From contig JBEKXN010000004.1 in assembly GCA_049511835.1 (NCBI GenBank), positions 81,231-145,230 on the forward strand: 64,000 nucleotides of DNA, read 5' to 3'. Below are positions 1 to 64,000 of the stretch, piece by piece. The stretch comes from Verrucomicrobiota bacterium. Lineage in GTDB: Bacteria; Verrucomicrobiota; Verrucomicrobiia; Limisphaerales; UBA11358. The translations under genes were made by a program, and so were the position numbers. A model generated the notes under the pieces. It saw only the letters and a program-made list of their open reading frames with translations, did not search any database and had not been told where the DNA came from. Numbering within the stretch: the first letter of the stretch is position 1; every line of letters begins with the position of its first letter.

Positions 1-195
1 ATGGCCGGCAGGCTGGGACGTCATCACAAGGCGTTGGAATATGCCGACCGGGCTCTCGCGCTGGATCCGAAGCTGGTGGAAGCTTATCTGCACAAAGCCA
101 CCGCGGCGAAGGCCTTGAAGAAAATGGACGTCGTCCAAGAGATTTGCCACAAGCTGGCCACCATCGAACCGGAAAAATTCCGCCGCGGGGGCTGA
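1..195 (+). CDS. TPR-repeat protein, C-terminal fragment (5' end outside window)
   Basis: Frame is open at the window edge. ALEYADRALALDPKLVEAYLHKATA reads as a TPR-like helix pair. Confidence 0.4.
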   Translation: MAGRLGRHHKALEYADRALALDPKLVEAYLHKATAAKALKKMDVVQEICHKLATIEPEKFRRGG

Positions 196-240
196 ACCCG
201 GCAGCTTGTTTCGATACCGGCCATCAGATAATTTCACGCC

Positions 241-1458
241 GTGATTTACAACGCGTCGTTGGAGGAACTGCTGCAAAAAGTCTGGGACGGCCGGCGCATC
301 AACGCGGCCGAGGCGCTGCGGCTCTATCCTCTGCCGCTGGAGGAACTCGGCGCGCTCGCCGACCGCCGGCGCCAGCTCGCCAAGGCAAAGGATTACAATG
401 GGCGCGGCAACGAAATCGTCACCTACCAGATTGACCGCAATGTCAACTACACCAACGTCTGCAATGTCTATTGCAAATTCTGCGCGTTTTATCGCACCGA
501 AAAAGACGACGACGCTTACGTCATCACCTTCGATGAGATGGACCGCAAAATCGAGGAGACCGTTGCGCTGGGTGGCACGCAGATTTTGATGCAGGGCGGA
601 CATCACCCGAAACTGACCAAGCAGTGGTATCTCGATTTGCTTTCGCACATCAAAACGAAATTTCCACAGGTCAACATCCACGGATTCAGCCCGAGCGAGT
701 TCGTCCACTTCCGCGAGGTGTTCAACGAGCCGCTGGAGAAAATCATCGGCGATTTCATGAAGGCCGGGCTGGGCTCAATTCCCGGCGGCGGCGGGGAAAT
801 CCTCGTGGACCGCGTGCGCAAAAAAGTTTCGCCGCTCAAGACCATGAGCGACGACTGGCTCGAAGTCATGGATGTGGCCCACCGGCTCGGCTTGTATTCG
901 AGCGCCACGATGATGTTTGGGCACGTCGAGACGATTGAAGACCGCATCGAACATTTGGAACGGCTGCGGCAGCAGCAGGACAAATCACTGACTCGTGTTG
1001 ACGGAGTGCGGCCGTCCCCGGCCGCAGCGACTGTGAAATCGGCGGTAGGGCCAAAAATTTCAAAAGGTTCGCAGGCCGGCAACGTTGCTGTGGCCGGGAC
1101 GGCCACACTCCCCGGCCATTTCACCGCCTTCATCTGCTGGACGTTTCAGGCCGAGCACACGAAGCTCAAGGCGCCGACCGTCGGCGCGCATGAATATTTG
1201 CGGACGCAGGCGCTGGGCCGGATTTACCTCGATAATTTCACCAACGTCCAGAGTTCGTGGGTGACGCAGGGACAGGAAATTGGCCAGGTGGCGCTCAAAT
1301 TCGGCGCAAACGATCTCGGCAGCATCATGATCGAGGAAAATGTCGTATCCCAGGCCGGCACCACCTTCCGCATGACCGTGGCTGACATGCACCGGCTCAT
1401 CAAAGACATCGGCTACGAACCGCACCAGCGCGACAATTGGTATCGGCTGGTGAATTAA
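241..1458 (+). CDS. radical SAM menaquinone (futalosine pathway) enzyme, MqnC/MqnE family
   Basis: NYTNVCNVYCKFCAFYR contains a CX3CX2C cluster. ILMQGG, GFSPSEF and the C-terminal GYEPHQRDNWY are typical of the CofH/MqnC/MqnE family. GTG start. Confidence 0.75.
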   Translation: MIYNASLEELLQKVWDGRRINAAEALRLYPLPLEELGALADRRRQLAKAKDYNGRGNEIVTYQIDRNVNYTNVCNVYCKFCAFYRTEKDDDAYVITFDEMDRKIEETVALGGTQILMQGGHHPKLTKQWYLDLLSHIKTKFPQVNIHGFSPSEFVHFREVFNEPLEKIIGDFMKAGLGSIPGGGGEILVDRVRKKVSPLKTMSDDWLEVMDVAHRLGLYSSATMMFGHVETIEDRIEHLERLRQQQDKSLTRVDGVRPSPAAATVKSAVGPKISKGSQAGNVAVAGTATLPGHFTAFICWTFQAEHTKLKAPTVGAHEYLRTQALGRIYLDNFTNVQSSWVTQGQEIGQVALKFGANDLGSIMIEENVVSQAGTTFRMTVADMHRLIKDIGYEPHQRDNWYRLVN

Positions 1459-1573
1459 AGTAGCACCGGCCTCCGGCCTGTGTTTCTGGGCGTCTTCCCC
1501 AGGGAATTGTGAGCATTTTTTGCGGGACACCGTCTAATGAATCAGTTATGCCATACAACCCACCAAACCAGTT

Positions 1574-3052
1574 ATGAAAATACTCGCTTCCTTGCTTTCC
1601 CTCGGCGCGGCGATGACGCTCGCCGCCTTCGCCCAGCCGGCGCTGACCATCTACAACCAGGACTTTGCCGTCGTGCGCGACACCGTCCCGCTCGACCTCA
1701 AATCCGGCGTCAATAATGTCCGTTATGCCGACGCCACGGCGCGTGTGGAGCCGGACTCGGTCATTTTGCGCGACCCGGCTGGAAAACATTCACTCCAGAT
1801 CTGGGAGCAAAATTACCGTAACGACCCCATCACGCAGGAACTGCTGCTATCGCTGTTCGAGGGCAAGACGATTGATTTTCAAAACATCCGCCTGAAGGAT
1901 AACACGCAGTCGCGCGAACTCATTCCGGGCAAGGTCATCCGCAGCGGCTATGTGCCGGGCGGTGCGGGGATAAATCCTTACAACGGCTTGCCCAGCGGTG
2001 GCTCGGAACAGCCCATCATCGAGGTGAACGGCAAATTGCAGTTCACTCTGCCCGGAACCCCGCTGTTTCCCGATCTGGGCGATGACACTGTGCTCAAACC
2101 GACGCTGAACTGGCTGTTGCAATCCGACAAGCCGGGCAAGTTTGACGCCGAGGTCAGCTACATCACCGGCGGATTCACCTGGGAGGCGGATTACAACCTG
2201 GTCTCGCCGGAAAAGGGCGACACGGTGGATTTGATCGGCTGGGTGACGATGAACAACCAGAGCGGCAAGACGTTCCGCGACGCCAAAATCAAATTGATGG
2301 CCGGTGACGTGAACAAGATTCAGCCGCGCAATTATCCGGCCATGGCTGGGCGGATGATGAAAGCCATGGACATGGAAGAAACTACGCCTGCTGTGACCGA
2401 AAAAGCGTTTGACGAGTTTCATCTTTACTCGTTGGCGCGGCCCACGACGTTGCGCGATCGCGAAACCAAACAGGTGGAGTTCGTCCGCGCCACGGAAGTG
2501 AAAGCGCCAACCATTTACGTTTATGACGGTGTGGAATCAGGCTACCGCTTTTACGGCGGGTTGAACAGCGACCGCGGTTACGGCACACAGTGCAACAAGA
2601 AAGTCCGGGTGATGCGCGAATTCGTGAACGCGGAGACGAATCATCTCGGCATCGCGCTGCCCAAGGGCAAGCTGCGGTTTTATCGGCGTGACGCCGACAG
2701 CCAGATGGAATTTACAGGCGAGGACATGATTGACCACACGCCGCGCAACGAGACCATCCGCGTGACCACCGGCAACGCCTTCGACCTCGTCGGCGAGCGC
2801 GAGCAGACGAATTTCCGCGTGGACACGGGCGACAAATGGCTGGACGAAACGTTCGAGATCAAGCTGCGCAACCGCAAAAAGGAGCCGGTGGAAATCCGCG
2901 TGGTCGAGCATCTCTACCGCTGGAGCAGTTGGGACATCACGGCCAAGTCAGACGACTTCAAGAAGACCGATGCCCAGACCATCGAGTTCCGCGTGCCGGT
3001 GAAACCCGACGAGGAGCGCACGGTGACTTACACGGTGCATTACTCGTGGTAG
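1574..3052 (+). CDS. DUF4139-type secreted protein (mucoidy inhibitor MuiA-like family)
   Basis: Signal peptide MKILASLLSLGAAMTLAAFA. The N-terminal LTIYNQDFAVVRDTVPLDLKSGVNNVRYADATARVEPDSV matches the DUF4140/DUF4139 pattern. Confidence 0.6.
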   Translation: MKILASLLSLGAAMTLAAFAQPALTIYNQDFAVVRDTVPLDLKSGVNNVRYADATARVEPDSVILRDPAGKHSLQIWEQNYRNDPITQELLLSLFEGKTIDFQNIRLKDNTQSRELIPGKVIRSGYVPGGAGINPYNGLPSGGSEQPIIEVNGKLQFTLPGTPLFPDLGDDTVLKPTLNWLLQSDKPGKFDAEVSYITGGFTWEADYNLVSPEKGDTVDLIGWVTMNNQSGKTFRDAKIKLMAGDVNKIQPRNYPAMAGRMMKAMDMEETTPAVTEKAFDEFHLYSLARPTTLRDRETKQVEFVRATEVKAPTIYVYDGVESGYRFYGGLNSDRGYGTQCNKKVRVMREFVNAETNHLGIALPKGKLRFYRRDADSQMEFTGEDMIDHTPRNETIRVTTGNAFDLVGEREQTNFRVDTGDKWLDETFEIKLRNRKKEPVEIRVVEHLYRWSSWDITAKSDDFKKTDAQTIEFRVPVKPDEERTVTYTVHYSW

Positions 3053-3110
3053 CGGAAATTCACGCCTTGGCGCGACCGGACAATTTGGGGCGAGTTTTCA
3101 AAATACGGAG

Positions 3111-3130
3111 TGTGGCCGTCCTCGGCCACA
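3111..3130 (+). terminator. 8-bp stem hairpin downstream of the DUF4139 gene (terminator or REP-like)
   Basis: tgtggccg-tcct-cggccaca followed by gttctgttc. A second hairpin, gcgcccg-ggga-cgggcgc, lies about 70 nt further on. Confidence 0.35.
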
Positions 3131-3217
3131 GTTCTGTTCGGCAACGACCGGTTTCCGTAATTTAAAGTCTCTTGACTGACGGAAGTTGCTGCGCCCGGGG
3201 ACGGGCGCGCTCCGGCA

Positions 3218-4399
3218 GTGCGGTTTGACGTTTTTGAAAACACGCCACGTTTTTTCACGCCGGCCCAAAAGGAGCTTGCTCCAAGGTTTTGGGAACAAGC
3301 AAACTGTGCCGTGGCCAATCCGCCAACATCGCGGTCCATCCGCAATCCGAAGACGCGTTTCAACTGGCGCGTTAGCGATTTCATCCGCCGGCTGATGGTC
3401 TGGTGGTTTGAACTCCGCGCGCGAATAACCGGCCGCGGTTATTATTGCACCACGCTGGCCGGGCTGGACGATTACAACATCACCGTCAATTCCGACCTGA
3501 CGGTTTCCTGTTGTTGCCAGGATTACGACGGCAGCGCCCACATCGGCGACCTGCGCCAAAACACGTTTGAGGAAATTTTTTTCGGGCCGGTGGCGCAGCG
3601 GTTTCGCGACGAGCAGGCGAAAGGGAAAATTCCGATTTCCACCTGCGTGCGTTGCACCATCCAGCGCCTGCCCAAGGGCGGCTCGGCACCCAAACCACAA
3701 TTGCCCCACCGCGGGATGTTGCTGGAGAACACCGTGCTTTGTAATGTGGACTGCATCGGCTGCGCGCGCGAAGGCGCAGCGGCCATTCGTTCGAACAAAC
3801 GAATGCCCCTGGAGGAACTCAGCCGGATGGCCGACCTGGTGCATCAGCTCAAGATGGAGAAATTGTTTTACCTGAACCTCGGCGAGCCGTTCTTGTCGCC
3901 GACCATTAATCAGGAGCTGCCCTTGTTGCGCGCGAAAAATCCCGACTGCTGGATTCTGGTTTCAACGAACGGCATTCTGTTGAACACCGATGCCAAGCGC
4001 GAAGCGGCGTTGAGCCTGAGCCACATCCTTTTTTCCGTCCACGGCGTCAGCGACGAGATGAGCGCGAAATACATGCTGGAGGGCAGCTTTGAAAAAGCCC
4101 ACGCCGCGATGAGGGAAATGGTGGCTTATCGCGACGCCCGCGGCCTGAAAGCGCCGGTGCTGGAATGGAAATATCTTTTGTTCAACTGGAACGACCAGCC
4201 GAAGGCGATCCGGCGTGCCATCGAAATGGCAAAAGAAATCGGCATGGACATCATTTCGTTCTGGCCGACACACAACCCGTTTTACGGCATGTCGTGGCGG
4301 TATCATCTCGGCCGGATGAACCACATCGGCGTCAAATGCTGGAAAGGGCGGGAAGTGATTCTCCGGCCGGACAACGTCGTCACGAAGCGGTTCCATTGA
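3218..4399 (+). CDS. radical SAM enzyme with an N-terminally placed SPASM/twitch-like Cys cluster
   Basis: CNVDCIGCAR is a CX3CX2C motif followed by a TIM-barrel-like core (LNLGEPFL, STNGILL). The upstream segment is VSCCCQDYDGSAHIGDLRQNTFEEIFFGP...STCVRC. GTG start; the true start is uncertain. Confidence 0.6.
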   Translation: MRFDVFENTPRFFTPAQKELAPRFWEQANCAVANPPTSRSIRNPKTRFNWRVSDFIRRLMVWWFELRARITGRGYYCTTLAGLDDYNITVNSDLTVSCCCQDYDGSAHIGDLRQNTFEEIFFGPVAQRFRDEQAKGKIPISTCVRCTIQRLPKGGSAPKPQLPHRGMLLENTVLCNVDCIGCAREGAAAIRSNKRMPLEELSRMADLVHQLKMEKLFYLNLGEPFLSPTINQELPLLRAKNPDCWILVSTNGILLNTDAKREAALSLSHILFSVHGVSDEMSAKYMLEGSFEKAHAAMREMVAYRDARGLKAPVLEWKYLLFNWNDQPKAIRRAIEMAKEIGMDIISFWPTHNPFYGMSWRYHLGRMNHIGVKCWKGREVILRPDNVVTKRFH

Positions 4400-4501
4400 T
4401 GTCCTCCGGCGTTCGCCTGCCGCGGGCAGTTCCCGGCGAAATGAGCCTCGACGCCGCCGGGAAAGTCTGCGATGTAATGGCCGAGTTTTACGGAAACAAA
4501 A

Positions 4502-5233
4502 ATGCCCGAAACGCCTGAACTCAGCTTCGTCATTCCCTGTTACAACGAGGAGGGGAATCTGATGGCGCTCATCACGGCGGTCCGCGAGGCGGTGGAGCCG
4601 CTCAAGCGGTCTTATGAGGTCGTCATCACCGACGATTGCAGCCGGGACCGGACGTGGGAACTCCTCAAACACCTCGCGGGGGGCGACCCGCGCATCCGCG
4701 TCCAGCGGTTCGCGTTCAACTGCGGGCAGTCCGCGGCGTTGTGGGCGGGCATGCAGGCGGCGCGCGGCCGGGTCATCGTCACCCTCGATGCCGATTTGCA
4801 GAACGACCCGCGCGACCTGCCGAAATTGCTGGCGGCGCTCGAAAAATTCGACTGCGCCTGCGGCACGCGGGTGGAAGCGCGCCGCCAGGTTGACGGGTTC
4901 ATCAAGGCCACATCGTCCCGGATTGCCAACTGGGTGCGCAACGTGTTGTCCGGCGAAAAGATCAGCGACGCGGGTTGTTGCTACCGGGCATTCAAACGCG
5001 AGTGCATCGCGAACCTGAAATTTTTCAAGGGAATGCATCGCTTCATGCCGACCCTGTTCAAGATCGAAGGGTTCACCGTGACCGAGGTTCCCATCGCGGC
5101 CAACCGTCGCCATGCCGGCCGGAGCCACTACGGCATTTGGAACCGGCTGTTCGTGTCGTTCCACGATTTGCTTGCCGTGCGTTGGATGAAGAAGCGCATG
5201 TTCAAGTACAAAATTGCCGAGAAAGTCAACTGA
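4502..5233 (+). CDS. family 2 glycosyltransferase (polyprenyl-phosphate sugar transferase, DPM1/ArnC-like)
   Basis: LSFVIPCYNEEGNL, VVITDDCSRD and LDADLQNDP are GT2 signatures. Confidence 0.8.
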   Translation: MPETPELSFVIPCYNEEGNLMALITAVREAVEPLKRSYEVVITDDCSRDRTWELLKHLAGGDPRIRVQRFAFNCGQSAALWAGMQAARGRVIVTLDADLQNDPRDLPKLLAALEKFDCACGTRVEARRQVDGFIKATSSRIANWVRNVLSGEKISDAGCCYRAFKRECIANLKFFKGMHRFMPTLFKIEGFTVTEVPIAANRRHAGRSHYGIWNRLFVSFHDLLAVRWMKKRMFKYKIAEKVN

Positions 5234-5260
5234 TCCGCCGCGCCTTCGCGGGGCCTGCCC

Positions 5261-5593
5261 ATGCAGCGATTGTCCATTCAATGCCTCAACGTCGCCCTGC
5301 TGGTGCTGATTTTCATCGGCCTGCCGGCGGCCACCCGGGCACAGTTGGGGAACTGGCACATTTCCCCGGCCTGGCAATCCCAGTGGTTGATGTTCTGGGG
5401 GCTAGCGCTTGCCGCCGCCGGAAACCTGGTCGCCGCGCTGGGGCTGATCAAGGGCCGCAAAGAACGGAAATTATGCTGGGAATGGACGGCGGTTTTTATC
5501 GGGCTGCTGTTCGTTCAATACGCATACCTCCGCGGCTATTTCAACTTCAACTGGCTGAAGCAAATGCTGTTGTGGTTTCGAAAACACTTCTAA
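5261..5593 (+). CDS. small integral membrane protein, unknown function
   Basis: 110 aa with about 3 hydrophobic helices, directly downstream of the GT2. Confidence 0.4.
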   Translation: MQRLSIQCLNVALLVLIFIGLPAATRAQLGNWHISPAWQSQWLMFWGLALAAAGNLVAALGLIKGRKERKLCWEWTAVFIGLLFVQYAYLRGYFNFNWLKQMLLWFRKHF

Positions 5594-5788
5594 CCAGCCT
5601 CCCGGCCGGCGGCGATTTTTACAAACCGGAGTCGGCAAAACGCTTTTCTGACATTATTTTTTGAAAACCCCACCTTTTATACTGGAAAAACGGTGAATTC
5701 TTATGCAAGGTTCGTTGTCTGTTTAGGTTGCCGAAGTTATGCAAAAATTTGGATGGCAAAAGAATGGCTCGTAACTGAAAGAATTTTT

Positions 5789-8026
5789 ATGGAAGTGATT
5801 GCTGGAACAAAATCCACGCCGGGATTGCAAACCCTTCCCGGTGACGACGTCCGCCAGATCATGTGGCGTTTCGCCGACCGCTACGAATTGCACATGCTCG
5901 TGCAGGCCAGCCGCGCCGTGGCGCGCGGGCCGGTCGCCCGCGTCGTCGCGGCCGGCGGACGCAACTCACACGAGTGGACGCCCGCGAAAGCGGCGCTGCT
6001 TCAACACTTCGACGAGAGCGGCATCACCGCCGCGGCCTTGGACCCGGAAGAGGGCGGCTTCATCGCCGGGCCGAAGAACCTCGCGCTGGCGCTGGTGGCG
6101 TTCGAACTTTCGTGGGTGGACGCCGGGGCAGCCACGTGCAGCCTGGCGGGTAATCTGGGTCTGGCACCGATTCATGAGCGCGGAACGCCGGAGCAGCGCG
6201 CCAAATACGTCGGCGGCGCCGCGCCGCTCAAGCCGGGGGAGAATCGCAAGCAGGTCCGCGCCGCCTTTGCGCTTACCGAACCGATCCCATTTGCCGGGGT
6301 GGAGACCGGAATGCTCGCCGGCAAGGTTCGCGTGGCCGAGTGGAAGGGCGGCCAGGAGCCGATGCTGCAAGTGGACAAGCGCGGGCGATTCATCACCAAC
6401 ATGGGTTTCGCCAACGTCGTGACCGCCGCCGTGGATTCCGACGACAAACGCATCAAGGGCAGCTGCATGATCATCCTTGAGGAAGGCGACCCCGGAATTT
6501 GGGATCGGGGCACGCCGACCAAGAAGCTCGTCCACCAGCTTTCCTCGACCAACGATCCCGTCTTCAACCTCAAGGTGCCGGCCAGCCGCATCGTCGGCGG
6601 TTACACGATCAAGAACGGCATCATCGTCCCGAATTATTCGAACAGCGACGTCATCGAAGCGGTCTTTCGCCGCACCCGGGTCACCGTCGGGCTGATGACC
6701 GCCGCAAAACTGCTTTCCGCCGTCGAGCCGGTGATTCTTTATCAGCGCCGCCGTTTCCGTGGTGGCGAAGGCGCGCCCGGCACGCCGCGCTACGAACTCG
6801 GTTTGCAGCAAAAGGAAGACGGGTTGCATCGCCTCGTGGACGTCTGGGCCGCCGGCGAGGCGAGCGCTTCGCTCGGTTTCGAGGCCGCGCGGTTGTTCGA
6901 CGTGCTCGATCCGCTGGAAAAACAAAAGGACCAGTTGCTGGCCGAAAGAAAACTCACCGGCCGTGCCGCGCTCAAGGAATTGGCGGCGAAACAAAAGGCC
7001 GCGCTGGAGCTGCTTCAGATCACCTCCCAATCCGTTGGTGAACGGGAATTGAAGCGCCAGGAAGAACTTGAAACCGACCTGCTCGTTCAATTCGTCAAAC
7101 TCGACTCGCTCGCCAGCGTCCTTTGCCCGGCGTGCAAGCTTTGGAACACCGGCCACGGCGCGACCATGATGCGCGAAGCGGTCAGCCTCATGGGCGGCTA
7201 CGGGGTCACGGAAGATTGCCCCGGCTTCCTCGGCCAGAAGTGGATGGACGCGCAGCTCGAAGCCACCTACGAAGGCCCCGAAGCCGTGCAGCGCCTGCAG
7301 CTTTCCATCACGATGACCAACGAGCTGTTCCTCGCCCAATTCGAGCAGTGGATTCTGGAAATGCGGCGCATCGCCTCCGACCGGCCCGGCACCGGCGCCT
7401 GCACGCTCGCCAGCGCCATGCAACTCTGGCTCTGGACGCTCAATCATATGCTGGAAGCCAGGGATGCCGATGGCGAGAAGCTCTACCATAAGGCGCGCCA
7501 GGGCGTGACTTTCCCGCTGGCCGATGCGCTGTGCTGGTTGCTCGCCGCGCGGCAATTCATCCTGGACGTCATCGAACTGGAAACAAAAGGCGCCGCGAAT
7601 CCCGTGCTCGCCGATGATCTGGCCGGCACGGTGGGTTTTTTCATGGACCTTTGCCACGTGCAATGCGCGCGCGCCGCCGGCGAAGTCGGTCGCATCTGCG
7701 CTGAACTCGTTCACGGTTACAATCGTCATCCGGCGTGGGATGAAACCAGCAGCCATGTCTGCTATTGCGCCGCGGAACTCGAGTCGCTCGAAGGACTCAT
7801 CCCCGGCATGGATAGTTCTGCCCGCGCCTACTCGGATGTGTTGGAAGAAGGCGGGTCGCACCCGCTGAAGGCCGGCCCGTGCGTGAAGTTTGCCGGACTC
7901 GAAACCTTCACGCGCCTGCGCGCGAAGCTGGACGGCTGCCTCACCGGCAGCCGTCTCGCCAAGGACCGCGCCGCCGAGGCGTTGACCAAGGTGATGACCC
8001 GCGAAGCACTGGATTATCCGGTGTAG
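5789..8026 (+). CDS. large acyl-CoA dehydrogenase family protein (about 745 aa)
   Basis: FALTEPIPFAGVE matches the ACAD motif. Middle beta-domain and C-terminal helical domains are present. ATG at 5789 chosen; the ORF is open from 5693. Confidence 0.7.
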   Translation: MEVIAGTKSTPGLQTLPGDDVRQIMWRFADRYELHMLVQASRAVARGPVARVVAAGGRNSHEWTPAKAALLQHFDESGITAAALDPEEGGFIAGPKNLALALVAFELSWVDAGAATCSLAGNLGLAPIHERGTPEQRAKYVGGAAPLKPGENRKQVRAAFALTEPIPFAGVETGMLAGKVRVAEWKGGQEPMLQVDKRGRFITNMGFANVVTAAVDSDDKRIKGSCMIILEEGDPGIWDRGTPTKKLVHQLSSTNDPVFNLKVPASRIVGGYTIKNGIIVPNYSNSDVIEAVFRRTRVTVGLMTAAKLLSAVEPVILYQRRRFRGGEGAPGTPRYELGLQQKEDGLHRLVDVWAAGEASASLGFEAARLFDVLDPLEKQKDQLLAERKLTGRAALKELAAKQKAALELLQITSQSVGERELKRQEELETDLLVQFVKLDSLASVLCPACKLWNTGHGATMMREAVSLMGGYGVTEDCPGFLGQKWMDAQLEATYEGPEAVQRLQLSITMTNELFLAQFEQWILEMRRIASDRPGTGACTLASAMQLWLWTLNHMLEARDADGEKLYHKARQGVTFPLADALCWLLAARQFILDVIELETKGAANPVLADDLAGTVGFFMDLCHVQCARAAGEVGRICAELVHGYNRHPAWDETSSHVCYCAAELESLEGLIPGMDSSARAYSDVLEEGGSHPLKAGPCVKFAGLETFTRLRAKLDGCLTGSRLAKDRAAEALTKVMTREALDYPV

Positions 8027-8117
8027 CCAGCGCTTTTGGTTTGATGTTGCAAATGGCCACCTCACAGGAGGCGGGTGGAGACGGGAATTACCAATTCCCG
8101 GGCGAAAGCCCCAAGCT

Positions 8118-8215
8118 CTAAACCATAATGACTAAAAAATGCTCCAATAACCAAACCCGCTTCCTGTGCGCATTCGAGCTTCGAGCTTGGAAATTCCTTC
8201 GTCATTATGGTTTAG
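8118..8215. repeat. 15-bp perfect inverted repeat with 68-nt spacer (MITE- or REP-like)
   Basis: ctaaaccataatgac at 8118-8132 and gtcattatggtttag at 8201-8215. The spacer contains a gagcttc gagcttg duplication. Confidence 0.5.
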
Positions 8216-8315
8216 GAATTAGTCATTCCGCGGAGCCGCTTGATTTGGTCATTTATCATCCAATGGAATGATGCGCCTTCGCGTTCGGTTGTGAAATTGC
8301 CTGCCCGTGAATCGA

Positions 8316-8344
8316 TTGACACCTTTTCGCGCGCGGCCTATGCT
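8316..8344 (+). promoter_or_regulatory. sigma70-like promoter for the ACT-domain gene
   Basis: TTGACA (8316-8321), 17-nt spacer, TATGCT (8339-8344). An AAAGGAG RBS lies just upstream of the ATG at 8398. Confidence 0.45.
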
Positions 8345-8397
8345 CGCCATCGTTGCTGTAAAAGGTCTTTGGCAATGAATGAAAGGAGTCTGATTCT

Positions 8398-8814
8398 ATG
8401 AAAGCACAACGAGTGGATACCTGGGCGGTTTCAATTGCGGACAAACCCGGCGCTTTGGCGGCCAAACTCAAGACGCTGTCAGCGGCGGGCGTGAACCTCG
8501 AATTCCTCATCGCGCGGCGCGCGCCCGAGAAGCCCCGCACGGGCGTCATCTTCGTCACACCCATCAAGGGACTGAAACAGTGCGGTGCGGCCGGGGCCGC
8601 GGGATTCAAAAAGGCCCGGAACCTGCATACGGTGCGGATCGAAGGACCCGACAGGCGCGGACTAGGCGCGAAACTCGCGCAAGCGCTGGCCGCGAAAGGG
8701 CTGAACCTGCGCGGCATGTCGGCGGCGGCCATCGGAAAGAAATTTGTCTGCCACATCTCCGTGGATAGCGAAGCCGACGCCACAAAGGTGATGCGCGTGG
8801 TAAAAGGCCTGTAA
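8398..8814 (+). CDS. ACT-domain (amino-acid-binding) protein
   Basis: VSIADKPGALAAKLKTLSAAGVNLEF and a second ACT-like half. Confidence 0.5.
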   Translation: MKAQRVDTWAVSIADKPGALAAKLKTLSAAGVNLEFLIARRAPEKPRTGVIFVTPIKGLKQCGAAGAAGFKKARNLHTVRIEGPDRRGLGAKLAQALAAKGLNLRGMSAAAIGKKFVCHISVDSEADATKVMRVVKGL

Positions 8815-8993
8815 TAGCCGTGTGACCTAAAAAATGTTGAAAAGTGTTTCGGTCGGAGGGGCGAGTTCCACGAGCCCCCATTCTATCGCCGTATCTTTGT
8901 CGTTCACAATAAAGCGGATTGCTTTTGTTGGCCGTCCTAGTAATCAGTTCGCCCGTGACTGAAACAATCCCGCCATCAATTGAGCGCCAGCGC

Positions 8994-10820
8994 ATGGACG
9001 TGGACATTGTCTGCGTTGGCTTTGGCCCGGCCTCGGCGGGATTCCTTACCACGCTCTCGAAGCAACTCGTCAATGCCGATGGCACACCGGCCGTCGAAAG
9101 CGCAACCTCGCCGGGCCTGCCGCCGCAGGTGCTCTGCTACGAGCGCGCCGATGACATCGGCTTCGGCGTTTCCGGGGTCGTGACGAAAGCGCGGGCTTTG
9201 CGCGCAACATTTCCCAATCTCGACCGGGCGCAGATTCCGATGACCGTGCCGGTCGGCGAAGAAAAAGTCCTTTATTTGCTCGACCCCATCGGCGCCAGCC
9301 GCCGCTCGGCCACATTGCGCGCGGCGGATGCGATGATTCGCACCTTCAAGTGGATACTGCCGGTGGAACATGACGCGTTGAATCTGCCGTGGACGCCACC
9401 ATTCCTGCACAAGCATGGCGGCTTGATCCTTTCCATGGGCCAGTTCATGCAATGGGTCGGCACACAGGTGCAAAGCACCGGCACGGTCCAAATCTGGCCC
9501 GGCACACCCGTATCGCAGGCGCTCATCGAGGCGAACAAAGTTGTCGGCGTGCACTTGCTCGACCAGGGTGTGGACAAAAAGGGGAAGCCTGCCGATGGCT
9601 TTACGCCCGGCATGGACATCCATGCCGCGCTCACGGTCGTCGCTGACGGCCCGGTCGGGCCCATCGGCCAGCAACTGGACGCTCACTTCGGCATGCCCGA
9701 TGGGCATCACACTCGTGATTGGGCGGTGGGCATGAAGTTTGTCGTGGATTTGCCTGCCGACACGCCGCTCAAACCCGGCACCGTGCTGCATACGTTCGGT
9801 TATCCGGAGCCGGAGATTTTCGGATTCTTCTACGTGCATCCTGACCGCGTCGCGTCGCTCGGCATTTTCGTGCCGTCGTGGTTCGACAGTCCGATGCGCA
9901 CGGCCTACCGCCAGCTCCAGCATTGGATGCTGCATCCGTATCTCTGGCGTTACCTCAAAGGCGGCAAGCTCCGCTCGTGGGGCGCGAAAACGCTCGGGGA
10001 ATCGGGCCGCCGCGGCGAGCCGCATCTCGTTGGCGACGGCTATGCGCGCGTCGGCGAAGGCAGCGGCAGCACAAATGTGCTCACCGGTTCCGGCGTGGAT
10101 GAAGCCTGGGCCACCGGCACACAACTCGCTGAGGCCGTGCTCGAATTGCTCAAGGCAAAGAAACCGTTCACGAAACAGAACCTTGACGAAGCCTACGTGA
10201 AACGCCGCCGCGCGAGCTGGGTGGAAAAGGAAGCGGTTGTGGCCGAGAAATCTCGGGATGGTTTTCAAAAAGGCGTGGTGAGGGGCATGATCGGCATGGC
10301 GCTGGCGGGTTTGACCAACGGCAGACTCACACTCGCCGGCGATCCCGTGCCGCCCTGGAAACGCATCCCATCCATCGAAGAATATTATCGGGGTCGTATC
10401 TCGCCGGAAGAAATCGCCAAGCTTCACGAAGAATGCCAGGCGCGGAACAGGTCACTCCACGGCGCGCTGATGGAGAAAGCCGGCTGGCCTGCGATTCCTT
10501 ACGACGGCCGGTTGCTCATGTCGCATCAGGACGCGCTACTCATGGGCGGCAAGGTGCAGGCGCCCGCCGGTTACGCCGACCACATCGTGTTTCTTGACCC
10601 GGAACTGTGCGAGAAATGCGGGGCGAAAATTTGCATCGAGGCTTGCTCCGGCCAGGCCATCACGCTGGGGAACGACGGCGTGCCGTCATTCGACCGCGAG
10701 AAATGCGTTCACTGCGGCGCGTGCATCTGGAACTGTGCGCAACCATTGCCGGACAATCCGGAACGCACCAACATTGCCTTCCGCGCCGGCACCGGCGGCC
10801 TGCACTCGGCGGAGAATTAA
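8994..10820 (+). CDS. electron-transfer flavoprotein:quinone oxidoreductase (ETF-QO, FixC/FixX-like fusion)
   Basis: DIVCVGFGPASAG is a dinucleotide-binding motif. C-terminal 4Fe-4S motifs are CEKCGAKICIEAC and CVHCGACIWNC. The tail is AGTGGLHSAEN. An alternative GTG start lies at 8955. Confidence 0.75.
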   Translation: MDVDIVCVGFGPASAGFLTTLSKQLVNADGTPAVESATSPGLPPQVLCYERADDIGFGVSGVVTKARALRATFPNLDRAQIPMTVPVGEEKVLYLLDPIGASRRSATLRAADAMIRTFKWILPVEHDALNLPWTPPFLHKHGGLILSMGQFMQWVGTQVQSTGTVQIWPGTPVSQALIEANKVVGVHLLDQGVDKKGKPADGFTPGMDIHAALTVVADGPVGPIGQQLDAHFGMPDGHHTRDWAVGMKFVVDLPADTPLKPGTVLHTFGYPEPEIFGFFYVHPDRVASLGIFVPSWFDSPMRTAYRQLQHWMLHPYLWRYLKGGKLRSWGAKTLGESGRRGEPHLVGDGYARVGEGSGSTNVLTGSGVDEAWATGTQLAEAVLELLKAKKPFTKQNLDEAYVKRRRASWVEKEAVVAEKSRDGFQKGVVRGMIGMALAGLTNGRLTLAGDPVPPWKRIPSIEEYYRGRISPEEIAKLHEECQARNRSLHGALMEKAGWPAIPYDGRLLMSHQDALLMGGKVQAPAGYADHIVFLDPELCEKCGAKICIEACSGQAITLGNDGVPSFDREKCVHCGACIWNCAQPLPDNPERTNIAFRAGTGGLHSAEN

Positions 10821-10862
10821 GGCGTGGGCCGACCTTTACCGTTGGCACGCTCGCGAGACCTA

Positions 10863-12521
10863 TTACTGCTTGCTGGCGCGGTAAAAGCGACACAGGTGGT
10901 TGCTGGTCTCCTGGTCCGTATAAAACAGCACATTAGTGGGCGCAGTGTTGGTAATTACCGGGGACCAACCCACCAGGTTCGTGGAGGCCTCAATCACCAC
11001 CGTCCCGGGTGAAGTCAGGTTCTCCAGCCAAATTTGGAAGGGACCATTGGTCAATTTGCAGTCGCTAAACATCGGCGTATAGGCGTATTTGATCGTGGCA
11101 ATGTCATAATAGCCTTCACTGCCAACCGAACCTCCCGTCACGATTACATAACCGCTTTGGTCAACCACCACGGCGGCGACCGTGTCCTCACTGTTCCCGG
11201 GCCCGTTGTAGCGGTTGGTCCAGAGCGGCACCCCCGCGCCCGAATACTTGATTGTCACGTAATCTTTATTGTAAGGAATAGGATAGTCTTGGCTGGTTGA
11301 ATACCCCGTCACCACCACGTTGTAATTGCCGTCCACCGCCACGGCGACGGCCTCGTCAGAAATGTTCAGCGGCCCGTCGTAGCGGTTGGTCCAGAGCGGC
11401 GTGCCCGCGCTCGAATACTTGATCGTCGCGTAATCTCGATTGTAAGGATAGACGTTTGTGCTGGCTGAAGACCCCGTCACGATCACGTTGTTGTTGCCGT
11501 CCACCGCCACAGCGTAGGCTTCATTGTCGTTTGCCGGTCCGTCGTAGCGGTTGGTCCAGAGCGGATACCCCCCGCTCCAATACTTGATCGTCGCGTAACT
11601 ACCCGACGAATTCCCCGTCACGATCACATTGTTGTTGCCGTCCACCGCCACGGCGCAGGCATCGTCATCGCCGTTCCCGGGTCCGTTGTAGCGGTTTATC
11701 CAGAGTGGCCACCCCCCGCTTGAATACTTGATCGTCGCGTAATCGAAATGGCCCCCCACGTCAGCCGACATCCCCGTGACGATTACGTTGTTGTCGCCAT
11801 CCACCGCCACAGCGGTAGCCATGTCAGTGCCGTTTGCCGGCCCGTTGTAGCGGTTGGTCCAGAGTGGCACCCCCGCGCTCGAATACTTGATTGTCGCGTA
11901 ATCGTGATTTCCGCTACCCCACGAATACCCCGTCACGATGACGTCGTTGTTGCCGTCCACCGCCACGGCGTAAGCCAATTCATTGCCGTTCCCCGATCCG
12001 TCGTAGCGGTTGGTCCAGATCGGCACCCCCGCGCTCGAATACTTGATTGTCACGTAATCGTCATTATTTCCGCTACCCAACGAAGTCCCCGTCACGATGA
12101 CGTCGTTGTTGCCGTCCACCGCCACGGCCTTGGCTTCATCGTCGTTTGCCGGTCCGTCGTAGCGGTTGGTCCAGATCGGCACCCCCGCGCTCGAATACTT
12201 GATTGTCACGTAATTTCCATAGTCAGGAGAGTCGTTTGGGATGGCTGAATCCCCCGTCACGCTCACGTTGTTGCTGCCGTTTCTCGACTGACTTGGAGGG
12301 GGAACGGCGAGGTCGCCTGCAAACCCTGTCACGATTACGTTGTTGCTGCCGTCCACCACCATGGCACGGGCAATAGCGCCGTTTCCCGGTTCGTGATAGC
12401 GTTGTACCCAGGCTTCAACGGCAGACTCGGCGCGCGTTGGCGTGGGAATGGACGACAGGAGTGATACCGACAACAGACACGAGGCCGTCAGCGTTAGCCC
12501 AATTCTTTCGGCAGTTTTCAT
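10863..12521 (-). CDS. SBBP (beta-propeller) repeat protein, secreted, with PVC-type C-terminal beta-sandwich domain
   Basis: Signal peptide. About 8 tandem units of Y(A/V)TIKYSSAGVPLWTNRY(D/N)GP...AVAVDGNNNVIVTG. The tail ends ...CRFYRASKQ. Confidence 0.8.
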   Translation of the reverse strand: MKTAERIGLTLTASCLLSVSLLSSIPTPTRAESAVEAWVQRYHEPGNGAIARAMVVDGSNNVIVTGFAGDLAVPPPSQSRNGSNNVSVTGDSAIPNDSPDYGNYVTIKYSSAGVPIWTNRYDGPANDDEAKAVAVDGNNDVIVTGTSLGSGNNDDYVTIKYSSAGVPIWTNRYDGSGNGNELAYAVAVDGNNDVIVTGYSWGSGNHDYATIKYSSAGVPLWTNRYNGPANGTDMATAVAVDGDNNVIVTGMSADVGGHFDYATIKYSSGGWPLWINRYNGPGNGDDDACAVAVDGNNNVIVTGNSSGSYATIKYWSGGYPLWTNRYDGPANDNEAYAVAVDGNNNVIVTGSSASTNVYPYNRDYATIKYSSAGTPLWTNRYDGPLNISDEAVAVAVDGNYNVVVTGYSTSQDYPIPYNKDYVTIKYSGAGVPLWTNRYNGPGNSEDTVAAVVVDQSGYVIVTGGSVGSEGYYDIATIKYAYTPMFSDCKLTNGPFQIWLENLTSPGTVVIEASTNLVGWSPVITNTAPTNVLFYTDQETSNHLCRFYRASKQ

Positions 12522-12729
12522 ATCATTGGCTTTCCAATGAGTCTTATGGCTTTTAGCGGCATCATTCCATTAAGTCAAGGAATAATTGCGTGTGATGGTC
12601 GGAAACGCGCACTCCCGTCACAGTGTTTTCGAGGCGGACGGCCGGGTAATTTGTCGCGACTTTGAAACGCGGGGCATCCTGAAATCGCTTTTCGCATTTG
12701 TACCGCCCAATTACTCTTCTGGAGAACTG

Positions 12730-12828
12730 ATGAACATTTCCATCATTCTCGCCCACGTGAATCCGGGCGGTTTCAATCATGCCATCGCCAACAGGGCGGC
12801 GGAAACGGCGCACTCGGCGGAGAATTGA
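12730..12828 (+). pseudogene. 5' fragment of a flavodoxin-like NAD(P)H dehydrogenase paralogue (copy of 28964..) fused to an ETF-QO-like tail
   Basis: MNISIILAHVNPGGFNHAIAN matches MNISIILAHPNPGSFNHAIAN at 28964. It then reads ...AHSAEN-stop, using the 17-nt gcactcggcggagaatt that also ends the ETF-QO gene. Confidence 0.7.
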
Positions 12829-12845
12829 ACAACCACGGTTAAGCG

Positions 12846-15530
12846 TCACGTTGTTTGCGGGATTTCAGCATGGTCTTCGGCCAGACGTTTGAGGACGCTT
12901 ACGCGGCCGCGGTTTCCATCCACCTGCACCAGGTCGCCCGTGTGAATGACCCGCGTGGCCGAAGCCACGTTGGTCACCGCCGGAAGACCGTATTCGCGCG
13001 CGACGATGCTGCCGTGCGAGAGAATCCCGCCTTGTTCCATGACCACGCCGGCGGCAGTGATGAAATACGGCGACCACGCCGGATCGGTGAACGGGGCGAT
13101 GAGAATTTCGCCGGGGAGAACCTGCTGGTGCTCATCCGTGCGCAAAATCACGCGGGCGGGGCCGGTGACAATGCCGGGAGAAACCGGAATGCCTTCCAGA
13201 AGTTTCGCGCCGACGTTCGCCACCGGCCAGCCGGGCGCGTTTGGATCGAATCTTCCGATCACAACCGGCGGCGGGGTGAGCTTCAGGTTCTTTTCGTATT
13301 CCCGCCGGCGCAATTCGATGCGTTCGCGCCAATCGAACGAAGCGCTGCCCATCGCGACCGGTTCAATCTCGGAAATTTCCAGGAAGAAAATGTCATCGCG
13401 GCCGGACAAGCTGCCCTGCTCGTGGAGCCGCTGGCCGAGGGCCAGGAGAACGCGGCGCACGAAGGCAATCCGCCGGACGCCGAGGTTCTTCAAATGCTCC
13501 CGGAAGACGGCCAGTTCCTGCGCGCGGCGCAGCGAGCGCGAGAATATCCAGCGTTTGATTGGATTCTTCAGCCGCGCGCGGCATTGGACGGTCAAGCGTT
13601 CCCGTTCGTCCGCCAGCCGCCGTTGATTTTCCAGCGGGTTGGACTGGCCCAGCGAGCGAAGATAGCCGCGCACCAACCCCAGGATATAATCGGGGGTCTC
13701 GCTCCAACGGGCGTTGGACAGCTCCAGTTCGCCGCGGCAATGATGTCCGTGCTCGGCCATGAAGGCATCCCAGACGGCCAGGAATTTCCGGCCGTGTTCG
13801 GTGCAGCCAAGCCTGGCGCGGACCTCCGGCCAATTGTTTTCGGAAGACACAACGCCCTCTGTGTCGCTGTCGGCGTGGGCAAGTGCCGCCAGTCGCCAAA
13901 GAGCCAGGCCAGCTTCCGCGACCGGCAGGCCGCCCAACGCGGCAAACAAGCGCAGCGACACGCCGGGTTCGCCCAGCCAATTGCGGCAAACTTTCTGAAA
14001 CACCGGAAGCACCCCCGCCTGCACCGCCAGGTAGAGAACATCCGCGTCCTTGAAAACTTCCCGTACGTACTGACCGCAAAGCCGGGTCAGCTCCGGCGTG
14101 GACAGGGCTTCGAGGTCCAGGCGGTCGAGTTCGTCCGTTTGTTTCTTAAAGCGGGCCAGCCAGGCCCAGCCACGCCGGCGGGACGAGTGGGTGATGAGGT
14201 CGTAAGCGATGCGGGGCCAGGAGAGGATGTATTTCGGCCAGCGGAAACCCAGATCCGGAAGATCCTCCGGCGGGATGGACAACGGGGTCTGGTGGTAGGA
14301 CTCCACCAGGTCGCCTCCCAGTGTTCGGGTAAATTCAGGAAACCCCTTCCGCAGGAAAGCGAATGGTTTGACGGCGGCCACAAACGTGTTGGCGTTGAAG
14401 TAGAGCCGGCCGGCGACAAGATCCCCGACCAGCGAAACGCGCCGGATATCCGCGCCCACCAGACGAAAGATGGAACCGACCACCGTCAGCAAGGATTGCA
14501 GCATGGACCACGTCATCGGCGTCACCACGTCCGGCATCGCTTCACCCGTGTTGACGTTGGTCCAGATTTGCCGGTCCTCCCATGTTTTGACCGGAGCTTT
14601 GGTTGTGATCGGACGGGACTGCAACAGGAACAGTTTGCCATCCCACTGCGCCCACTCGATGTCCTGCGGCGAACCAAAGAGGCGTTCGGTCTGACGAGCC
14701 AGGTCGCACAGGTTTTTGAGAGTTGCGGACGAAAGCAACTCATTTTCGGGCGAAGCCAGCACGCGCCCCGTTCGCTTTTCAACCACCATCCGTTCGGGCT
14801 GAACTGTTCCCTGCACCAGTCCTTCGCCCAAACCGCTCACGCACTCCACGACGAACCGGTCCGTTGCTCCCGTCAGCGGATCGGCGGTGAACGCGACTCC
14901 GGCGTGGCCGGCCTCCACCATTTCCTGCACCACCACTGCCATCCTGGCCTTCTCCGCCGGCACCCGCTGCTTCGCCAGGTAAACGAGCGCCCGCTCGGAG
15001 AAAAGCGACAGCCAGCACGTCTTGATGGCAGCCAACAACGCGTCCTCTCCGCGCACATTCAGAATGGATTCAAACTGACCGGCAAAAGACATTCCGGCTG
15101 CGTCCTCGACGGTCGCGCTGGAACGCACGGCAAAGCTCCGTTCTTCACCCAGTTCCCGCCACGCGGACAGCACTGCATCCTTCACCATTTCCGGCACGGG
15201 AACCTCCGCCAGACAGAAGCGGACTTCCCGGCTCAGTTCAGCAATTTGCCCAAGTTCCTTGCCGGAACATTGCGCCAGCAGATGGGATAAATCAGTGCGC
15301 CTCGGACACGAAGCCAGGAAGAGATCGAACGCCGTCGTCGTGACACAAAAACCGCACGGCACCGGCTGACCCGCCGCGATCAATTTGCCCAGGTTAAACG
15401 CCTTGCCGCCCACCAGCGACCGGTGGTTGTCGCCAGTTTCCGCCAAGCGAAGCACGAACACAGCGGTTTTGTCTGTTGCCGCCAGCACCGCCATGCTCCC
15501 CTCAGAATGGGTTGAAGATATCTTTTTCAT
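12846..15530 (-). CDS. PEP-utilising phosphotransferase, three-domain PpsA/rifampicin-phosphotransferase-like architecture
   Basis: N-terminal ATP-grasp motif GGKAFNLGKLIAAGQPVPCGFCVTT. Long central domain. C-terminal swivel-His domain ...GGILSHGSIVAREYGLPAV. The start MKKISS at 15530 overlaps the upstream stop (ATGA). Confidence 0.75.
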   Translation of the reverse strand: MKKISSTHSEGSMAVLAATDKTAVFVLRLAETGDNHRSLVGGKAFNLGKLIAAGQPVPCGFCVTTTAFDLFLASCPRRTDLSHLLAQCSGKELGQIAELSREVRFCLAEVPVPEMVKDAVLSAWRELGEERSFAVRSSATVEDAAGMSFAGQFESILNVRGEDALLAAIKTCWLSLFSERALVYLAKQRVPAEKARMAVVVQEMVEAGHAGVAFTADPLTGATDRFVVECVSGLGEGLVQGTVQPERMVVEKRTGRVLASPENELLSSATLKNLCDLARQTERLFGSPQDIEWAQWDGKLFLLQSRPITTKAPVKTWEDRQIWTNVNTGEAMPDVVTPMTWSMLQSLLTVVGSIFRLVGADIRRVSLVGDLVAGRLYFNANTFVAAVKPFAFLRKGFPEFTRTLGGDLVESYHQTPLSIPPEDLPDLGFRWPKYILSWPRIAYDLITHSSRRRGWAWLARFKKQTDELDRLDLEALSTPELTRLCGQYVREVFKDADVLYLAVQAGVLPVFQKVCRNWLGEPGVSLRLFAALGGLPVAEAGLALWRLAALAHADSDTEGVVSSENNWPEVRARLGCTEHGRKFLAVWDAFMAEHGHHCRGELELSNARWSETPDYILGLVRGYLRSLGQSNPLENQRRLADERERLTVQCRARLKNPIKRWIFSRSLRRAQELAVFREHLKNLGVRRIAFVRRVLLALGQRLHEQGSLSGRDDIFFLEISEIEPVAMGSASFDWRERIELRRREYEKNLKLTPPPVVIGRFDPNAPGWPVANVGAKLLEGIPVSPGIVTGPARVILRTDEHQQVLPGEILIAPFTDPAWSPYFITAAGVVMEQGGILSHGSIVAREYGLPAVTNVASATRVIHTGDLVQVDGNRGRVSVLKRLAEDHAEIPQTT

Positions 15531-17695
15531 TTCACGGGCTGGAAGTCTTTGTGGCCCGTCTGCCACAGGAGGAATGCGTACTGGTCCGCGAAATTCTTGA
15601 AGGTGACAACCTTCTCCTCCGTGAAGTGGCCGTTGTCGTAGTTCACCTTCATCAGGACGGGCTTTCCCGAGGCCGTTGCCGCCTGCAAGGCAGCCACGAA
15701 CTTGCCAGGTTGCCAGGCTGGGCATCGGGGATCGTTCCAGCCACCCACACCCATAACCGCAGGGTAATTTACACCCTTCTGGACGTGCTGGACTCCGTCC
15801 ATCTCGAACAGAGCCTGGCACTCAACGGGATCTTTCACTGTGCCAAATTCCGGCGTGTCGCCCGCACCAAAGGGCCGGAACTCATGACGCATCGCATTCG
15901 CGACCCCGACATTGCAAACTGCGGCAGCAAATAAATCCGGGCGTTCCGTGATAGCACGGCAGATCAGGATTCCGCCAGCACTGGTGCCAGTAACTGCGAG
16001 CTTCCGGGGACTGGTATATCCCTTTTTCACAAGGTACTCCGCGCAGGAAATGAAGTCCTTCCATGTGTTCGGTTTGGTAGTCTTGTAGCCGGCTTTGTAC
16101 CAAGCCCCGCCCTTTTCGCCGCCGCCCCTTACGTGCGCAAAAGCAAACACCACACCTCGGGCTGCCAGTAAGTTAACGCGAATGTTGAAGTAGGGGGTAT
16201 AACTAAACCCGTAAGCGCCATAGCCAGTAAGGATGCAGCTGTTTGACCCATCCAACGGAATACCCTTCTTGTAAATGATGGAGAGCGGAATCATTGTGCC
16301 ATCGTGCCCGGGCACTTCAACTTCTTTGGAGACTAGGTTCTCGAAGCCTGGATACGACATGTCCGTGTTGAAAATGCTCTTCGCGAAGGTGTCCTTCTGC
16401 GCATCAAAATCATAGATCGTCAGGGGTGAAGTCCAGGAGGTGATATACACCAGACAACGATCCGTTTTCCAATCCGGACAACTGACGTCCACGGTCCCGG
16501 ACGCCGGAAGTTTGATTTCTGCGATCTTGCCGGTGGTTAGGTCGTATTTGATGAGACGGCCTACAATCCCATCTGAATAAACGACGAGGAGATAGTGCTT
16601 GCTCTTGGTAATGGATTGGATGGAGTCAGCCCCCTCGGGAATCACGGTCTCGGCGTGTTCCCAGTCAGGGTGCTTCACGCTCGTCCGAACAACCTTATAC
16701 TTTGGCGCACCTGCATGGGTGACGGCGTAAACGTAATCCCCGTAGAATTCAAACCCTCGATATTCAGACCCTCGATACACCAGATTATCTGAGGGTTTAC
16801 ACAGGACATCCCATTTGATTTTCTTGTGCTTCAGTTCGGAGGTGGGAGCATAGAAAATCCGCATCTCCCACTGCGAGGTCTCCACTCTCCCGATGATGTA
16901 GTCAGGGTAGGATTCATCAATGAAAGCAACGGGCCTCTCCTTTGCCGTGATCCCCAGTTCAGGGTTGCTCTCATCGCTGAAGATATCTCTGTCCATGGCA
17001 GTTTCGGTGCCAAGTTTATGCACTTTGGTTTTGCGGTTCAGTAGGACATCGGGGCTCTTGATGTCAGCGACCTTGCCGAAGTCATAGAAAAACGACTTGC
17101 TGTCCTTCGTCCACCCCAAGGCTGCAAAGGAGGGATAAATACGTTCGGGCAACAGCGTTCCCCGTTCCACGTCCAAAACACGGATTTCTGAATACTCAGC
17201 GCCACCCGAGGAAAACCCCATGGCGACGTATTTCCCGTCCCACGAGGGGAGGAAGGAATGGATGGTTGTTGTCACACCAGCCTTGTATGTAGCTGGATCG
17301 AAGAGCAGTTTTTCAGCACCATCCCATCCCTCGCGGAAGTAGAGCTTGCCCACGTTTTCGCCACCCAAAGTCTTCTTGTAAAAGACCCGGCCATTTTCAC
17401 ACATGATTGTCGAGTAAACCACAGGTTCGAGCTTGTCCAACGCCATCCATTCCTTCGCGAGGGCATCCCTGCCGGGAATCTTCGCCAGCAGGTCGTCGGT
17501 CAATTCCGCCTGAGCCTTGAACCAGGCTTCGACCTCCTTGTCTTTTAGGTCCTCCAACCAGCGGTAAGGATCGTTGTAAGTCTTCCCAAAGTAGGTGTCG
17601 GATGCATCGACGGTTTTTGTCGGCGGATAGTTCCACTGGGCAAAGCATGGCATGGCAGCCAAGACTGGGAGGACGAGGAAAAGAAATCTTTTCAT
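15527..17695 (-). CDS. prolyl oligopeptidase (S9A), secreted
   Basis: Signal peptide MKRFLFLVLPVLAAMPCFA. YFGKTYNDPYRWLED. GTSAGGIL is the GxSxG nucleophile motif. Confidence 0.85.
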   Translation of the reverse strand: MKRFLFLVLPVLAAMPCFAQWNYPPTKTVDASDTYFGKTYNDPYRWLEDLKDKEVEAWFKAQAELTDDLLAKIPGRDALAKEWMALDKLEPVVYSTIMCENGRVFYKKTLGGENVGKLYFREGWDGAEKLLFDPATYKAGVTTTIHSFLPSWDGKYVAMGFSSGGAEYSEIRVLDVERGTLLPERIYPSFAALGWTKDSKSFFYDFGKVADIKSPDVLLNRKTKVHKLGTETAMDRDIFSDESNPELGITAKERPVAFIDESYPDYIIGRVETSQWEMRIFYAPTSELKHKKIKWDVLCKPSDNLVYRGSEYRGFEFYGDYVYAVTHAGAPKYKVVRTSVKHPDWEHAETVIPEGADSIQSITKSKHYLLVVYSDGIVGRLIKYDLTTGKIAEIKLPASGTVDVSCPDWKTDRCLVYITSWTSPLTIYDFDAQKDTFAKSIFNTDMSYPGFENLVSKEVEVPGHDGTMIPLSIIYKKGIPLDGSNSCILTGYGAYGFSYTPYFNIRVNLLAARGVVFAFAHVRGGGEKGGAWYKAGYKTTKPNTWKDFISCAEYLVKKGYTSPRKLAVTGTSAGGILICRAITERPDLFAAAVCNVGVANAMRHEFRPFGAGDTPEFGTVKDPVECQALFEMDGVQHVQKGVNYPAVMGVGGWNDPRCPAWQPGKFVAALQAATASGKPVLMKVNYDNGHFTEEKVVTFKNFADQYAFLLWQTGHKDFQPVK

Positions 17696-17811
17696 AATGG
17701 GAAGCTCCAATGAATTATTGATCGGAATGTGCTTTTAATGTTCCGCGAACATGGGTGATTCGGTCTGGTTAACAGGAAGGTAAAACAAATGATGCGGATG
17801 GTAGTTTTCAT
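17692..17811 (-). pseudogene. 39-codon remnant of a fourth hydrolase paralogue (signal-peptide stub), bridging two cistrons
   Basis: MKTTIRIICFTFLL matches the paralogue N-termini MKTAIRAICFTLLL and MTTAIRVLCFMILL, then diverges. ATGA overlaps at both ends. Confidence 0.5.
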
Positions 17812-19583
17812 TTTAGTTTCTTTCCCTCGTGATTTAACCCCGTAATACTGCGGACTACCGCCGTCACTTCTCCCTGGCCATTCTTGATGAAGGTGTATCG
17901 CATGTGATTGATCTTGCAGAAAAAGTTCGTTTCCGATTCGGGATACATATCGAAGGCGCCCTCGAGAACGTTCTCGCCCCAGGCTTGCCCGAACAACTGG
18001 TCTCCCTGCCGCCAGATCGTCAGTTTGATTCCCGTGGGATACGCGGCGTCCGGCGCGACTTCGTAATGGCCGACACAGGCGTCAAGAAGTTTTGGGGCCA
18101 GCTTGATGGCAACAGGCCGTTTCAGCGGTTCGGGGGCTTTGGGCGGCTGATCGGAGATTTTCTCATAATAAAACTCTCTGCCCTGGAAGTGCACGGTTAA
18201 GCCGGTCACCTTGCCTCGTGTATCCCGGGAAAAGGTCATGGGTATGCCGCTCAACCTTTCAAAAAAACGATTTTCCGATTCCGGCAATAATTCGATGGTG
18301 AGAGGCGGTAATAATACATCAACCGGCCACGATCTTGATCCTGTGGCCTGGGCGAAGAGCCGGTCCCCTTCACGGCAAATACCGATGCCGGATGGGATCA
18401 TATTACTCGACACGAGCGCAACATCAGGTGGACGCTGGTATTGTCCGAGATACGAACCATAAACTTTGTTGCTGATTTTGGTTTCCTTGGGCCGATGGTC
18501 CGACTGCCATTCGCTTTCGAGTAACAAGAGGCCCAAGCCGTAAACGACATCCCAATCTTCCGTGTTAGCCAAGACCACCACGCCGCGCCGCCGGGCCTTG
18601 TCGAAACCGATGAACGTGCGAAAACCGCCCGTACCTCCGGTTTTCCAGATGATTTGTGTCCCATGCAGGTCGGAAATATACCAAGCCAACCCAATGTCAG
18701 TGTCCGGCTCTAAACGAAAGTGCGCGACCTGTGTTTTTTCCATGAGCGGTGTCAGAGTGGATGGCGTCAGGCCGAGGTTGGCAGACACGTATTTGAGCTG
18801 GTCATGGGCCGTCGAGCACAGCGCACCACAGCCCGCCAAGACCCCAAATTCCATAACCGGGACCGCGTAGTTGAGTTCAGAGTGTCCCTGTGCAAACCGC
18901 GCTTTCATTCCGGGCGTCAAAGTGATCCGCGTGCTGTCCATCTTTAGTGGCCGGCAAATCCGATCCACCACGAGCGACTCGTAGTTCGTCCCGGCTTTCA
19001 GCGCAATGACATGACCGAGCAATCCCATTCCTAGGTTGGAATATTGATATTTCGCGCCCGGATCACGGGTCAATCTGTAGCCGGACAGGAAGGCATACAA
19101 CTTTTCGACGGAATAATCAGCATAGGGGCTATCCGCGCTTTTGGTGTCAACGTTGTCAGGATTGTCTGGCAGCCCGGAGGTGTGCGTCGCCAGTTGAAGC
19201 AAGGTGATTTCCTTGCCGTTGCGGGTTGGCATCCTGACCGACTTGGGCAAATACCTGGCCACGGGATCATCCAGCTTCATCTCCCCGCGCTCAATCATGT
19301 CTTGCAGCAACAGCGCGGTAAATGTCTTCGTGACCGAACCGATCTCAAACACGGTACTGCCATTCACTGCCTGATCGGTCCCGTTATCCAGTTTTCCGCA
19401 ACTGACAATGCTGCTGCCATGCTCGTCCACAATGCCGACCACTATGCCGACGTCACGCTTTTCAAGCTCGACGCGCTGTTGCAGGTAAGCGTGGATGGCA
19501 TTGGTGAAATCCTCCGCCGCAGCACGGAATGAAGATGCCGATAACAATATCATGAAACAAAGGACTCGGATGGCAGTGGTCAT
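17808..19583 (-). CDS. beta-lactamase-fold serine hydrolase (class C/EstB-like) with two C-terminal DUF3471-like modules
   Basis: Signal peptide. The SVTK (SxxK), YSN and KTG motifs are all present. C-terminal module LDACVGHYEVAP...LTIWRQGDQLFGQ...PESETNFF...GEVTAVV. Confidence 0.8.
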   Translation of the reverse strand: MTTAIRVLCFMILLSASSFRAAAEDFTNAIHAYLQQRVELEKRDVGIVVGIVDEHGSSIVSCGKLDNGTDQAVNGSTVFEIGSVTKTFTALLLQDMIERGEMKLDDPVARYLPKSVRMPTRNGKEITLLQLATHTSGLPDNPDNVDTKSADSPYADYSVEKLYAFLSGYRLTRDPGAKYQYSNLGMGLLGHVIALKAGTNYESLVVDRICRPLKMDSTRITLTPGMKARFAQGHSELNYAVPVMEFGVLAGCGALCSTAHDQLKYVSANLGLTPSTLTPLMEKTQVAHFRLEPDTDIGLAWYISDLHGTQIIWKTGGTGGFRTFIGFDKARRRGVVVLANTEDWDVVYGLGLLLLESEWQSDHRPKETKISNKVYGSYLGQYQRPPDVALVSSNMIPSGIGICREGDRLFAQATGSRSWPVDVLLPPLTIELLPESENRFFERLSGIPMTFSRDTRGKVTGLTVHFQGREFYYEKISDQPPKAPEPLKRPVAIKLAPKLLDACVGHYEVAPDAAYPTGIKLTIWRQGDQLFGQAWGENVLEGAFDMYPESETNFFCKINHMRYTFIKNGQGEVTAVVRSITGLNHEGKKLK

Positions 19584-20791
19584 TTTAGTTTCTTTCCCTC
19601 GCTATCCGGAACCCCCGCTTGAGAGGAATGGTGGATGACAGCCGTCACTTCTCCCTTGTCATTCTTGATGAAGGTCAATTGCGCGCCATCGATTTTGAGG
19701 AAGAAATTCGTTTCCGATTCGGGATAAATATGAAACGCACCTTTGAGGGTGTTCTCGCCCCAGACTTGTCCGACCAACTGATCTCCTTCCCGCCAGATCG
19801 TCACCTTCCCTACAGTGGGAGACATGGCGTTCGGCGCAAATTCGTAGTGCCCGACACAGGCATCAAGAAGTTTTGCGTCCAGCTTGATGGCAACATGCGA
19901 TTTGGCTGGTGCAGAATCCGGGACGCTGGCACTGGCCGGGAGTGGCACTTTCGGTTCTTTGCCCAGATAGCCGATGCGGCACAGAAACTCATCAACCTCC
20001 TCCGTTGTTATTCCCAGCCAGGGCGGCTGATTGAAGAAGCCGTGCGATTCCCCTTCTGTGAAGCAGGCCTCGACCGGTGCGCCCAGGGATTTGCTCTTCT
20101 GGACAAACTCGCGGATCTCATAGTTAAACTGATCTTCCGTGCCATCGATGAACAATGTGGGAGGCGCTTTTTTGCAGACATGAAAGAAAGGGGAAATCCG
20201 CTTCAGCATCGCGTCGTCCATGCCGGTGAGGGGGTTGTCGGCACCACCGCCGCGCAACGCGATCAGGTTCAGGTCGGGGTTGTAGAGAACCATCGCATTG
20301 GGCTTGGGAGAGACGGATTTGTCGTCGTCCGGAGCGTTGATCCCCTCGGCGAAAAAGGTGCAGGCCGCGAGATGCCCCCCTGCCGAACCGCCCGAAGCCA
20401 CGATACGGTTGGGATCGATGCCGAGCTGGGCAGCATGGCTGCGGACCCAGCGCATGGCGCTGATGGCGTCTTCGACGCATTTGTCGAGCTTGACGCCGTC
20501 CTTGGCGTGGGTACGGCGATCGGCACGGGCACAGACCAAGCCACGCTTGGCGAAGTATTCGGCCTGAGGCTTGAACTGGTCAAGCGTGCCGCCTCCACCA
20601 GAAAAGAAAACAATGGCCGGGTGCTTATCGGCTGGCTTCCAGTCGGGCGGGTAGTCGAGGTCGAGCGTCAGCTTCCGTTCGCCGACGGTCTTATAGACAT
20701 ATTGCGCCTGTGGTTTGGCCTCCGCCGAAGCGCGAAAGGAAAACGCCGATAACAGTATCGTGAAACAAATTACTCGGACGGCAGTGGTCAT
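19580..20791 (-). CDS. alpha/beta-hydrolase (esterase/lipase-type) fused to one DUF3471-like module
   Basis: The signal peptide resembles those of the neighbours. IVFFSGGGG oxyanion region and GGSAGGHLA nucleophile elbow. The C-terminal module resembles those of the flanking genes. Confidence 0.75.
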   Translation of the reverse strand: MTTAVRVICFTILLSAFSFRASAEAKPQAQYVYKTVGERKLTLDLDYPPDWKPADKHPAIVFFSGGGGTLDQFKPQAEYFAKRGLVCARADRRTHAKDGVKLDKCVEDAISAMRWVRSHAAQLGIDPNRIVASGGSAGGHLAACTFFAEGINAPDDDKSVSPKPNAMVLYNPDLNLIALRGGGADNPLTGMDDAMLKRISPFFHVCKKAPPTLFIDGTEDQFNYEIREFVQKSKSLGAPVEACFTEGESHGFFNQPPWLGITTEEVDEFLCRIGYLGKEPKVPLPASASVPDSAPAKSHVAIKLDAKLLDACVGHYEFAPNAMSPTVGKVTIWREGDQLVGQVWGENTLKGAFHIYPESETNFFLKIDGAQLTFIKNDKGEVTAVIHHSSQAGVPDSEGKKLK

Positions 20792-22758
20792 TTTAGTTTC
20801 TTTCCCTCGAGATCTGGAAACCCCGCTCCATGGTCGATCGCCGCCGTCACTTCTCCTTCTTTATTCTTGATGAAGATGAATTGCTCATCAGCGATTTTGA
20901 GGAAGAAATTCGTTTCCGATTCGGGATAAATATCGAAAGCGCCTTGGCCGACGTTCTTGCCCCAGCATTGCGAGACCAACTGATCTTCTTCCCGCCGGAT
21001 CGTCAGTTTCATTCCAGTGGGAAACATGGCGTTCGGCGCAAATTCGTAGTGGCCGACGACGGCATCAAGAAGTTTTGTGTCCAGCTTGATGAGGACGGGA
21101 CGTTTCGGTGGTTCGGGAGCTTTTGGTGGTTCATCGGAGATTTTCTCGTAAAAAAACACCTTCTCGCGGTAGTGCAGCGTCAAGCCGGTCACCTTGCCCC
21201 GGGCATCCCGGGAAAAGGTCATGGGCACGCCGCTCAACCTTTCAAAGAGACAGTTTTCCGATTCCGGCAACAATTCCGCCTGGACAAGCGGAAATAATAC
21301 ATCAATCGGATTTGATTGTGATCCCCACGCTTGCAAGAACCTCCAATCCTCAATCGGACATAAGTTCAATCCTGTGGCTTGGGCGAAGAGCCGATCCCCT
21401 TCGCGGTGAATGCCGATGCCGGGCTGAAAACGCGCGCAAAATACACGACTCGACACTAGAGCAAGGAGCGGGGCCAAAAGACCACAGACCAGGACCACGC
21501 AACCCAAGATGACCCATCGCTTGCGGAAACTGCCAGCACGCCAGAGGAGGATCACCAGCGCCGCGAGGCAGAAAGCCGCCGGGAGAAAGATGGCCGTTTT
21601 GGGAGCGTTGCGGAGATACTGCCGCATAACGAACATTCCCAGTGTAAAATCAGGTGACCGTCGGTATTGTCCTACATACGAACCGTAAACCTGACTGTTA
21701 ATGTTGGTCTTCGTTGGCCGTCGGTCCGATTGCCATTCGCTTTCAAGTAGAAGATTGCCCAACTCGCGCCCTGAATCGTCCGCAGTGGACAAGATTACCA
21801 CGCCGCGACGCCGCGTCTTGTCGAAACAGGCATACGATCTGCCGCCGAACCCCCCTCCGCCGGTATGGATCATTCCCTCTATCTCCGGAGCATAACTGAG
21901 GTTAGTCATGCTTTTTTCCATGAGCGGTGTCAGACCTGACGGAGTCAGGCCGAGGGCCGACACGAATTTCAGCAGGTCATTGGCTGTTGAGTGCAGCCCG
22001 GCAAAGGGTTTCATAGCTCCCCAATCCCAACTCGGTCTCGCATAGCCGAACTCATTGTGTTCGCTGGCGAGCCGAGATTTCAGTTCGCCAGTCAGAGTGA
22101 ACCGGGCGCTATCCATCTTCAATGGCCGGAAAATCCGGTCCACCATGAGAGATTCGAAATCCGTCCCGGCTTTCAGCGCCATGGCCTGGCTCAGCAATCC
22201 CAGGTCCACGCCGCCATGATAATGCTTCGTTCCCGGGTCATTGGTCAATTGGCAGCCGGACACGAAGGCATACATTTTCTCGACGGTAAAATCAGCAAAG
22301 GGATTATCCGCGCGTTTAGGGTCAAGTTTGCCAATTAAGTTTGGAAGCCCGGAGGTTTCCTTCACCAGGTGGCGCAAGGTGATTTCCTTGCCATGGTAGG
22401 TCGGCATTTTGACAGACTTGGGCAAATAGCCGGCCACGGGATCATCCAGCTTCATTTCTCCACGCTCAACCATGTCTAGCAGCAACAAGTGGGTAAATGT
22501 GCCTGTCGCGGAATGAACATTGAACAGTGTGTCGCCATTCGCTTCCCGGTCGGTGCCATTATCCAATTTCCCAAAACTGACAATGCTGCTGCCATGCTCG
22601 TCCACAATGCCGACCACGATGCAGCCGTTTATCTTTTCAGCCTCGACGCGCTGTTGCAGATACGCGTGGATGGCATTGGTGAAATCCTCCGCCGCAGCGC
22701 GAAAGGGAAACGCCGATAACAACAGCGTGAAACAAATGGCTCGGATGGCAGTTTTCAT
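20788..22758 (-). CDS. beta-lactamase-fold paralogue with degenerate catalytic motifs and an internal two-helix membrane insertion
   Basis: Collinear with 17808..19583, but SVTK becomes SATG, YSN becomes HGG and KTG becomes HTG. An extra hydrophobic segment, TAIFLPAAFCLAALVILLW...WVILGCVVLVCGLLAPLLALV, is present. Confidence 0.7.
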   Translation of the reverse strand: MKTAIRAICFTLLLSAFPFRAAAEDFTNAIHAYLQQRVEAEKINGCIVVGIVDEHGSSIVSFGKLDNGTDREANGDTLFNVHSATGTFTHLLLLDMVERGEMKLDDPVAGYLPKSVKMPTYHGKEITLRHLVKETSGLPNLIGKLDPKRADNPFADFTVEKMYAFVSGCQLTNDPGTKHYHGGVDLGLLSQAMALKAGTDFESLMVDRIFRPLKMDSARFTLTGELKSRLASEHNEFGYARPSWDWGAMKPFAGLHSTANDLLKFVSALGLTPSGLTPLMEKSMTNLSYAPEIEGMIHTGGGGFGGRSYACFDKTRRRGVVILSTADDSGRELGNLLLESEWQSDRRPTKTNINSQVYGSYVGQYRRSPDFTLGMFVMRQYLRNAPKTAIFLPAAFCLAALVILLWRAGSFRKRWVILGCVVLVCGLLAPLLALVSSRVFCARFQPGIGIHREGDRLFAQATGLNLCPIEDWRFLQAWGSQSNPIDVLFPLVQAELLPESENCLFERLSGVPMTFSRDARGKVTGLTLHYREKVFFYEKISDEPPKAPEPPKRPVLIKLDTKLLDAVVGHYEFAPNAMFPTGMKLTIRREEDQLVSQCWGKNVGQGAFDIYPESETNFFLKIADEQFIFIKNKEGEVTAAIDHGAGFPDLEGKKLK

Positions 22759-24668
22759 TTCAGTTTCTTTTCCTCGATTTCCTCCTTGGGTAGAGGGCCG
22801 GACAGCGTGACGCTCTGACCGATGGCCGGAATTTTGAAGGGTTGGTAGGGCTGGTAGCCTCGCGTTTGCCAGTCGAACCGGAGCCAGTGGAAATCGGGCG
22901 AATCCAGCGAGGTGTCGAACCGGAATGCAACGCGGGACGGCAAATCCGATGCATCCGATTCCAGGACTTCCACCGTGAGGCCGTCGAGGTCATACCGGTC
23001 GCCTTTTTTGCATCTGGGTCCGCCCACGAGCAGGTTTAAAGTCCTGCAGGCGTAGGCGCTATGGATCGGACCAACATTGTCGCAGAAGAATATGTCCGGC
23101 GCTTTGGATTGAATCACCAGCGTTTTGTCATCGGTCCGCTGGACGTCGAAGCTCGTGCCAGCCGGTACCAGCGCCCGCAAGGTCTTGGGCAGCGGCTGGT
23201 GGTGATACGCTTTGTAAGCAGGTGCATGAACCAACGCGAGCGGCAAGGCGTTGATAATGATCACATTTTCGTTCTCGATGTTTGGCCAATCACCGAGATC
23301 ACTGAGTAAGCACATCCGGTTGAAAAGGAGAGGGGCAACTTTAACTACTGCGACTCTTCCGGCGGCCGCTCCCGGAACATGCGCCAGAATCAGCAGCACG
23401 CAGGCAATCCATGCCGGGATTCGGTAGGCCAACGCTTTCGGCAACCGACTCGGCCGGGTGATCAGGCCGGCGACAAAACTGGCGATCAATCCATAAGCTC
23501 CGACGGCCACAAAGCCAAGGTTCTTGCTGACTGGCACTACCGTGGACGCAGGGATGGCCGCCAGCACCATGATCGCGAACCAGAACGCGGCCGTTTTGTC
23601 CCGGCGCACCCACGGGAGGAAAACCACCAAAGCCGCGACCACGGTCACGCAAAAAAGCGCCGCGACCCTCTGCCGCAATAGAGGATTGAGTGCGCACAAA
23701 ACATCCGGCGCCACGCCGGTAAGTTGGCCGCCAAGCAGAACCATCGCCCGGGGAATCAACACCCGCCCAAACTCAAGCGGATCGTTGGCAGGGTCAGTGT
23801 AAAGGCCCATCTGAAACACACCAAAGCCGGAAAGTGTATAGATGGTCCGCCACAGAACGATCACCAGAATCGCAGGCAAAATCGTCAGCGCCCGGTGGCG
23901 AAGAGAACCCGGCTCGCGCACCAGCGCATACGCGAAGATGAAGGCCAACGTGGAAGCTCCGCCTTCATCCGTGAGAAGCGAAAGCGCGAGGAACACGGCG
24001 GACAACACCAATCCGGAACGGGACTTTGCGGAACGCCATTGATGATGTTCATAAAGACACAGCAGGCCGAAGAATAATGATAGCATGAAGCCGCGGTTTG
24101 CGACGAACGCCACCGGGAAGTAGGTGTTGACATCGAGCAGGAACAACAGCGCCGCGAATCCCGCGACCCATCCCGCTCCCATCAGCTTCCGGTAAACAAT
24201 CGTGATGAGAAACACGATGGCCGCGAACCAGGCGATGTTGTGGGCGTGCATCAGCATGGGCGAGTCGGGAAAAAGCCGGTAATCAAGCCAGTGGGTGAAG
24301 GCGGCGAGCGGCCGCCAAAGGGCAAATCTGAAATTGTCCGGCGTCCACCACGGCAGCGTGCCGTAACTTTTCATCAACGCCATGCATTGCGGATCTCGGC
24401 TGAAGCCGAAAAGGTCGCAGAGCACGGTCCCGAGACTGCCGGAATCCGCAGGGTTGCCCGTCTCGTGCATTCGCGGCGGCAATTGGCTGGGCTTGAGTTC
24501 GACGGCCCGCTGCATCAGATCGTCCACCGCCAAGTCGATCTTCAAGGCGGGCAACATGACCAGTATCGCCCCAATTGCCAGAATCGCTGGAAGGTGGCGA
24601 TGCTCAAGAAGTTTTTTCAAGAACCCCAGCATCTTGGCTCCTATTCCATTCGTTTTCATCGTTTCCAT
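22755..24668 (-). CDS. polytopic inner-membrane protein with C-terminal soluble domain (possible GT-C/ArnT-PMT-like glycosyltransferase)
   Basis: More than 10 hydrophobic helices. An acidic DD pair lies in the first loop (KIDLAVDDLMQ). A soluble tail of roughly 200 aa follows. The family assignment is tentative. Confidence 0.35.
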   Translation of the reverse strand: METMKTNGIGAKMLGFLKKLLEHRHLPAILAIGAILVMLPALKIDLAVDDLMQRAVELKPSQLPPRMHETGNPADSGSLGTVLCDLFGFSRDPQCMALMKSYGTLPWWTPDNFRFALWRPLAAFTHWLDYRLFPDSPMLMHAHNIAWFAAIVFLITIVYRKLMGAGWVAGFAALLFLLDVNTYFPVAFVANRGFMLSLFFGLLCLYEHHQWRSAKSRSGLVLSAVFLALSLLTDEGGASTLAFIFAYALVREPGSLRHRALTILPAILVIVLWRTIYTLSGFGVFQMGLYTDPANDPLEFGRVLIPRAMVLLGGQLTGVAPDVLCALNPLLRQRVAALFCVTVVAALVVFLPWVRRDKTAAFWFAIMVLAAIPASTVVPVSKNLGFVAVGAYGLIASFVAGLITRPSRLPKALAYRIPAWIACVLLILAHVPGAAAGRVAVVKVAPLLFNRMCLLSDLGDWPNIENENVIIINALPLALVHAPAYKAYHHQPLPKTLRALVPAGTSFDVQRTDDKTLVIQSKAPDIFFCDNVGPIHSAYACRTLNLLVGGPRCKKGDRYDLDGLTVEVLESDASDLPSRVAFRFDTSLDSPDFHWLRFDWQTRGYQPYQPFKIPAIGQSVTLSGPLPKEEIEEKKLK

Positions 24669-24856
24669 TCGATTTGGTCAATAACCATTCCTGCCCTTCA
24701 GGAATAGACAAGGGAAATCAGAAAGCCTCACGCTTCGCGGGGTCGGTCAATGGAATCGTGCCATCCAACCAACACGGGTCATCATTTGCTGCGCCGATTG
24801 CGGAGTCCCACGAATCGTCCACGCGCAACACGCCAAAAAGCGGAAGCCGACGATAA

Positions 24857-24946
24857 TTGTCAGCAGGCACAGGCTGGACAATTCCCGGCGACCCGGACCA
24901 GACGAACATTGCCGGCAGGGGCGGCCTGCACTCGGCGGAGAACTAG
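24857..24946 (+). pseudogene. remnant copy of the ETF-QO 3' end
   Basis: Translates as ...PGDPDQTNIAGRGGLHSAEN-stop, compared with the ETF-QO tail LPDNPERTNIAFRAGTGGLHSAEN-stop. A 23-nt identical core lies at 24920-24942 and 10794-10816. Confidence 0.65.
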
Positions 24947-25003
24947 CAGTTCAATGGCTGAATTTCAGTTGAGCTTAAGACGTGGTTGGCACAAGGTTGT
25001 GCC

Positions 25004-25630
25004 ATGAAACGAACATTATCCATTTTCGCCGCCGCATTCATCGCCGGCAATCTTTTTGCGCAATCCATTGACCTGCCCGCGCCGCAAAAAACCGGCGGCC
25101 TGCCGCTGATGGATGCGCTGGCCAAGCGGTCCACGGTTAGGGCTTTCGATTCCAAGGAGCTTTCACCCCAACAGCTCTCCAGCCTCCTCTGGGCGGCTTT
25201 CGGCATCAATCGGCCCGATGGCAAGCGTACCGCCCCCTCCGCCATGAATTTTCAGGAGACCGACATCTATGTGCTGCTCAAGCAGGGCGCGTATGTCTAT
25301 TCCGCCAAATCCAACAAACTCGATCTAATTGTCGCCGAAGACATCCGGGCGCTGGGTGGAACCCAGGCTTTTGTAAAGGACGCGCCCGTGACTTTGGTTT
25401 TCGTCGCCGATCTCTCCAAAATGGGCAAAGGAAACGATGATAGTAAAAAGAACACCGCCAATATTGATGTCGGCTATATTTCCCAAAACGTTTATCTCTT
25501 CTGCGCCTCCGAAGGCTTGGTCACCGGGGCAAGGATGTCGGTGGATAAAGCGGCCCTTGGGCCAAGACTTAAACTTCACCCCGATCAGATGATCATTCTG
25601 GCGCAATCCGTGGGCCATCCAAAGCCCTGA
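25004..25630 (+). CDS. nitroreductase-family (SagB/ThcOx-like) protein with N-terminal signal-like peptide
   Basis: LMDALAKRSTVRAFD...LSSLLWAAFGINRP matches the nitroreductase pattern. Hydrophobic N-terminus MKRTLSIFAAAFIAGNLFA. Confidence 0.6.
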   Translation: MKRTLSIFAAAFIAGNLFAQSIDLPAPQKTGGLPLMDALAKRSTVRAFDSKELSPQQLSSLLWAAFGINRPDGKRTAPSAMNFQETDIYVLLKQGAYVYSAKSNKLDLIVAEDIRALGGTQAFVKDAPVTLVFVADLSKMGKGNDDSKKNTANIDVGYISQNVYLFCASEGLVTGARMSVDKAALGPRLKLHPDQMIILAQSVGHPKP

Positions 25631-25644
25631 ACTGAAGGATAATT

Positions 25645-26766
25645 ATGGCTGAATTGTTTGAGAATGTTTCCATCAACGGAATGACGCTGGCCAACCGCTT
25701 CGTGCGGTCCGCCACCTGGGAGGGGTTGGCCGGCCGCGAGGGTTCCGTCACCCCCAAGCTCACCAAAATGATGGTTGAACTGGCCAGGGGCGAAGTCGGT
25801 TTGATCATCAGCAGTTACGCGTTCGTCAGCCCCGAAGGACAGTCGAGCCCCGGCCAGCTCGCGATTCATGATGATCGTTTCGTGGCCGGGTTGTGGGCAA
25901 TGGTTGAAGCGGTCCATAAGGCCGGCGGAAAAATCGCCTTGCAGATCGTCCACGGCGGGAGGTTTGCGGACTTCGCGCTGACCGGATTGAAGCCAATCGG
26001 CCCCTCCGCCGTTGCCAAGGATGGCCAGACCACCTGCCGGGCGATGAGCAAGTCCGATATCGCCAATATTGTCTCAGCCTTCGCTCAGGCGGCCATGCGG
26101 GCCAAGCAGGCCGGCTTCGATGCGATCCAGCTTCACGCCGCCCATGGTTATCTGTTCAGCCAGTTTCTCTCCCCGGCCCTGAACCAGCGGACGGACGAAT
26201 ATGGCGGCACGCTGGAAAACCGCGCCCGGTTCCTGCTCGAAGCGGTGCGGAGCGTCCGGAAAGCAACCGGGCCGGCCTATCCACTCCTCGTCAAACTCAA
26301 CTCGGAGGATTTCCTGGAAGGCGGGCTGACGCGCGACGAGGCCGTTCAAGTTTCGGCCAGGCTCGAAGCGGCCTCTGTTGATGCCATTGAATTCTCCGGC
26401 GGAACGGCGGCTTCTCCGGAAAAGTTCATGCCGGTGCGCCCCGGGAAGCCGAAGCCTCCGCAGGACGAGGTTTTCTACCGGGAAGCCGCGAAGCTCTACA
26501 AAGCCAGGGTCGGGACACCCCTGATGCTGGTCGGTGGCATTCGCTCCTACGAGACGGCAAACGATTTGATCCGCCGCAGGCTGGCTGACTACATCTCCCT
26601 GTCGCGGCCGCTGATTTGCGAACCGGGACTGGTCAAGCGCTGGCACAACGGAGACCACCGCGAATCGGAATGCGGCTCGTGCAACAGTTGCTTTGCTCCC
26701 GCCAGCGACGGTCGGGGTGTCTATTGTGTGACCATGGAAAAGAAGCGCGGCAAAGCCGGCGGGTGA
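25645..26766 (+). CDS. NADH:flavin oxidoreductase (Old Yellow Enzyme family)
   Basis: NRFVRSATWEG, LQIVHGGR, HAAHGYLFSQFLSP and LVGGIR. Confidence 0.8.
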   Translation: MAELFENVSINGMTLANRFVRSATWEGLAGREGSVTPKLTKMMVELARGEVGLIISSYAFVSPEGQSSPGQLAIHDDRFVAGLWAMVEAVHKAGGKIALQIVHGGRFADFALTGLKPIGPSAVAKDGQTTCRAMSKSDIANIVSAFAQAAMRAKQAGFDAIQLHAAHGYLFSQFLSPALNQRTDEYGGTLENRARFLLEAVRSVRKATGPAYPLLVKLNSEDFLEGGLTRDEAVQVSARLEAASVDAIEFSGGTAASPEKFMPVRPGKPKPPQDEVFYREAAKLYKARVGTPLMLVGGIRSYETANDLIRRRLADYISLSRPLICEPGLVKRWHNGDHRESECGSCNSCFAPASDGRGVYCVTMEKKRGKAGG

Positions 26767-26882
26767 TTAATAGCCGGAGGTTGTGAACGGATCCCGGCAA
26801 CTGACAATTTTTGCGCTGCCGGCAGGTTTTAATCTTCTTCAACCCTGCGACCTTGCCTTTTTTTGCATATTTCGCCCGTCCT

Positions 26883-26938
26883 CCATAGCGGCATTGCGGA
26901 GGGTGGACGTGTTTGGCGGTTTGCCTTTGTCCGTCCGG
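26883..26938 (+). repeat. conserved upstream module, copy 1 (ends 55 nt before the uxuA ATG)
   Basis: ...gcggagggtggacgtgtttggcggtttgcctttgtccgtccgg is near-identical to 28862-28909. Confidence 0.6.
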
Positions 26939-26992
26939 GTTGAAAACATAAATTTGCCGAGCCGGCAAACTTGTGATTTTGTATGGACTGAG

Positions 26993-28063
26993 ATGAAACT
27001 TGGACTGGGTTTGTATCGGCACATGCTGACGCGCGAAAATTTCCAATTTGCGCGGCAGGCCGGAGCCACGCACATCGTGGCACATCTGGTGGATTACTTC
27101 AAAGGCGGCGCTCATAATCCCCGCGGCAACCAACCCACCGGCGGCGAATGCGGCTGGGGGCGGGCCGGAGATCCCGACAAGCTTTGGACGTTCGAGGAGT
27201 TGCTGGAATTGCGCCGGGCCGTCGAAGCCGAAGGGCTGACGCTTGAGGCCATTGAAAACTTCGACCCCGCCCACTGGTACGACGTTCTGTTGAATGGCCC
27301 GAAAAAAAAGCAGCAACTCGAAAATCTGAAGGACATAATCCGGAACCTCGGCAAGGCGGGGATTCCGATCATGGGATATAATTTCAGCATCGCGGGCGTC
27401 TGCGGGCGGACCCAACGTCCCTACGCGCGGGGCGACGCAATGTCAGTGGGGATGGAAGGTCCGCTCGAGGTGCCCATGCCAAACGGCATGGTCTGGAACA
27501 TGGTCTATGACCCCAAGGCCCAGCCCGGCGCCGTCCCCTCCATCACCAGTGAAAAACTGTGGAAACGCCTCGGCGTTTTTCTTGAAGCACTGGTGCCGGT
27601 TGCCGAACAGGCGGGCGTCAAACTCGCCTTGCATCCGGATGATCCGCCGCTGCCAACGATGCGCGGTCAGCCCCGGCTCGTCTATCAGCCGTGCCTTTAC
27701 CAGCGGGTCATCGATTTGAAACCCAGCCCGGCCAACGCTCTGGAATTCTGCCTGGGGTCGCTCGCCGAAATGACGGAGGGCGATATTTACGAAGCCGCGG
27801 AACAATACAGCCGGCAAAACAAACTGGCTTACGTTCATTTCCGCAACGTCACCGGCAAAGTGCCTTCCTATCGCGAAACCTTCATTGATGACGGCGACAT
27901 TGACATGCTCCGCATCCTGCGCATTCTGAAAAGGAACAAGTTCGAAGGCGTTCTGATCCCCGATCACACTCCGCAAATGTCCTGCGGCGCGCCCTGGCAC
28001 GCGGGAATGGCGTTCGCCATGGGCTATATGCGGGCGGCATTGCAACACCTCGAAAAGGAATGA
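26993..28063 (+). CDS. uxuA: mannonate dehydratase
   Basis: [29 protein letters not shown] is a UxuA N-terminus. LHPDDPP and the length fit. The ORF is open from 26783, but that extension covers a repeat element. Confidence 0.8.
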
Positions 28064-28073
28064 GTCCGGCACC

Positions 28074-28832
28074 ATGAAAAATCCGTTCTCACTAAAAGGC
28101 GAAACCGCACTCATCACCGGCGGCGGCAGCGGCCTTGGTTTGGGGATCGCCACCTGCTTCACGCAGGCGGGGGCCCGCGTTGTCCTGGTGGGACGCCGCG
28201 CGGATGTTCTTGAAAAAGCGGCGCGTAAACTGGGCAAGGCCGCCATTTTTGAACCGCATGATATCACGAGGTTCGACGAAGCCGGGGAGCTGCTTCAACG
28301 CATCAACAAACGCGCCGGACACATTTCCATCCTCGTGAACAACGCCGGCATTCACCTCAAAAAGCCGGCGGTGGACACGACGCCCGCTGAATTCAATGCC
28401 ATGCTGCAAACCCACGTCGTCGCGGCATTCAGTCTCACGCGGGCCGTGCTGCCGGACATGATCAAGCGTGGACATGGCAATATTCTGTTCATCGCTTCGA
28501 TGGCATCGCTGTTCGGCATTCCGCTGGTAACGGCGTACTCGGCGGCAAAATCGGCTTATTTGGGAATGGTCCGCTCGCTGTCAACCGAGGTTTCGCAGCA
28601 CCGGGTTCGCGTGAATGCCATTGCGCCCGGCTGGATCGAATCGGACATGATGCGCGAATCGCTGAAGGGCGACCCGGGGCGTGCCCAAAAAATACTCGGG
28701 CGCACGCCCATGAATTGCTACGGAAAAGCGGAGGACATTGGTTTGGCGGCGACCTATCTGTGTTCTCCCGCAGCTCGATTTGTCACGGGAATCGTCCTTC
28801 CCGTTGACGGCGGAGCAAGCATCGGCTTTTGA
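28074..28832 (+). CDS. SDR-family oxidoreductase (gluconate-5-dehydrogenase/KduD-like)
   Basis: [14 protein letters not shown] and YSAAKSA (YxxxK). Confidence 0.8.
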
Positions 28833-28861
28833 TCGGGAGCCAGCATCCGTCCTTCCTGGCG

Positions 28862-28909
28862 GCATAGCGGAGGGTGGACGTGTTTGGCGGCTTGCGTTTG
28901 TCCATCCGG
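28862..28909 (+). repeat. conserved upstream module, copy 2 (ends 55 nt before the ATG at 28964)
   Basis: catagcggagggtggacgtgtttggcggcttgcgtttgtccatccgg. Confidence 0.6.
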
Positions 28910-28963
28910 ACTGAAATCGCTTTTCGATCACGGCATTGGCCAATTACACTGCGCAACTAATTG

Positions 28964-29560
28964 ATGAATATTTCCATCATCCTTGCGCACCCGAATCCGG
29001 GCAGCTTCAACCACGCCATCGCCAACACGGCGGCGGACACGCTTCGCCGGAACGGCCATCAAGTCATCCTTCACGACCTCTGCCAGGAACAATTTCCACC
29101 GCTGCTTTCCGCGGCGGAACTCCGGAAGGACGCCAAGCTCGATCCGTTTGTGGCCCGGCACTGCAATGAAATCACCAAGGCCGACGGCATCATCATCGTG
29201 CATCCGAACTGGTGGGGCATGCCGCCGGCCATCCTCAAAGGCTGGATTGACCGTGTGCTCCGGCCCGAAGTGGCGTATCGCTTTATCGAAGGCGACAAGG
29301 GCGAAGGCGTGCCCGTCGGCTTGCTGAAAGCGAAGGCAGCGATTATTTTCAACACCGCTAACACGACTGAGGCGCGCGAGCGGAAAGTATTCGGTGACCC
29401 GCTGGAAACGCTCTGGGAAAATTGCGTGTTCGACTTGTGCGGTGTGAAGAACGTCCATCGCTGGACGTTCGCCGTGGTCGTCACCAGCACGCGACAGCAG
29501 CGAGCCAAATGGCTGGCTGAGGTGCGGGAGATTGTCGCCCAGCGCTTTCCCGTCGGATGA
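28964..29560 (+). CDS. flavodoxin-like fold NAD(P)H dehydrogenase (quinone) family protein
   Basis: MNISIILAHPNPGSFNHAIA and IIIVHPNWWGMPPAILKGWIDRV (Flavodoxin_2 pattern). Confidence 0.75.
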   Translation: MNISIILAHPNPGSFNHAIANTAADTLRRNGHQVILHDLCQEQFPPLLSAAELRKDAKLDPFVARHCNEITKADGIIIVHPNWWGMPPAILKGWIDRVLRPEVAYRFIEGDKGEGVPVGLLKAKAAIIFNTANTTEARERKVFGDPLETLWENCVFDLCGVKNVHRWTFAVVVTSTRQQRAKWLAEVREIVAQRFPVG

Positions 29561-29589
29561 ATACCCGCTCGTGTGACTTTTCGCGAATC

Positions 29590-29641
29590 CGGTAGGGCCG
29601 AGCTGCTGCTCGGCCAGGACGCGCCGCAGCGCGTCCCTACC
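29590..29641. repeat. GGTAGGG...CCCTACC clamp element enclosing two hairpins
   Basis: ggtaggg, then ccgagc-tgctg-ctcgg, then ggacgcgc-cgca-gcgcgtcc, then the closing cctacc. Confidence 0.6.
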
Positions 29642-29691
29642 ATGTCTTCGAGCTTTTCAAACAGCTCGTAACTTATAATCATCCGCCCCGC

Positions 29692-30501
29692 ATGAGCATT
29701 GCCTATCAAGTTGTCGTTTGCGGCAGCGTTGTGCCGGACCCGCTCCAGACGCTGGAGCCGGTGACCGGCCCGGCCGGCCCCGCGTTGAAAAATGAAATGA
29801 TGTTGCCCGCCATTCTTGACCCATGGGCCAGCCACGCGCTCTACGAGGCCGCGAATCTCGTGAAGAACGCGCCCGGCAGCAAAGTCTGGCTCGTCAGCCT
29901 CGGCCCCAAGGCCAAGCTCCAGCAAGTGATGATGACCGTCGCGCAAAAGGTGCCGTTCGAACTTGTCGCGCTCGACGGCCCGGCCAGCGGATTCACCGAG
30001 GCCGCGGAAGTCGCCGCCGCCCTCGCCGATGCCATCCAAAACATCCCCGGCCTCGACAAATCCAGGCTGCTCGTATTTGGCGGCTGGGAATCCGCGTCGC
30101 GCGGCGCGGGCGCCACGATGCAGATGGTCGGCGAACGTCTCGGCATCGTGGACCAGTTTCAAGGTGTGGATGAACTGAAAATCGCCGCTGACGGTTCGCT
30201 CGAAATTCTGGAGCGCATCGAAGGCGGCAAACATCAGATTTCGAAGTGCGCCGGTCCGCCCGCCTTGCTCGGCTGGGCCACCGGCAACCTGCCGGAACCC
30301 AAGAACAATCCGCAGGTGGGCATGGTGAACATGCGCACCGTGATGCCGGCGTTGCAAAAGGCCAAGCCGGCGAAGCTCGCCGGTGAAGGGTTGAGCTTCG
30401 CGAGCGTCTCGCTCCCGAAACAATTGCGTGAAACCAAAATCGTGAAGGACAAATCGGCCGACGACATCGCGAAGGAAATTGTGGAATGGATCAAGAAATA
30501 A
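29692..30501 (+). CDS. etfB: electron transfer flavoprotein beta subunit (divergent)
   Basis: VVCGSVVPDP...ILDPWASHALYEAANL fits the EtfB pattern (VPD, NP.D..ALE). Length and adjacency to etfA support the call. Confidence 0.65.
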   Translation: MSIAYQVVVCGSVVPDPLQTLEPVTGPAGPALKNEMMLPAILDPWASHALYEAANLVKNAPGSKVWLVSLGPKAKLQQVMMTVAQKVPFELVALDGPASGFTEAAEVAAALADAIQNIPGLDKSRLLVFGGWESASRGAGATMQMVGERLGIVDQFQGVDELKIAADGSLEILERIEGGKHQISKCAGPPALLGWATGNLPEPKNNPQVGMVNMRTVMPALQKAKPAKLAGEGLSFASVSLPKQLRETKIVKDKSADDIAKEIVEWIKK

Positions 30502-30506
30502 AAACC

Positions 30507-30564
30507 GGGAGGGACGGCATGTTGCCGTCCCAAATATAAGGGACGCCGACACGGCGTCCCTCCC
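30507..30564. repeat. twin-hairpin REP-like element in the etfB-etfA spacer
   Basis: ggga, then gggacggca-tg-ttgccgtccc, then aaatataa, then gggacgcc-gaca-cggcgtccc, then tccc. An inverted copy lies at 47553-47610. Confidence 0.75.
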
Positions 30565-30576
30565 AACAAAACGATT

Positions 30577-31611
30577 ATGGAAACAATTTTACTTCTCGCC
30601 CACACCGAAGCCGACGGTTCGCTTGCCAAATCCGCCCGCGAAGCGTTGCGCGCGGCCCGCACCCTGAACCAATCGCTCGCCGGCTCCAGCCTCGTCGTGG
30701 GCCTCGTCGGCGAAAATGTCCAGGCGGCCGCGGATTCCATCGCCGCCTGTCCCGCCACGAAATATTTCGGCGTGGCTGGCAAGGACTTTGCCCCGTCGCG
30801 CTACGCGTCCGATGCTGCTGCTGCGGAAGCCGTTTGCAAGGCGGCCCAGGCCACGATTGTCGTTGCACCGGCGACGTCGCGCTGGGCGCGTGTATTGCCA
30901 GGCGTCGCGCAACGCCTCGGCGGACGCGCCGACACCCACGTGACCGGTGTGGCCGATGCGAGCGGCAAGCCGGCCATCAACCGCTGGTATTACCGCCAGC
31001 GCATGGAAGCCACGCTCACCCGCGCGCAACGGCCCTGGTTCATTCTCGTTGACCCCGGCAGCCAGACCGCCTGCGAATGCGGCGCCGGTACGGCCAAGGT
31101 TGAAACAGTAACGGTGAATCTGCCGGACAATTGCAAACGCACCACGGTGGTTGGCCTGCGCGAACCGAAGGCGGATGCCCAGACCATCCGGCCCGACGCG
31201 GAACTGCTCTTCGTGACCGGCGCGGGCTGGACGAAGAAACAGGCCGACGGCCAAACGCACGTGCCGGAGGCGGAAAAACTCATTCGCGGTTTTCTCCAAG
31301 TCAGCCGCGCGTCGCTGGGAAGCAGCAAATCGCTGGTGGACCTCGGCGGCGAAGGCCAGGCCGTGCTGTCATTCCTGTCGCACCTGAACCAGATTGGCCA
31401 GACCGGCTCGACGCCGCGTCATGCGAAGGGATTGAGCACCTGCTGTCATGGCGAGGAACCGCACACCGTCGGCTGGCGATTCATCAACGAACGCCGCGCC
31501 ATCAGTCTGGACCCGAACTGCGGCTGGGCGCGCGGCAAGGCGGACGTCCTCTACGTCGCCGACGCCTTCGCCGTGATAGGAAAAGTGAACGAACTGCTCG
31601 CGGCGAAGTAG
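30577..31611 (+). CDS. etfA: electron transfer flavoprotein alpha subunit (divergent)
   Basis: The N-terminal ETF domain and the C-terminal QIGQTG...AISLD...ADVLYVADAFAVIGKVNELL are collinear with EtfA. Confidence 0.6.
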   Translation: METILLLAHTEADGSLAKSAREALRAARTLNQSLAGSSLVVGLVGENVQAAADSIAACPATKYFGVAGKDFAPSRYASDAAAAEAVCKAAQATIVVAPATSRWARVLPGVAQRLGGRADTHVTGVADASGKPAINRWYYRQRMEATLTRAQRPWFILVDPGSQTACECGAGTAKVETVTVNLPDNCKRTTVVGLREPKADAQTIRPDAELLFVTGAGWTKKQADGQTHVPEAEKLIRGFLQVSRASLGSSKSLVDLGGEGQAVLSFLSHLNQIGQTGSTPRHAKGLSTCCHGEEPHTVGWRFINERRAISLDPNCGWARGKADVLYVADAFAVIGKVNELLAAK

Positions 31612-31669
31612 CCGCCGATGTTAATCGGCGCTCGTATTCCTGTAGGAGCCGAGGTGACGAGGCTCAAAT

Positions 31670-32878
31670 CTATTCAGGATTTGGCTTCGGCTGGTTCCCG
31701 TTTGCCGCACCGCTTGGTTGGGCGCTGCTTTCTTTCTGCCAGTGACTGAGCAGTTCTGAATTGTCAACCCACAAAGCGAAATACGGAGTCTTCGCGCCGC
31801 GCTGGCGCAGAAAGATCAGGAAAGGGCGATCCAGCACAAAGTATGTTGGGACAGGCATGCAGTACATTTTGCTTTCGGATTTCAATTCGGCGCCACTTCG
31901 ATCAAGGCGAAACAGAATATCCTGTTCGGCAACGTCGAGCCGCTGGCCCTTCAGTTTCGCATTCGTGAATGCTTTACCTTCCAGTTCAGAGAAATGATGG
32001 GAAAGTTGCCAGAGCAAATTCGGCACCAGCAAAACGTCGTTTGGCCCCACCGTGCGAAGGTATTCAGCGGAATCAGGCCGACTGCGGTCAAGCGCGTCCA
32101 TTTCCCTGGATTCTTTGTCAACCCGGGCAACTGCTGCGGCCAGTGTAGGCTCCCGGTTGATCCGGGCGACCACGATTTGGCTAGGCATGGAATCAGGACA
32201 AAGGTCAATGGCAAACTCCAGACTTTCCTCACGCTCCTCTCCCTTACGGAACAGAACCCAAGGCTGTTTTCTGAGCTTGTCGTATGCGTAATCATCCTCG
32301 GGACGAATGCCAAAGGAAACAACCGGAGTCTTTCGGCCTTCCGAATCCTTGAATTCGAGCGGCTGGCGGTTTTGAAAGTAAGGCAGCGAAAACTTCACGC
32401 TGGCTTCAAGGTAGGAATAGGCAACGAAAGAATTCGGCGTGATTCCGGGGAACGTTGGCGCCTGTTTGGATGGGAACTTCTGAACCAACTCCCTCTGGAT
32501 GCGCTCAATAATGCCTTCTTGTTTCCAGCCCGAGGCAACATACAGTGCTGCTTGAGGAACTGCTGGCCTGGGGTCTGGTGCACTGTTGAGGGAGGGAACA
32601 ATCCCTCCTTGTCCTTCCAATGAGATAGGCTCTTGTGCTACTTGTTCCGTAAGGGTCTTCCAGGCGGCGAGGAACGACGCGCACCAGATTGCATTCTTGC
32701 CTTCTGGAATCGGCGCCTCCAGGGTCGCGACAACCTCTGTGGACTTGGGAGCATCGAGGAGCATGGCAGCGACTGGAGCATCAACCGTCATAGGAACGAC
32801 TGGCGCGTCAGTGTGCCGGGAACACGAACAGGCGACAGTCGATATCAACGCCACTACTACTACAGGCCAGTTCTTCAT
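31670..32878 (-). CDS. serpin-fold lipoprotein (divergent, short reactive-centre region)
   Basis: Lipobox-like LISTVACSC. The C-terminus ...LFRLDRSGAELKSESKMYCMPVPTYFVLDRPFLIFLRQRGAKTPYFALWVDNSELL parallels the serpin hinge and s5B signature (EEGTEAAA...F.ADRPFLF.IR....ILF.GRV.NP). Confidence 0.5.
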   Translation of the reverse strand: MKNWPVVVVALISTVACSCSRHTDAPVVPMTVDAPVAAMLLDAPKSTEVVATLEAPIPEGKNAIWCASFLAAWKTLTEQVAQEPISLEGQGGIVPSLNSAPDPRPAVPQAALYVASGWKQEGIIERIQRELVQKFPSKQAPTFPGITPNSFVAYSYLEASVKFSLPYFQNRQPLEFKDSEGRKTPVVSFGIRPEDDYAYDKLRKQPWVLFRKGEEREESLEFAIDLCPDSMPSQIVVARINREPTLAAAVARVDKESREMDALDRSRPDSAEYLRTVGPNDVLLVPNLLWQLSHHFSELEGKAFTNAKLKGQRLDVAEQDILFRLDRSGAELKSESKMYCMPVPTYFVLDRPFLIFLRQRGAKTPYFALWVDNSELLSHWQKESSAQPSGAANGNQPKPNPE

Positions 32879-32916
32879 AAGTTAAGAAATGATTTGCTCC
32901 CAACTTTATTCAAACA

Positions 32917-33032
32917 AACTCACTTTGTCATTTGCTGTCTTTTGCCGGAAAAAGCCAAAGTCCGAATGCCTTGTCCCTTCCCGCCCGCCTGACTTCGCGG
33001 GCATGATGCGCCCCGGCCATGACCAGTCAACC
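32917..33032 (+). repeat. 116-nt direct repeat, copy 1 (flanks the lysA-like gene)
   Basis: Differs from 34621-34736 at 4 positions. Contains the hairpin gcccgc-ctgacttc-gcgggc. Confidence 0.9.
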
Positions 33033-33066
33033 CCTTTTGGTTTGCCCGCGGCCGGGCGCGGAGGTT

Positions 33067-33214
33067 TTAACGCAAAGGCGCAAAGACGCAGAGGCGCAAA
33101 GGTCTGAACTCAAGGCAATTTCAGGAAAACCAAGCCGTCGTTCCGTGTCTGGTTGCCAAGGTAACCCGATCCGGCAATTCTTCGCGTCTTTGCGCCTTGG
33201 CGTCTTGGCGTTAA
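33067..33214. repeat. MITE-like element bounded by imperfect inverted repeats
   Basis: Left arm ttaacgcaaaggcgcaaagacgc. Right arm gcgtctttgcgccttggcgtcttggcgttaa. Confidence 0.55.
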
Positions 33215-33266
33215 TAATTTGAAGACAGATACCCAAGGCATTGCCCCGGGCCTGGCAAAGCAACGT

Positions 33267-34598
33267 TCACTTCGCCCGCCTTTTCAGAAATGCCGGCGTC
33301 ACCTCATTCTGCAGTATCTGGTCCAACGTCTGGCGTTTTCGGATAAGCTCGACCGAGCCGTTTCTGGAGATCATGACTTCCGCAGCTTCCGGGAAAGAAT
33401 TATAGTTCTTGGCCGCCATGCTCGAGCAATAGGCTCCAGCGCCGCCGAACACCACCAGGTCGCCAATCCGTGTTTCCGGGAGCAGACGCGGTTGCAGGCC
33501 TTCCGGGCTTCCCGGGGCGGGTGTGAGCACGTCGCCACTTTCGCAGCAGTGTCCAACGACGACATACTTTACCCGGCTGCGTCCTCTTGTCGCGCCACGC
33601 ACGACTTCGATGGGATGTTGTGCCCCGTACATGCCGGGCCGGAGCATCTCGGTCATCCCGGTGTCCACCTTGAGAAACTTATAACCGCGGCGCCCCGTAT
33701 CCACGATGTCGATGACCGTCGCGATCAGGGCGCAGGAATTGGCCACCAGATACGTGCCTGGCTCCACTTCAAGATGCAGCCTTCGCCCATGTTTTGCTTC
33801 GAACGATCGAAACGCCTCTATGATGGGAAGGCCGATCTTCTGCAAGTCGGTCGTTTCTTCGCCCTTCACCCTGCCGATTTTATATCCGCCACCCAGATTC
33901 AGCACGGTCACGTCACGCAGGCGCGAGCAGGTGTCCAATGACATCAACGCCACGTGTTGCCAAACCTTCGGGTCGCTCCCCGATCCAATGTGCGTGTGCA
34001 GACGAGTGAACTTGAGGCCATACTTCCGTCCGGCTGCCAGCGCCTCGTCCAGATGTTCATGCCAGATGCCGAAACTGGCCGAAGGCCCGCCGACGTTTGT
34101 CCGGTTGTTGTGCCCCGAACCCAGACCGGGATTGACCCGAATCGACAGTTGACGGCCGGGAAACAGTGCCCCGAATGCGTGGATTTGTGCAATCGAGCAG
34201 GCATTGAACAGGACTCCCCTGGTCACCAGCTCCTTCAGATTGTCCGGCACCTGTTGCGCTGTGAGTTGAATTCTTTCGGGGGAAACACCGGCGCGGAGCG
34301 CGCGCTCGACCTCATGGCCGCTGCTGGCATCAATATGCAGACCGGCATCGGCCAACATCTTGATCACTGCGCTTGTTGGACAAGCCTTCGCCGCATAACG
34401 GGTCGTCAGGCCGAAAGCATTGGGAAAGCCGAGTACCAGGAGAGCCTGATGCTCCAACGTCCTCTGATCATATACGAAAACCGGTGTCCCAAACTTCCGA
34501 TGGATGGAACGGGTTTTAGCTTCAGTAAGAAACGGGACCGACTTCATGCTCGCTCTCTTTTGTGTCATGCTCTTTCTGTCCTTCACGTCCGTTTGCAA
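33267..34598 (-). CDS. lysA: PLP-dependent fold-III decarboxylase, diaminopimelate decarboxylase-like
   Basis: FGTPVFVYD, HTHIGSG, NLGGGY, EPGTYLVA and CCESGD. Several in-frame Met starts are possible (M1, M11, M18). Confidence 0.6.
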   Translation of the reverse strand: MQTDVKDRKSMTQKRASMKSVPFLTEAKTRSIHRKFGTPVFVYDQRTLEHQALLVLGFPNAFGLTTRYAAKACPTSAVIKMLADAGLHIDASSGHEVERALRAGVSPERIQLTAQQVPDNLKELVTRGVLFNACSIAQIHAFGALFPGRQLSIRVNPGLGSGHNNRTNVGGPSASFGIWHEHLDEALAAGRKYGLKFTRLHTHIGSGSDPKVWQHVALMSLDTCSRLRDVTVLNLGGGYKIGRVKGEETTDLQKIGLPIIEAFRSFEAKHGRRLHLEVEPGTYLVANSCALIATVIDIVDTGRRGYKFLKVDTGMTEMLRPGMYGAQHPIEVVRGATRGRSRVKYVVVGHCCESGDVLTPAPGSPEGLQPRLLPETRIGDLVVFGGAGAYCSSMAAKNYNSFPEAAEVMISRNGSVELIRKRQTLDQILQNEVTPAFLKRRAK

Positions 34599-34620
34599 GG
34601 CTAACAGAATTAATGGGGTA

Positions 34621-34736
34621 AACTCACTTTGTCATTGGATGTCTTTTGCCGGGAAAAGCCAAACTCCGAATGCCTTGTCCCTTCCCGCCCGCCTGACTTC
34701 GCGGGCATGATGCGCCCCGGCCATGACCAGTCAACC
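34621..34736 (+). repeat. 116-nt direct repeat, copy 2
   Basis: See 32917-33032. Confidence 0.9.
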
Positions 34737-34996
34737 AATTTTGGAGTAGCGGTAAATTATGGAACCTTTGGTGGGGCGAGCGTACTCGCGAGCCGGACTT
34801 GGCGTGCCAAAGCAACGAAACAGCGGCTCGTCAGTAGCCTCGCCCCACCAAACTTTACCAATGCCTCTTTTTGGTTTGTCCCGGCTCGCGGTGTTTCCTT
34901 AATGTAAATTTGCGATAATTCGTGGAATTCGTGTAAAAATGTTTTGCGTTAAGATTTCAGATTGATGTCCGGCCCCGGTTCGACCATAACTTTCCC

Positions 34997-36523
34997 ATGT
35001 TAGCGAGGGTCTGTTCCGCCGCGCTCAATGGCATTGAAGCGTATCCCGTCGAAGTCGAGGTCAACGCCGGTTACGGTGACACCCTGGTCGTCATCGTCGG
35101 CCTGCCGGATGCCGCGGTGAAGGAATCGCGCGACCGTGTCTCCACCGCGCTCACCAATTCCGGTTTCAAATTTCCGATGGGCCGCACGACCATCAACCTC
35201 GCGCCCGCCGACGTGAAAAAGGAGGGGCCGAGCTTCGACCTGCCCATCGCCGTCGGCATGCTCGCCGCCGGGGAACAAATCGAAACCGACCAGCTTGACA
35301 ATTTTGTCATCGTGGGCGAACTCGCGCTGACCGGCGCGGTGCGTCCGTGCAAAGGCGTTTTGCCCGTCGCGCTGCGTGCGCGCGCCGACGGCAAGGTTGG
35401 CGTGCTGGTGCCGGCGGAAAACGCCGCTGAAGCCGCCGTCGTCGAAGGATTGCAAGTCATCCCGGTACAAAATTTGCGCGAGGCCGCGGGCTTTCTCGAA
35501 GGCGAGATCAAAATCGCGCCGGTAAAGGTGGACATCGCCAAAATTTTCGATCAAGCGCACGACGACGACTTGGATTTTGCCGAGGTCAAGGGCCAGGAAA
35601 ATGTAAAACGCGCATTGGAAATCGCTGCCGCCGGCGGACACAACGCGCTGCTCATCGGCCCGCCGGGCACCGGCAAGTCCATGCTCGCCAAGCGGCTGCC
35701 GACAATTTTGCCGCCGCTGACCCTGGACGAGGCGCTGGAGACCACGAAGATTCACAGCATCGTCGGGCTGCTGGCCCCGGGACAGGCGCTGGTGACGCGG
35801 CGACCGTTCCGCACGCCGCATCACACAGCCAGCGACGCCGGCCTGCTCGGCGGCAACATCAATCCGACGCCGGGCGAAATTTCGCTCGCGCACAACGGCG
35901 TTTTGTTCCTGGACGAACTGCCGGAGTTCAAGCGCAGTGTGCTGGAGACCATGCGCCAGCCGCTGGAAGACGGACGCGTGACCATTTCCCGCGCGGCGGG
36001 CACCATGACGTTTCCGTCGCAATTCATGCTGGTGGCGGCAATGAACCCGACGCCGGACGGCAAAATGCCGCATGAATCGAGAAGCTCCCCGCGCGAGATC
36101 CAGAATTATCTGGGCCGGATATCCGGGCCGTTGCTGGATCGGATTGATTTGCACGTGGAAGTGCCGCCGGTGAAATTCCGGGAAATCGCCGGTGACCGCA
36201 CGGGCGAAACCTCGGCGCAAATCCGTGAGCGCGTCGTGGCCGCGCGCCGCCGCCAGCACGAACGGTTCAAGTCCAAGCCGAAGATCACCTGCAACGCCCG
36301 GATGGGCACGCGTGAATTGAAGCAGTTCTGCGAGCTGGATGAGGGGACGAAGGAACTGCTGAAAAACGCGATGGCCGATTTGAATTTGAGTGCCCGGGCC
36401 TACGACCGGATTTTGAAGGTGGCGCGAACGATTGCGGACCTGGCCGGCTCGGAAAAAATCCTGAGCGACCATATTTCGGAAGCGATCCAATACCGCTCTT
36501 TGGACCGGCAGATTTGGGCATGA
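34997..36523 (+). CDS. comM: YifB/ComM family Mg-chelatase-like AAA+ ATPase
   Basis: N-terminal Lon-protease-like domain ([11 protein letters not shown]...[13 protein letters not shown]). Walker A motif [19 protein letters not shown]. Confidence 0.85.
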
Positions 36524-36578
36524 AAATGTTCAAAGGATTTGTCGTTCCAGATTGTCTAACTTGGTAAAAGAAAGCCGC

Positions 36579-37127
36579 ATGGGCGACACGGATGAAGAGA
36601 AAACTTGGGTGTTACAGAGTCGGAATGGCGATCCTGCGGCTTTTGAATCGCTGATTCGCGCGCATCAATGCATGATCCATTCGCTGACATTCCGGATGAC
36701 GGGATCAATGGCCGATGCCGAAGACTTGGCGCAGGAGGCCTTCATCCGCGCTTACCGGCAACTGGATTCCTACCAGGGCACGGCAAAGTTTTCCTCATGG
36801 CTTTATCGGATTGCGGTCAACGCCTGCTTGAACTGGCGACAGCGGGAGATGCGCCGCGATCAAATTTACACCCAGTGGGCCGAGTCAAACGCCGTTTCTC
36901 AATCCGAACCCGGCCCCGATGCCCCTGGCTGGGAAGTGCCAGCCGCCTTGATGAAGTTGCCAGCCAAACAACGCGCCGCCATCGTGTTGACCGTTTACGA
37001 CGGACATAATCACGCGGAAGCGGCGAAAATCCTGGGGTGCTCCGAGACGACAGTCTCCTGGCGCGTGTTTGCCGCTCGCCGGAAATTGAAACGGCTGTTG
37101 AGCGCTAAGGGAGGAAGCAATGAATGA
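36579..37127 (+). CDS. ECF (group 4) sigma-70 factor
   Basis: Region 2 is DLAQEAFIRAYRQL...FSSWLYRIAVNACLN. Region 4 is LPAKQRAAIVLTVYDGHNHAEAAKILGCSETTVSWRVFAARRKLK. Confidence 0.85.
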   Translation: MGDTDEEKTWVLQSRNGDPAAFESLIRAHQCMIHSLTFRMTGSMADAEDLAQEAFIRAYRQLDSYQGTAKFSSWLYRIAVNACLNWRQREMRRDQIYTQWAESNAVSQSEPGPDAPGWEVPAALMKLPAKQRAAIVLTVYDGHNHAEAAKILGCSETTVSWRVFAARRKLKRLLSAKGGSNE

Positions 37128-37719
37128 TTTTGATTTGGAGCAAAAACTAAAGGCCGTGCGGGTTCCCGAGCGCGAAGAGGATTATTGGGAATCATTTCCG
37201 CGGTTGGTATCGGCAAAGTTGCGCACGACTCCTGCAAGGCGTCCAGTGGGGGAACAACACTGGCCGCCCCGGCTGGCGTGGGGCGGCGGCATCGCCTTCG
37301 CCTGCCTGCTCATTGGTTTTGCCATCGGTCATTGGCACGGTCGGATGGAAAAGAATGATCCTTACGCGTTGCTGCAAAACGGGAAGATGCTCCGCGAAGT
37401 ATTGACGCTTTTCCCCAACCGCGTCCGGGCCATCATTCAGGATGAACACGGGGTGCAACTGGTGCTTTCCGATCAGTCCGACATACCGGCCTCGACGCCG
37501 ATTTATGTTCACATTTGCGACGGCAAACAATGTTCGTCGCTGGTGACTTTCAGTGGCCAGGAACTTGAAATCGCCGGGCGGAAGGTCACGGTGCTTTTGG
37601 ACGCTCAGGATGGCGTAATTGTGGCGGGGCCCCAGTTCGCCTGGTCGAGCGATCAGCCGGCCGGCGCGAGCAGCGGCTTGAAGATCGAGGCCAGAAGTTT
37701 GAGCTCGATAACGTTGTAA
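37120..37719 (+). CDS. single-pass membrane protein, putative anti-sigma factor (non-zinc type)
   Basis: Overlaps the sigma gene by 8 nt. One TM helix (GGGIAFACLLIGFAIGHW). No HxxxCxxC motif. Confidence 0.5.
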   Translation: MNDFDLEQKLKAVRVPEREEDYWESFPRLVSAKLRTTPARRPVGEQHWPPRLAWGGGIAFACLLIGFAIGHWHGRMEKNDPYALLQNGKMLREVLTLFPNRVRAIIQDEHGVQLVLSDQSDIPASTPIYVHICDGKQCSSLVTFSGQELEIAGRKVTVLLDAQDGVIVAGPQFAWSSDQPAGASSGLKIEARSLSSITL

Positions 37720-37728
37720 CTAAAGATC

Positions 37729-40700
37729 ATGAAAAAACTTCTGGCGGCTTTGGCCATTGTGATTTTGGCGACCCAGTTATTGGCGCAGTCCAACATGCCG
37801 GTTCGGCTGGCGTTGATTGCGGAAACAGACGAGGCATCCGCAGCCTCGGATGTTTTGACGGTCCAACTTTCCGCCAATCAAAAAATCCAATTGCTGGAGC
37901 GGAATGAAATCGAAAAGGTCTATCGCGAGCAGGGATTGTCGGCGGCCAACAAGGATTACCTGAAGCTGGGGCGGATTCTCGGCGCGGATGGATTAATGTT
38001 GTTCGATGTGGTTCGAACCAAACAGGCGACCAATTTAATGACGCGGCTGATCGCGGTGAAGCCGGGCATAATTCTGGCGAACGAAGGTTTTTCATGGCCG
38101 CTGGCAAGTATAAATGAATGGTCGTCTTCATTTGCGGAGCATTTGAATTTGTTTTTCCCCAAACTGACCGTTCTGGCCAAAGAAGCCATTCCCATTTCGG
38201 TGGTGAACCTGCGTTCCGCGGTCCAGTCCGCCGAATCGCAGGAAGCGGAACGGCAATTGAAGCTGCTGGCCATTCAGCGGTTGAGCCAGGAACGGCAATT
38301 TTTTGTTCTGGAACGGCAACAAATGCAATTGTTGGGCGAGGAAAAAGAATTGAAATCGGATGACTCGGCGTTTTGGGACGGCAGCTACCTGCTCGAAGGC
38401 ATCGTGGATCAAAACGGTTATTCCAAGGATACCATCACCATCAACGCGCGTTTGACTCCACCGAAAGGTGGCGCGCCGCTGCTTTTTGAAGTTAGCGGCA
38501 GCCGCACCAATTTGGTAGATGTCATCAATCATTTGGCAGCAAAAGTCGCCGAACTGTTGAAGATCAATTCCACCGTCAAGGAATGGAATGCCGCCGATGA
38601 GGCGCAGCAATACTTTGAGGAAGCGAAATGGGCGCTCAAGTGGGGAGTCTATTCAGAAGCGCAAGCGGCGGCGGAATCGGCTTGGGCGCTGGGAAAACGA
38701 GATTTGGACTGTGCTTTGGTGCGGGTGAAATCTTACCTGGCAGACGCAGAACCCACCGATCCCAACGACCTGTATGAAAAGGGCAGTTACAGGGATGAGA
38801 CCGGCACTCCCGGCGATATTGATTCCTTTATTCGGGAATTGACCAACGCCCAACCTGGTAAAGTGATATTTGAACGGAATGGCAACGTCGTCCATTCTGT
38901 AATTCTTAAGAAACAACCTGACCAATTCAAATTCATCCGGTTGGTGCATGCGCTTGAGCTTTACGAGGCACAATTAAATTCATTGCAATGGAGTGATCCG
39001 ACAATCCGTAAAGAGTGGTGTGAGCTGGGCACAAGCCTTCTGGAAACCGCCGGCCAATGGTTGCGGGATTATTGTCTCGCAAAGCAGGCGCGGGCGGGAG
39101 TCGAGACACAGTTGGAGTCAGCGCGGCGACTCAGCGGGAAAATCGCGACCGCGCTCGTCGTCATGCCGGAAGCCAATGAGGAACGGTTCTGGAATGCCGT
39201 AGGCGGCTTCGGCGTCTTTTGGTGCGAGACGCCCGAAGAAGGCGTGGCACTCTACAGGAAACTTTTCGGACTGCGCCGGTTTAGTTCTGTGCGAAAGCAC
39301 GTGACCGGGTGCTACCCGGTTTTTTGCAATAAACTGCTGCTGCCCGTGCTGGCGGCGTGGCACGAGGAGGACGATAATCACATTGCTCGACTCTGGCGCG
39401 ATCTGGTGGAAGAAATGTGCGCGTCAACAAACAGTGAGCTTCGCGGCAATGGCTATTTCATTGTTTGTGCCGAAGCCGATAATGCACAAACATTCGTAAA
39501 AGCCCTCCGAATATCAAACAAATGTTTCTACGGTAATGACTCGAGCATCGTTTCTGACCTTGTAACATTGTCCGAGGAAGGACGGGACAAATTCACCCGC
39601 GACCAATGGATGTTGGCTCGGCAGGCGAAACTTGACCTGGTTGTCGAGCTGGAGACTCAGGAAGCCAGATCGAACGCCATGCGATCTATTCCACCCCTGT
39701 CACCCATGTTGTCGCGACCATTCCAATTCCTTACGAATTCGAATCTTCCAGCGTTGGCTAAACCCGCGCCTGTTGCTCCTCAAAAAGTCGAAACCCAACC
39801 CAGCAATCTGCTCGAAGTCACCCGGTTCTGGGAAATTCCGCTGACAAACAAATTGACGTTCACAAATTATTCCGGCGAAGGTGAAAACGAGTTTACGATG
39901 GCCGCGCCGAGTTCGGTAATCGCTTTCTGCTATCGTGAAGGTTACCTGTGGGTGGAAGCCGAGCATGAATGGGGTGATGTTCATCCGCGTTTTTTCTTCC
40001 GGGTAAACTTGGAAACTTTCGCATCGGAAACCATCCCCGTCGACAAGGACCGATACCACCCCCAGGACAGTTATGAATTTGCCGGCTCATTTCGAACATT
40101 TGAGGTTTATAGCAACCATCTTTACGCGAGTTCGAGCGATGGCATCAAACGATACTCGCTGGCACGCAAAACGTGGGAAGACCTGCCCGTGCCGGTTGGC
40201 GGCCATGCCCGAATAACTGCATTTGACGGTCGGATTTTTCTGAGCAGCGCGAATGCCATCATTGAAATGGCGACCGATGGTCGCACGTCGAAGGTTCTGG
40301 CCAGCACCCGGCGTCGCCCGCCGTTGACGATGCTCGATACGATGGATGGTTATTTCATGAAGGTTGCGCCGGATTGGAGTTCCTGCAAGCTGTTCGCGCC
40401 CGTTCTTCCCGGCCCCGACGGATCGGTCATGATGTTCTTGATCCCGAAAACCGAAGTTGCGGCGACGAGGGCGTCGCCACTACGCACAACTCCGGTTTTC
40501 GGGTTGAACGGGAGATTATACCTGCTGCCGCGTGGTGCGAGTGACTGGATCCCTGCAACACAAATTGCTGCTAGTCGAGAGGCAGAACGTTCATTTTCCA
40601 CTTGCGGCCTGCTGGTTTTGTCCGCGCTTGAATATGGCTTGTCGCAACCACCTGCGCCCGAATTGTATTTGATCCGTGCCGGTTCCACCAATGCGGATTG

Positions 40701-41109
40701 TATTATCGCCGACAAACCAGGACCGGGAGAACAAGCTTATTTGAACTCGATGAATTTTCACATACAACCAGTGCTAACGCGATGGACTTCGCCTGAGGGG
40801 ATGCGCATTGCTGATTCGCCTGCATGTCTGGATGGAGACACGCTGTGGGTCCTGCATGGCCGCCCCAGCGACTTGAATCTTACTTTGCTCCACTATTTGC
40901 CCGGCCAAACCAAGCCGGTTCAATACCAATTACACCTGAAACAACCTGATGCTGGCAGGATACATTCCGATTGGCATTTCCCATACAAATGGATTCAAAT
41001 TGAAGCGACACCTCAAGGCATCGTTTTCGGTGGCGCGGGGGTGAGTGGTCTCTGGTTTGTTCCCTCTAACGAACTTCAAAGGAATAACCTGTCTGAATTG
41101 TCAAAGTAG
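37729..41109 (+). CDS. large secreted protein: two LpoB/CsgG/TolB-N-like modules, a helical region and a C-terminal beta-propeller-like region
   Basis: Signal peptide. VRLALIAE...LLERNEIEKVYREQGL and ISVVNL...FVLERQQMQLLGEEKEL. The C-terminal repeats have a ...LW(V/I)... hydrophobic pattern. Confidence 0.45.
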   Translation: MKKLLAALAIVILATQLLAQSNMPVRLALIAETDEASAASDVLTVQLSANQKIQLLERNEIEKVYREQGLSAANKDYLKLGRILGADGLMLFDVVRTKQATNLMTRLIAVKPGIILANEGFSWPLASINEWSSSFAEHLNLFFPKLTVLAKEAIPISVVNLRSAVQSAESQEAERQLKLLAIQRLSQERQFFVLERQQMQLLGEEKELKSDDSAFWDGSYLLEGIVDQNGYSKDTITINARLTPPKGGAPLLFEVSGSRTNLVDVINHLAAKVAELLKINSTVKEWNAADEAQQYFEEAKWALKWGVYSEAQAAAESAWALGKRDLDCALVRVKSYLADAEPTDPNDLYEKGSYRDETGTPGDIDSFIRELTNAQPGKVIFERNGNVVHSVILKKQPDQFKFIRLVHALELYEAQLNSLQWSDPTIRKEWCELGTSLLETAGQWLRDYCLAKQARAGVETQLESARRLSGKIATALVVMPEANEERFWNAVGGFGVFWCETPEEGVALYRKLFGLRRFSSVRKHVTGCYPVFCNKLLLPVLAAWHEEDDNHIARLWRDLVEEMCASTNSELRGNGYFIVCAEADNAQTFVKALRISNKCFYGNDSSIVSDLVTLSEEGRDKFTRDQWMLARQAKLDLVVELETQEARSNAMRSIPPLSPMLSRPFQFLTNSNLPALAKPAPVAPQKVETQPSNLLEVTRFWEIPLTNKLTFTNYSGEGENEFTMAAPSSVIAFCYREGYLWVEAEHEWGDVHPRFFFRVNLETFASETIPVDKDRYHPQDSYEFAGSFRTFEVYSNHLYASSSDGIKRYSLARKTWEDLPVPVGGHARITAFDGRIFLSSANAIIEMATDGRTSKVLASTRRRPPLTMLDTMDGYFMKVAPDWSSCKLFAPVLPGPDGSVMMFLIPKTEVAATRASPLRTTPVFGLNGRLYLLPRGASDWIPATQIAASREAERSFSTCGLLVLSALEYGLSQPPAPELYLIRAGSTNADCIIADKPGPGEQAYLNSMNFHIQPVLTRWTSPEGMRIADSPACLDGDTLWVLHGRPSDLNLTLLHYLPGQTKPVQYQLHLKQPDAGRIHSDWHFPYKWIQIEATPQGIVFGGAGVSGLWFVPSNELQRNNLSELSK

Positions 41110-41115
41110 TTAAAA

Positions 41116-41973
41116 ATGAACGCGCTAACCAAATTGACTCTTCTGACCGCCGCCAGTCTGTGGTCGGGCGCGGCCTGCGCCCAGTTGCAACTGCTGTCTG
41201 ACCGGGAACCGCAGCAGGTGTTCGCCGGCAATGCGCGGGAAATCACCGTCGTCTGGCACAATGCCGGCAACAAAAGCGCAGCCGCCGAAATTCGCGCGCG
41301 GCTTTATCAGGCCAGTTCCGCGACGGCCGCTCCGCTGTCTGAGAAAGCTTGGAAGCAAATCGAGATTTTGCCCGGGCAAACCGTGCTCGAATCCGCGTCC
41401 TTGGACTTTCCTGCCGTAAACGCGGAAACACGTTTTCTCATTCAATGGCTGGAAGGCACCAATCAGGTCGTCGGGAAAACTGAGGTGCTGGTTTATCCGA
41501 CGAACCTGCTGGCGGAATTAAAGACGCTGGTGGGCGATGAGAATTTTGGCATTCTTGATCCGAACGATGAACTCAAACCGTTGCTCAAGCAGAACCACGT
41601 GGAATTTTCGGATTTGGGAGAAGCCGCGCTGGAAGATTTTCAGGGCAAACTGGCCATCATCGGGCCGTTCCAATCGAAAGGCCAGATGCGTGAAGGCCTG
41701 GCGCCGACGATTCAGAAAATTGCCCGGAAGGGCGTGGCCGTGGTCTGGATTCAGCCGCCACCGGGACCAAAGGACCAAATCAAACCATCGTTTTATGTCG
41801 TACCGGAAGGCAAAGGTACGGTTGTTATCGTCCAGTCTGACCTGGTTGCCGGTCTGTCGGAAAATCCCAGGTCGCAATGCAACCTGATTGATTTTTGCAA
41901 GCTGGCGCTAAATCCCATGCCGTTTTCCCTGCCCGATTTCAAAACTCAACCACGAAACCAAAACACATTATGA
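41116..41973 (+). CDS. secreted protein, beta-sandwich plus alpha/beta domain, unknown function
   Basis: Signal peptide ending ACA-QL. No motif recognised. Confidence 0.4.
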   Translation: MNALTKLTLLTAASLWSGAACAQLQLLSDREPQQVFAGNAREITVVWHNAGNKSAAAEIRARLYQASSATAAPLSEKAWKQIEILPGQTVLESASLDFPAVNAETRFLIQWLEGTNQVVGKTEVLVYPTNLLAELKTLVGDENFGILDPNDELKPLLKQNHVEFSDLGEAALEDFQGKLAIIGPFQSKGQMREGLAPTIQKIARKGVAVVWIQPPPGPKDQIKPSFYVVPEGKGTVVIVQSDLVAGLSENPRSQCNLIDFCKLALNPMPFSLPDFKTQPRNQNTL

Positions 41974-42899
41974 AAACACGAATCGCATTAATCCTGGCCT
42001 TGCTACTGACCGTCGGCACAACCGTGCGCGCGGCAACCAATGATGTTCTCACCGTCGCGGTCTTCGACTTTGAATCGAAAGACGAGGCCGTGAGCGGTCT
42101 CGGTCCCAAGGTGGCCACGTTGGTCAACGCCAACCTGTCCGCCGAACCGCAAATCATCACGGTGGAACGTGCAGAACTGGAAAAGGTTTTGGGCGAACAG
42201 GAACTGGGCTTGTCTGGAACCGTTGACCCCAACAGCGCGGCCAAAATCGGCCAATTGACCGGGGCCAAGGTACTCGTCACCGGACGGGTGTTCAAAACAG
42301 ATGGTCAGACCATCATTGTGGCCAAGGTCATCGGCACCGAGACCAGCCGGGTTTATGGCGAAATGGTACAAGGTGGATCGTCCGCCACGATCGTTGACCT
42401 TTCGTCCAGTCTCGCGAAAAAAATCGCCGCGGACGTGTCGGGGAAAAGCGACACCTTGATGGCCAGGGTGGAAACGCGCGAAGAGCGGATCGCCAAACTC
42501 AAAAAAACCCTCGATGGGAAAAAACTGCCGGTGGTTTCGGTAAAAATCAACGAACGGCATTACGGGCCGCACATCATTGACCCGGCGGCGGAGACGGAAC
42601 TGTCTTTGATCCTGCAGCAATGCGGATTCACGCTGGCGGACAGCAATTCCACCAACAAACCGGCCATTGAAATATCGGGTGAAGCCTTCAGCGCCTACGG
42701 CATGCAAAAGGGCAACCTGATTTCCTGCAAATCGCGGGTGGAAATCAAAGCCCGCGACCTCGATACCGGAAACATTCTTGTGGTGGACCGTCAAACCAGC
42801 GTGGGCGTGGACATTGCGGAGCAAACCGCCGCCAAGACGGCATTGCAAAATGCGGCGGACGTGCTGGCGGAACGCGTGATTCCAAAACTGGGGAAATGA
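41970..42899 (+). CDS. CsgG/LpoB-like periplasmic protein
   Basis: Signal peptide. LTVAVFDFESKDEAVSGLGPKVATLVNANL...ITVERAELEKVLGEQELGLSG...AKVLVTGRV is a CsgG/LpoB-type module. ATGA overlaps at both ends. Confidence 0.55.
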   Translation: MKTRIALILALLLTVGTTVRAATNDVLTVAVFDFESKDEAVSGLGPKVATLVNANLSAEPQIITVERAELEKVLGEQELGLSGTVDPNSAAKIGQLTGAKVLVTGRVFKTDGQTIIVAKVIGTETSRVYGEMVQGGSSATIVDLSSSLAKKIAADVSGKSDTLMARVETREERIAKLKKTLDGKKLPVVSVKINERHYGPHIIDPAAETELSLILQQCGFTLADSNSTNKPAIEISGEAFSAYGMQKGNLISCKSRVEIKARDLDTGNILVVDRQTSVGVDIAEQTAAKTALQNAADVLAERVIPKLGK

Positions 42900-45800
42900 A
42901 AGCATTCTTTTGCCGGTTTTTTTGCACGGTAATTTTTCTTGCGGCCCTGCGAATTGAGGCGTCGCCAAGGGTTGCGTTGATGGATTTCTCTACCGACGAC
43001 AATTCCTATCGCAGCGCGTTGGCGGCAGCAGATTTTAGCGCATTGCTTCAGGTAAAATTGAAGGATGTCGACGGCCTCGAATGGGTGGAGCGCAGCCAAT
43101 TGCAGGCGGCGGAAAAGGAGCTGAAGCTCTCCGCTGCGGGTTTGGTTTCGTTGTCTGCGGCGCTACGCGTGGGCAAGTTCGTAAAGGCCGATTTATTAGT
43201 AGTCGGGCAATTCACTTCCGCGTCCCAACTCAAACGGGTATTGCATCTTGAAGTAATCGACCTGGAGCACGCGGATGTTTTGGCTGAGACATCGCTGCCG
43301 ATTGTTGGTGTTCCGAACAAGCCCCTCGGAGTTTCCGTCATGGACGTCACGGCAGCGGAAAAAGGTTTCAGAACCATTATTAAGCAGGCATTAGCAAGTC
43401 AGTCGCGCGTGAAGAACCAAACGATAATCGCGCCGCTATTCTTCGCCAACACCTCCAGCAGCCGGCGGCTTGATTATCTGGAAACTGAATTACAATCAGC
43501 GCTGGTTGAAGCTGCGGCGCGGGAGGGTGCGCGAGTTCTGCAATTTCCACGCGCCAACATGGCTGTGGAAGAAGCTGAACTTGTCGTGGCTGGCTTGGTG
43601 GAGCAAGACCCGACCGCGTGGCAGAAGATGGCGGATGTTTATGTTTGGGGGCAATACGAGGAAGCGAAAGCCGATGGGCTTGCCTTTGAGCAAACACCGG
43701 TCACTTTCACACTCAACCTCTGGGATGGCAGTGACGAAGTGCAGACCCTGACGGAAACCGTGAAGGTGTCGGAGCTGCCGCAATTAAAGGAGCGGCTCAT
43801 CAAACGAATGCTCGATGCGGCCCAATCATTCAAAAAGCGACCACCTTCGGAGACAGCGCGCCATCAGGTGGCCCGTCAGCTTCTGTTTCGTGCTTACGAT
43901 GTTCAGGCATCGCCCAAGCCGTCGGGTGAAACAGCACAAGGCCGGCAATTGTGGGAATATGAAGTCAAATTGCTGGCCACAGCGCATTTTTTTGCGCCTG
44001 AATCCCATCTTATTCATCGTTTCTGGCTCGAAAATCGCTGGTTGCATTTGGCCCAATCCAATCTCTTTGGGCAGCACCTGGAGCAAATTCGTAGTTACGC
44101 TGAGTTTGAAAACAAGTTCGGTCTGATCACCCCAAAGGAAATGGAATCAGACCTTTTGACAGGTGGGCAGTGGCTTTCTTTCTCAAAACCCCGGGAGGTG
44201 GATTCGGCTCTTGAATGGGGTTGGTTGATTGCGCTGCGGGATGTGTGTGATACCATCAATGGGGAAAGCAAGGAAGGGCTTCCGATAGAAAAGATGTCCG
44301 GTTTTCCGACGGATGCTCCGCGGGCAGTGCTCGAATCGTGGCGGGACCAGATGAACGACGATTTCGTGCGCCGGCTGTTTATCATGTACGAGCAAGCATT
44401 GCATTCCAACCCACCCATTCCCGTGCCCAATGCACATCTGTTTATCGATTACGGCCTTGTTTTCGCCTTAAAAGACAAGGAAATAAAAGTGAAGTTTATC
44501 GAAGACCTCTGGCCGGCATATCTGGAGTCTCATTACGTGCCTTCGGCGCGTCACGAATACAGTGCTGAGGAATTTGAGGTTTACTTCACCAGAGGCATTC
44601 TGGCGGATGTCCAACGGGCCTTCACGGAGGCTGGCCGACCCCAAGCAGCGGAACCATTGATAGCAGCGTTCAAGCAAAAGGTGAAGATTGTGGCCGATCC
44701 TACGGCTGACATCAGAGCCGCTTGGGAAAATCCCCGCAAGCTGGTGACTGTGGACTTTTTGCCGCCCAACCTGAAGCCGGAATTGAAACCCGTCATGTTC
44801 CCGGGAAAGCCGTCCGTGGACGGAGTGGTGGCGTTGAAATTCAACGAGGGCATGCTTTGGGTGAGTACCCGGGCAGGTGCGATGACCTGGAGCGATCCGG
44901 CTTGGGAATACTTGACAAGGTCGCACACAAACGCAGCGGTCTGGCGGCTTTCAGCGAACAGCAGCACGCCGGAAATGATCTCATCCAAGCTTGGCCAACA
45001 CTCAAAGGTTACGTCTTTCTGTGCGCAGAATGACAAGCTGTGGATGACACTGGAACAGGATGGCGTGTTCTGTCTTTCGCCCGAAACTTTACAGAACACA
45101 CGTTACGGGGATAAACAAGGGGTGTTGTCACGCCAAATGTTTGCCAGCGCTCTTGTGGGCAAACGGTTATACTTCGGCGGTGGTGAGCCGAATAGCGGAA
45201 AATTAAACTATGTCGAATTGCCGGGACGGCTCTGGAAAAGTCAGGATTTGGGAAGCGAAATCGGTGCTCAAATCGTGTTGCTACAACCCTTTGGGAACAA
45301 CCTGTTGGTCAATGACCGGATTCTTAACACAGGCAGCGGAGTGTGGCGGTCCGTTCGCGACGAACTGTTGGGGGGAAATGCACCCCCGTTCAATAGTGGC
45401 ATGCCGACGCGCGAGTTTGAGTTGCTGGCGGCAACCGCCGACACGAATGCCTTGTGGCTCGGACATACCCTGGGACTGATTTCTTATAACCCCGATACTG
45501 GGGCTCAACATCATTGTTTTTCTGTGTGGGGCGGCTATCTCGTGGATGCCAGGAGCGGTGCGGCCACAAACGCCATGCCGACCTCTCGGCTGCCAGGGAG
45601 CGTGACCGCCTTGGTGAACGATGGAGATTTCCTGTGGGTGGCCGCGACCACGCGATTTGATCCGTCACTTAATGGCAACGGAAGCGAAGGACGATGGGTG
45701 AACGGCTACCTTGTGCTCACCTTGCGCCCGGGTTGTTTTGGATACGGCGGCGGCGGCAACAGTGGTGGATGGCGTAACATGTATGCAAAGAACGAACGCA

Positions 45801-46099
45801 ATTACGTGCTGCTGCTACATAAGCCAACCGGAAAGTGGGTTGGATACTTTCCGGTCACCAGCCGGGTCACAAGTCTGGCCGTCTCCGGCGAAAAGCTTTG
45901 GATCGGCCTGGAGGCCACCGGCTATGTCGCGCTGGGCGAACACTCGTGGGAAGACGATGAAAGGTTCGTGCCCAGTCCGCTGATCGAAGTGCGCAAGTTG
46001 CCCTTGCTCGCCATTTCGCCCAGCGAATGGATTCCTGACGAGGTTACGCCCACCGAACTGAAAGTACGCATACAACAGGCAATTCAGGCATTGAAATGA
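42896..46099 (+). CDS. large secreted protein: two LpoB/CsgG/TolB-N-like modules, a helical region and a C-terminal beta-propeller-like region
   Basis: RVALMDFSTDD...WVERSQLQAAEKELKLS...ADLLVVGQF. C-terminal repeats such as NALWLGHTLGLISYNP, GDFLWVAATT and GEKLWIGLEATGYV are Reg_prop-like. Confidence 0.45.
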   Translation: MKAFFCRFFCTVIFLAALRIEASPRVALMDFSTDDNSYRSALAAADFSALLQVKLKDVDGLEWVERSQLQAAEKELKLSAAGLVSLSAALRVGKFVKADLLVVGQFTSASQLKRVLHLEVIDLEHADVLAETSLPIVGVPNKPLGVSVMDVTAAEKGFRTIIKQALASQSRVKNQTIIAPLFFANTSSSRRLDYLETELQSALVEAAAREGARVLQFPRANMAVEEAELVVAGLVEQDPTAWQKMADVYVWGQYEEAKADGLAFEQTPVTFTLNLWDGSDEVQTLTETVKVSELPQLKERLIKRMLDAAQSFKKRPPSETARHQVARQLLFRAYDVQASPKPSGETAQGRQLWEYEVKLLATAHFFAPESHLIHRFWLENRWLHLAQSNLFGQHLEQIRSYAEFENKFGLITPKEMESDLLTGGQWLSFSKPREVDSALEWGWLIALRDVCDTINGESKEGLPIEKMSGFPTDAPRAVLESWRDQMNDDFVRRLFIMYEQALHSNPPIPVPNAHLFIDYGLVFALKDKEIKVKFIEDLWPAYLESHYVPSARHEYSAEEFEVYFTRGILADVQRAFTEAGRPQAAEPLIAAFKQKVKIVADPTADIRAAWENPRKLVTVDFLPPNLKPELKPVMFPGKPSVDGVVALKFNEGMLWVSTRAGAMTWSDPAWEYLTRSHTNAAVWRLSANSSTPEMISSKLGQHSKVTSFCAQNDKLWMTLEQDGVFCLSPETLQNTRYGDKQGVLSRQMFASALVGKRLYFGGGEPNSGKLNYVELPGRLWKSQDLGSEIGAQIVLLQPFGNNLLVNDRILNTGSGVWRSVRDELLGGNAPPFNSGMPTREFELLAATADTNALWLGHTLGLISYNPDTGAQHHCFSVWGGYLVDARSGAATNAMPTSRLPGSVTALVNDGDFLWVAATTRFDPSLNGNGSEGRWVNGYLVLTLRPGCFGYGGGGNSGGWRNMYAKNERNYVLLLHKPTGKWVGYFPVTSRVTSLAVSGEKLWIGLEATGYVALGEHSWEDDERFVPSPLIEVRKLPLLAISPSEWIPDEVTPTELKVRIQQAIQALK

Positions 46100-46309
46100 A
46101 ACTGTAAGGACTAGCGTGTTTTTGGTTTTCGATGGGCACACGATCAAAACAAAGCTGGCAAATGACAGAACTGTCATCTGCCGTTCAGCGGGCGCTCATC
46201 TCCACAAGGTTTCATGGTGACGTTTCAGTTAAAAAACAGACGCTTGTTGACGCCGAGCGCCCGGAAGAGCAAAAGTGGTTGGGCAAATTCAACTAAAAGA
46301 AGTCGCGTT

Positions 46310-47320
46310 ATGGAAAAAATTCTATTGCCGGTTCTGTTCAGCCTGGCCGTCGCGGTTTGCCGCGCCGACGGGCCTTATCATTTCATCAAGGAAATCCCCG
46401 TCGGCGGCGACGACGGATGGGATTACTGTTCCGCCGATTCGGCGGCGCAGCGCCTTTACGTCTCGCACGGCAACAAGGTCGTGGTCGTTGACCTCGCCAA
46501 GGACCAGGTCGCCGGTGAAATTACGAACACGCCCGGAGTCCATGGCATCGCTCTGGCGTCCCAATTGAATCGTGGATTCACCAGCAACGGTCGCGAAAAC
46601 AAGGCGAGCAGCGTTGACCTGAAAACTTTGTTGACGATTTCCAAAGTGGACACGGGGACAAATCCCGACGCGATCCTTTTTGAGCCGGGACAAAATGAAG
46701 TTTATGCGTTCAACGGACGCGGCCAATCGGCAACGGTGATTGATGTCAAATCAGCCAAGGTCGTGGCCACTATTCCGCTGGGAGGCAAACCGGAATTTGC
46801 CCAGGCTGACCCGGCGGCGGGCCGCGTTTACAACAACATTGAAGATAAAAACGAGGTCGCCGTGATTGATACGAAGTTGCATCAGGTCGTCGCCAACTGG
46901 CCCATCGCGCCGGGCGAGGAGGCTTCCGGCATGGCGATGGATTTGAAAAACCACCGGCTGTTCCTCGGCTGCGGTGGCAGCAAGACGATGATGATGATGG
47001 ACAGCGCCAGCGGCAAAGTCATCACTTCAGTGCCCATCGGTCAAGGTGTGGACGCCAATGCATTTGATCCGGAAACCCAACTCGCGTTCGCCTCTTGCGG
47101 AGATGGGACGGTCACAATTGCGCATGAAGACACGCCGGACAAGCTGACCGTGGTGCAGACGCTGGAAACCCAGCGCGGTTCACGCACGATGGCGCTTGAT
47201 CCCAAGACGCACAAAATCTACCTGGCCGCCGCCAAATTCGAGGCCCCGGCGGAAGGCCAGCGGCGCGGCAAGATGGTACCGGACAGCTTCAAAATCCTGG
47301 TGTACGGCATGGAGAAATAA
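46310..47320 (+). CDS. YncE/YVTN-family seven-bladed beta-propeller protein, secreted
   Basis: Signal peptide. Repeated ...VYVSHGNKVVVVDL..., ...ATVIDVKSAKVVATIPLGGKPE... and ...VAVIDTKLHQVV... units. Confidence 0.65.
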   Translation: MEKILLPVLFSLAVAVCRADGPYHFIKEIPVGGDDGWDYCSADSAAQRLYVSHGNKVVVVDLAKDQVAGEITNTPGVHGIALASQLNRGFTSNGRENKASSVDLKTLLTISKVDTGTNPDAILFEPGQNEVYAFNGRGQSATVIDVKSAKVVATIPLGGKPEFAQADPAAGRVYNNIEDKNEVAVIDTKLHQVVANWPIAPGEEASGMAMDLKNHRLFLGCGGSKTMMMMDSASGKVITSVPIGQGVDANAFDPETQLAFASCGDGTVTIAHEDTPDKLTVVQTLETQRGSRTMALDPKTHKIYLAAAKFEAPAEGQRRGKMVPDSFKILVYGMEK

Positions 47321-47552
47321 ATTTGTTCGACCACCGCCACCGAAGTTGTAGTGTCGAGCCTGCCTGCCGTGCCGAAGCTTGGAGCGTAGGCTGGTGGCTC
47401 GAACGAATCGGCGCACAGCGCCGACGCTACATCAATAGACCAAAACCAGCACGGCAGCATCCTGTGCGGATTTCACCACATCCTCAAACTTTCGGTCAGC
47501 CGTGATTGGCTCTTTCAACTTGGCCGAAACTGCCGGCACGGATTCAAGGATT

Positions 47553-47610
47553 GGGAGGGACGCCGTGTCGGCGTCCCTAAAATTGGGAACGGCAACATGC
47601 CGTCCGTCCC
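47553..47610. repeat. twin-hairpin REP-like element (inverted copy of 30507-30564)
   Basis: gggagggacgcc-gtgt-cggcgtccc, then taaaattg, then ggaacggca-acat-gccgtcc, then gtccc. Confidence 0.75.
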
Positions 47611-47807
47611 GGCTCCTCACTAGCGCCTCAATACACTACGCAACTCAAAAGGAATAATTTCTTCAGTGGTATTGTCACGTCACAGCCAGCGGTCAAGAGG
47701 CAGGATTGGCGTTAAAACCGTTTATCTCGGTCGTCCATCCCAAAATGATTTTGGCAGCGGCAGCTTTCTTCGCCCGGGGCAGAAGGGATTGGTTTTGATT
47801 CACGCGC

Positions 47808-47977
47808 CACCTCACCCCGTCCCTCTCCCCCAACTTCGTTGGCGGAGAAGGAGAACCGTTCGCCGTCTCCTTGAAAATTCGCGCGACTGGATTGGCCGGA
47901 CAGTCATCCGCAAAACCAGAATCGTTCAAGGATGATTTCCTCTCCTGGGGGGGGAGAGGATAAAAGGTGAGGGCGAG
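47808..47977. repeat. MITE-like element with C-rich and G-rich inverted termini
   Basis: Left terminus cacctcaccccgtccctctccccc. Right terminus ggggggggagaggataaaaggtgagggcgag. Confidence 0.5.
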
Positions 47978-48270
47978 CGTTAAACAAATTTCCTCTGCCG
48001 TTCAATCCCGCCGGAACCGATTTCAGCGGCTTCAGGCTTTGGGCTTGCCAGACAGCGGCGCTACCGCTAACAGCTAAGAAATCTGGAAAGGAGAAGGGTC
48101 ATAAAAATTCGACCCGGCGTATCCCCCTTTGGCCATCAAGAGTGGCACGGCAAAAAATGCGGAAAAGCGTATTACGTGCCTGAAAGTGGTATTATGAATG
48201 CTCGTGAAAAGGGATTCTCCAACAGTACCAAAGGAGATGTGACCGGAAAAACGTATAGCCTGACAGCATT

Positions 48271-48774
48271 ATGAACAGCCCTTTATTTCCGAGCGAACAA
48301 CAGCTTTGCACGGCAAAAATTCTCATCATTGACGATGAGATGGCGGACATCCGCATGCTCGAATGGGCATTAAAAAAGGCCCAATTTCCGAACTTTCGAA
48401 GTTTGACCGACCCGGCCAGGGCGCAAAAGGAATTCGAACAGTTTCAGCCCGACCTGGTGCTGCTGGATTTGCACATGCCCAAACTGGATGGGTTTGCCAT
48501 TTTGGCGCAACTGCGGAAGTCCGCGCCGGCCGGAGAATTCCTGCCGGTGCTGGTGATCACGGGAGAGAACACGGCCGAGACGCGCAGCCGGGCGTTGGCG
48601 GCCGGGGCCAACGATTTTCTTGGCAAACCCATTGATTATACCGAGGTCATGCTGCGAATAAAAAATTTGCTGCAAACCCGGTATCTCCACCGGCGGGCGG
48701 AGGACATCCAGGCACAACTGAAAGCCCTCTCCGCCGTAAAGGAAACCAAAATCAAATCCGCCCGGAAACATTAA
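48271..48774 (+). CDS. stand-alone response regulator receiver protein (CheY-like)
   Basis: KILIIDDE...DLVLLDLHMPKLDG...VLVITG...FLGKP. Confidence 0.85.
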   Translation: MNSPLFPSEQQLCTAKILIIDDEMADIRMLEWALKKAQFPNFRSLTDPARAQKEFEQFQPDLVLLDLHMPKLDGFAILAQLRKSAPAGEFLPVLVITGENTAETRSRALAAGANDFLGKPIDYTEVMLRIKNLLQTRYLHRRAEDIQAQLKALSAVKETKIKSARKH

Positions 48775-48798
48775 GTTGATGGGCGCATCCGTGTCTGA

Positions 48799-50058
48799 AT
48801 GATGAAAACAATCCCGACAGAGGAACTCGACCGGCTGCTGGCGGCCATGATTCAAAGCGCCGACGGAATTTCAGATTTGCTTTTTGTGGCCGGCAAGCCG
48901 CCGCAAGCGGAGGTTCACGGCCGGCTCCGCCCGTTTGCGCTGGAGCCGCCTGAAACCGTGCTCACCAGCGATCACATCGAAGGCGTGGCCGGGGCGGTCA
49001 TCAACAAAAATGCCCGGTTGATTCAGGACCTGGCGAACCATGGGTCGTGTGATTGCAGTTATGCCCTGAAAAATTTCTGCCGCTTCCGCGTCAACATCTT
49101 TCGTCAGAACGGAAATTACGCGATGGTGATGCGGCGCCTCCAAGCCCAGATTCCGACTCTTGAATCCCTCCGCCTGCCGCCGGTGTTCCGCGAGGTCGTC
49201 AAGGAAAAGAACGGACTCATCTTTGTGACCGGCGCCACGGGCAGCGGCAAGACGACCACGCTGGCCGCCATGCTGAATGAAATCAACCAGACCAGCGATG
49301 TCCATATCGTCACCCTGGAGGACCCGATTGAATTTCTGCATCCACATCTCAAGGCCACGTTCAGCCAGCGCGAGCTGGGGCGCGATTTCTACACCTTTCC
49401 GGACGGCCTGCGCGCCGCCTTGCGGCAGGCGCCCAAGGTTGTCCTGGTGGGCGAAATTCGCGACCGCGAGACGATGGAAATTGCGCTCACGGCCGGGGAA
49501 ACCGGACACGCGGTTTACAGCACCCTGCACACCATCAGCGCTGGCCAGACCATCCAGCGCGTCCTGGGCATGTTCACCCGGGACGAGGAACAACAGGTGC
49601 GCGAACGCCTGGTCGGAATCCTGCGTTACGTCATCAGCCAGCGCTTGGTTCCCAGAAAGGACGGCGGACGGCTGCTGGTCACTGAGTTGATGGGCAGCAG
49701 TCTGCGCACCCGCGAAGCCATCGCGATCGGCGAAAATGAAAATCGCCGGCTGTCGGACATCATCGAAGCCGGGCATGCCTACGGCTGGCACAGCTTCGAG
49801 CAATCCCTGATTAAAGCCTACGAAGAGAATTTGATCACCGAGGAAACCGCGATGCTGTACTGCATCAGCAAATCCCAAATGCGCCAGCGCGTTGACCTGG
49901 TCAACAAGCGACGGGAAACCGCTCCCGCCGCCAGCACACTGAAAATGAAGGTGGACAAAACTCCCCCGGTGGCGATTCCCCTGCCGGAGACGCCTCCGCC
50001 CCCGCCACCGTTGTCGGATAATCCCGCCGCCGCCACCGCGAGCGGAACCAGCCGGTGA
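48799..50058 (+). CDS. pilT: PilT/PilU-family type IV pilus retraction ATPase with Pro-rich C-terminal tail
   Basis: Walker A motif GATGSGKTTT. IVTLEDPIEF, VLVGEIRD and the His box TLHT. The tail is ...PLPETPPPPPPLSDNP.... Confidence 0.75.
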   Translation: MMKTIPTEELDRLLAAMIQSADGISDLLFVAGKPPQAEVHGRLRPFALEPPETVLTSDHIEGVAGAVINKNARLIQDLANHGSCDCSYALKNFCRFRVNIFRQNGNYAMVMRRLQAQIPTLESLRLPPVFREVVKEKNGLIFVTGATGSGKTTTLAAMLNEINQTSDVHIVTLEDPIEFLHPHLKATFSQRELGRDFYTFPDGLRAALRQAPKVVLVGEIRDRETMEIALTAGETGHAVYSTLHTISAGQTIQRVLGMFTRDEEQQVRERLVGILRYVISQRLVPRKDGGRLLVTELMGSSLRTREAIAIGENENRRLSDIIEAGHAYGWHSFEQSLIKAYEENLITEETAMLYCISKSQMRQRVDLVNKRRETAPAASTLKMKVDKTPPVAIPLPETPPPPPPLSDNPAAATASGTSR

Positions 50059-50126
50059 CTGCATTCGCGCTCGACCCGGCTGCCGCGAACCGCTATTTTC
50101 CCGCGCGTCTCATCACGAGGTGAATT

Positions 50127-50606
50127 ATGGATGAACTGTTAAAAATTTTGCAGGCCAACGCGATTGAATCGCGTGAGAACATCGCCAAGATGTTGAACAC
50201 CACCGTTGCCAAGGTAAACGAGCGCATTGCCAAATACGAAAAGAGCGGCGTCATCCGCGGTTACCAGGCCATCCTGAACGAGGATCAGCTTGGACTCGAT
50301 ACGGTCACGGCCGTCATCGAGGTCAAGGTGTCGCCCCAGCGCGAAGGCGGGTTCAACACCGTCGCCGCCCGCATCAGCCGTTTTCCCGAGGTGCGCTCGG
50401 CGTATCTCATGAGTGGCACCTATGACGTGCTGTTGTTCATCGAGGGCCGCAACCTGCGCGAAGTGGCCGCGTTCGTCAGCGAACGGCTCTCGCCGCTCGA
50501 AGGCGTGCTGTCCACCTCCACCCACTTCATGCTCAAAACCTACAAGCGCCTCGGCGTCCTGATGGAATCCGGCCATGCAGAAGAAAGACTCAGTGTCGCT
50601 CCGTAA
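50127..50606 (+). CDS. Lrp/AsnC-family transcriptional regulator
   Basis: N-terminal HTH (ILQANAIESRENIAKMLNTTVAKVNERI) and a C-terminal RAM domain. Confidence 0.8.
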   Translation: MDELLKILQANAIESRENIAKMLNTTVAKVNERIAKYEKSGVIRGYQAILNEDQLGLDTVTAVIEVKVSPQREGGFNTVAARISRFPEVRSAYLMSGTYDVLLFIEGRNLREVAAFVSERLSPLEGVLSTSTHFMLKTYKRLGVLMESGHAEERLSVAP

Positions 50607-51756
50607 CCGCATCAACGCGACGGTGCGCGACATCCCGCGCTCGGGCATCCGCGACTTCTTCGACATCGTCAGCACGATGAAGGACGTGATCAGCCTGGGC
50701 ATCGGCGAGCCGGACTTTGACACGCCCTGGCACGTGCGCGAATCCACGATGTTTGCGCTCGAACGCGGCGTGACGCATTATACCAGCAACCTCGGCTACC
50801 TCGAACTCCGCCGGGCGCTGGCCAAATACGTTGGCAAAAAATTCGGCGCGGAATACAACCCGGACAACGAAATCCTCGTCACCGTCGGCGTGAGCGAGGC
50901 GCTCGACCTTGCCTTGCGCGCGCTGGTCACGCCCGGCGATGAAGTGCTTTACCACGAACCGTGCTACGTGTCGTATCGTGCCACCATTCTGTTCGCGCAC
51001 GGCGTGCCGGTGGCGGTTGAAACCAAACCCGAAAACGGCTTCCGTCTCACCCGCGCGATGCTCGAAGCGAAGGTGACACCGAAGACGAAGGTGTTGATGC
51101 TGAATTTCCCGAACAATCCCACCGGCGCAATCATGGGCCGGCAGGATTTGGAGGACATCGCAACGTTCGCCCGCGAGCGGAATCTCATTGTTGTCACGGA
51201 TGAAATTTACGGCGAACTGACCTACGACTCCCCGCACACGAGCATCGTGAGCCTGCCAGGCATGCGCGACCGGACGATTTTCCTGCACGGCTTCTCAAAG
51301 GCGTGGGCGATGACCGGTTACCGGCTCGGCTACGCCTGCGGCCCGGCGGAGCTTATCGAGGCGATGATGAAAATCCACCAATACACGATGCTCTGCGCCT
51401 CTTCGATGGGCCAGAAAGCCGCGATTGAAGCACTGGCCCGTCCTGAGTCGGACATCGGTGAAATGGTGAACGAATACCGTCGCCGCCGGAATTTCATCGC
51501 CGCGGCGTTTGCGGACATGGGCCTTGAATGTCACCGTCCTCTCGGCGCGTTCTACGCGTTTCCGAGCGTGGCGAAATTCGGGCTGAAGTCGAAGGACTTC
51601 GCGTTGAAGCTGCTGCACGAGGAAAAAGTGGCGGCGGTGCCGGGCACCGCTTTCGGCGAATGCGGCGAAGGCTTCATCCGCTGCGCCTACGCGACCAGCA
51701 TGGACAATCTCAAGGAAGCGATGAGCCGACTCAAACGGTTCATCGGAAAACTTTGA
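50575..51756 (+). CDS. class I/II (aspartate-type) aminotransferase
   Basis: ISLGIGEPDFDTP, NFPNNPTG and FSKAWAMTGYRLGY (PLP Lys). Confidence 0.85.
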   Translation: MQKKDSVSLRNRINATVRDIPRSGIRDFFDIVSTMKDVISLGIGEPDFDTPWHVRESTMFALERGVTHYTSNLGYLELRRALAKYVGKKFGAEYNPDNEILVTVGVSEALDLALRALVTPGDEVLYHEPCYVSYRATILFAHGVPVAVETKPENGFRLTRAMLEAKVTPKTKVLMLNFPNNPTGAIMGRQDLEDIATFARERNLIVVTDEIYGELTYDSPHTSIVSLPGMRDRTIFLHGFSKAWAMTGYRLGYACGPAELIEAMMKIHQYTMLCASSMGQKAAIEALARPESDIGEMVNEYRRRRNFIAAAFADMGLECHRPLGAFYAFPSVAKFGLKSKDFALKLLHEEKVAAVPGTAFGECGEGFIRCAYATSMDNLKEAMSRLKRFIGKL

Positions 51757-51765
51757 TGTATTTGT

Positions 51766-51839
51766 GGTAGGGCGCGTCACTCCGTGCGCGCCGTGGACGC
51801 TTTGGGACGAACGGCGGGCAGAGGACGGCCCGCCCTACC
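51766..51839. repeat. GGTAGGGCG...CGCCCTACC clamp element enclosing two hairpins
   Basis: ggtaggg, then cgcg-tcactccgtg-cgcg, then a spacer, then ggcggg-cagaggacgg-cccgcc, then ctacc. Confidence 0.6.
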
Positions 51840-51931
51840 AAACTTAATACACCGCCGCCGCCGGCCATTTCATCCCCTGCGCCCCGCCCCGCGGTATTCC
51901 TGCTCCTTGATTTCCTTGCGAACGCCAATGG

Positions 51932-53518
51932 TCACAGGGGAGAATTTTCGTTGGCGTTGGTTGAAGCTGTTGCGGTTGGCGAAGGCGGGGTGAGTTCGAG
52001 CCGGGCTTGGGCGCGATTGACCAGCGCCAGCATCGTCACGGATGCGGCGGCCTGCCGCTCGGCTTCCTCGATGCGCGCAAATTCGCCATAGACTTCCGCG
52101 CGCACCGGTTCATCTTGCGAAGGCAGTTCCTGTCCGCCGCCGGTGCGCATGGCGTGCAGAATGTGATGGGCGTTGATCAAATCCAGCGGACGCGCGGGCG
52201 CGTAGGCGGATTCGGCGCCGGCGATTTCCGTGACGAGCCGCGCGGCGAGGAGCGTTTGCAAAACCTGTTGCGCGAGCCGGGTCGGGATGCCCAGCTCGGC
52301 GGAAATTCCCTGAATGGTGACCGGCGGCAGGCCGTGTTGGAAGCGTTGCCCGACGCACGTCATCAGCCGCAGCGCGACGAATTCGCGTCCGCGCTGATTG
52401 ACGTTCTCCGCGAGTTTGTCCTGCAGATACGCCGCACGATTTTGGAAGGCGTAGGCGACCTGGGCGCCGAAGAGCAAAATCAGCCAGGAAAAATAAAGCC
52501 CGATCATGAACACGGGCACGAGGCCGATGCTGCCGTAAATCTCTCTATTGGAGACGACGCGTGAAACGTAAAGAAAACCAAAAAGGTTGTTCACGTGCCA
52601 GAGCGAGCCGCCGACGACTCCGCCGACGAACGCCGCGCCGAAGCGGACCCGGGTGTTGGGCACCAGTTCATAAATCAGCGTGAACGTCAGCCACAGGACC
52701 AGAAGGGGCAGGAATTGAAAAAAGAAGCCGCCGACGTGCGGCATTTGGTTGACCCAATGTTCCGCCCATTTCAAATGTTTGCCCCCGGCAAGTCCCACCG
52801 CCCCGGCGAGGGCCAGCGGGCCCAGCGTGATCGTCGTCCAGTAAAGCACGATGCGCCAAAGCCAATTACGGCCGCGGGTCACGCCCCAGATGTCGTTGAA
52901 CGTCTCTTCGACATTCGCGAGCATTTGAATGGCCACGACCACCAGCAGCAGCATGCCAATCGTGCCGAGCGTGCCGCTCCGGGTTTTTTGGACAAAATCG
53001 CGGATGTCCCGAACCACCTCTTTCTGCGCGGTGGTGGCGCGGGTTTCGGTTCCAGCGGCGGCCGTCAAATTGGTTTCCGCCGGCACATTGGTCGGGACCT
53101 CGGCCGTCGGAAAATTCGTGGGGGTCAGGACGGCCGACGGACCCAATCCCGGCCCGGGTGAAGCTTTCTGCTCATTGGGACTGAGCGTTGCCGGGGGCAT
53201 GACGGTGGAGACAAATTTATCAATGGCCTGATAGATTTTTTCCTCGCCTTCGTTTTTCAGCAGACCGCCGGTGACGCTGATGGCGACCGCGAGGAGGGGA
53301 ATGAGCGCGAGCAGGGAGGCGTAGGACAGGGCGGCGGCGCGGACGGGACAGCGATTGCGCACGAAACTCCTGATGACCAGCGCGCAAAGGTGCGCGAACC
53401 GTTCGAGCCGGCTCAATTCGCTTTCCGCGCCGGAATAAACACCGGTCAAAATTTTGATGAGACGTGAAAACGGCTTTATTGCCATGCGTTGCGCCACGCT
53501 AACAAACCCATTCGCCAA
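51932..53518 (-). CDS. YihY/BrkB-family inner-membrane protein with C-terminal winged-helix-like domain
   Basis: RAAALSYASLLALIPLLAV is a YihY signature. Six or more TM helices. The tail contains PPVTIQGISAELGIPTRLAQQVLQTLLAARLV. Confidence 0.7.
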   Translation of the reverse strand: MANGFVSVAQRMAIKPFSRLIKILTGVYSGAESELSRLERFAHLCALVIRSFVRNRCPVRAAALSYASLLALIPLLAVAISVTGGLLKNEGEEKIYQAIDKFVSTVMPPATLSPNEQKASPGPGLGPSAVLTPTNFPTAEVPTNVPAETNLTAAAGTETRATTAQKEVVRDIRDFVQKTRSGTLGTIGMLLLVVVAIQMLANVEETFNDIWGVTRGRNWLWRIVLYWTTITLGPLALAGAVGLAGGKHLKWAEHWVNQMPHVGGFFFQFLPLLVLWLTFTLIYELVPNTRVRFGAAFVGGVVGGSLWHVNNLFGFLYVSRVVSNREIYGSIGLVPVFMIGLYFSWLILLFGAQVAYAFQNRAAYLQDKLAENVNQRGREFVALRLMTCVGQRFQHGLPPVTIQGISAELGIPTRLAQQVLQTLLAARLVTEIAGAESAYAPARPLDLINAHHILHAMRTGGGQELPSQDEPVRAEVYGEFARIEEAERQAAASVTMLALVNRAQARLELTPPSPTATASTNANENSPL

Positions 53519-53609
53519 GTCAATCGGCGCGCGAATTTGCCGCCATTAAAATTCCGGCGCGATAAATCCGCTTTATCATCACGGCAAAATCCGCACAATG
53601 TCCGTGCGC

Positions 53610-53686
53610 GCATCCGTAGCTCAATTGGATAGAGCTTCTGACTTCGGATCAGAAGGTTGCAGGTTCGAGTCCTGCCGGATGCGCCA
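53610..53686 (+). tRNA. tRNA-Arg (anticodon TCG)
   Basis: Folded by hand. Acceptor stem GCATCCG/CGGATGC. D arm GCTC-AATTGGATA-GAGC. Anticodon arm TCTGA-CTTCGGA-TCAGA. T arm GCAGG-TTCGAGT-CCTGC. Discriminator G, encoded CCA. The 5' half closely resembles E. coli tRNA-Arg. Confidence 0.9.
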
Positions 53687-53818
53687 GTTTTTATTGGGGT
53701 TTCTCGCTTCTCGGCATTCTGCGAAGCTGCCGGGTAGTATCAAAAGCAGTATCGCGTCTGTTTTTTTTAAGGCCTGCGACATCATAGCGTTGCCGGTTAG
53801 AGCGGTTACAACTTTGAT

Positions 53819-53934
53819 GTAGCGCAGACATTCTTGTCTGCGGGTTTGCGGGACATTCTTGTCCCGTGATTGATCAGCACGAAAGAGGCGACTGGAAAGT
53901 CGCCTGAACCCGCAGGCTGGAAAGCCTGCGCTAC
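53819..53934. repeat. clamp element enclosing four short hairpins
   Basis: The clamp gtagcgcag...ctgcgctac encloses gcagac-attctt-gtctgc, gggac-attctt-gtccc, ggcgac-tggaaa-gtcgcc and gcaggc-tggaaa-gcctgc. Confidence 0.7.
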
Positions 53935-54115
53935 GTAATAACTGGAAACGCTCTAAGCAACCAGCCCGTGGTTTCCATCAAGTTGCTCGGTTCGTCGAAA
54001 AAATTGCCTGGATTCGGAAGGCTGACGGCTTGCGCGTGACGTTGCCGGCAAGAACCCTGCGATGATGTTTTCGCCCTCAAGCTTGCGTTGAAGTAAAAAC
54101 GGGCCCGGTTGGAAA

Positions 54116-56194
54116 TCACTCGTGATTGGACCTGCCCGGGTATTCCTGGTCAAACCACGCCTTCACTTCGGCATCGAGCTGTTTCAAGTCCGGGCGGGTG
54201 TTCGCGGCGGCCACCGCGTCGCTCCATTCCCGGTTCAAATCACCGAGTTCGACATTCGAGCCGGCGCGGACAAAAATCGGCATTTGATGCAGGTCCGTGT
54301 TGACGGTGATGGTCTGGCCGCCGTCGTAAATTTTTTCAGGATGCCACGCATCGCGCCATTGGCTGATGGACGGCAGATAAACCTCCTGCGTCCGCTGGTT
54401 CTTTTGCCAGATGGGCGAAACCAGAATGTCCGGGCCGTAGAGATACGTCCACCAGTTCGACCACGCGGCGGGCGCCTTCGGTTCGACCAGAAACAGCGGC
54501 CGGACAATCGGCATGCCGGTTGCATGGGCGACTTTCGCCTGGTCAAAACTGTAATCGGCCAGCCGGGTGTGCAGTCGCGCGTAAAGCCGCCAGATGGCAA
54601 TCAATTCCGCGTCGTAACTGGGCGGATTGTGAAAATCCCAGAACGCGCGGTTTTGCGTCGGCCCGACTTCCATGATGGGCGTGAAACAACTGAACGCCAG
54701 CCAGCGGCCGCAGACTTCCGTGTCCGCCGATTGCTGGCTGTAACCGCAGGTGTCCGAACCCCAGTTGGGATAACCCATCACCGCCGCCCGTTGCACGGCG
54801 ATGATTTCGGCGCGCAAACCTTCCGGGGTGCCGCCGATGTCGCCGCTCCAGAAAACGCCGCGAGCTGAACTGCCCGTGTAAGCCGCGCGCGGCATGCAGA
54901 CGAAATCGTCGCCGCGATATTCCCGGGCGACGTCATAAGCCGCCTGTAGATACATCACCGGATACGCGTTGCGATTTTCGCGGACGGAGCGGCCGTCGAA
55001 AACCTTGTCCGGTCCACTTTCGGGAAGGTTCTCCTCGCTGCGGTCCATTTTGAAACCGGCCACGCCGAGCTTCAGCAGTCTGGCCACGCCATCCTGCCAG
55101 TATTTTTTCGCCTTCGGATTGGTGAAATCCGCCAGCGGATAATTTTCCCGGGCGGGTTTCTGGCCGGCGCTGACCAGCGTCCAGCCTTTGGCCAGCGCAT
55201 GGGTGGCCATTTGCCCATTGAAGAACGGTCCGATCCACAAAAACATCTGCACCTTTTGCTCGTTCAGCCATTTCACCGATTCGGCAAAATTCGGCAAACG
55301 GTTCGTATCAATCTCAAAGTCATCGTAGCCGTTTTCGCCCGGGCCCCAAGGACGGTCCACCCAGTAAATCCCCAACGGAATGCCGTAGGCCTTCATCAGC
55401 AGAACGTCCTCCATGAACTCGGAATTGAACGGACCAGTGACGGGCGTGCCGTCGTAATAATTTGTCCGTTGCGTGTTCTCGTCGCGCCAGCGCCACGTGC
55501 CATACATCCATTGCGGCGGCAGGAACGGCGGCCCGGCGTCGAGTGCGTGCGCGCGAACGAGCGCGGCGGGATTGTCGGCGGTGTAGATTTTTGCCTCGAA
55601 CGACGGACCTTCAAATTCGATCTTCACCCGGTTGGAAACGCTCGCACAAAAATCAAAACGGCCCGGCCAGTTTCCCTTTACAAAAACCGCATAGCCGCGC
55701 GACGAAAGATAAAACGGCGCGTAAGCCGACAGCGTCGGCTTGATGATCATGTCCACGGTCTCGCCGCGCAGGTTCATGGCGGCGGTGAGGTTCGTCGCCC
55801 ACGAATCCTGCTGCGGTCCGTCCACGACGCGCTCCATCAGGCCGGTGAAGTATTCCTTCGGCCCGGCGTCCACGGCCAGTCCCCATTTAAGGATGTCCGC
55901 GTCCGGCATCGCGGAAAATCGGACGGAGAAATCGTTCCCATCCGGTTTCACGGAGATTTTCACCACCCGCCCGTCGGGCATATTGGTTTCCGCCTGCTGG
56001 CCTGGACCATCTGGTGTCTTGGTGAAAGGAATGGACGGAAGTGGTGTCCGGCCGGTTGCCGTTTCATAAAACAACCCGTCCATCTTGACCGGGCAAATCC
56101 GGGAAAGCGTCGTGGTCCGGGTGGAAGTGCAACCGGCGAGCAGAAGGGACGCCAACAGAACCGGCAACAGTGAAAGAGCGATTTTTCCTTTCAT
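54116..56194 (-). CDS. glycoside hydrolase family 31 lipoprotein (alpha-glucosidase/alpha-xylosidase-like)
   Basis: Lipobox LLLAGC. YWVDRPWG, GFKMDRSEE (nucleophile region) and FWSGDIGG. Confidence 0.8.
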   Translation of the reverse strand: MKGKIALSLLPVLLASLLLAGCTSTRTTTLSRICPVKMDGLFYETATGRTPLPSIPFTKTPDGPGQQAETNMPDGRVVKISVKPDGNDFSVRFSAMPDADILKWGLAVDAGPKEYFTGLMERVVDGPQQDSWATNLTAAMNLRGETVDMIIKPTLSAYAPFYLSSRGYAVFVKGNWPGRFDFCASVSNRVKIEFEGPSFEAKIYTADNPAALVRAHALDAGPPFLPPQWMYGTWRWRDENTQRTNYYDGTPVTGPFNSEFMEDVLLMKAYGIPLGIYWVDRPWGPGENGYDDFEIDTNRLPNFAESVKWLNEQKVQMFLWIGPFFNGQMATHALAKGWTLVSAGQKPARENYPLADFTNPKAKKYWQDGVARLLKLGVAGFKMDRSEENLPESGPDKVFDGRSVRENRNAYPVMYLQAAYDVAREYRGDDFVCMPRAAYTGSSARGVFWSGDIGGTPEGLRAEIIAVQRAAVMGYPNWGSDTCGYSQQSADTEVCGRWLAFSCFTPIMEVGPTQNRAFWDFHNPPSYDAELIAIWRLYARLHTRLADYSFDQAKVAHATGMPIVRPLFLVEPKAPAAWSNWWTYLYGPDILVSPIWQKNQRTQEVYLPSISQWRDAWHPEKIYDGGQTITVNTDLHQMPIFVRAGSNVELGDLNREWSDAVAAANTRPDLKQLDAEVKAWFDQEYPGRSNHE

Positions 56195-56416
56195 GGCACA
56201 TTTTAATTACGGTGAAATGCGGAGTCGCGCAAGGCTGAAGGCGGGGTTGTAGCCGCCGACGTGAGTCGGCGCTGACTTCTATTGGACTTAAAGTGCGCGG
56301 ACTGACGTCCGCGGCAACGAGTTTCATGTGAAGGACAATCCGCGCCCAAGGGGCCTCGGCGCCGATTGTGAACAACTAATTTTTGTGCTTTGCCAGGCAG
56401 CCGCTACGATGACGCC

Positions 56417-57328
56417 ATGTCCGACGCCTATGGCCAGCTCCTCGACGCGACGATCCAACATCTGGAAGATTTGAAATCGCGTGGCGTGCGTCACGTTGCC
56501 GTCGTGCCGGAAACACTCCACGCCCTGACGCAACCGCCTGCAACCGGAACGCCGGCCTCCGGCCCGGCACGCGCAGAAAGACAGAAACCCGCCGGGTCGG
56601 AGACCGGCGCTCCACAGCCCGTTGCCGAGCAGGCCACCTTTCTAGCCCTCCCCGGCGAAATCACGCCCGCGGCCACCCCGTCACCCGCCACCCGTCTCTC
56701 GCCACCCGAAAAAGCGTCGGCCTTTGCCGCGTTGCGCGAGCGGGCGCTGGCCTGCGTCAAATGCCCGCACCTCGCGTCGTCGCGCAAAAACGTCGCGTTT
56801 GGCGTCGGCAGCATTGACGCGCAGCTCATGTTCGTGGGCGAAGCGCCGGGGGCGGATGAAGACGAACAGGGCGAGCCGTTCGTCGGCAAGGCCGGCCAGT
56901 TGCTCACCAAAATCATCCAGGCGACGGGATTGAAGCGCGCGGACGTTTACATCGCCAACATTTTGAAATGCCGGCCCGACACGCCCGGCCAGAGCGCCGG
57001 CAACCGCAAGCCGACCTCCGACGAAATGGCCACGTGCATTCCGTATCTGCACGAGCAGATTGATTTGATCCGGCCCAAGGTCATCGTGGCGCTGGGCGCG
57101 ACGGCGGTGGAAGGATTGCTGGGCAAGACCCTTGGTATCACGAAACTGCGCGGCACCTGGAAGACCTATCGCGGCACGCCGCTCATGCCGACGTATCATC
57201 CGGCGTATCTGCTGCGCAACCAGGCCATGAGCGAGAAACGCAAAGTCTGGGAAGACATGCTGGCCGTGATGGAAAAGCTCCAGATGCCCGTCAGCGAAAA
57301 ACAGCGGAATTTCTTTTTGAACCGGTGA
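56417..57328 (+). CDS. family 4 uracil-DNA glycosylase with a long N-terminal extension
   Basis: CVKCPHLASSRKNVAFGVGSIDAQLMFVGEAPGADEDEQGEPFVGKAGQLL and HPAYLLR. Confidence 0.8.
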   Translation: MSDAYGQLLDATIQHLEDLKSRGVRHVAVVPETLHALTQPPATGTPASGPARAERQKPAGSETGAPQPVAEQATFLALPGEITPAATPSPATRLSPPEKASAFAALRERALACVKCPHLASSRKNVAFGVGSIDAQLMFVGEAPGADEDEQGEPFVGKAGQLLTKIIQATGLKRADVYIANILKCRPDTPGQSAGNRKPTSDEMATCIPYLHEQIDLIRPKVIVALGATAVEGLLGKTLGITKLRGTWKTYRGTPLMPTYHPAYLLRNQAMSEKRKVWEDMLAVMEKLQMPVSEKQRNFFLNR

Positions 57329-58734
57329 AAACGCGGTGGAAAATTTTAATAAGCTTGGCTGTAGTGCCGGGCGTTTTCATTGCTTCTTCGGTCCTTCGTC
57401 ATTTCCAACTCAAGTGGGCAACCGAGAGATTCAAGGCTGAACTCAAAGCCAGAGGCGAGCTGAAGGAATTGGCGCAGGTGGTTCCGCCACGAATTCCTCC
57501 GGAGAGAAATTCCGCGGCGCAATTTCTTGCAGCAGTTGACTTGTTTGCCACCAACGAAAATGTTTTGACCACCAACTGGCCCATCGGTATGCGCGGCGTG
57601 GCGCCAGGCAAAGCACAGGTTTTGTGGCGGCAGAATTTCATCCGCGATTGGGGCATGACAAACTCGTGGGAAGATTTGGCGCTGGCGGTGGCGTCAAACA
57701 AAGAAGCATTCAACCGACTTCTCCTGATTACCAACTCATCCAAGTTTGATTTCGCGTTACATTACGAGGAGCGATTCGAAATGCGCATTACCAATTTGGT
57801 GGCAGAGAAAAAGACGGTTCAGAAGCTTGCGGCCAAGACTTTCTCCGACCTGCGCGCAGGGCAAACCGGGCCGGCAGCGGAAAATATTCGCGTCATGCTG
57901 GCGCTAGTGGATGGCACCAGCGATGAGAGGACAGCCATCTCGCAACTGGTGAGGATTGCCATCGCACAAATCACCTGCGCCACGACCTGGGAATTTTTGC
58001 AATCTTCAAATGTCACCGATGGCCAGTTGGCGGAGTTGCAGGCGGATTGGAGCAGGCCGGAATTTATCCGGGCAATGATCAACGTGATGCCTCTGGAACA
58101 GGAGGGAGCCGAATATGAAATCGGCAAGTGGCATCGTTCGCTTAAAGAAATGCGACGTTATGAGGAACTGTCCAAAACGGTCAGTGCAGCACTCGGCCAT
58201 TTTCAGGAAGAGGAAAACTTTTTAGAAAAGGCCGATAAATATCGGAAGAGGTTTCTCTGGCGTTATTGGTGGTCGTATCCCGATGAACTACGCTACCTCA
58301 AGGGCCTACAAGTTCTTACCGACACCATGCGCCAAATAGCCGCGAACGGAGTCTTTCATGACGCCTTGGAAAATCAAGATGTCGAGCTAGACCGTTTGGG
58401 CATTTCCAAACTCAACAGCTCACTCGATTCGCTTTACGCCGGCAAAACCGATTATCACAACATGCTGTCCGAATCTGTCATCACGCTTACCCGCCTCGCG
58501 GTAAAGGTAATGAGCGTCGAGACCGCGCGACAAGTGACCATTACAGCCATTGCGCTGAAACGCTTTCAATTGAAAAACAACCGTTATCCGCCGGATTTGA
58601 AAGCGCTCGTGCCGGCATTTTTTACATCGGCGCCGTGCGACCCGGTGGACGGCCACCTGCTGCGCTACCACCTCAATGCAGACGGGACGTTTCTGCTTTA
58701 TTCCGTCGGTGAAAACGGGAAAGACGATATTTGA
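57325..58734 (+). CDS. membrane-anchored protein of unknown function with pseudopilin-like C-terminal motif
   Basis: N-terminal TM helix. The tail is ...CDPVDGHLLRYHLNADGTFLLYSVGENGKDD. The GTG start overlaps the UDG stop. Confidence 0.4.
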   Translation: MKTRWKILISLAVVPGVFIASSVLRHFQLKWATERFKAELKARGELKELAQVVPPRIPPERNSAAQFLAAVDLFATNENVLTTNWPIGMRGVAPGKAQVLWRQNFIRDWGMTNSWEDLALAVASNKEAFNRLLLITNSSKFDFALHYEERFEMRITNLVAEKKTVQKLAAKTFSDLRAGQTGPAAENIRVMLALVDGTSDERTAISQLVRIAIAQITCATTWEFLQSSNVTDGQLAELQADWSRPEFIRAMINVMPLEQEGAEYEIGKWHRSLKEMRRYEELSKTVSAALGHFQEEENFLEKADKYRKRFLWRYWWSYPDELRYLKGLQVLTDTMRQIAANGVFHDALENQDVELDRLGISKLNSSLDSLYAGKTDYHNMLSESVITLTRLAVKVMSVETARQVTITAIALKRFQLKNNRYPPDLKALVPAFFTSAPCDPVDGHLLRYHLNADGTFLLYSVGENGKDDI

Positions 58735-58804
58735 GTCTCGTTACCTCGACTCCTACCGAATTCGCGGATTGCTTCAGCACGCTTTTCCGCTATAACCACC
58801 CGCC

Positions 58805-59443
58805 ATGCATCAAATCATCCAGGCCCTGAGCGAGTGGTATAATCACGCGCTGCAAACGGGCGGTTATCCCGCCATCGCCCTGATGATGGCGGTGGAAAGT
58901 TCGGTGTTCCCCTTGCCCAGCGAAATTGTGATTCCACCGGCGGCGCATTGGGCACACACGGGACAAATCCCGCTTTCGCTCTGTGGTATCGTGCTGGCGG
59001 GCGCCATCGGGTCGTGGTTTGGCGCCACGTTGATGTATTGGGCGTCGCGGATTGCCGGTCGGCCGCTCGTGCTGCACTTCGGCAAATACGTTTTCATTTC
59101 CGCACAAAAAGTGGAGGGCGCAGAACGCTGGGCGGCGCATTATGGCCCGATGGGCATTTTCATTTCGCGCATGTTGCCGGTGGTGCGGCATCTCATCGGC
59201 ATCCCGGCGGGCATTGTGCGGATGGATTACCTGAAATTTTCCCTGTTCACGCTGCTCGGCTCGGGCATCTGGTGCTCGGTGTTGTGCTGGCTGGGCGTGA
59301 AGATGGGGCAGGACGAACAATTGATGAAGGGCGAGTATCATCGCGTCACCCTCTGGCTCACGGGCGCGATGCTGGTGCTGGGCGGACTGTATTATTTCTT
59401 CGTCCATAGGCATATGCAAAATCGTGATTCGTTGAAGCGTTAA
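58805..59443 (+). CDS. DedA-family membrane protein
   Basis: GYPAIALMMAVESSVFPLPSEIVIPPAA and RMLPVVRHLIGIPAG. Confidence 0.8.
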   Translation: MHQIIQALSEWYNHALQTGGYPAIALMMAVESSVFPLPSEIVIPPAAHWAHTGQIPLSLCGIVLAGAIGSWFGATLMYWASRIAGRPLVLHFGKYVFISAQKVEGAERWAAHYGPMGIFISRMLPVVRHLIGIPAGIVRMDYLKFSLFTLLGSGIWCSVLCWLGVKMGQDEQLMKGEYHRVTLWLTGAMLVLGGLYYFFVHRHMQNRDSLKR

Positions 59444-59548
59444 ATTGTTAAATCGTAAATTCCCGCCGCGCCACCCGATTCAAGATTGAACAATTCAACA
59501 AGTTAAAATTCCTTTGCGGTCTTGGCGGCTTTGCGTTGAAATTCCGTT

Positions 59549-61096
59549 GTGCCTGCGACTGAAGCCATCCGCAAAAAACTGGGCGTCCTGCCGCACAAAC
59601 CGGGCATCTATCTGATGAAGGACCGGTTCGGCACGGTCATTTACGTCGGCAAGGCCCGCGACCTGCGCAAACGCGTGAGCCAGTATTTCCATCCGTCGCG
59701 CCGCCTGGGCTGGGACCTGAAATTCAATGCGCTGGTCGAGGCCATCCACGATTTCGACATTCACGTCGTGCGGAGCGAGCCGGAGGCGTTCCTGCTCGAA
59801 GGCAAGCTCATCAAGGAGTTTCATCCGCGCTACAACGTCAGTTTCCGCGACGACAAACGGTTTCTGATGCTCAAGGTGAACCTGAACGACCCGATCCCGA
59901 ACTTCGCCTTCACCCGGCTGAAAAAGGACGATGGCGCGCGGTATTTCGGGCCGTTCTCGAATTCCGGCGCATTGCGCAACACGCTGGCGCTGGTGCGGCG
60001 GCAGTTCAATCTGCGCGGCTGCCGCGTGTTCACGCCGAGCGAGGCCGACTACAAACATTGTCTCTACGCGCACCTGAAATACTGCACCGCGCCGTGCATT
60101 GGCAATGTAACGCACGAACAATATTTGGAACAGGTGACCGCCGCGTGCGATTTCATCGAAGGCCAGTGCTACGAAATGAAGGACAAGCTCGAAGTGGAAA
60201 TGCGCAAGGCCGCCACCGCGCAGGATTACGAGAAGGCCGCCAGCCTGCGCGATCTCATCTCCGACCTGAACGAAACGACGAAGAAAGAAAGGAAATTCGA
60301 GCGCGTGCCCTACACGCTGCCGCTGGCAATTGACCCGCAACACGATCTGGCCGAACTGGCGAAGGCGCTGGGCCTGCGCGAACCGCCCCAACGCATTGAA
60401 GGGTTCGATATTTCAAATATCAGCGGCACGTTTGCCGTGGCATCGCTGGTGAGTTTCAAAAATGGCCGGCCTGACCGCGCGAACTACCGCCGGTTCAAAA
60501 TCAAAACCGTCGAAGGCCAGGATGATTTCGCGAGCATGGCGGAGGTGGTGAGGCGGCGGTATTTGCGGCTTTTGCGGGAATCCGGTAGCCGCGTTCGTGA
60601 GAACGCGGACAGCCCGACCGCGCTTTTACAAGCGCGGCTACAAACGTTTCCCAATCTCATCTTGATAGACGGCGGCAAGGGGCAATTAAGCGCCGCGTGC
60701 GGAGAATTGAAGAAACTGGGCCTCGAAAAAATCGCCGTCATCGGGCTGGCGAAGGAGTTCGAGGAAATCTACCAGCCGGGCGAAAGCAAACCGCTGCGGC
60801 TGGGCCTGAATCATCCGGCGGTGAAATTGCTCCAGCGCATTCGCGACGAATGCCATCGCGTGGCGAACAGCTACAACGCGCAGCTTCGCATCAAACGCAT
60901 CTCGGAGAGCGTGCTGGATGAATTTCCCGGCATCGGCGAGCGGCGCAAGCAGGCGCTGCTGAAAAAATTCGGGTCGGTGCAGCGATTGCGGACGGCGACG
61001 CTGGAACAAATCGCCGCCGTGCCGGGTTTTGGCGGCAAGGCGGCGAAGGAATTGAAAAAGTTTTTGGCGGCGCGTTCAACTTTGACTGACCAATAA
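59549..61096 (+). CDS. uvrC: excinuclease ABC subunit C (short form)
   Basis: GIY-YIG motif (PGIYLMKD...VIYVGKARDLRKRV). UVR motif (AQDYEKAASLRDLI). IEGFDISN. C-terminal (HhH)2 domain. GTG start. Confidence 0.85.
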   Translation: MPATEAIRKKLGVLPHKPGIYLMKDRFGTVIYVGKARDLRKRVSQYFHPSRRLGWDLKFNALVEAIHDFDIHVVRSEPEAFLLEGKLIKEFHPRYNVSFRDDKRFLMLKVNLNDPIPNFAFTRLKKDDGARYFGPFSNSGALRNTLALVRRQFNLRGCRVFTPSEADYKHCLYAHLKYCTAPCIGNVTHEQYLEQVTAACDFIEGQCYEMKDKLEVEMRKAATAQDYEKAASLRDLISDLNETTKKERKFERVPYTLPLAIDPQHDLAELAKALGLREPPQRIEGFDISNISGTFAVASLVSFKNGRPDRANYRRFKIKTVEGQDDFASMAEVVRRRYLRLLRESGSRVRENADSPTALLQARLQTFPNLILIDGGKGQLSAACGELKKLGLEKIAVIGLAKEFEEIYQPGESKPLRLGLNHPAVKLLQRIRDECHRVANSYNAQLRIKRISESVLDEFPGIGERRKQALLKKFGSVQRLRTATLEQIAAVPGFGGKAAKELKKFLAARSTLTDQ

Positions 61097-61744
61097 ATCA
61101 ATCGGTTCAGTTTTTTTCGCTGCTGCTTTTTCCAACCCATGACCGACACCACCAAGAATGGCCATCACCGTCCATTCTGATCCAAAAACAAACAGAGGCA
61201 GCAAAAAGCTTCGGGGGTGCGAGCCTCCTGGTGAAAAATGGAATACGCCGAATCGCATCCAAAGCAGACTTCCCCCATAGCACACAATGCCAACGGCTCT
61301 TCTAAGCGGTTGATTGCGGATAACCGGAAGAAACTCGTGGTTATATCTCCAGCTTAAAACAATTATTGCAACGGTTGTGGCATATACGGCCAATCCGAGC
61401 ATTTTCGCCATCAAACTTAATCCGTGATCCAAAAGAAAAGGAAGGAAAAGGAACAGCGGGCAAAATAATGCGGCGGCAACAAAAATGACTCCTGCCAGTT
61501 TTATGACCTCCTGCATTTCCATCGGGGCGCTTACTTTTTTAAATTCCATTTTGAGTTCGGGGGCTTGGCCGATTTTTTTTATGGCAATTCCAAAAGCCTG
61601 CTGCGTGCTCAATCCCGATCGCATCCGCTGCTCGACGTCCTCACGCAAATGACTTTCCAGCTCCTCCAGCGGCACAGGCGTTTTGATTCCGGCAGCCAGC
61701 ATCTGCCGCCGCCAGTCGGCGACGGCTTGTTCGAGGTCAAACAT
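61076..61744 (-). CDS. membrane protein with PadR-associated N-terminal domain
   Basis: MFDLEQAVADWRRQMLAAGIKTPVPLEELESHLREDVEQ followed by 4 TM helices. Overlaps the PadR gene by 8 nt. Confidence 0.55.
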   Translation of the reverse strand: MFDLEQAVADWRRQMLAAGIKTPVPLEELESHLREDVEQRMRSGLSTQQAFGIAIKKIGQAPELKMEFKKVSAPMEMQEVIKLAGVIFVAAALFCPLFLFLPFLLDHGLSLMAKMLGLAVYATTVAIIVLSWRYNHEFLPVIRNQPLRRAVGIVCYGGSLLWMRFGVFHFSPGGSHPRSFLLPLFVFGSEWTVMAILGGVGHGLEKAAAKKTEPIDLLVSQS

Positions 61745-62069
61745 ATTGCTCCTTTCGCAGCCCGGCCAAAACGGAATGAACCAGCGACCATTGTTCGTGG
61801 TGCCTGGTCATCGCCGTTTTGCCGTCTTTCTTGAGCGAGTAGTATTTTCGCTTCCGCCCGGTTTCGCTTTCGCCCCAGTGTGACTTGATCAACCCCCGGT
61901 GTTCCATCCGGTGCAAAACCGGGTAGAGCATGCCATCCGTCCATTGCAGTTTGCCATTGGAGCGGGCTTTGACTTCCTGGATGATGGCGTAACCGTAGCT
62001 CTCACCCCGGGAAAGCAGCGACAAAACCAGCGGCTCCGCCGACGCCGCAACCAGTTCCTTGCGAATCAT
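61737..62069 (-). CDS. PadR-family transcriptional regulator
   Basis: PLVLSLLSRGESYGYAIIQEV...GMLYPVLHRMEHRGLI...RKYYSLKKDG. Alternative starts at 62084 and 62093. Confidence 0.85.
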   Translation of the reverse strand: MIRKELVAASAEPLVLSLLSRGESYGYAIIQEVKARSNGKLQWTDGMLYPVLHRMEHRGLIKSHWGESETGRKRKYYSLKKDGKTAMTRHHEQWSLVHSVLAGLRKEQYV

Positions 62070-62168
62070 AGAGACACGATACATAGGAACCATATGTATG
62101 TCAAGCGGGAAATTGGCTTGAAAAGAAATTCGTGCCAATCTGTGAAATTCGTGGCTTAATTTTGCGGT

Positions 62169-62573
62169 ATGAACATTCAAGTGGCCATTCTCTGCGATGC
62201 CGCGACCGAGGACCACGGCAAGCTCAATCTCCTCGGCGCGTTCGACACGATTTACACCCCGCAATTGCCCGCCGTGCATCCGCAATGCGCCGTCGCGTTG
62301 CGCGTCACGTTCAACCCCGGCGACGAGGGCGCGCGCAAGCTCAAGCTGAACTTCGTCAACGCCGACGGCCACAGCATCATGCCGCCCATCGAAATCCCGG
62401 TGGTGGTCACGCTGCCGGACGATGTGCTTTTTGCCACGCGCAATTTCATCGTGAACATCCAGCAGTTGAAATTCACCGAGGCGGGGTTGTATTCCGTGGA
62501 TGTCCGGCTCGATGACAAATCACAGGCGGCCATTCCGCTGTTGGTCAAACACCTGCCGCAAGCGGTGGCGTAA
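62169..62573 (+). CDS. hypothetical protein (134 aa, predicted all-beta)
   Basis: Clean ORF with an ATG start and GC-rich third codon positions. No motif recognised. Confidence 0.4.
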   Translation: MNIQVAILCDAATEDHGKLNLLGAFDTIYTPQLPAVHPQCAVALRVTFNPGDEGARKLKLNFVNADGHSIMPPIEIPVVVTLPDDVLFATRNFIVNIQQLKFTEAGLYSVDVRLDDKSQAAIPLLVKHLPQAVA

Positions 62574-62690
62574 GGAGCGCGGGCAGCCTGCCCGCAACCA
62601 TCCTGCTTCAGAAAACGCGGACAAGCTGTCCGCGCTCCCGGTCACGACTTTGGGCTTTGACCTTTTGGGTTGAGTCTTAATAATTCGCGC

Positions 62691-63590
62691 ATGGCGAATT
62701 CCAAAAGCGAAACGATCCTTAAGCTCGAACTGCCCGGCGTTAAAAAGCTCAAGAGCGGCAAGGTGCGCGAAGTTTTCGACCTCGGCGACCGCCTGCTGTT
62801 CGTCGCCACCGACCGCCTCTCGGCCTTCGACGTCATCATGCCCAACGGCATTCCGCGCAAAGGCGAGGTGCTCACGCAGATTTCGTATTTCTGGTTCGCG
62901 CAGACCGAATCGTTCCAGCCGAACCACCTGCTTTCCCGCGCGGATGACCCGTTGCCAAAAAATCTTCAGCCCTTTGCCAGCCAGCTCGCCCGGCGCAGCA
63001 TGATTGTAAAGAAGGCCAAGCCGCTCGCCATCGAATGCGTCGTGCGCGGCTACCTCGCCGGTTCGGGCTGGAAAGAATACCAGAAATCGCAAACTGTCTG
63101 CGGCATCAAGCTGCCGCCCGGTTTGAAGGAATCGTCCGAACTGCCGGAACCGATCTTCACGCCCGCGACCAAAGCCGAGACCGGCCACGACGAAAACATT
63201 CCCTTTGCCCAGGCGGCGAAGATTGTGGGCGCGGACATCGCGGAAGAAGCCCGGGCAAAGAGCCTGAAGATTTACAATTCCGCCCGGGATTACGCCCGCC
63301 AGCGCGGCATCATCATTGCCGACACGAAATTCGAGTTCGGCCTGTTCGATGGCAAACTCATCCTGATTGATGAAGTGCTCACGCCCGATTCCTCCCGCTT
63401 CTGGCCGGCCGACCAGTATCAACCCGGCCGTAGTCAGCCAAGTTTCGACAAACAATTTGTCCGCGATTATCTGGAAACGCTCGACTGGAACAAAACCCCG
63501 CCGGGTTCGGTGCTGCCGCCGGAGGTTGTTGCCAAGACCACGGCGAAATATCTGGAGGCCTACGAGCGGCTGACGGGAAAGAAGCTTTAA
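62691..63590 (+). CDS. purC: phosphoribosylaminoimidazole-succinocarboxamide synthase
   Basis: GKVREVFDLGDRLLFVATDRLSAFD, ADTKFEFG and DEVLTPDSSRFW. Confidence 0.9.
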   Translation: MANSKSETILKLELPGVKKLKSGKVREVFDLGDRLLFVATDRLSAFDVIMPNGIPRKGEVLTQISYFWFAQTESFQPNHLLSRADDPLPKNLQPFASQLARRSMIVKKAKPLAIECVVRGYLAGSGWKEYQKSQTVCGIKLPPGLKESSELPEPIFTPATKAETGHDENIPFAQAAKIVGADIAEEARAKSLKIYNSARDYARQRGIIIADTKFEFGLFDGKLILIDEVLTPDSSRFWPADQYQPGRSQPSFDKQFVRDYLETLDWNKTPPGSVLPPEVVAKTTAKYLEAYERLTGKKL

Positions 63591-63717
63591 TTCGTAGCGG
63601 CAGTCGGCAGACCGCCGGTAACTTTCTTTGATAAGCCGGGGAATTGGCGGCTTTCTGCCGAGAGCCGCTACGTTGGCTGGAGTTCACAGGCCAGAGGCCT
63701 GTGCCACGTTTTGAACC

Positions 63718-64000
63718 ATGCAAACGCTGGTCGAAGATTTTTTGCAATACCTGCGCCATGAGCGCGGGCAGGCGGAGCACACCCAGAAAACCTATGCCGC
63801 GTTGCTGAACAAATTCACGACTTGGGCGGCCAAACAGAACCTGACGGACTGGAAATCGGTTGAACTGAAACACCTCATGGCGTTCCTGCAGAACGAACGC
63901 GCCCGTCCGCTGGCCGATGAGCCGAAAGAGTCCATCAAGCGCCTTAGCAGCGAGAGTGTTTATCTCGAAATCGCCGCGCTGCGGGCGTTTTACCGCTTTG
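63718..64000 (+). CDS. tyrosine recombinase XerC/XerD-like, N-terminal fragment (runs off the window; not in the ORF track)
   Basis: ATG at 63718. MQTLVEDFLQYLRHERGQAEHTQKTYAALLNKF...LKHLMAFL is the SAM-like N-terminal domain pattern of Xer recombinases. Confidence 0.65.
   Translation, partial: MQTLVEDFLQYLRHERGQAEHTQKTYAALLNKFTTWAAKQNLTDWKSVELKHLMAFLQNERARPLADEPKESIKRLSSESVYLEIAALRAFYRF

Follow-up and report, generated by a model that had tools for sequence, protein, structure and literature searches.

What does a protein of the beta-lactamase fold do once the lysine and the tyrosine of its active site have been replaced? The question is raised by a gene at 20788..22758 on the minus strand of the window, the whole stretch of 64,000 nucleotides of Verrucomicrobiota DNA analysed here, whose product is called psi in what follows. 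The penicillin-binding and serine beta-lactamase superfamily is among the most studied folds, and Ser-Lys-Tyr chemistry is taken as its hallmark. An earlier note on this DNA regarded psi as a catalytically dead protein interrupted by a membrane hairpin and retained as a scaffold or binding subunit for the hydrolases encoded next to it. In the family to which psi belongs, members of the non-catalytic type, psi included, are referred to as the N class and those of the catalytic type as the C class.

Gene and domain organization

The psi coding sequence is complete (ATG start, 656 codons plus stop), as supported by the list of open reading frames, Pfam and an AlphaFold2 (AF2) model. Its frame is intact and collinear with that of a 591-aa catalytic paralogue at 17808..19583 (64% identity), and both products share, as had been proposed, a near-identical signal peptide (5 differences within the first 23 residues) and an identical AEDFTNAIHAYLQQRVE. 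The Sec-type signal peptide, read from the sequence as residues 1-23 (22690..22758, minus strand; MKTAIRAICFTLLLSAFPFRAAA, followed by ED), is near-identical throughout the family as well. Its cleavage site, placed by rule after an AxA motif, would fall between FRAAA and ED, with no Cys at +1 and so no lipobox. This peptide would send the N-terminal S12 domain to the periplasm, followed by two eight-stranded barrel modules of the DUF3471 type.

The class C/S12 beta-lactamase-fold domain, predicted to be periplasmic, spans residues 25-345 (21724..22686, minus strand) and is supported by Pfam, Foldseek and dN/dS data. Profile PF00144 (Beta-lactamase) matches residues 33-330 with E=6e-42 and 144 bits against a cut-off of 27 bits, and Foldseek returns AmpC, the AmpH-like 3ozh, an FmtA-like protein, DAP, full-length ClbP, IS11 and Pab87, with a probability of 1.0 for AmpC, the AmpH-like protein, DAP and ClbP, which places psi in the superfamily by both fold and profile. 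AF2 models the full chain with confidence (pLDDT 91.6, pTM 0.87), and in this model the five-stranded core sheet appears to be kept, with the nucleophile Ser at the start of helix 2.

The first barrel module begins at residues 352-370 (21649..21705, minus strand), with a short helix (355-360) and strand 1 (363-367) in the AF2 model, and its remainder, from strand 2 (447-453) onwards, covers residues 447-541 (21136..21420, minus strand). This order of short helix, strand 1, loop and strand 2 is also the layout of module 2 in the model, although module 1 is only DUF3471-like, given the weak similarity between modules 1 and 2 of the paralogue (i-Evalue 3.4e-4). The C-terminal module 2 (residues 556-656, ending in EGKKLK; 20791..21093, minus strand) is a DUF3471 domain proper, with PF11954 matching residues 558-643 (E=5e-10, 40.1 bits against a cut-off of 29.3), and the same module closes the neighbouring alpha/beta-hydrolase and the catalytic paralogue. 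Compared with the paralogue, psi carries two inserts in module 1, the membrane hairpin described below and a stretch of 16 aa at 469-484 that forms an extra helix and occurs mainly in the N class. Family members are named 'CubicO group peptidase' in their source annotations.

A coordinated exchange of active-site residues

HMMER alignments to AmpC and to 3ozh, an AmpH-like protein of known structure, establish positional homology and give the equivalences Ser83=Ser64, Gly86=Lys67, His181=Tyr150 and Gly183=Asn152. These alignments bear out the proposal that SVTK has become SATG and KYQYSN has become KHYHGG, with loss of the general-base Lys and of the Tyr: the catalytic residues are not merely shifted, and 101 distinct homologues have the same motif changes. 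In motif 1, S83-A-T-G86 (22501..22512, minus strand; SVTK in the paralogue, SxxK canonically), the Ser is kept and the Lys lost. In motif 2, H181-G-G183 (22210..22218, minus strand; canonically Y-S-N), which lies within the KHYHGG of residues 178-183, His181 occupies the Tyr150 position, and neither the Y-x-N of class C nor the Y-x-x of family VIII esterases is found. For the third motif, in the beta-3 box H299-T-G-G302 (21853..21864, minus strand; canonically (W/H)-K-T-G), the claimed change of KTG to HTG stands as regards the loss of the Lys, whereas its register seems to be one residue out. In gap-free alignments His299 pairs with the residue that precedes KTG, a Trp in the paralogue and His314 in AmpC, and therefore KTG would correspond to T300-G301-G302, with Thr300 at the position of Lys315. 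This register is slightly less certain than those of the other motifs, and a shift by one residue would give HTG, the reading known from the R61 DD-peptidase.

A fourth position completes the picture. Glu134, in the sequence KETSG (22357..22359, minus strand), falls at the site of AmpC Tyr112, in a segment aligned by HMMER to ATYTAGG of AmpC, and catalytic relatives have a His there, in THTSG; the residue is Glu in 84/84 N-class and His in 37/37 C-class sequences. On a wider scale, the pattern at the four positions is S / not-K / E / H in 101 distinct sequences. The motif-1 Lys is kept in another 146, of which 141 show the canonical S / K / Tyr, and no intermediates between the two active-site types occur among these 101 + 146 sequences. 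Loss of the motif-1 Lys is thus always coupled (101/101 distinct sequences) to His at the Tyr150 position and to the change of His to Glu at the Tyr112 position, and the nucleophile Ser is never changed. Within the N class the equivalents of Lys86 (G/C/Y/V/S), Asn183 and Lys300 (T/F/S) are free to vary, and Ser83, Glu134 and His181 are invariant. The loop before beta-3 is also shorter across the class, with 24 residues against 40 in the C class (about 16 fewer), Arg129 is specific to the N class, and His179 is common, which produces an HxH pattern.

Tyr112 of AmpC forms a hydrogen bond with Lys67 and packs on Tyr150 (PMC12235585), for which reason Ser83, His181 and Glu134 of psi are expected to lie close together. 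The exchange of Lys and Tyr for an invariant Ser/Glu/His set suggests that psi may not be a dead enzyme but a rewired one.

Selection and integrity

The loss of the catalytic motifs could also mean that psi is a duplicate on its way to becoming a pseudogene, or that its hydrophobic insert is an artefact of assembly or annotation. Two further observations would fit decay, namely the relic gene stub held by the same accessory block and a dN/dS raised to about 0.5 against the active paralogue. However, the frame of 656 codons is intact, the same substitutions are present in 101 distinct intact homologues, no disabled copies were seen among the 101 N-type sequences, the hairpin is found in 90 of the 120 closest homologues and the AF2 model is confident along the full length. 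Against the two closest homologues compared at the DNA level, dN/dS of psi is 0.37 and 0.21, and for the beta-lactamase domain taken separately 0.33 and 0.165; same-class values thus lie at 0.17-0.37, hairpin included. By type of pair, domain dN/dS is 0.165-0.35 between N-class members, 0.33-0.39 between C-class members and 0.45-0.60 between classes, the last at low dS. Decay or artefact is already contradicted by this evidence and is the least credible of all the readings considered.

Psi is under purifying selection, with its beta-lactamase domain as constrained as that of the catalytic paralogues, and it is a working protein of a family found here mainly in soil and peat Verrucomicrobiota. 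That the gene has been retained, as the earlier note argued, is in this way upheld, but the term pseudoenzyme is not established, given the invariant Ser and the coupling of the Lys loss to His181 and Glu134.

The predicted membrane hairpin

The reported interruption of module 1 by about 70 aa with two strongly hydrophobic helices is confirmed by hydropathy and AF2 as a segment of 74 aa (residues 371-444; 21427..21648, minus strand), whose limits are set by hairpin-less relatives that join ...SPD straight to QPGIGI... It consists of an amphipathic helix (371-383), a first transmembrane (TM) helix at 387-407 (21538..21600, minus strand), a short basic loop and a second TM helix at 415-435 that runs on to 444 (21454..21516, minus strand). 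The TM prediction draws on hydropathy scales and AF2. The Kyte-Doolittle means over 19 residues are 2.43 at 388-406 and 2.85 at 416-434, the Hessa-scale sums of -1.43 and -2.03 (in round figures -1.4 and -2.0 kcal/mol) are the two lowest in psi, and the AF2 helices 387-407 and 411-444 lie between strands 1 and 2 of the barrel. The turn between them, R407-AGSF-R412-K413-R414 (21517..21540, minus strand), has 4 positive charges in 8 residues and is predicted to be cytoplasmic; its pattern W-R-A-x-S-x-R-K-R is conserved in both classes. The amphipathic helix and the hairpin would thus take the place of the loop that links strand 1 to strand 2 in the first barrel, entering the inner membrane and coming back with the short R/K-rich turn in the cytoplasm. 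With a hairpin that dips in and returns, all globular parts would be periplasmic and tethered near the membrane surface, a topology suggested by sequence and model.

The hairpin had been taken for an insertion into this gene, an idea at odds with its distribution: in an alignment of psi, the paralogue and the 120 closest homologues it is present in 91 of 122 sequences, comprising 58/85 of the N class and 33/37 of the C class. In these 58 and 33 sequences the segment is conserved in sequence itself, beyond mere hydrophobicity, and its dN/dS is 0.27-0.30. It is rare, with matches (E<=1e-3) in 120 of 1.84 billion cluster representatives, and the 10 multi-domain matches scanned all carry a beta-lactamase domain. 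In a neighbour-joining tree, which is crude and based on a sample biased towards the query, the paralogue of the window groups among hairpin-bearing catalytic members; it also keeps a remnant of the end of TM helix 2 (VALVSSNMI against LALVSSRVF), and hairpin-less members of the family show at least 4 distinct deletion junctions. The hairpin is most likely a common trait of the family that was lost by some members, the neighbouring paralogue included, although the direction of gain and loss is uncertain because paralogues seem to exchange modules.

A Ser kept in a penicillin-binding fold, together with a membrane-spanning segment so unusually conserved in sequence, might recall TM sensors of the BlaR1/MecR1 type, in which case the hairpin would pass a signal of acylation or ligand binding from the periplasm on to the cytoplasm. 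Such a role seems very improbable, as the cytoplasmic part would be a turn of 8 residues with no output domain, and no regulator or kinase gene is conserved beside family members at the loci examined. In any case, an internal TM hairpin in a loop of a beta-barrel, conserved like the globular domains, is an unusual anchor for a periplasmic enzyme, and it offers a starting point for working out what the uncharacterised DUF3471 modules do.

Genomic context

As the earlier note had stated, translational coupling is intact at both ends of the gene. The stop of an upstream gene for a membrane protein of GT-C fold overlaps the psi start in an ATGA (22755..22758, minus strand), and the psi stop overlaps in the same way (20788..20791, minus strand) the start of the downstream esterase, an alpha/beta-hydrolase with a C-terminal DUF3471 module (19580..20791). 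Psi belongs to an accessory block of 7.26 kb (15531..22792, minus strand), with the esterase, the catalytic paralogue, a 39-codon stub and a prolyl oligopeptidase. By blastn against the window, this block is absent from two close relatives (L091 and L087), whose alignments run from the membrane-protein gene down to 22793 and resume from 15530 with a PPDK_N-type gene, with 24 bp between the two. In another strain, the first gene at the same insertion site is a catalytic, hairpin-bearing member of the family. The block is therefore a strain-specific insertion, an accessory island.

On this basis it is improbable that psi is a dedicated scaffold or anchor that keeps the esterase and the paralogue at the membrane, as had been suggested. 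Four genes are coupled by ATGA overlaps, the C-terminal DUF3471 module is common to all three paralogous products, and a similar coupled trio (a soluble N-type protein, an anchored N-type protein and an alpha/beta hydrolase) is found at another locus, L085. However, the N-type homologues P0003, P0006 and P0048 stand alone in unrelated neighbourhoods, no homologue of the upstream membrane protein turns up near the other family loci examined, and the block is specific to the strain, with a catalytic hairpin-bearing member in first place at the same site elsewhere. Moreover, as 33/37 catalytic members have a hairpin of their own, a separate anchor would be unneeded.

Rewired hydrolase or binding protein

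Psi is tentatively regarded here, at somewhat less than an even chance, as a rewired Ser-His-Glu serine hydrolase, a reading slightly favoured over that of a non-catalytic binder and drawn from the conservation and coupling of the residues and from the contacts between their AmpC equivalents. The acid-base system of Lys67, Tyr150 and Lys315 would have been replaced by Ser83, His181 at the Tyr150 site and Glu134 at the Tyr112 site, with His181 as the general base for Ser83, Glu134 orienting His181 and the backbone oxyanion hole retained, to act on some ester or amide at the membrane surface. We infer the geometry of this triad, and any catalysis, as we do the membrane topology. Against it, both His and Glu are shorter than the tyrosines they replace, the conserved Ser/His/Glu might just as well serve to bind a ligand or metal, with His179 making an HxH, and Arg129 might simply pair with Glu134. 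Literature searches found no natural Ser-His-Glu site in the beta-lactamase fold, and to our knowledge none is known. That the N subfamily represents a natural re-invention of this triad in the class C/penicillin-binding fold, in place of the Lys/Tyr relay and in an enzyme tethered to the inner membrane by a helical hairpin that grew out of an accessory beta-barrel domain, is a bolder claim and is put forward as a possibility, more doubtful than either main reading of psi.

On the other hand, psi may be a true pseudoenzyme, a membrane-tethered protein that binds a ligand through Ser83, His181 and Glu134 without turnover, and this is a serious contender, itself short of even. The ligand would be substrate-like (a peptide, an acylated glycan or a lipid-linked compound) and held in the old cleft, and by analogy with MipB of P. 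aeruginosa the protein might be a receptor, chaperone or presenter on the periplasmic side of the inner membrane. In its favour, none of the three canonical acid/base residues remains, purifying selection suits binding as well as catalysis, and N-class genes often adjoin real hydrolases, as in the window and in L085. There is also the precedent of MipB, with a beta-lactamase fold and two C-terminal barrels, which works without catalysis by binding MipA (PMC10936184). However, all 101 sequences keep the nucleophile Ser whereas MipB lacks any SXXK motif, the replacements are not relaxed and form a fixed, fully coupled His and Glu pair as in catalytic triads, and the constraint on the domain equals that of the catalytic paralogues. 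The rewired hydrolase stays the preferred reading by a narrow margin. Either way, a large subfamily under purifying selection with a fixed His and Glu would be a switch of mechanism within the fold or a well-defined new class of pseudoenzymes. Annotation and resistance-gene pipelines label such proteins 'serine hydrolase', 'class C beta-lactamase family' or 'DD-carboxypeptidase', labels that mismatch the active site in about two thirds of the closest homologues.

Comparison with known systems

The class C beta-lactamases and AmpH-type DD-peptidases (MEROPS S12, PF00144; AmpC of E. coli, 3ozh of Yersinia pestis) share with psi the fold, the periplasmic location and the signal peptide, but in psi the equivalents of Lys67, Tyr150, Asn152 and Lys315 are replaced, Glu stands at the Tyr112/His position, about 16 residues are missing from the loop that precedes beta-3, and two barrel modules and the TM hairpin are added. 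The colibactin-activating ClbP (PMC9889268) likewise combines a periplasmic S12 domain and a signal peptide with anchoring in the inner membrane by its own alpha-helices; it has the canonical Ser/Lys/Tyr, three C-terminal TM helices and no barrels, whereas psi lacks that triad and has two internal helices forming a hairpin within a beta-barrel.

MipB, the envelope protein of the polymyxin-sensing MipA-MipB pair of P. aeruginosa, has a beta-lactamase fold without SXXK, degenerate YXN and KTG motifs and two C-terminal eight-stranded barrels, and is attached to a membrane (PMC10936184). Set against this description, psi too has degenerate motifs and two modelled barrels, and may in that respect resemble MipB. 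Unlike psi, which has no lipobox, keeps the Ser and shows the invariant His/Glu pair, MipB is a lipoprotein with a lipobox, probably of the outer membrane, and its gene lies beside that of its outer-membrane partner, mipA; no MipA-like gene was identified among the neighbours of psi, which are the GT-C-fold membrane protein and hydrolases. Finally, DAP (1ei5), the Pab87/CubicO peptidases (2qmi) and the IS11 esterase (7spn) differ from psi in being soluble, with canonical motifs and no membrane hairpin in the barrel, but in all of them, as in psi, the S12 domain comes before one or two small domains of beta-barrel or lipocalin type at the C-terminus, and DAP, Pab87 and IS11 are the top Foldseek matches over the longest alignments.

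Domain architecture and motifs

The gene for psi, a 656-aa protein (ORF 22758..20788, minus strand), is one of four joined by stop/start ATGA overlaps; the first encodes a polytopic membrane protein of 637 aa (24668..22755, minus), and psi is followed by an alpha/beta-hydrolase of 403 aa with BD-FAE and Abhydrolase_3 matches and a C-terminal DUF3471 module (20791..19580, minus) and by a paralogue of 591 aa with intact SVTK, YSN and KTG motifs (19583..17808, minus). Psi matches the Pfam families Beta-lactamase (E=6e-42) and DUF3471 (E=5e-10), AmpH and class C beta-lactamase come out on top among the NCBIfam models, though well under their cut-offs, and psi shares 64% identity with the paralogue. 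The central observation of the earlier note on psi holds, as comparison with the paralogue bears out the replacement of SVTK by SATG in motif 1 and of KYQYSN by KHYHGG in motif 2. HMMER alignment to solved structures equates Ser83, Gly86, Glu134, His181 and Gly183 of psi with Ser64, Lys67, Tyr112, Tyr150 and Asn152 of AmpC, and, in strand beta-3, His299 and Thr300 with His314 and Lys315; in register, therefore, KTG has become TGG, so that the loss of the third motif stands and the HTG reported for it was shifted by one residue.

The hydrophobic insert in the first barrel module was likewise confirmed as a segment of 74 aa (371-444) missing from the paralogue, and a further stretch of 16 aa (469-484) is missing from it as well. 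The two hydrophobic stretches reach Kyte-Doolittle means of 2.43 and 2.85 and Hessa-scale sums of -1.4 and -2.0 kcal/mol. In an AlphaFold2 model (113-sequence alignment; pLDDT 91.6, pTM 0.87), strands 1 (363-367) and 2 (447-453) of this module are separated by an amphipathic helix (371-383) followed by two long helices (387-407 and 411-444).

A switched active site

Two classes were distinguished in the family, the N class without canonical motifs, which includes psi, and the C class of catalytic members. Ser83 is invariant in both, and position 134 (psi numbering) is Glu in 84 of 84 N-class sequences and His, as part of the widespread L.THTSGL motif, in 37 of 37 C-class sequences, while position 181 is His (84/84) against Tyr (37/37). 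The remaining catalytic positions vary in the N class: G, C, Y, V or S stands for the Lys of position 86, position 183 is variable where the C class has mostly Asn, and T, F or S replaces the Lys or His of position 300. Among the distinct sequences pooled from all searches, 101 combine Ser, a residue other than Lys, Glu and His, and 146 retain the Lys (141 canonical, with Ser, Tyr and H, Q, Y, V or A at 134, plus five oddities), with no intermediates between the two types in either set. A further search, started from a divergent N-class domain, returned only 50 hits, oddly without the protein from which the query was taken, and added about 20 N-class sequences, all of them S/E/H. The whole N class also shares a deletion of about 16 residues ahead of strand beta-3 (24 vs 40 residues), which presumably removes the counterpart of the GLGWE-type hairpin found in class C enzymes. 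As judged from these patterns, the N-class active site appears to have been switched, not eroded.

Substitution rates point in the same direction. In the beta-lactamase domain, N-N pairs have a dN/dS of 0.165-0.35 and C-C pairs one of 0.33-0.39, against 0.45-0.60 for N-C pairs at low dS; low values within classes and higher ones between them indicate a functional shift followed by constraint rather than decay, and a decaying pseudogene or an artefact is the least credible account of psi.

The favoured reading, held tentatively, is that psi would be a rewired Ser-His-Glu serine hydrolase, in which Ser83 would act as nucleophile and His181 as base, with Glu134 as the orienting partner of His181 and the backbone oxyanion hole kept, and the hairpin would hold the enzyme at the membrane surface. 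In simulations of AmpC, neutral Lys67 is hydrogen-bonded to Tyr112, which packs against Tyr150 (PMC12235585), and positions 83, 134 and 181 of psi should thus be adjacent in space, the lost Lys side chain leaving room. A metal site formed by His179-x-His181 and Glu134 is less likely, since His179 is replaced by Y, F, R or N in some members. On the other hand, a non-catalytic binder is a nearly equal contender, with a precedent in MipB of P. aeruginosa, a membrane-attached protein with a beta-lactamase fold lacking SXXK and two C-terminal barrels, which acts by binding MipA (PMC10936184). The invariant Ser, together with a His/Glu pair that is both fixed and coupled, tips the balance slightly towards catalysis.

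The predicted membrane hairpin as a family trait

The hairpin is not peculiar to psi: in an alignment of 122 sequences (psi, the paralogue and the 120 closest database homologues, from soil and peat metagenomes and labelled Verrucomicrobiota or Thermoguttaceae), a segment of about 74 aa with two hydrophobic helices is present in 91, comprising 58 of 85 N-class and 33 of 37 C-class members. The family as a whole gave about 760 hits at E<=1e-10 in the database search. In the same alignment it is conserved in sequence, beyond hydrophobicity alone (consensus ...ALGMF..RQYLL.APKAAIYIPAGFCLAVL.VLLWRA.S.RKR.IILG..VL..GLLA.L..LV.S...CA...PGIGIRREGD), and its dN/dS is 0.27-0.30. A neighbour-joining tree, a crude one, places the hairpin-less paralogue among C-class members that bear the hairpin, and the paralogue keeps a remnant of the end of the second helix (VALVSSNMI vs LALVSSRVF in psi); other hairpin-less members show at least four distinct junctions. 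The simplest reading would be an older hairpin that was lost repeatedly. Besides the crudeness of the tree, a second reservation is that one short loop, AAPR.F.LWPFS.H, is identical in both classes, which suggests module exchange between paralogues.

Outside the family, the hairpin is absent from about 70 beta-lactamase plus DUF3471 genes of representative genomes (Acidobacteriota, Gemmatimonadota, Alphaproteobacteria and other groups; mostly single barrel), and when the hairpin-bearing module was run against all 1.84 billion cluster representatives, only 120 matched at E<=1e-3. Use of the module as a portable anchor by other enzymes was not seen: all ten multi-domain representatives scanned, mostly gene fragments, have a beta-lactamase domain. 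The sole variation on the architecture is a GH10 xylanase domain C-terminal to the hairpin: two catalytic members of about 1,000 aa from outside the window, P0085 and P0107, run from beta-lactamase domain through TM hairpin and GH10 xylanase to DUF3471; they are predicted to be membrane-tethered bifunctional enzymes, and through their GH10 domain they hint that the substrates of the family may be related to hemicellulose.

With regard to topology, the signal peptide was read from the sequence and the TM spans from the Kyte-Doolittle and Hessa scales and the AlphaFold2 model. A typical Sec signal, with K2/R6 in the n-region, a hydrophobic core and AAA|E, makes up the N-terminus; no lipobox was found in it. 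The inter-helix turn, R-AGSF-RKR, carries four positive charges per eight residues, conserved in the 122-sequence alignment, in agreement with the cytoplasmic location expected for it. As the number of spans is even, the catalytic-type domain and the barrels would all be periplasmic, as in the hairpin-less paralogues. This leads to the prediction that psi is periplasmic and stapled onto the inner membrane via a loop of its first barrel. A role as a BlaR-like transmembrane sensor is very unlikely.

Genomic context and the inserted block

Psi, the esterase (the alpha/beta-hydrolase), the paralogue, a stub ORF and a prolyl oligopeptidase form a block of 7,262 bp (7.26 kb; 22792..15531, minus) that is an insertion relative to relatives at 86-92% nucleotide identity, where the membrane-protein gene ends in ...LSGPHR* and a PPDK_N/PEP-utilizer gene lies 24 bp on. 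In the window the latter (894 aa; 12846-15530, minus) is read from an ATG at 15530 rather than from the GTG at 15821; this ATG overlaps the prolyl oligopeptidase stop (ATGA), so that coupling runs unbroken from the GT-C-like membrane-protein gene through the whole block and on into the PPDK_N/PEP-utilizer gene. A junction, gagg(g/a)aa(a)gaaact(a/g)aaATGA(a/c)(a/c)ACTGCCATCCGAG, is repeated at every gene boundary of the block, and the last 12 residues of the membrane protein are a foreign tail derived from it (LPKEEIEEKKLK), in place of the usual end ...HR. In another strain (locus L094) the junction is shared and the next gene is a catalytic hairpin-bearing member. Given the relatives without the block, the junction-derived tail and this alternative gene, the coupling of psi to the membrane protein results from the landing site of the block and is no evidence of partnership. 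The proposal of the earlier note that psi is a scaffold for the neighbouring hydrolases is improbable. The L094 gene (2915-5066), directly after the membrane-protein homologue, begins MKTAIRAICFT as in the window; two frameshifts that compensate each other disrupt its reading frame, and these may reflect either errors in a long-read assembly or genuine decay.

The membrane protein (22755-24668, minus) belongs to no Pfam family and is conserved in Verrucomicrobiota (67-90% identity, >100 homologues), with D49-D50 invariant in its first periplasmic loop. Its AlphaFold2 model (pLDDT 78.9) matches the GT-C glycosyltransferases AftA, PglB, ArnT and STT3 in Foldseek with probability 1.0 and low TM-scores. 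It was rejected as a partner of psi, as none of 82 family loci has a homologue of it nearby and in close relatives it adjoins a PPDK_N-type gene, 24 bp apart; it is a conserved GT-C-fold protein merely adjoining the insertion.

Within the block, the 39-codon stub (MKTTIRIICFTFLLTRPNHPCSRNIKSTFRSIIHWSFPL; 17692-17811, minus) opens with the junction-plus-signal-peptide repeat, here in its fourth copy; it overlaps the paralogue stop with its ATG and the prolyl oligopeptidase ATG at 17695 with its TGA (both ATGA), which implies that the peptidase starts there (MKRFLF...) and not at the TTG at 17710. The stub looks like a relic of a lost family gene, probably still bridging translational coupling. 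The alpha/beta-hydrolase (19580-20791), which also has weak similarity to PaeX and acetylxylan esterases, has its signal peptide and C-terminal DUF3471 module in common with both beta-lactamase-fold genes, which means that catalytic domains of unrelated origin were swapped in between a common leader and a common tail. The signal peptide and first helix (..AIRVICFTILLSAFPFRAAAEDFTNAIHAYLQ) are unusually conserved among proteins from different genomes that are about 60% identical overall, with copies at 22690-22758, 20723-20791 and 19515-19583 and in family members of loci L001, L003, L006, L085 and L086. Taken with the ATGA junction and a conserved ...EGKKLK C-terminus, this suggests that either the cassette boundary is prone to recombination or the leader is specialised; recent gene conversion was not supported as the cause of the shared signal peptide and C-terminus, where dS is 0.23-0.38, below the core yet not near zero.

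Elsewhere, three homologues (P0003, P0006 and P0048) have unrelated neighbourhoods, and no shared gene neighbourhood for N-class genes was found among L001, L002, L083, L085 and L086. The family travels with secreted hydrolases, as seen in L085, where 4-nt overlaps couple a soluble N-type gene, a hairpin N-type gene and an alpha/beta hydrolase, in a catalytic member located after a pectate-lyase-like gene, and in the two catalytic members with GH10 after the hairpin. This company hints at ester or glycan substrates, an AmpH-like peptidase activity being equally possible. Locus L001 holds P0003, which ranks second among the homologues of psi in closeness (78% identity), and some 2.5 kb further downstream a family gene of catalytic type (14518-16523; SITK/YST) is split into three successive ORF fragments, which suggests a disrupted paralogue.

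Comparison with known systems

Literature searches found no description of a barrel-loop TM hairpin or of a Ser/Glu/His signature, and no papers on DUF3471 or combining SxxK and pseudoenzyme. By fold, psi is a member of the S12/class C superfamily, yet none of the three canonical motifs is intact in it. The TM hairpin within a barrel loop and the Ser/Glu/His signature set it apart from ClbP, DAP, Pab87, IS11 and MipB alike. In other respects it resembles each of them: ClbP (PMC9889268) as an S12-fold, periplasmic and inner-membrane-anchored protein; DAP, Pab87 and IS11 in its C-terminal barrels; and MipB in its degenerate motifs.

Follow-up and report, generated by a model that had tools for sequence, protein, structure and literature searches.

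A conserved ECF sigma factor cassette encoding a putative anti-sigma factor and exported proteins with CsgG/LpoB-like modules in Verrucomicrobiota

Judged from its sequence, a block of six genes in a Verrucomicrobiota genome is a real envelope-signalling unit, whose general type is familiar and which is itself uncharacterised. The block codes for an alternative sigma factor, a membrane protein that is probably its anti-sigma factor, and four proteins that are exported. On balance we favour the explanation that it is a self-contained ECF signalling unit whose exported proteins form an inducible periplasmic scaffold, and, with the same slight preference, that this cassette is specific to a Verrucomicrobiota lineage (Limisphaerales/Pedosphaera-type genomes). 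Gene order and coupling, the conservation of a four-gene core, a motif present at two sites, and the domain architectures were all computed directly. In the window, i.e. the whole 64-kb stretch of DNA that was analysed, the genes are the following:

36579..37127, + strand: sigma, an ECF (group 4) sigma-70 family sigma factor, 182 aa
37120..37719, + strand: putative single-pass anti-sigma factor, 199 aa
37729..41109, + strand: giant1, exported, 1126 aa
41116..41973, + strand: p285, exported, 285 aa
41970..42899, + strand: p309, exported, 309 aa
42896..46099, + strand: giant2, exported, 1067 aa

The tight operon-like packing claimed in an earlier note on this DNA was recovered for all six genes, with every overlap and gap: the sigma and anti-sigma genes overlap by 8 nt (ATGAATGA), gaps of 9 nt and 6 nt separate the anti-sigma gene from giant1 and giant1 from p285, and ATGA overlaps join p285 to p309 (41970-41973) and p309 to giant2 (42896-42899). 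The signal peptides that the note had assigned to the four downstream proteins were likewise found in 4/4, with p285, p309, giant1 and giant2 each having a hydrophobic N-terminal segment and an AxA-type cleavage site.

The proposed identity of the first gene product as an ECF sigma factor is confirmed by Pfam matches to Sigma70_r2 (E 7e-20) and Sigma70_r4_2 (E 1e-13), sigma-2 and sigma-4 being its only domains, and by TIGR02937 sigma70-ECF, for which it scores 90 bits (cut-off 42.9), while none of the NCBIfam equivalogs reaches its cut-off. We place its start at ATG 36579, because 'CGCATGGGC' is conserved in relatives and TTG 36552 falls within the promoter. The 199-aa protein that follows is a probable anti-sigma factor. 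Hydropathy predicts a cytoplasmic N-terminus of ~50 aa, which is unusually short, and a single transmembrane segment (residues 51-70, nt 37270-37329). Alignment delimits a conserved domain on the periplasmic side (nt 37330-37716), which contains Cys133/Cys138 and a VTFSGQE motif. The protein has no match in Pfam or NCBIfam, including to any known anti-sigma domain, and its role is therefore deduced from its position and topology: the candidate is translationally coupled to sigma, and directly follows it wherever both are present in the related loci.

Concerning regulation, the earlier note had proposed a search for an ECF-type promoter upstream of 36579, and this search found one (P1), as well as a second copy of the same motif (P2):

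36529..36559, + strand: P1, ECF-type promoter motif TTCAAAGGATTT-N-TTGTCTAA before the sigma gene, with a -35-like element AAAGGATT (36532-36539) and a -10-like element GTCTAA (36554-36559)
41075..41105, + strand: P2, second motif copy TTCAAAGGAATAACCTGTCTGAATTGTCAAA within the last codons of giant1, its GTC lying 13 nt before the p285 ATG

The bipartite ECF-type motif AAAGGAWT-N14-GTC occurs exactly 46 times in 790 kb on both strands, against ~0.75 expected, and these occurrences fall just upstream of sigma (31), just upstream of p285 (13), and elsewhere (2). Counting the window, 31 loci carry the exact motif at the position equivalent to P1, and 12 further loci have an exact copy upstream of p285, with the GTC-N13-ATG spacing kept in most. 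The window has no exact match apart from P1 and P2, and its observed number of one-mismatch matches was reached by 0/100 shuffles. P2 is kept whether it lies inside a giant coding sequence or in an intergenic spacer, and where a gene separates anti-sigma from p285, an exact copy is absent from about half of the loci. We take the -35 (GGAAT/GGATT) and -10 (GTC) elements to resemble those of classical ECF promoters. The presence of the motif at P1 and P2 suggests that the sigma factor probably controls its own expression and transcribes p285-p309-giant2 directly, although a different regulator could in principle bind AAAGGAWT-N14-GTC instead. Autoregulation is usual among ECF sigma factors, whose genes usually lie beside those of their regulators and targets (PMC7826278).

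The cassette shares several features with RpoE (sigma-E)/RseA/RseB and other autoregulated ECF pairs: the ECF sigma factor has two domains, the gene just downstream codes for a membrane partner with a single pass, a promoter of the bipartite GGAAY...GTC type precedes the operon itself, and exported proteins are encoded within the cluster. However, unlike RpoE, its sigma factor reaches the cut-off of no named-ECF NCBIfam equivalog, its anti-sigma candidate has neither a recognised anti-sigma domain nor RseA/RseB-like relatives, and no known sigma-E partner or target is related to p285, p309 or the giants. The view that the block matches no named system still stands.

The comparison covered about 40 related loci, almost all of which carry the label Verrucomicrobiota. 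They preserve the order sigma, anti-sigma, [giants], p285, p309 (present one to six times), [giants]. Sigma, anti-sigma, p285 and p309 make up an invariant core. The giants are accessory, with zero to three per locus placed before or after the core and with variable C-terminal parts (propellers, EF-hands), and since giants are missing altogether from the cluster at several loci (L014, L018, L022, L024 and L030), they are not essential to core function. The check for co-occurrence outside this genome, which the earlier note had proposed, gave a positive result: the cluster recurs in about 40 loci, as a unit of four genes plus variable giants rather than as a fixed set of six. p309 is the most conserved cassette gene, with a median identity of 72% across loci and 3391 homologues, the best 120 of 3391 being 75-95% identical. 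p285, found in 40/40 related loci, has 1101 homologues, of which the best 120 are 66-96% identical. Among 1.84 billion proteins, its family comprises 523 representative clusters.

The exported proteins have the following domains:

37801-38166, + strand: giant1 CsgG/LpoB-like module 1, residues 25-146
38188-38556, + strand: giant1 CsgG/LpoB-like module 2, residues 154-276
38590-39681, + strand: giant1 helical repeat region, residues 288-651
39808-41064, + strand: giant1 beta-propeller, residues 694-1112
41185-41496, + strand: p285 beta-sandwich in the AlphaFold2 model
41506-41910, + strand: p285 small alpha/beta domain in the AlphaFold2 model
42039-42449, + strand: p309 N-terminal CsgG/LpoB-like module, followed by a helix
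42522-42896, + strand: p309 C-terminal domain, unassigned
42908-43825, + strand: giant2 N-terminal double module, followed by the middle region

That all four exported proteins are built from such modules holds for giant1, p309 and giant2, which pass the PF03783 (CsgG) gathering score of 20.8 bits with 32.6 (E 6.6e-8), 36.8 (E 3.3e-9) and 22.2 bits, respectively. It does not hold for p285, whose AlphaFold2 model (pLDDT 84) is a beta-sandwich followed by the small alpha/beta domain; Foldseek matches are confined to the beta-sandwich, and the family has no Pfam model. The giant1 model (AlphaFold2, pLDDT 79) comprises a signal helix, two alpha/beta modules, a helical region and a beta-propeller. 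Residues 5-310 of giant2 align with residues 1-278 of giant1 at 98% hhalign probability, and its C-terminal region, with LW(V/I/M/L) repeats, probably also represents a propeller (45-57% in hhalign against the giant1 family). The p309 N-domain is related to giant1 module 1 (94% hhalign probability), whereas its C-terminal half has no detectable relation to the CsgG-like module; no functional analogue was found for this half or for p285. The module-bearing parts are the most conserved: beside p309, the giants' double module has a median identity of 63% across loci, against 36% for their middle and 31% for their C-terminal regions. Similarly, giant1 homologues are ~50% identical over the first 55%, with variable C-termini that often carry EF-hands. 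The accessory parts are scaffold-type domains, namely Sel1 repeats, EF-hands and propellers.

From these data we infer the anti-sigma function, stimulus, complex formation and physiological role as follows. The short cytoplasmic N-terminus of the single-pass membrane protein would keep sigma inactive until its conserved C-terminal domain reads a periplasmic cue, for which the earlier note had suggested envelope stress, whereupon sigma would be released and transcribe from both copies of its motif. P1, before sigma/anti-sigma/giant1, would provide positive autoregulation, and P2, before p285-p309-giant2, would give a nearly leaderless transcript. The products would be soluble, Sec-exported proteins. 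The alpha/beta module common to p309 and the giants is CsgG/LpoB/TolB-N-like, a fold that known proteins use for docking or oligomerisation. Our best guess is that p309 and the giants assemble with p285 via these docking modules to form an inducible scaffold in the periplasm, to which the giants may supply exchangeable C-terminal heads that bind different envelope components or ions, i.e. a beta-propeller in the window and EF-hand calcium-binding domains in many relatives.

The main rival, which we consider possible if rather unlikely, turns output into input: the exported proteins would be co-sensors acting on the anti-sigma periplasmic domain, with p285/p309 and the giants' N-terminal modules docking on it, the heads (propeller, EF-hand, Sel1) setting what is sensed, for example calcium, and P2 serving as a feedback loop. 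Precedents are RseB, which acts on RseA, and the surface receptor in FecA/FecR signalling. Variable heads on a conserved N-terminal double module, the frequency of EF-hand domains among giant homologues, and the strong conservation of the anti-sigma periplasmic domain alongside p285 and p309 are consistent with such a role, and ECF neighbourhoods often encode sigma regulators (PMC7826278). However, a conserved sigma-type promoter directly before p285-p309 is expected of a target operon, and tandem amplification of p309 to six copies would be unusual for a stoichiometric co-sensor.

It is improbable that the sigma-induced giants are divergent TolB/Lpo-type regulators of the cell wall and outer membrane, binding peptidoglycan synthases or outer-membrane lipoproteins for envelope repair or remodelling. 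The enlarged-TolB plan claimed for them (two modules, helical middle, propeller) is indeed present: like TolB, they are exported, soluble, and have an N-terminal alpha/beta domain before a C-terminal propeller, and TolB (7mx5) ranked 3 among the Foldseek matches of giant1, which are propellers, with E 8e-5. p309 moreover has a small periplasmic alpha/beta module of the same fold class as the PBP1B activator LpoB. Nevertheless, the TM-score to TolB is low (0.31), and the giants are ~2.5 times larger, with two modules and ~360 helical residues between module and propeller, the latter being replaced by EF-hands in relatives. TolB_N, PD40 and LpoB have no above-threshold match (LpoB in p309, E 0.13), p309 is not a lipoprotein, tol-pal or penicillin-binding-protein genes adjoin the cassette in no locus, and several loci dispense with giants. 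The giants' resemblance to TolB is confined to their layout.

It is very improbable that p309 is a genuine secretion channel of the outer membrane, of the CsgG/HfaB type, with the cassette exporting a fibre or adhesin comparable to curli or a holdfast anchor and the giants or p285 acting as substrate or periplasmic adaptors. Its Pfam score, its NCBI name ('CsgG/HfaB family protein'), a mature length of ~287 aa, presumably close to that of CsgG, and amphipathic beta-strand-like stretches seen by eye only in its C-terminal half speak for this. Yet the homology of p309, giant1 and giant2 to CsgG/HfaB is limited to the N-terminal part of the model (first ~100 positions; 36-100 of 210 in p309) and excludes the membrane-hairpin half, a search of the PDB with the p309 profile retrieves no CsgG chain, even at E 10, p309 lacks a lipid-anchor cysteine (lipobox cysteine in 0/31 orthologues), and no CsgA/B/E/F-like, Hfa-like or other curli or holdfast partner was found in the cluster. 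On these tests p309 does not qualify as a true CsgG channel.

Finally, it is hardly credible that the six genes form an arbitrary island, or one transferred recently, without functional linkage, as their low GC and flanks that are otherwise unrelated between genomes might suggest, since this is contradicted by order and coupling conserved in about 40 loci and by the motif at two fixed places; moreover, no adjacent tRNA, integrase or flanking repeats were found around the cassette, and the closest relatives share its flanks. The AT-richness noticed by eye is real: no other 9.5-kb stretch of the window has a GC content as low as that of the block (0.542, against 0.580 for the remainder), a small difference that is due mainly to the giants.

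The six open reading frames of the cassette all lie on the plus strand, exactly as the earlier note had described them, and each of the four proteins encoded downstream of the sigma/anti-sigma pair starts with the signal-peptide-like segment that had been proposed. No conserved lipobox cysteine is present in any of these four exported proteins.

Genes of the cassette (window coordinates)
36579-37127, plus strand, ECF sigma factor gene (sigma)
37120-37719, plus strand, gene for a 199-aa anti-sigma candidate, overlapping sigma by 8 nt
37729-41109, plus strand, giant1 (1126 aa), after a 9-nt gap from the anti-sigma gene
41116-41973, plus strand, p285 (285 aa), after a 6-nt gap from giant1
41970-42899, plus strand, p309 (309 aa), sharing an ATGA overlap with p285
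42896-46099, plus strand, giant2 (1067 aa), sharing an ATGA overlap with p309

By its domain content, the first protein is an ECF (group 4) member of the sigma-70 family, as had been supposed: it consists of the sigma-2 and sigma-4 domains only (Sigma70_r2, E 7e-20; Sigma70_r4_2, E 1e-13), and scores 90 bits with the general ECF model TIGR02937, well above the cut-off of 42.9. All the named equivalogs of NCBIfam (RpoE, SigW, SigM and others) fall far under their cut-offs (SigM 123 vs 190, RpoE 97 vs 236), and among the NCBIfam models compared, none assigns the protein to a named ECF group.

The 199-aa protein is a probable anti-sigma factor, a putative assignment based on position, translational coupling and topology. 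Its gene is next to that of the sigma factor in all complete loci and overlaps it by eight nucleotides in the window, and the product has a single hydrophobic, probably membrane-spanning segment (residues 51-70) followed by an extracytoplasmic domain. Alignment of the orthologues delimits three parts: a short conserved cytoplasmic N-terminus of about 50 aa (MN..EL...LK.A..PE....FW..FP), the transmembrane segment, and a strongly conserved periplasmic domain with a VTFSGQE motif and a CxxxxC pair (Cys133 and Cys138; ICDGKQC, window 37516-37533). Only one of about 29 aligned orthologues lacks this pair, which could form a structural disulfide or respond to redox state or metals. No anti-sigma domain (class I ASD or ZAS) was matched in Pfam or NCBIfam, the cytoplasmic part contains no Cys or His motif of the HxxxCxxC type of the ZAS class, and the periplasmic domain gave nothing in Pfam at E up to 10.

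When the regions preceding the sigma genes are aligned, a bipartite motif of constant spacing stands out, TTCAAAGGAWTT-N-(T/G)GTCNNA, which resembles classical ECF promoters with their GGAAY-like -35 and GTC-containing -10 elements. The exact core AAAGGAWT-N14-GTC occurs only twice in the window.

Exact copies of the promoter core in the window
36532, plus strand, P1, 47 nt before the sigma ATG
41078, plus strand, P2, within the final codons of giant1, 38 nt ahead of the p285 ATG

In the window and 41 related loci together (790 kb, both strands), the exact core is found 46 times, as compared with about 0.75 occurrences predicted by simple odds; 31 copies lie at P1 (30 by an automatic rule and that of L026 by position), 13 at P2, and two elsewhere. 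An ECF-type promoter motif upstream of the sigma gene, for which the earlier note had suggested a search, is present at P1 in 31 loci. ECF sigma factors usually autoregulate and are encoded beside their regulators and targets (PMC7826278), and autoregulation of this one via the P1 motif is predicted from sequence. Of the two copies outside P1 and P2, one lies on the minus strand of L023 (8698), immediately before P1 of the sigma gene there, and points to a divergent promoter dependent on the sigma factor. One-mismatch matches in the window (12576, 14490, 19622, 38805, 47545) have no support from conservation, and that at 47545, which overlaps a hairpin-forming inverted repeat, was set aside. 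The motif has an information content of about 28 bits, and a collection-wide scan would give thousands of chance matches.

P2 is retained both inside giant coding sequences and in the spacer between the anti-sigma and p285 genes. In most loci, the p285 ATG follows the GTC by exactly 13 nt, within a conserved GAAATGA (window 41100-41118); such sites are found in the window, L001, L007, L009, L010, L013, L014, L018, L022, L032 and L039. As transcription usually starts 6-8 nt after the -10 element, the P2 transcript would, from a start predicted in this way, be leaderless or nearly leaderless. Because P2 precedes p285, the p285-p309-giant2 genes are tied to the sigma factor more directly than by adjacency alone. 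The proposed regulatory skeleton, in which an ECF pair controls itself and another promoter serves the exported core proteins, is well supported by sequence.

We assembled related loci from the genomic contexts of four giant homologues and from a scan of one genome per species with a p285 profile (35 loci), and annotated all of them with the six window proteins. The host of the window is a Verrucomicrobiota MAG, and searches with giant1, p285 and p309 each returned many metagenomic relatives. In every locus that is not cut by a contig end, sigma and anti-sigma come first; up to two giants, p285, between one and six paralogues of p309, and again up to two giants follow in this order. Several loci (L014, L018, L022, L024, L030) have no giant in the cluster, and in seven loci, the window not being one of them, a Sel1-repeat protein (about 575 aa, eight repeats; e.g. 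L008 8215-9942) is encoded between a giant and p285. Co-occurrence of the genes outside this genome, a point raised in the earlier note, is confirmed, but not as a fixed set of six: since the order is constant while the giants vary and the flanking genes are common only to the closest relatives, the fixed unit consists of four genes, to which the giants are accessory.

Median identity to the window protein across related loci
p309, 72%
N-terminal double module of the giants, 63%
sigma, 60%
p285, 57%
anti-sigma periplasmic domain, 56%
anti-sigma cytoplasmic N-terminus, 46%
middle region of the giants, 36%
C-terminal region of the giants, 31%

Most of these genomes are labelled as Verrucomicrobiota, Limisphaerales, Pedosphaera or subdivision 3. 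Seven records (L011, L019, L029, L020, L031, L035, L037) bear other labels (Bifidobacteriaceae/Bifidobacterium, Candidatus Sulfopaludibacter, Candidatus Angelobacter, Dongiaceae, Acidobacteriota), although their cassette proteins are up to 88% identical to those of the window (p309 of L011; the others scored have 69-72%). These MAGs are probably mislabelled or mis-binned.

Concerning the exported proteins, modules resembling CsgG, LpoB and the N-terminal domain of TolB had been proposed throughout. They are confirmed in giant1, p309 and giant2, which match Pfam CsgG (PF03783; 32.6, 36.8 and 22.2 bits, respectively, with a gathering score of 20.8) over the first ~100 of the 210 model positions only, whereas p285 has a different fold. 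The p309 module is homologous to the first module of giant1 (BLASTP E 2e-6, hhalign 94%), and residues 5-310 of giant2 match residues 1-278 of giant1 (hhalign probability 98%). The C-terminal half of p309 (residues 185-309) has no Pfam match at E up to 10 and is unrelated to the CsgG-like module by hhalign. Sequence and profile searches of the PDB with giant1, p285 and p309 gave nothing real, the WRAP-T matches to p309 being an artefact of a short weak match summed over a designed repeat protein. An AlphaFold2 model of giant1 (mean pLDDT 79) predicts the following regions.

Predicted regions of giant1 (AlphaFold2 model)
residues 25-146, alpha/beta module 1
residues 154-276, alpha/beta module 2
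residues 288-651, helical region with a small beta insert
residues 647-691, disordered linker
residues 694-1112, beta-propeller

The middle and C-terminal regions of the giants gave nothing in Pfam at E up to 10, and giant homologues from metagenomes mostly carry C-terminal EF-hands in place of the propeller of the window protein.

The p285 family, for which Pfam has no entry, is compact and uniform in length; a search of 1.84 billion proteins gives 523 representative clusters. Its AlphaFold2 model (pLDDT 84) has a beta-sandwich (residues 24-127) followed by a small alpha/beta domain (131-265), neither of which is related to the CsgG-like module by hhalign. Foldseek retrieved generic beta-sandwiches only (GH3 Fn3-like domains, the AlkC Ig domain, Spo0M) and gave no lead for the alpha/beta domain. 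Many homologues have a cysteine in the hydrophobic core of the signal peptide, but at no fixed position; what is conserved is an AxA site that immediately precedes the mature QLQLL. Two longer relatives came from the search of representative proteins. P0369, which joins a sigma fragment to p285, is probably a merged gene call; in P0388 (1173 aa, metagenomic), a giant1-like C-terminal half runs on in frame into a p285 domain. As giant1 and p285 lie in the same frame 6 nt apart in the window, loss of one stop codon would yield such a fusion, and P0388 may be either real or the result of a missed stop or a sequencing or gene-calling artefact, so that we give it little weight.

We favour the reading that the exported proteins would form an inducible periplasmic scaffold, because the module-carrying parts are the conserved ones, because this fold serves docking or oligomerisation in CsgG, LpoB and TolB, because the accessory parts are scaffold-type domains, and because P2 marks p285 and p309 as targets. 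The main rival is that they act as co-sensors on the periplasmic domain of the anti-sigma factor, with the exchangeable heads of the giants defining the input; both readings could be true if there is feedback. A further and rather unlikely reading is a hetero-oligomeric periplasmic ring or lattice of CsgG/PelC-like modules, built from p309 (often amplified in tandem), from p285 and from the giants' double modules. It would bear ligand-binding heads that can be exchanged (calcium-binding EF-hands, beta-propellers or Sel1 repeats) and would be coupled directly to the anti-sigma periplasmic domain. If true, the verrucomicrobial envelope would have a modular sensor-scaffold machine of a kind not described before, whose chassis is conserved and whose sensed input changes as the heads are swapped.

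A TolB- or Lpo-like role of the giants in cell-wall coordination is a weaker alternative, for which the evidence is their layout. To call the giants an enlarged TolB is fair in this respect, as TolB likewise combines an alpha/beta module with a propeller, but membership of the TolB family is not established: Pfam detects neither TolB_N nor PD40 in the giants, even at E 10 with the propeller pieces, and the tolQRA-tolB-pal-cpoB neighbourhood is absent from the window flanks and the related loci. Foldseek of giant1 returned generic propellers with an Acinetobacter TolB ranked third. The match to TolB 7mx5 has an E-value of 8e-5, whereas its TM-score on the target is low (0.31) and its rmsd is 15 Å; matches to generic propellers are equal or better. 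Similarly, p309 matches LpoB (PF13036) under threshold (E 0.13, 12.6 bits vs 22.3) and has no lipobox. Chance adjacency or a recent island is also a weaker explanation, contradicted by the conserved order of the loci and positions of the promoter motif. Finally, p309 is unlikely to be a true CsgG-type channel despite its homologous module, as its match covers model positions 36-100 of 210 and leaves out the transmembrane-hairpin region, a lipobox-like motif is found in 0 of 31 orthologues (the signal peptide ends in RAA/AT), its profile retrieves no CsgG chain from the PDB at E up to 10, and no curli or holdfast partners (csgA/B/E/F, hfaA/D) occur in the cassette or the related loci.

By sequence and gene neighbourhood, the exported proteins do not belong to the curli, Tol-Pal or Lpo systems. 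The working logic is that of other ECF cassettes, autoregulated pairs with co-encoded targets being already well known, so that the value for specialists is useful rather than startling. The effector set, in turn, is an uncharacterised one specific to this lineage, and for one of its families, that of p285, Pfam has no model. We found no paper on this gene combination, although the ECF Hub may already list the sigma group together with its neighbourhood, without functional study. Soil, peat and freshwater are rich in Verrucomicrobiota of the Limisphaerales/Pedosphaera type, and to our knowledge almost nothing is known of how these bacteria sense and maintain their envelope. The cassette offers a compact and testable regulon, with one sigma factor, one probable anti-sigma factor, a sharp two-site motif and very strongly conserved exported proteins. 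It also presents the CsgG/LpoB/TolB-N fold as a repeated building block of soluble, non-lipidated proteins with exchangeable heads, which broadens the scope of the 'CsgG family' annotation.

The cassette had been judged more AT-rich than its neighbours, and its GC content (0.542 vs 0.580 in the rest of the window) is indeed the lowest for a block of its size, although the difference is modest and mainly contributed by the two giants. Another low-GC stretch (0.51-0.54), equal to or below the cassette, lies at 16001-20000. A mobile element was rejected, as there is no adjacent tRNA, flanking repeat or integrase, and neither the PADLOC defence-system models nor Rfam gave any match. The gene directly upstream (34997-36523, GC 0.62) encodes a ComM/YifB-type Mg-chelatase-like AAA+ protein, and P1 starts only 6 nt past its stop codon. 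About 2 kb downstream of the cassette (48271-50058) are genes for a response-regulator receiver protein and then a type II/IV secretion ATPase (T2SSE family), neither of which accompanies it in the other loci. Downstream of the cassette there are also two inverted repeats that would fold into perfect or near-perfect hairpins, GGCAAATGACAGAACTGTCATCTGCC (46157-46182) and GGGACGCCGTGTCGGCGTCCC (47555-47575); they may be terminators, though neither has a clear T-run after it on the plus strand. The product of the gene that follows the cassette (46214-47320) is a beta-propeller protein that gives weak YncE, cytochrome D1 and Mala_s_1-like matches, and its true start is probably an internal Met (residue 33) followed by a signal peptide; the gene adjoins the cassette elsewhere only in the closest relative, L007.
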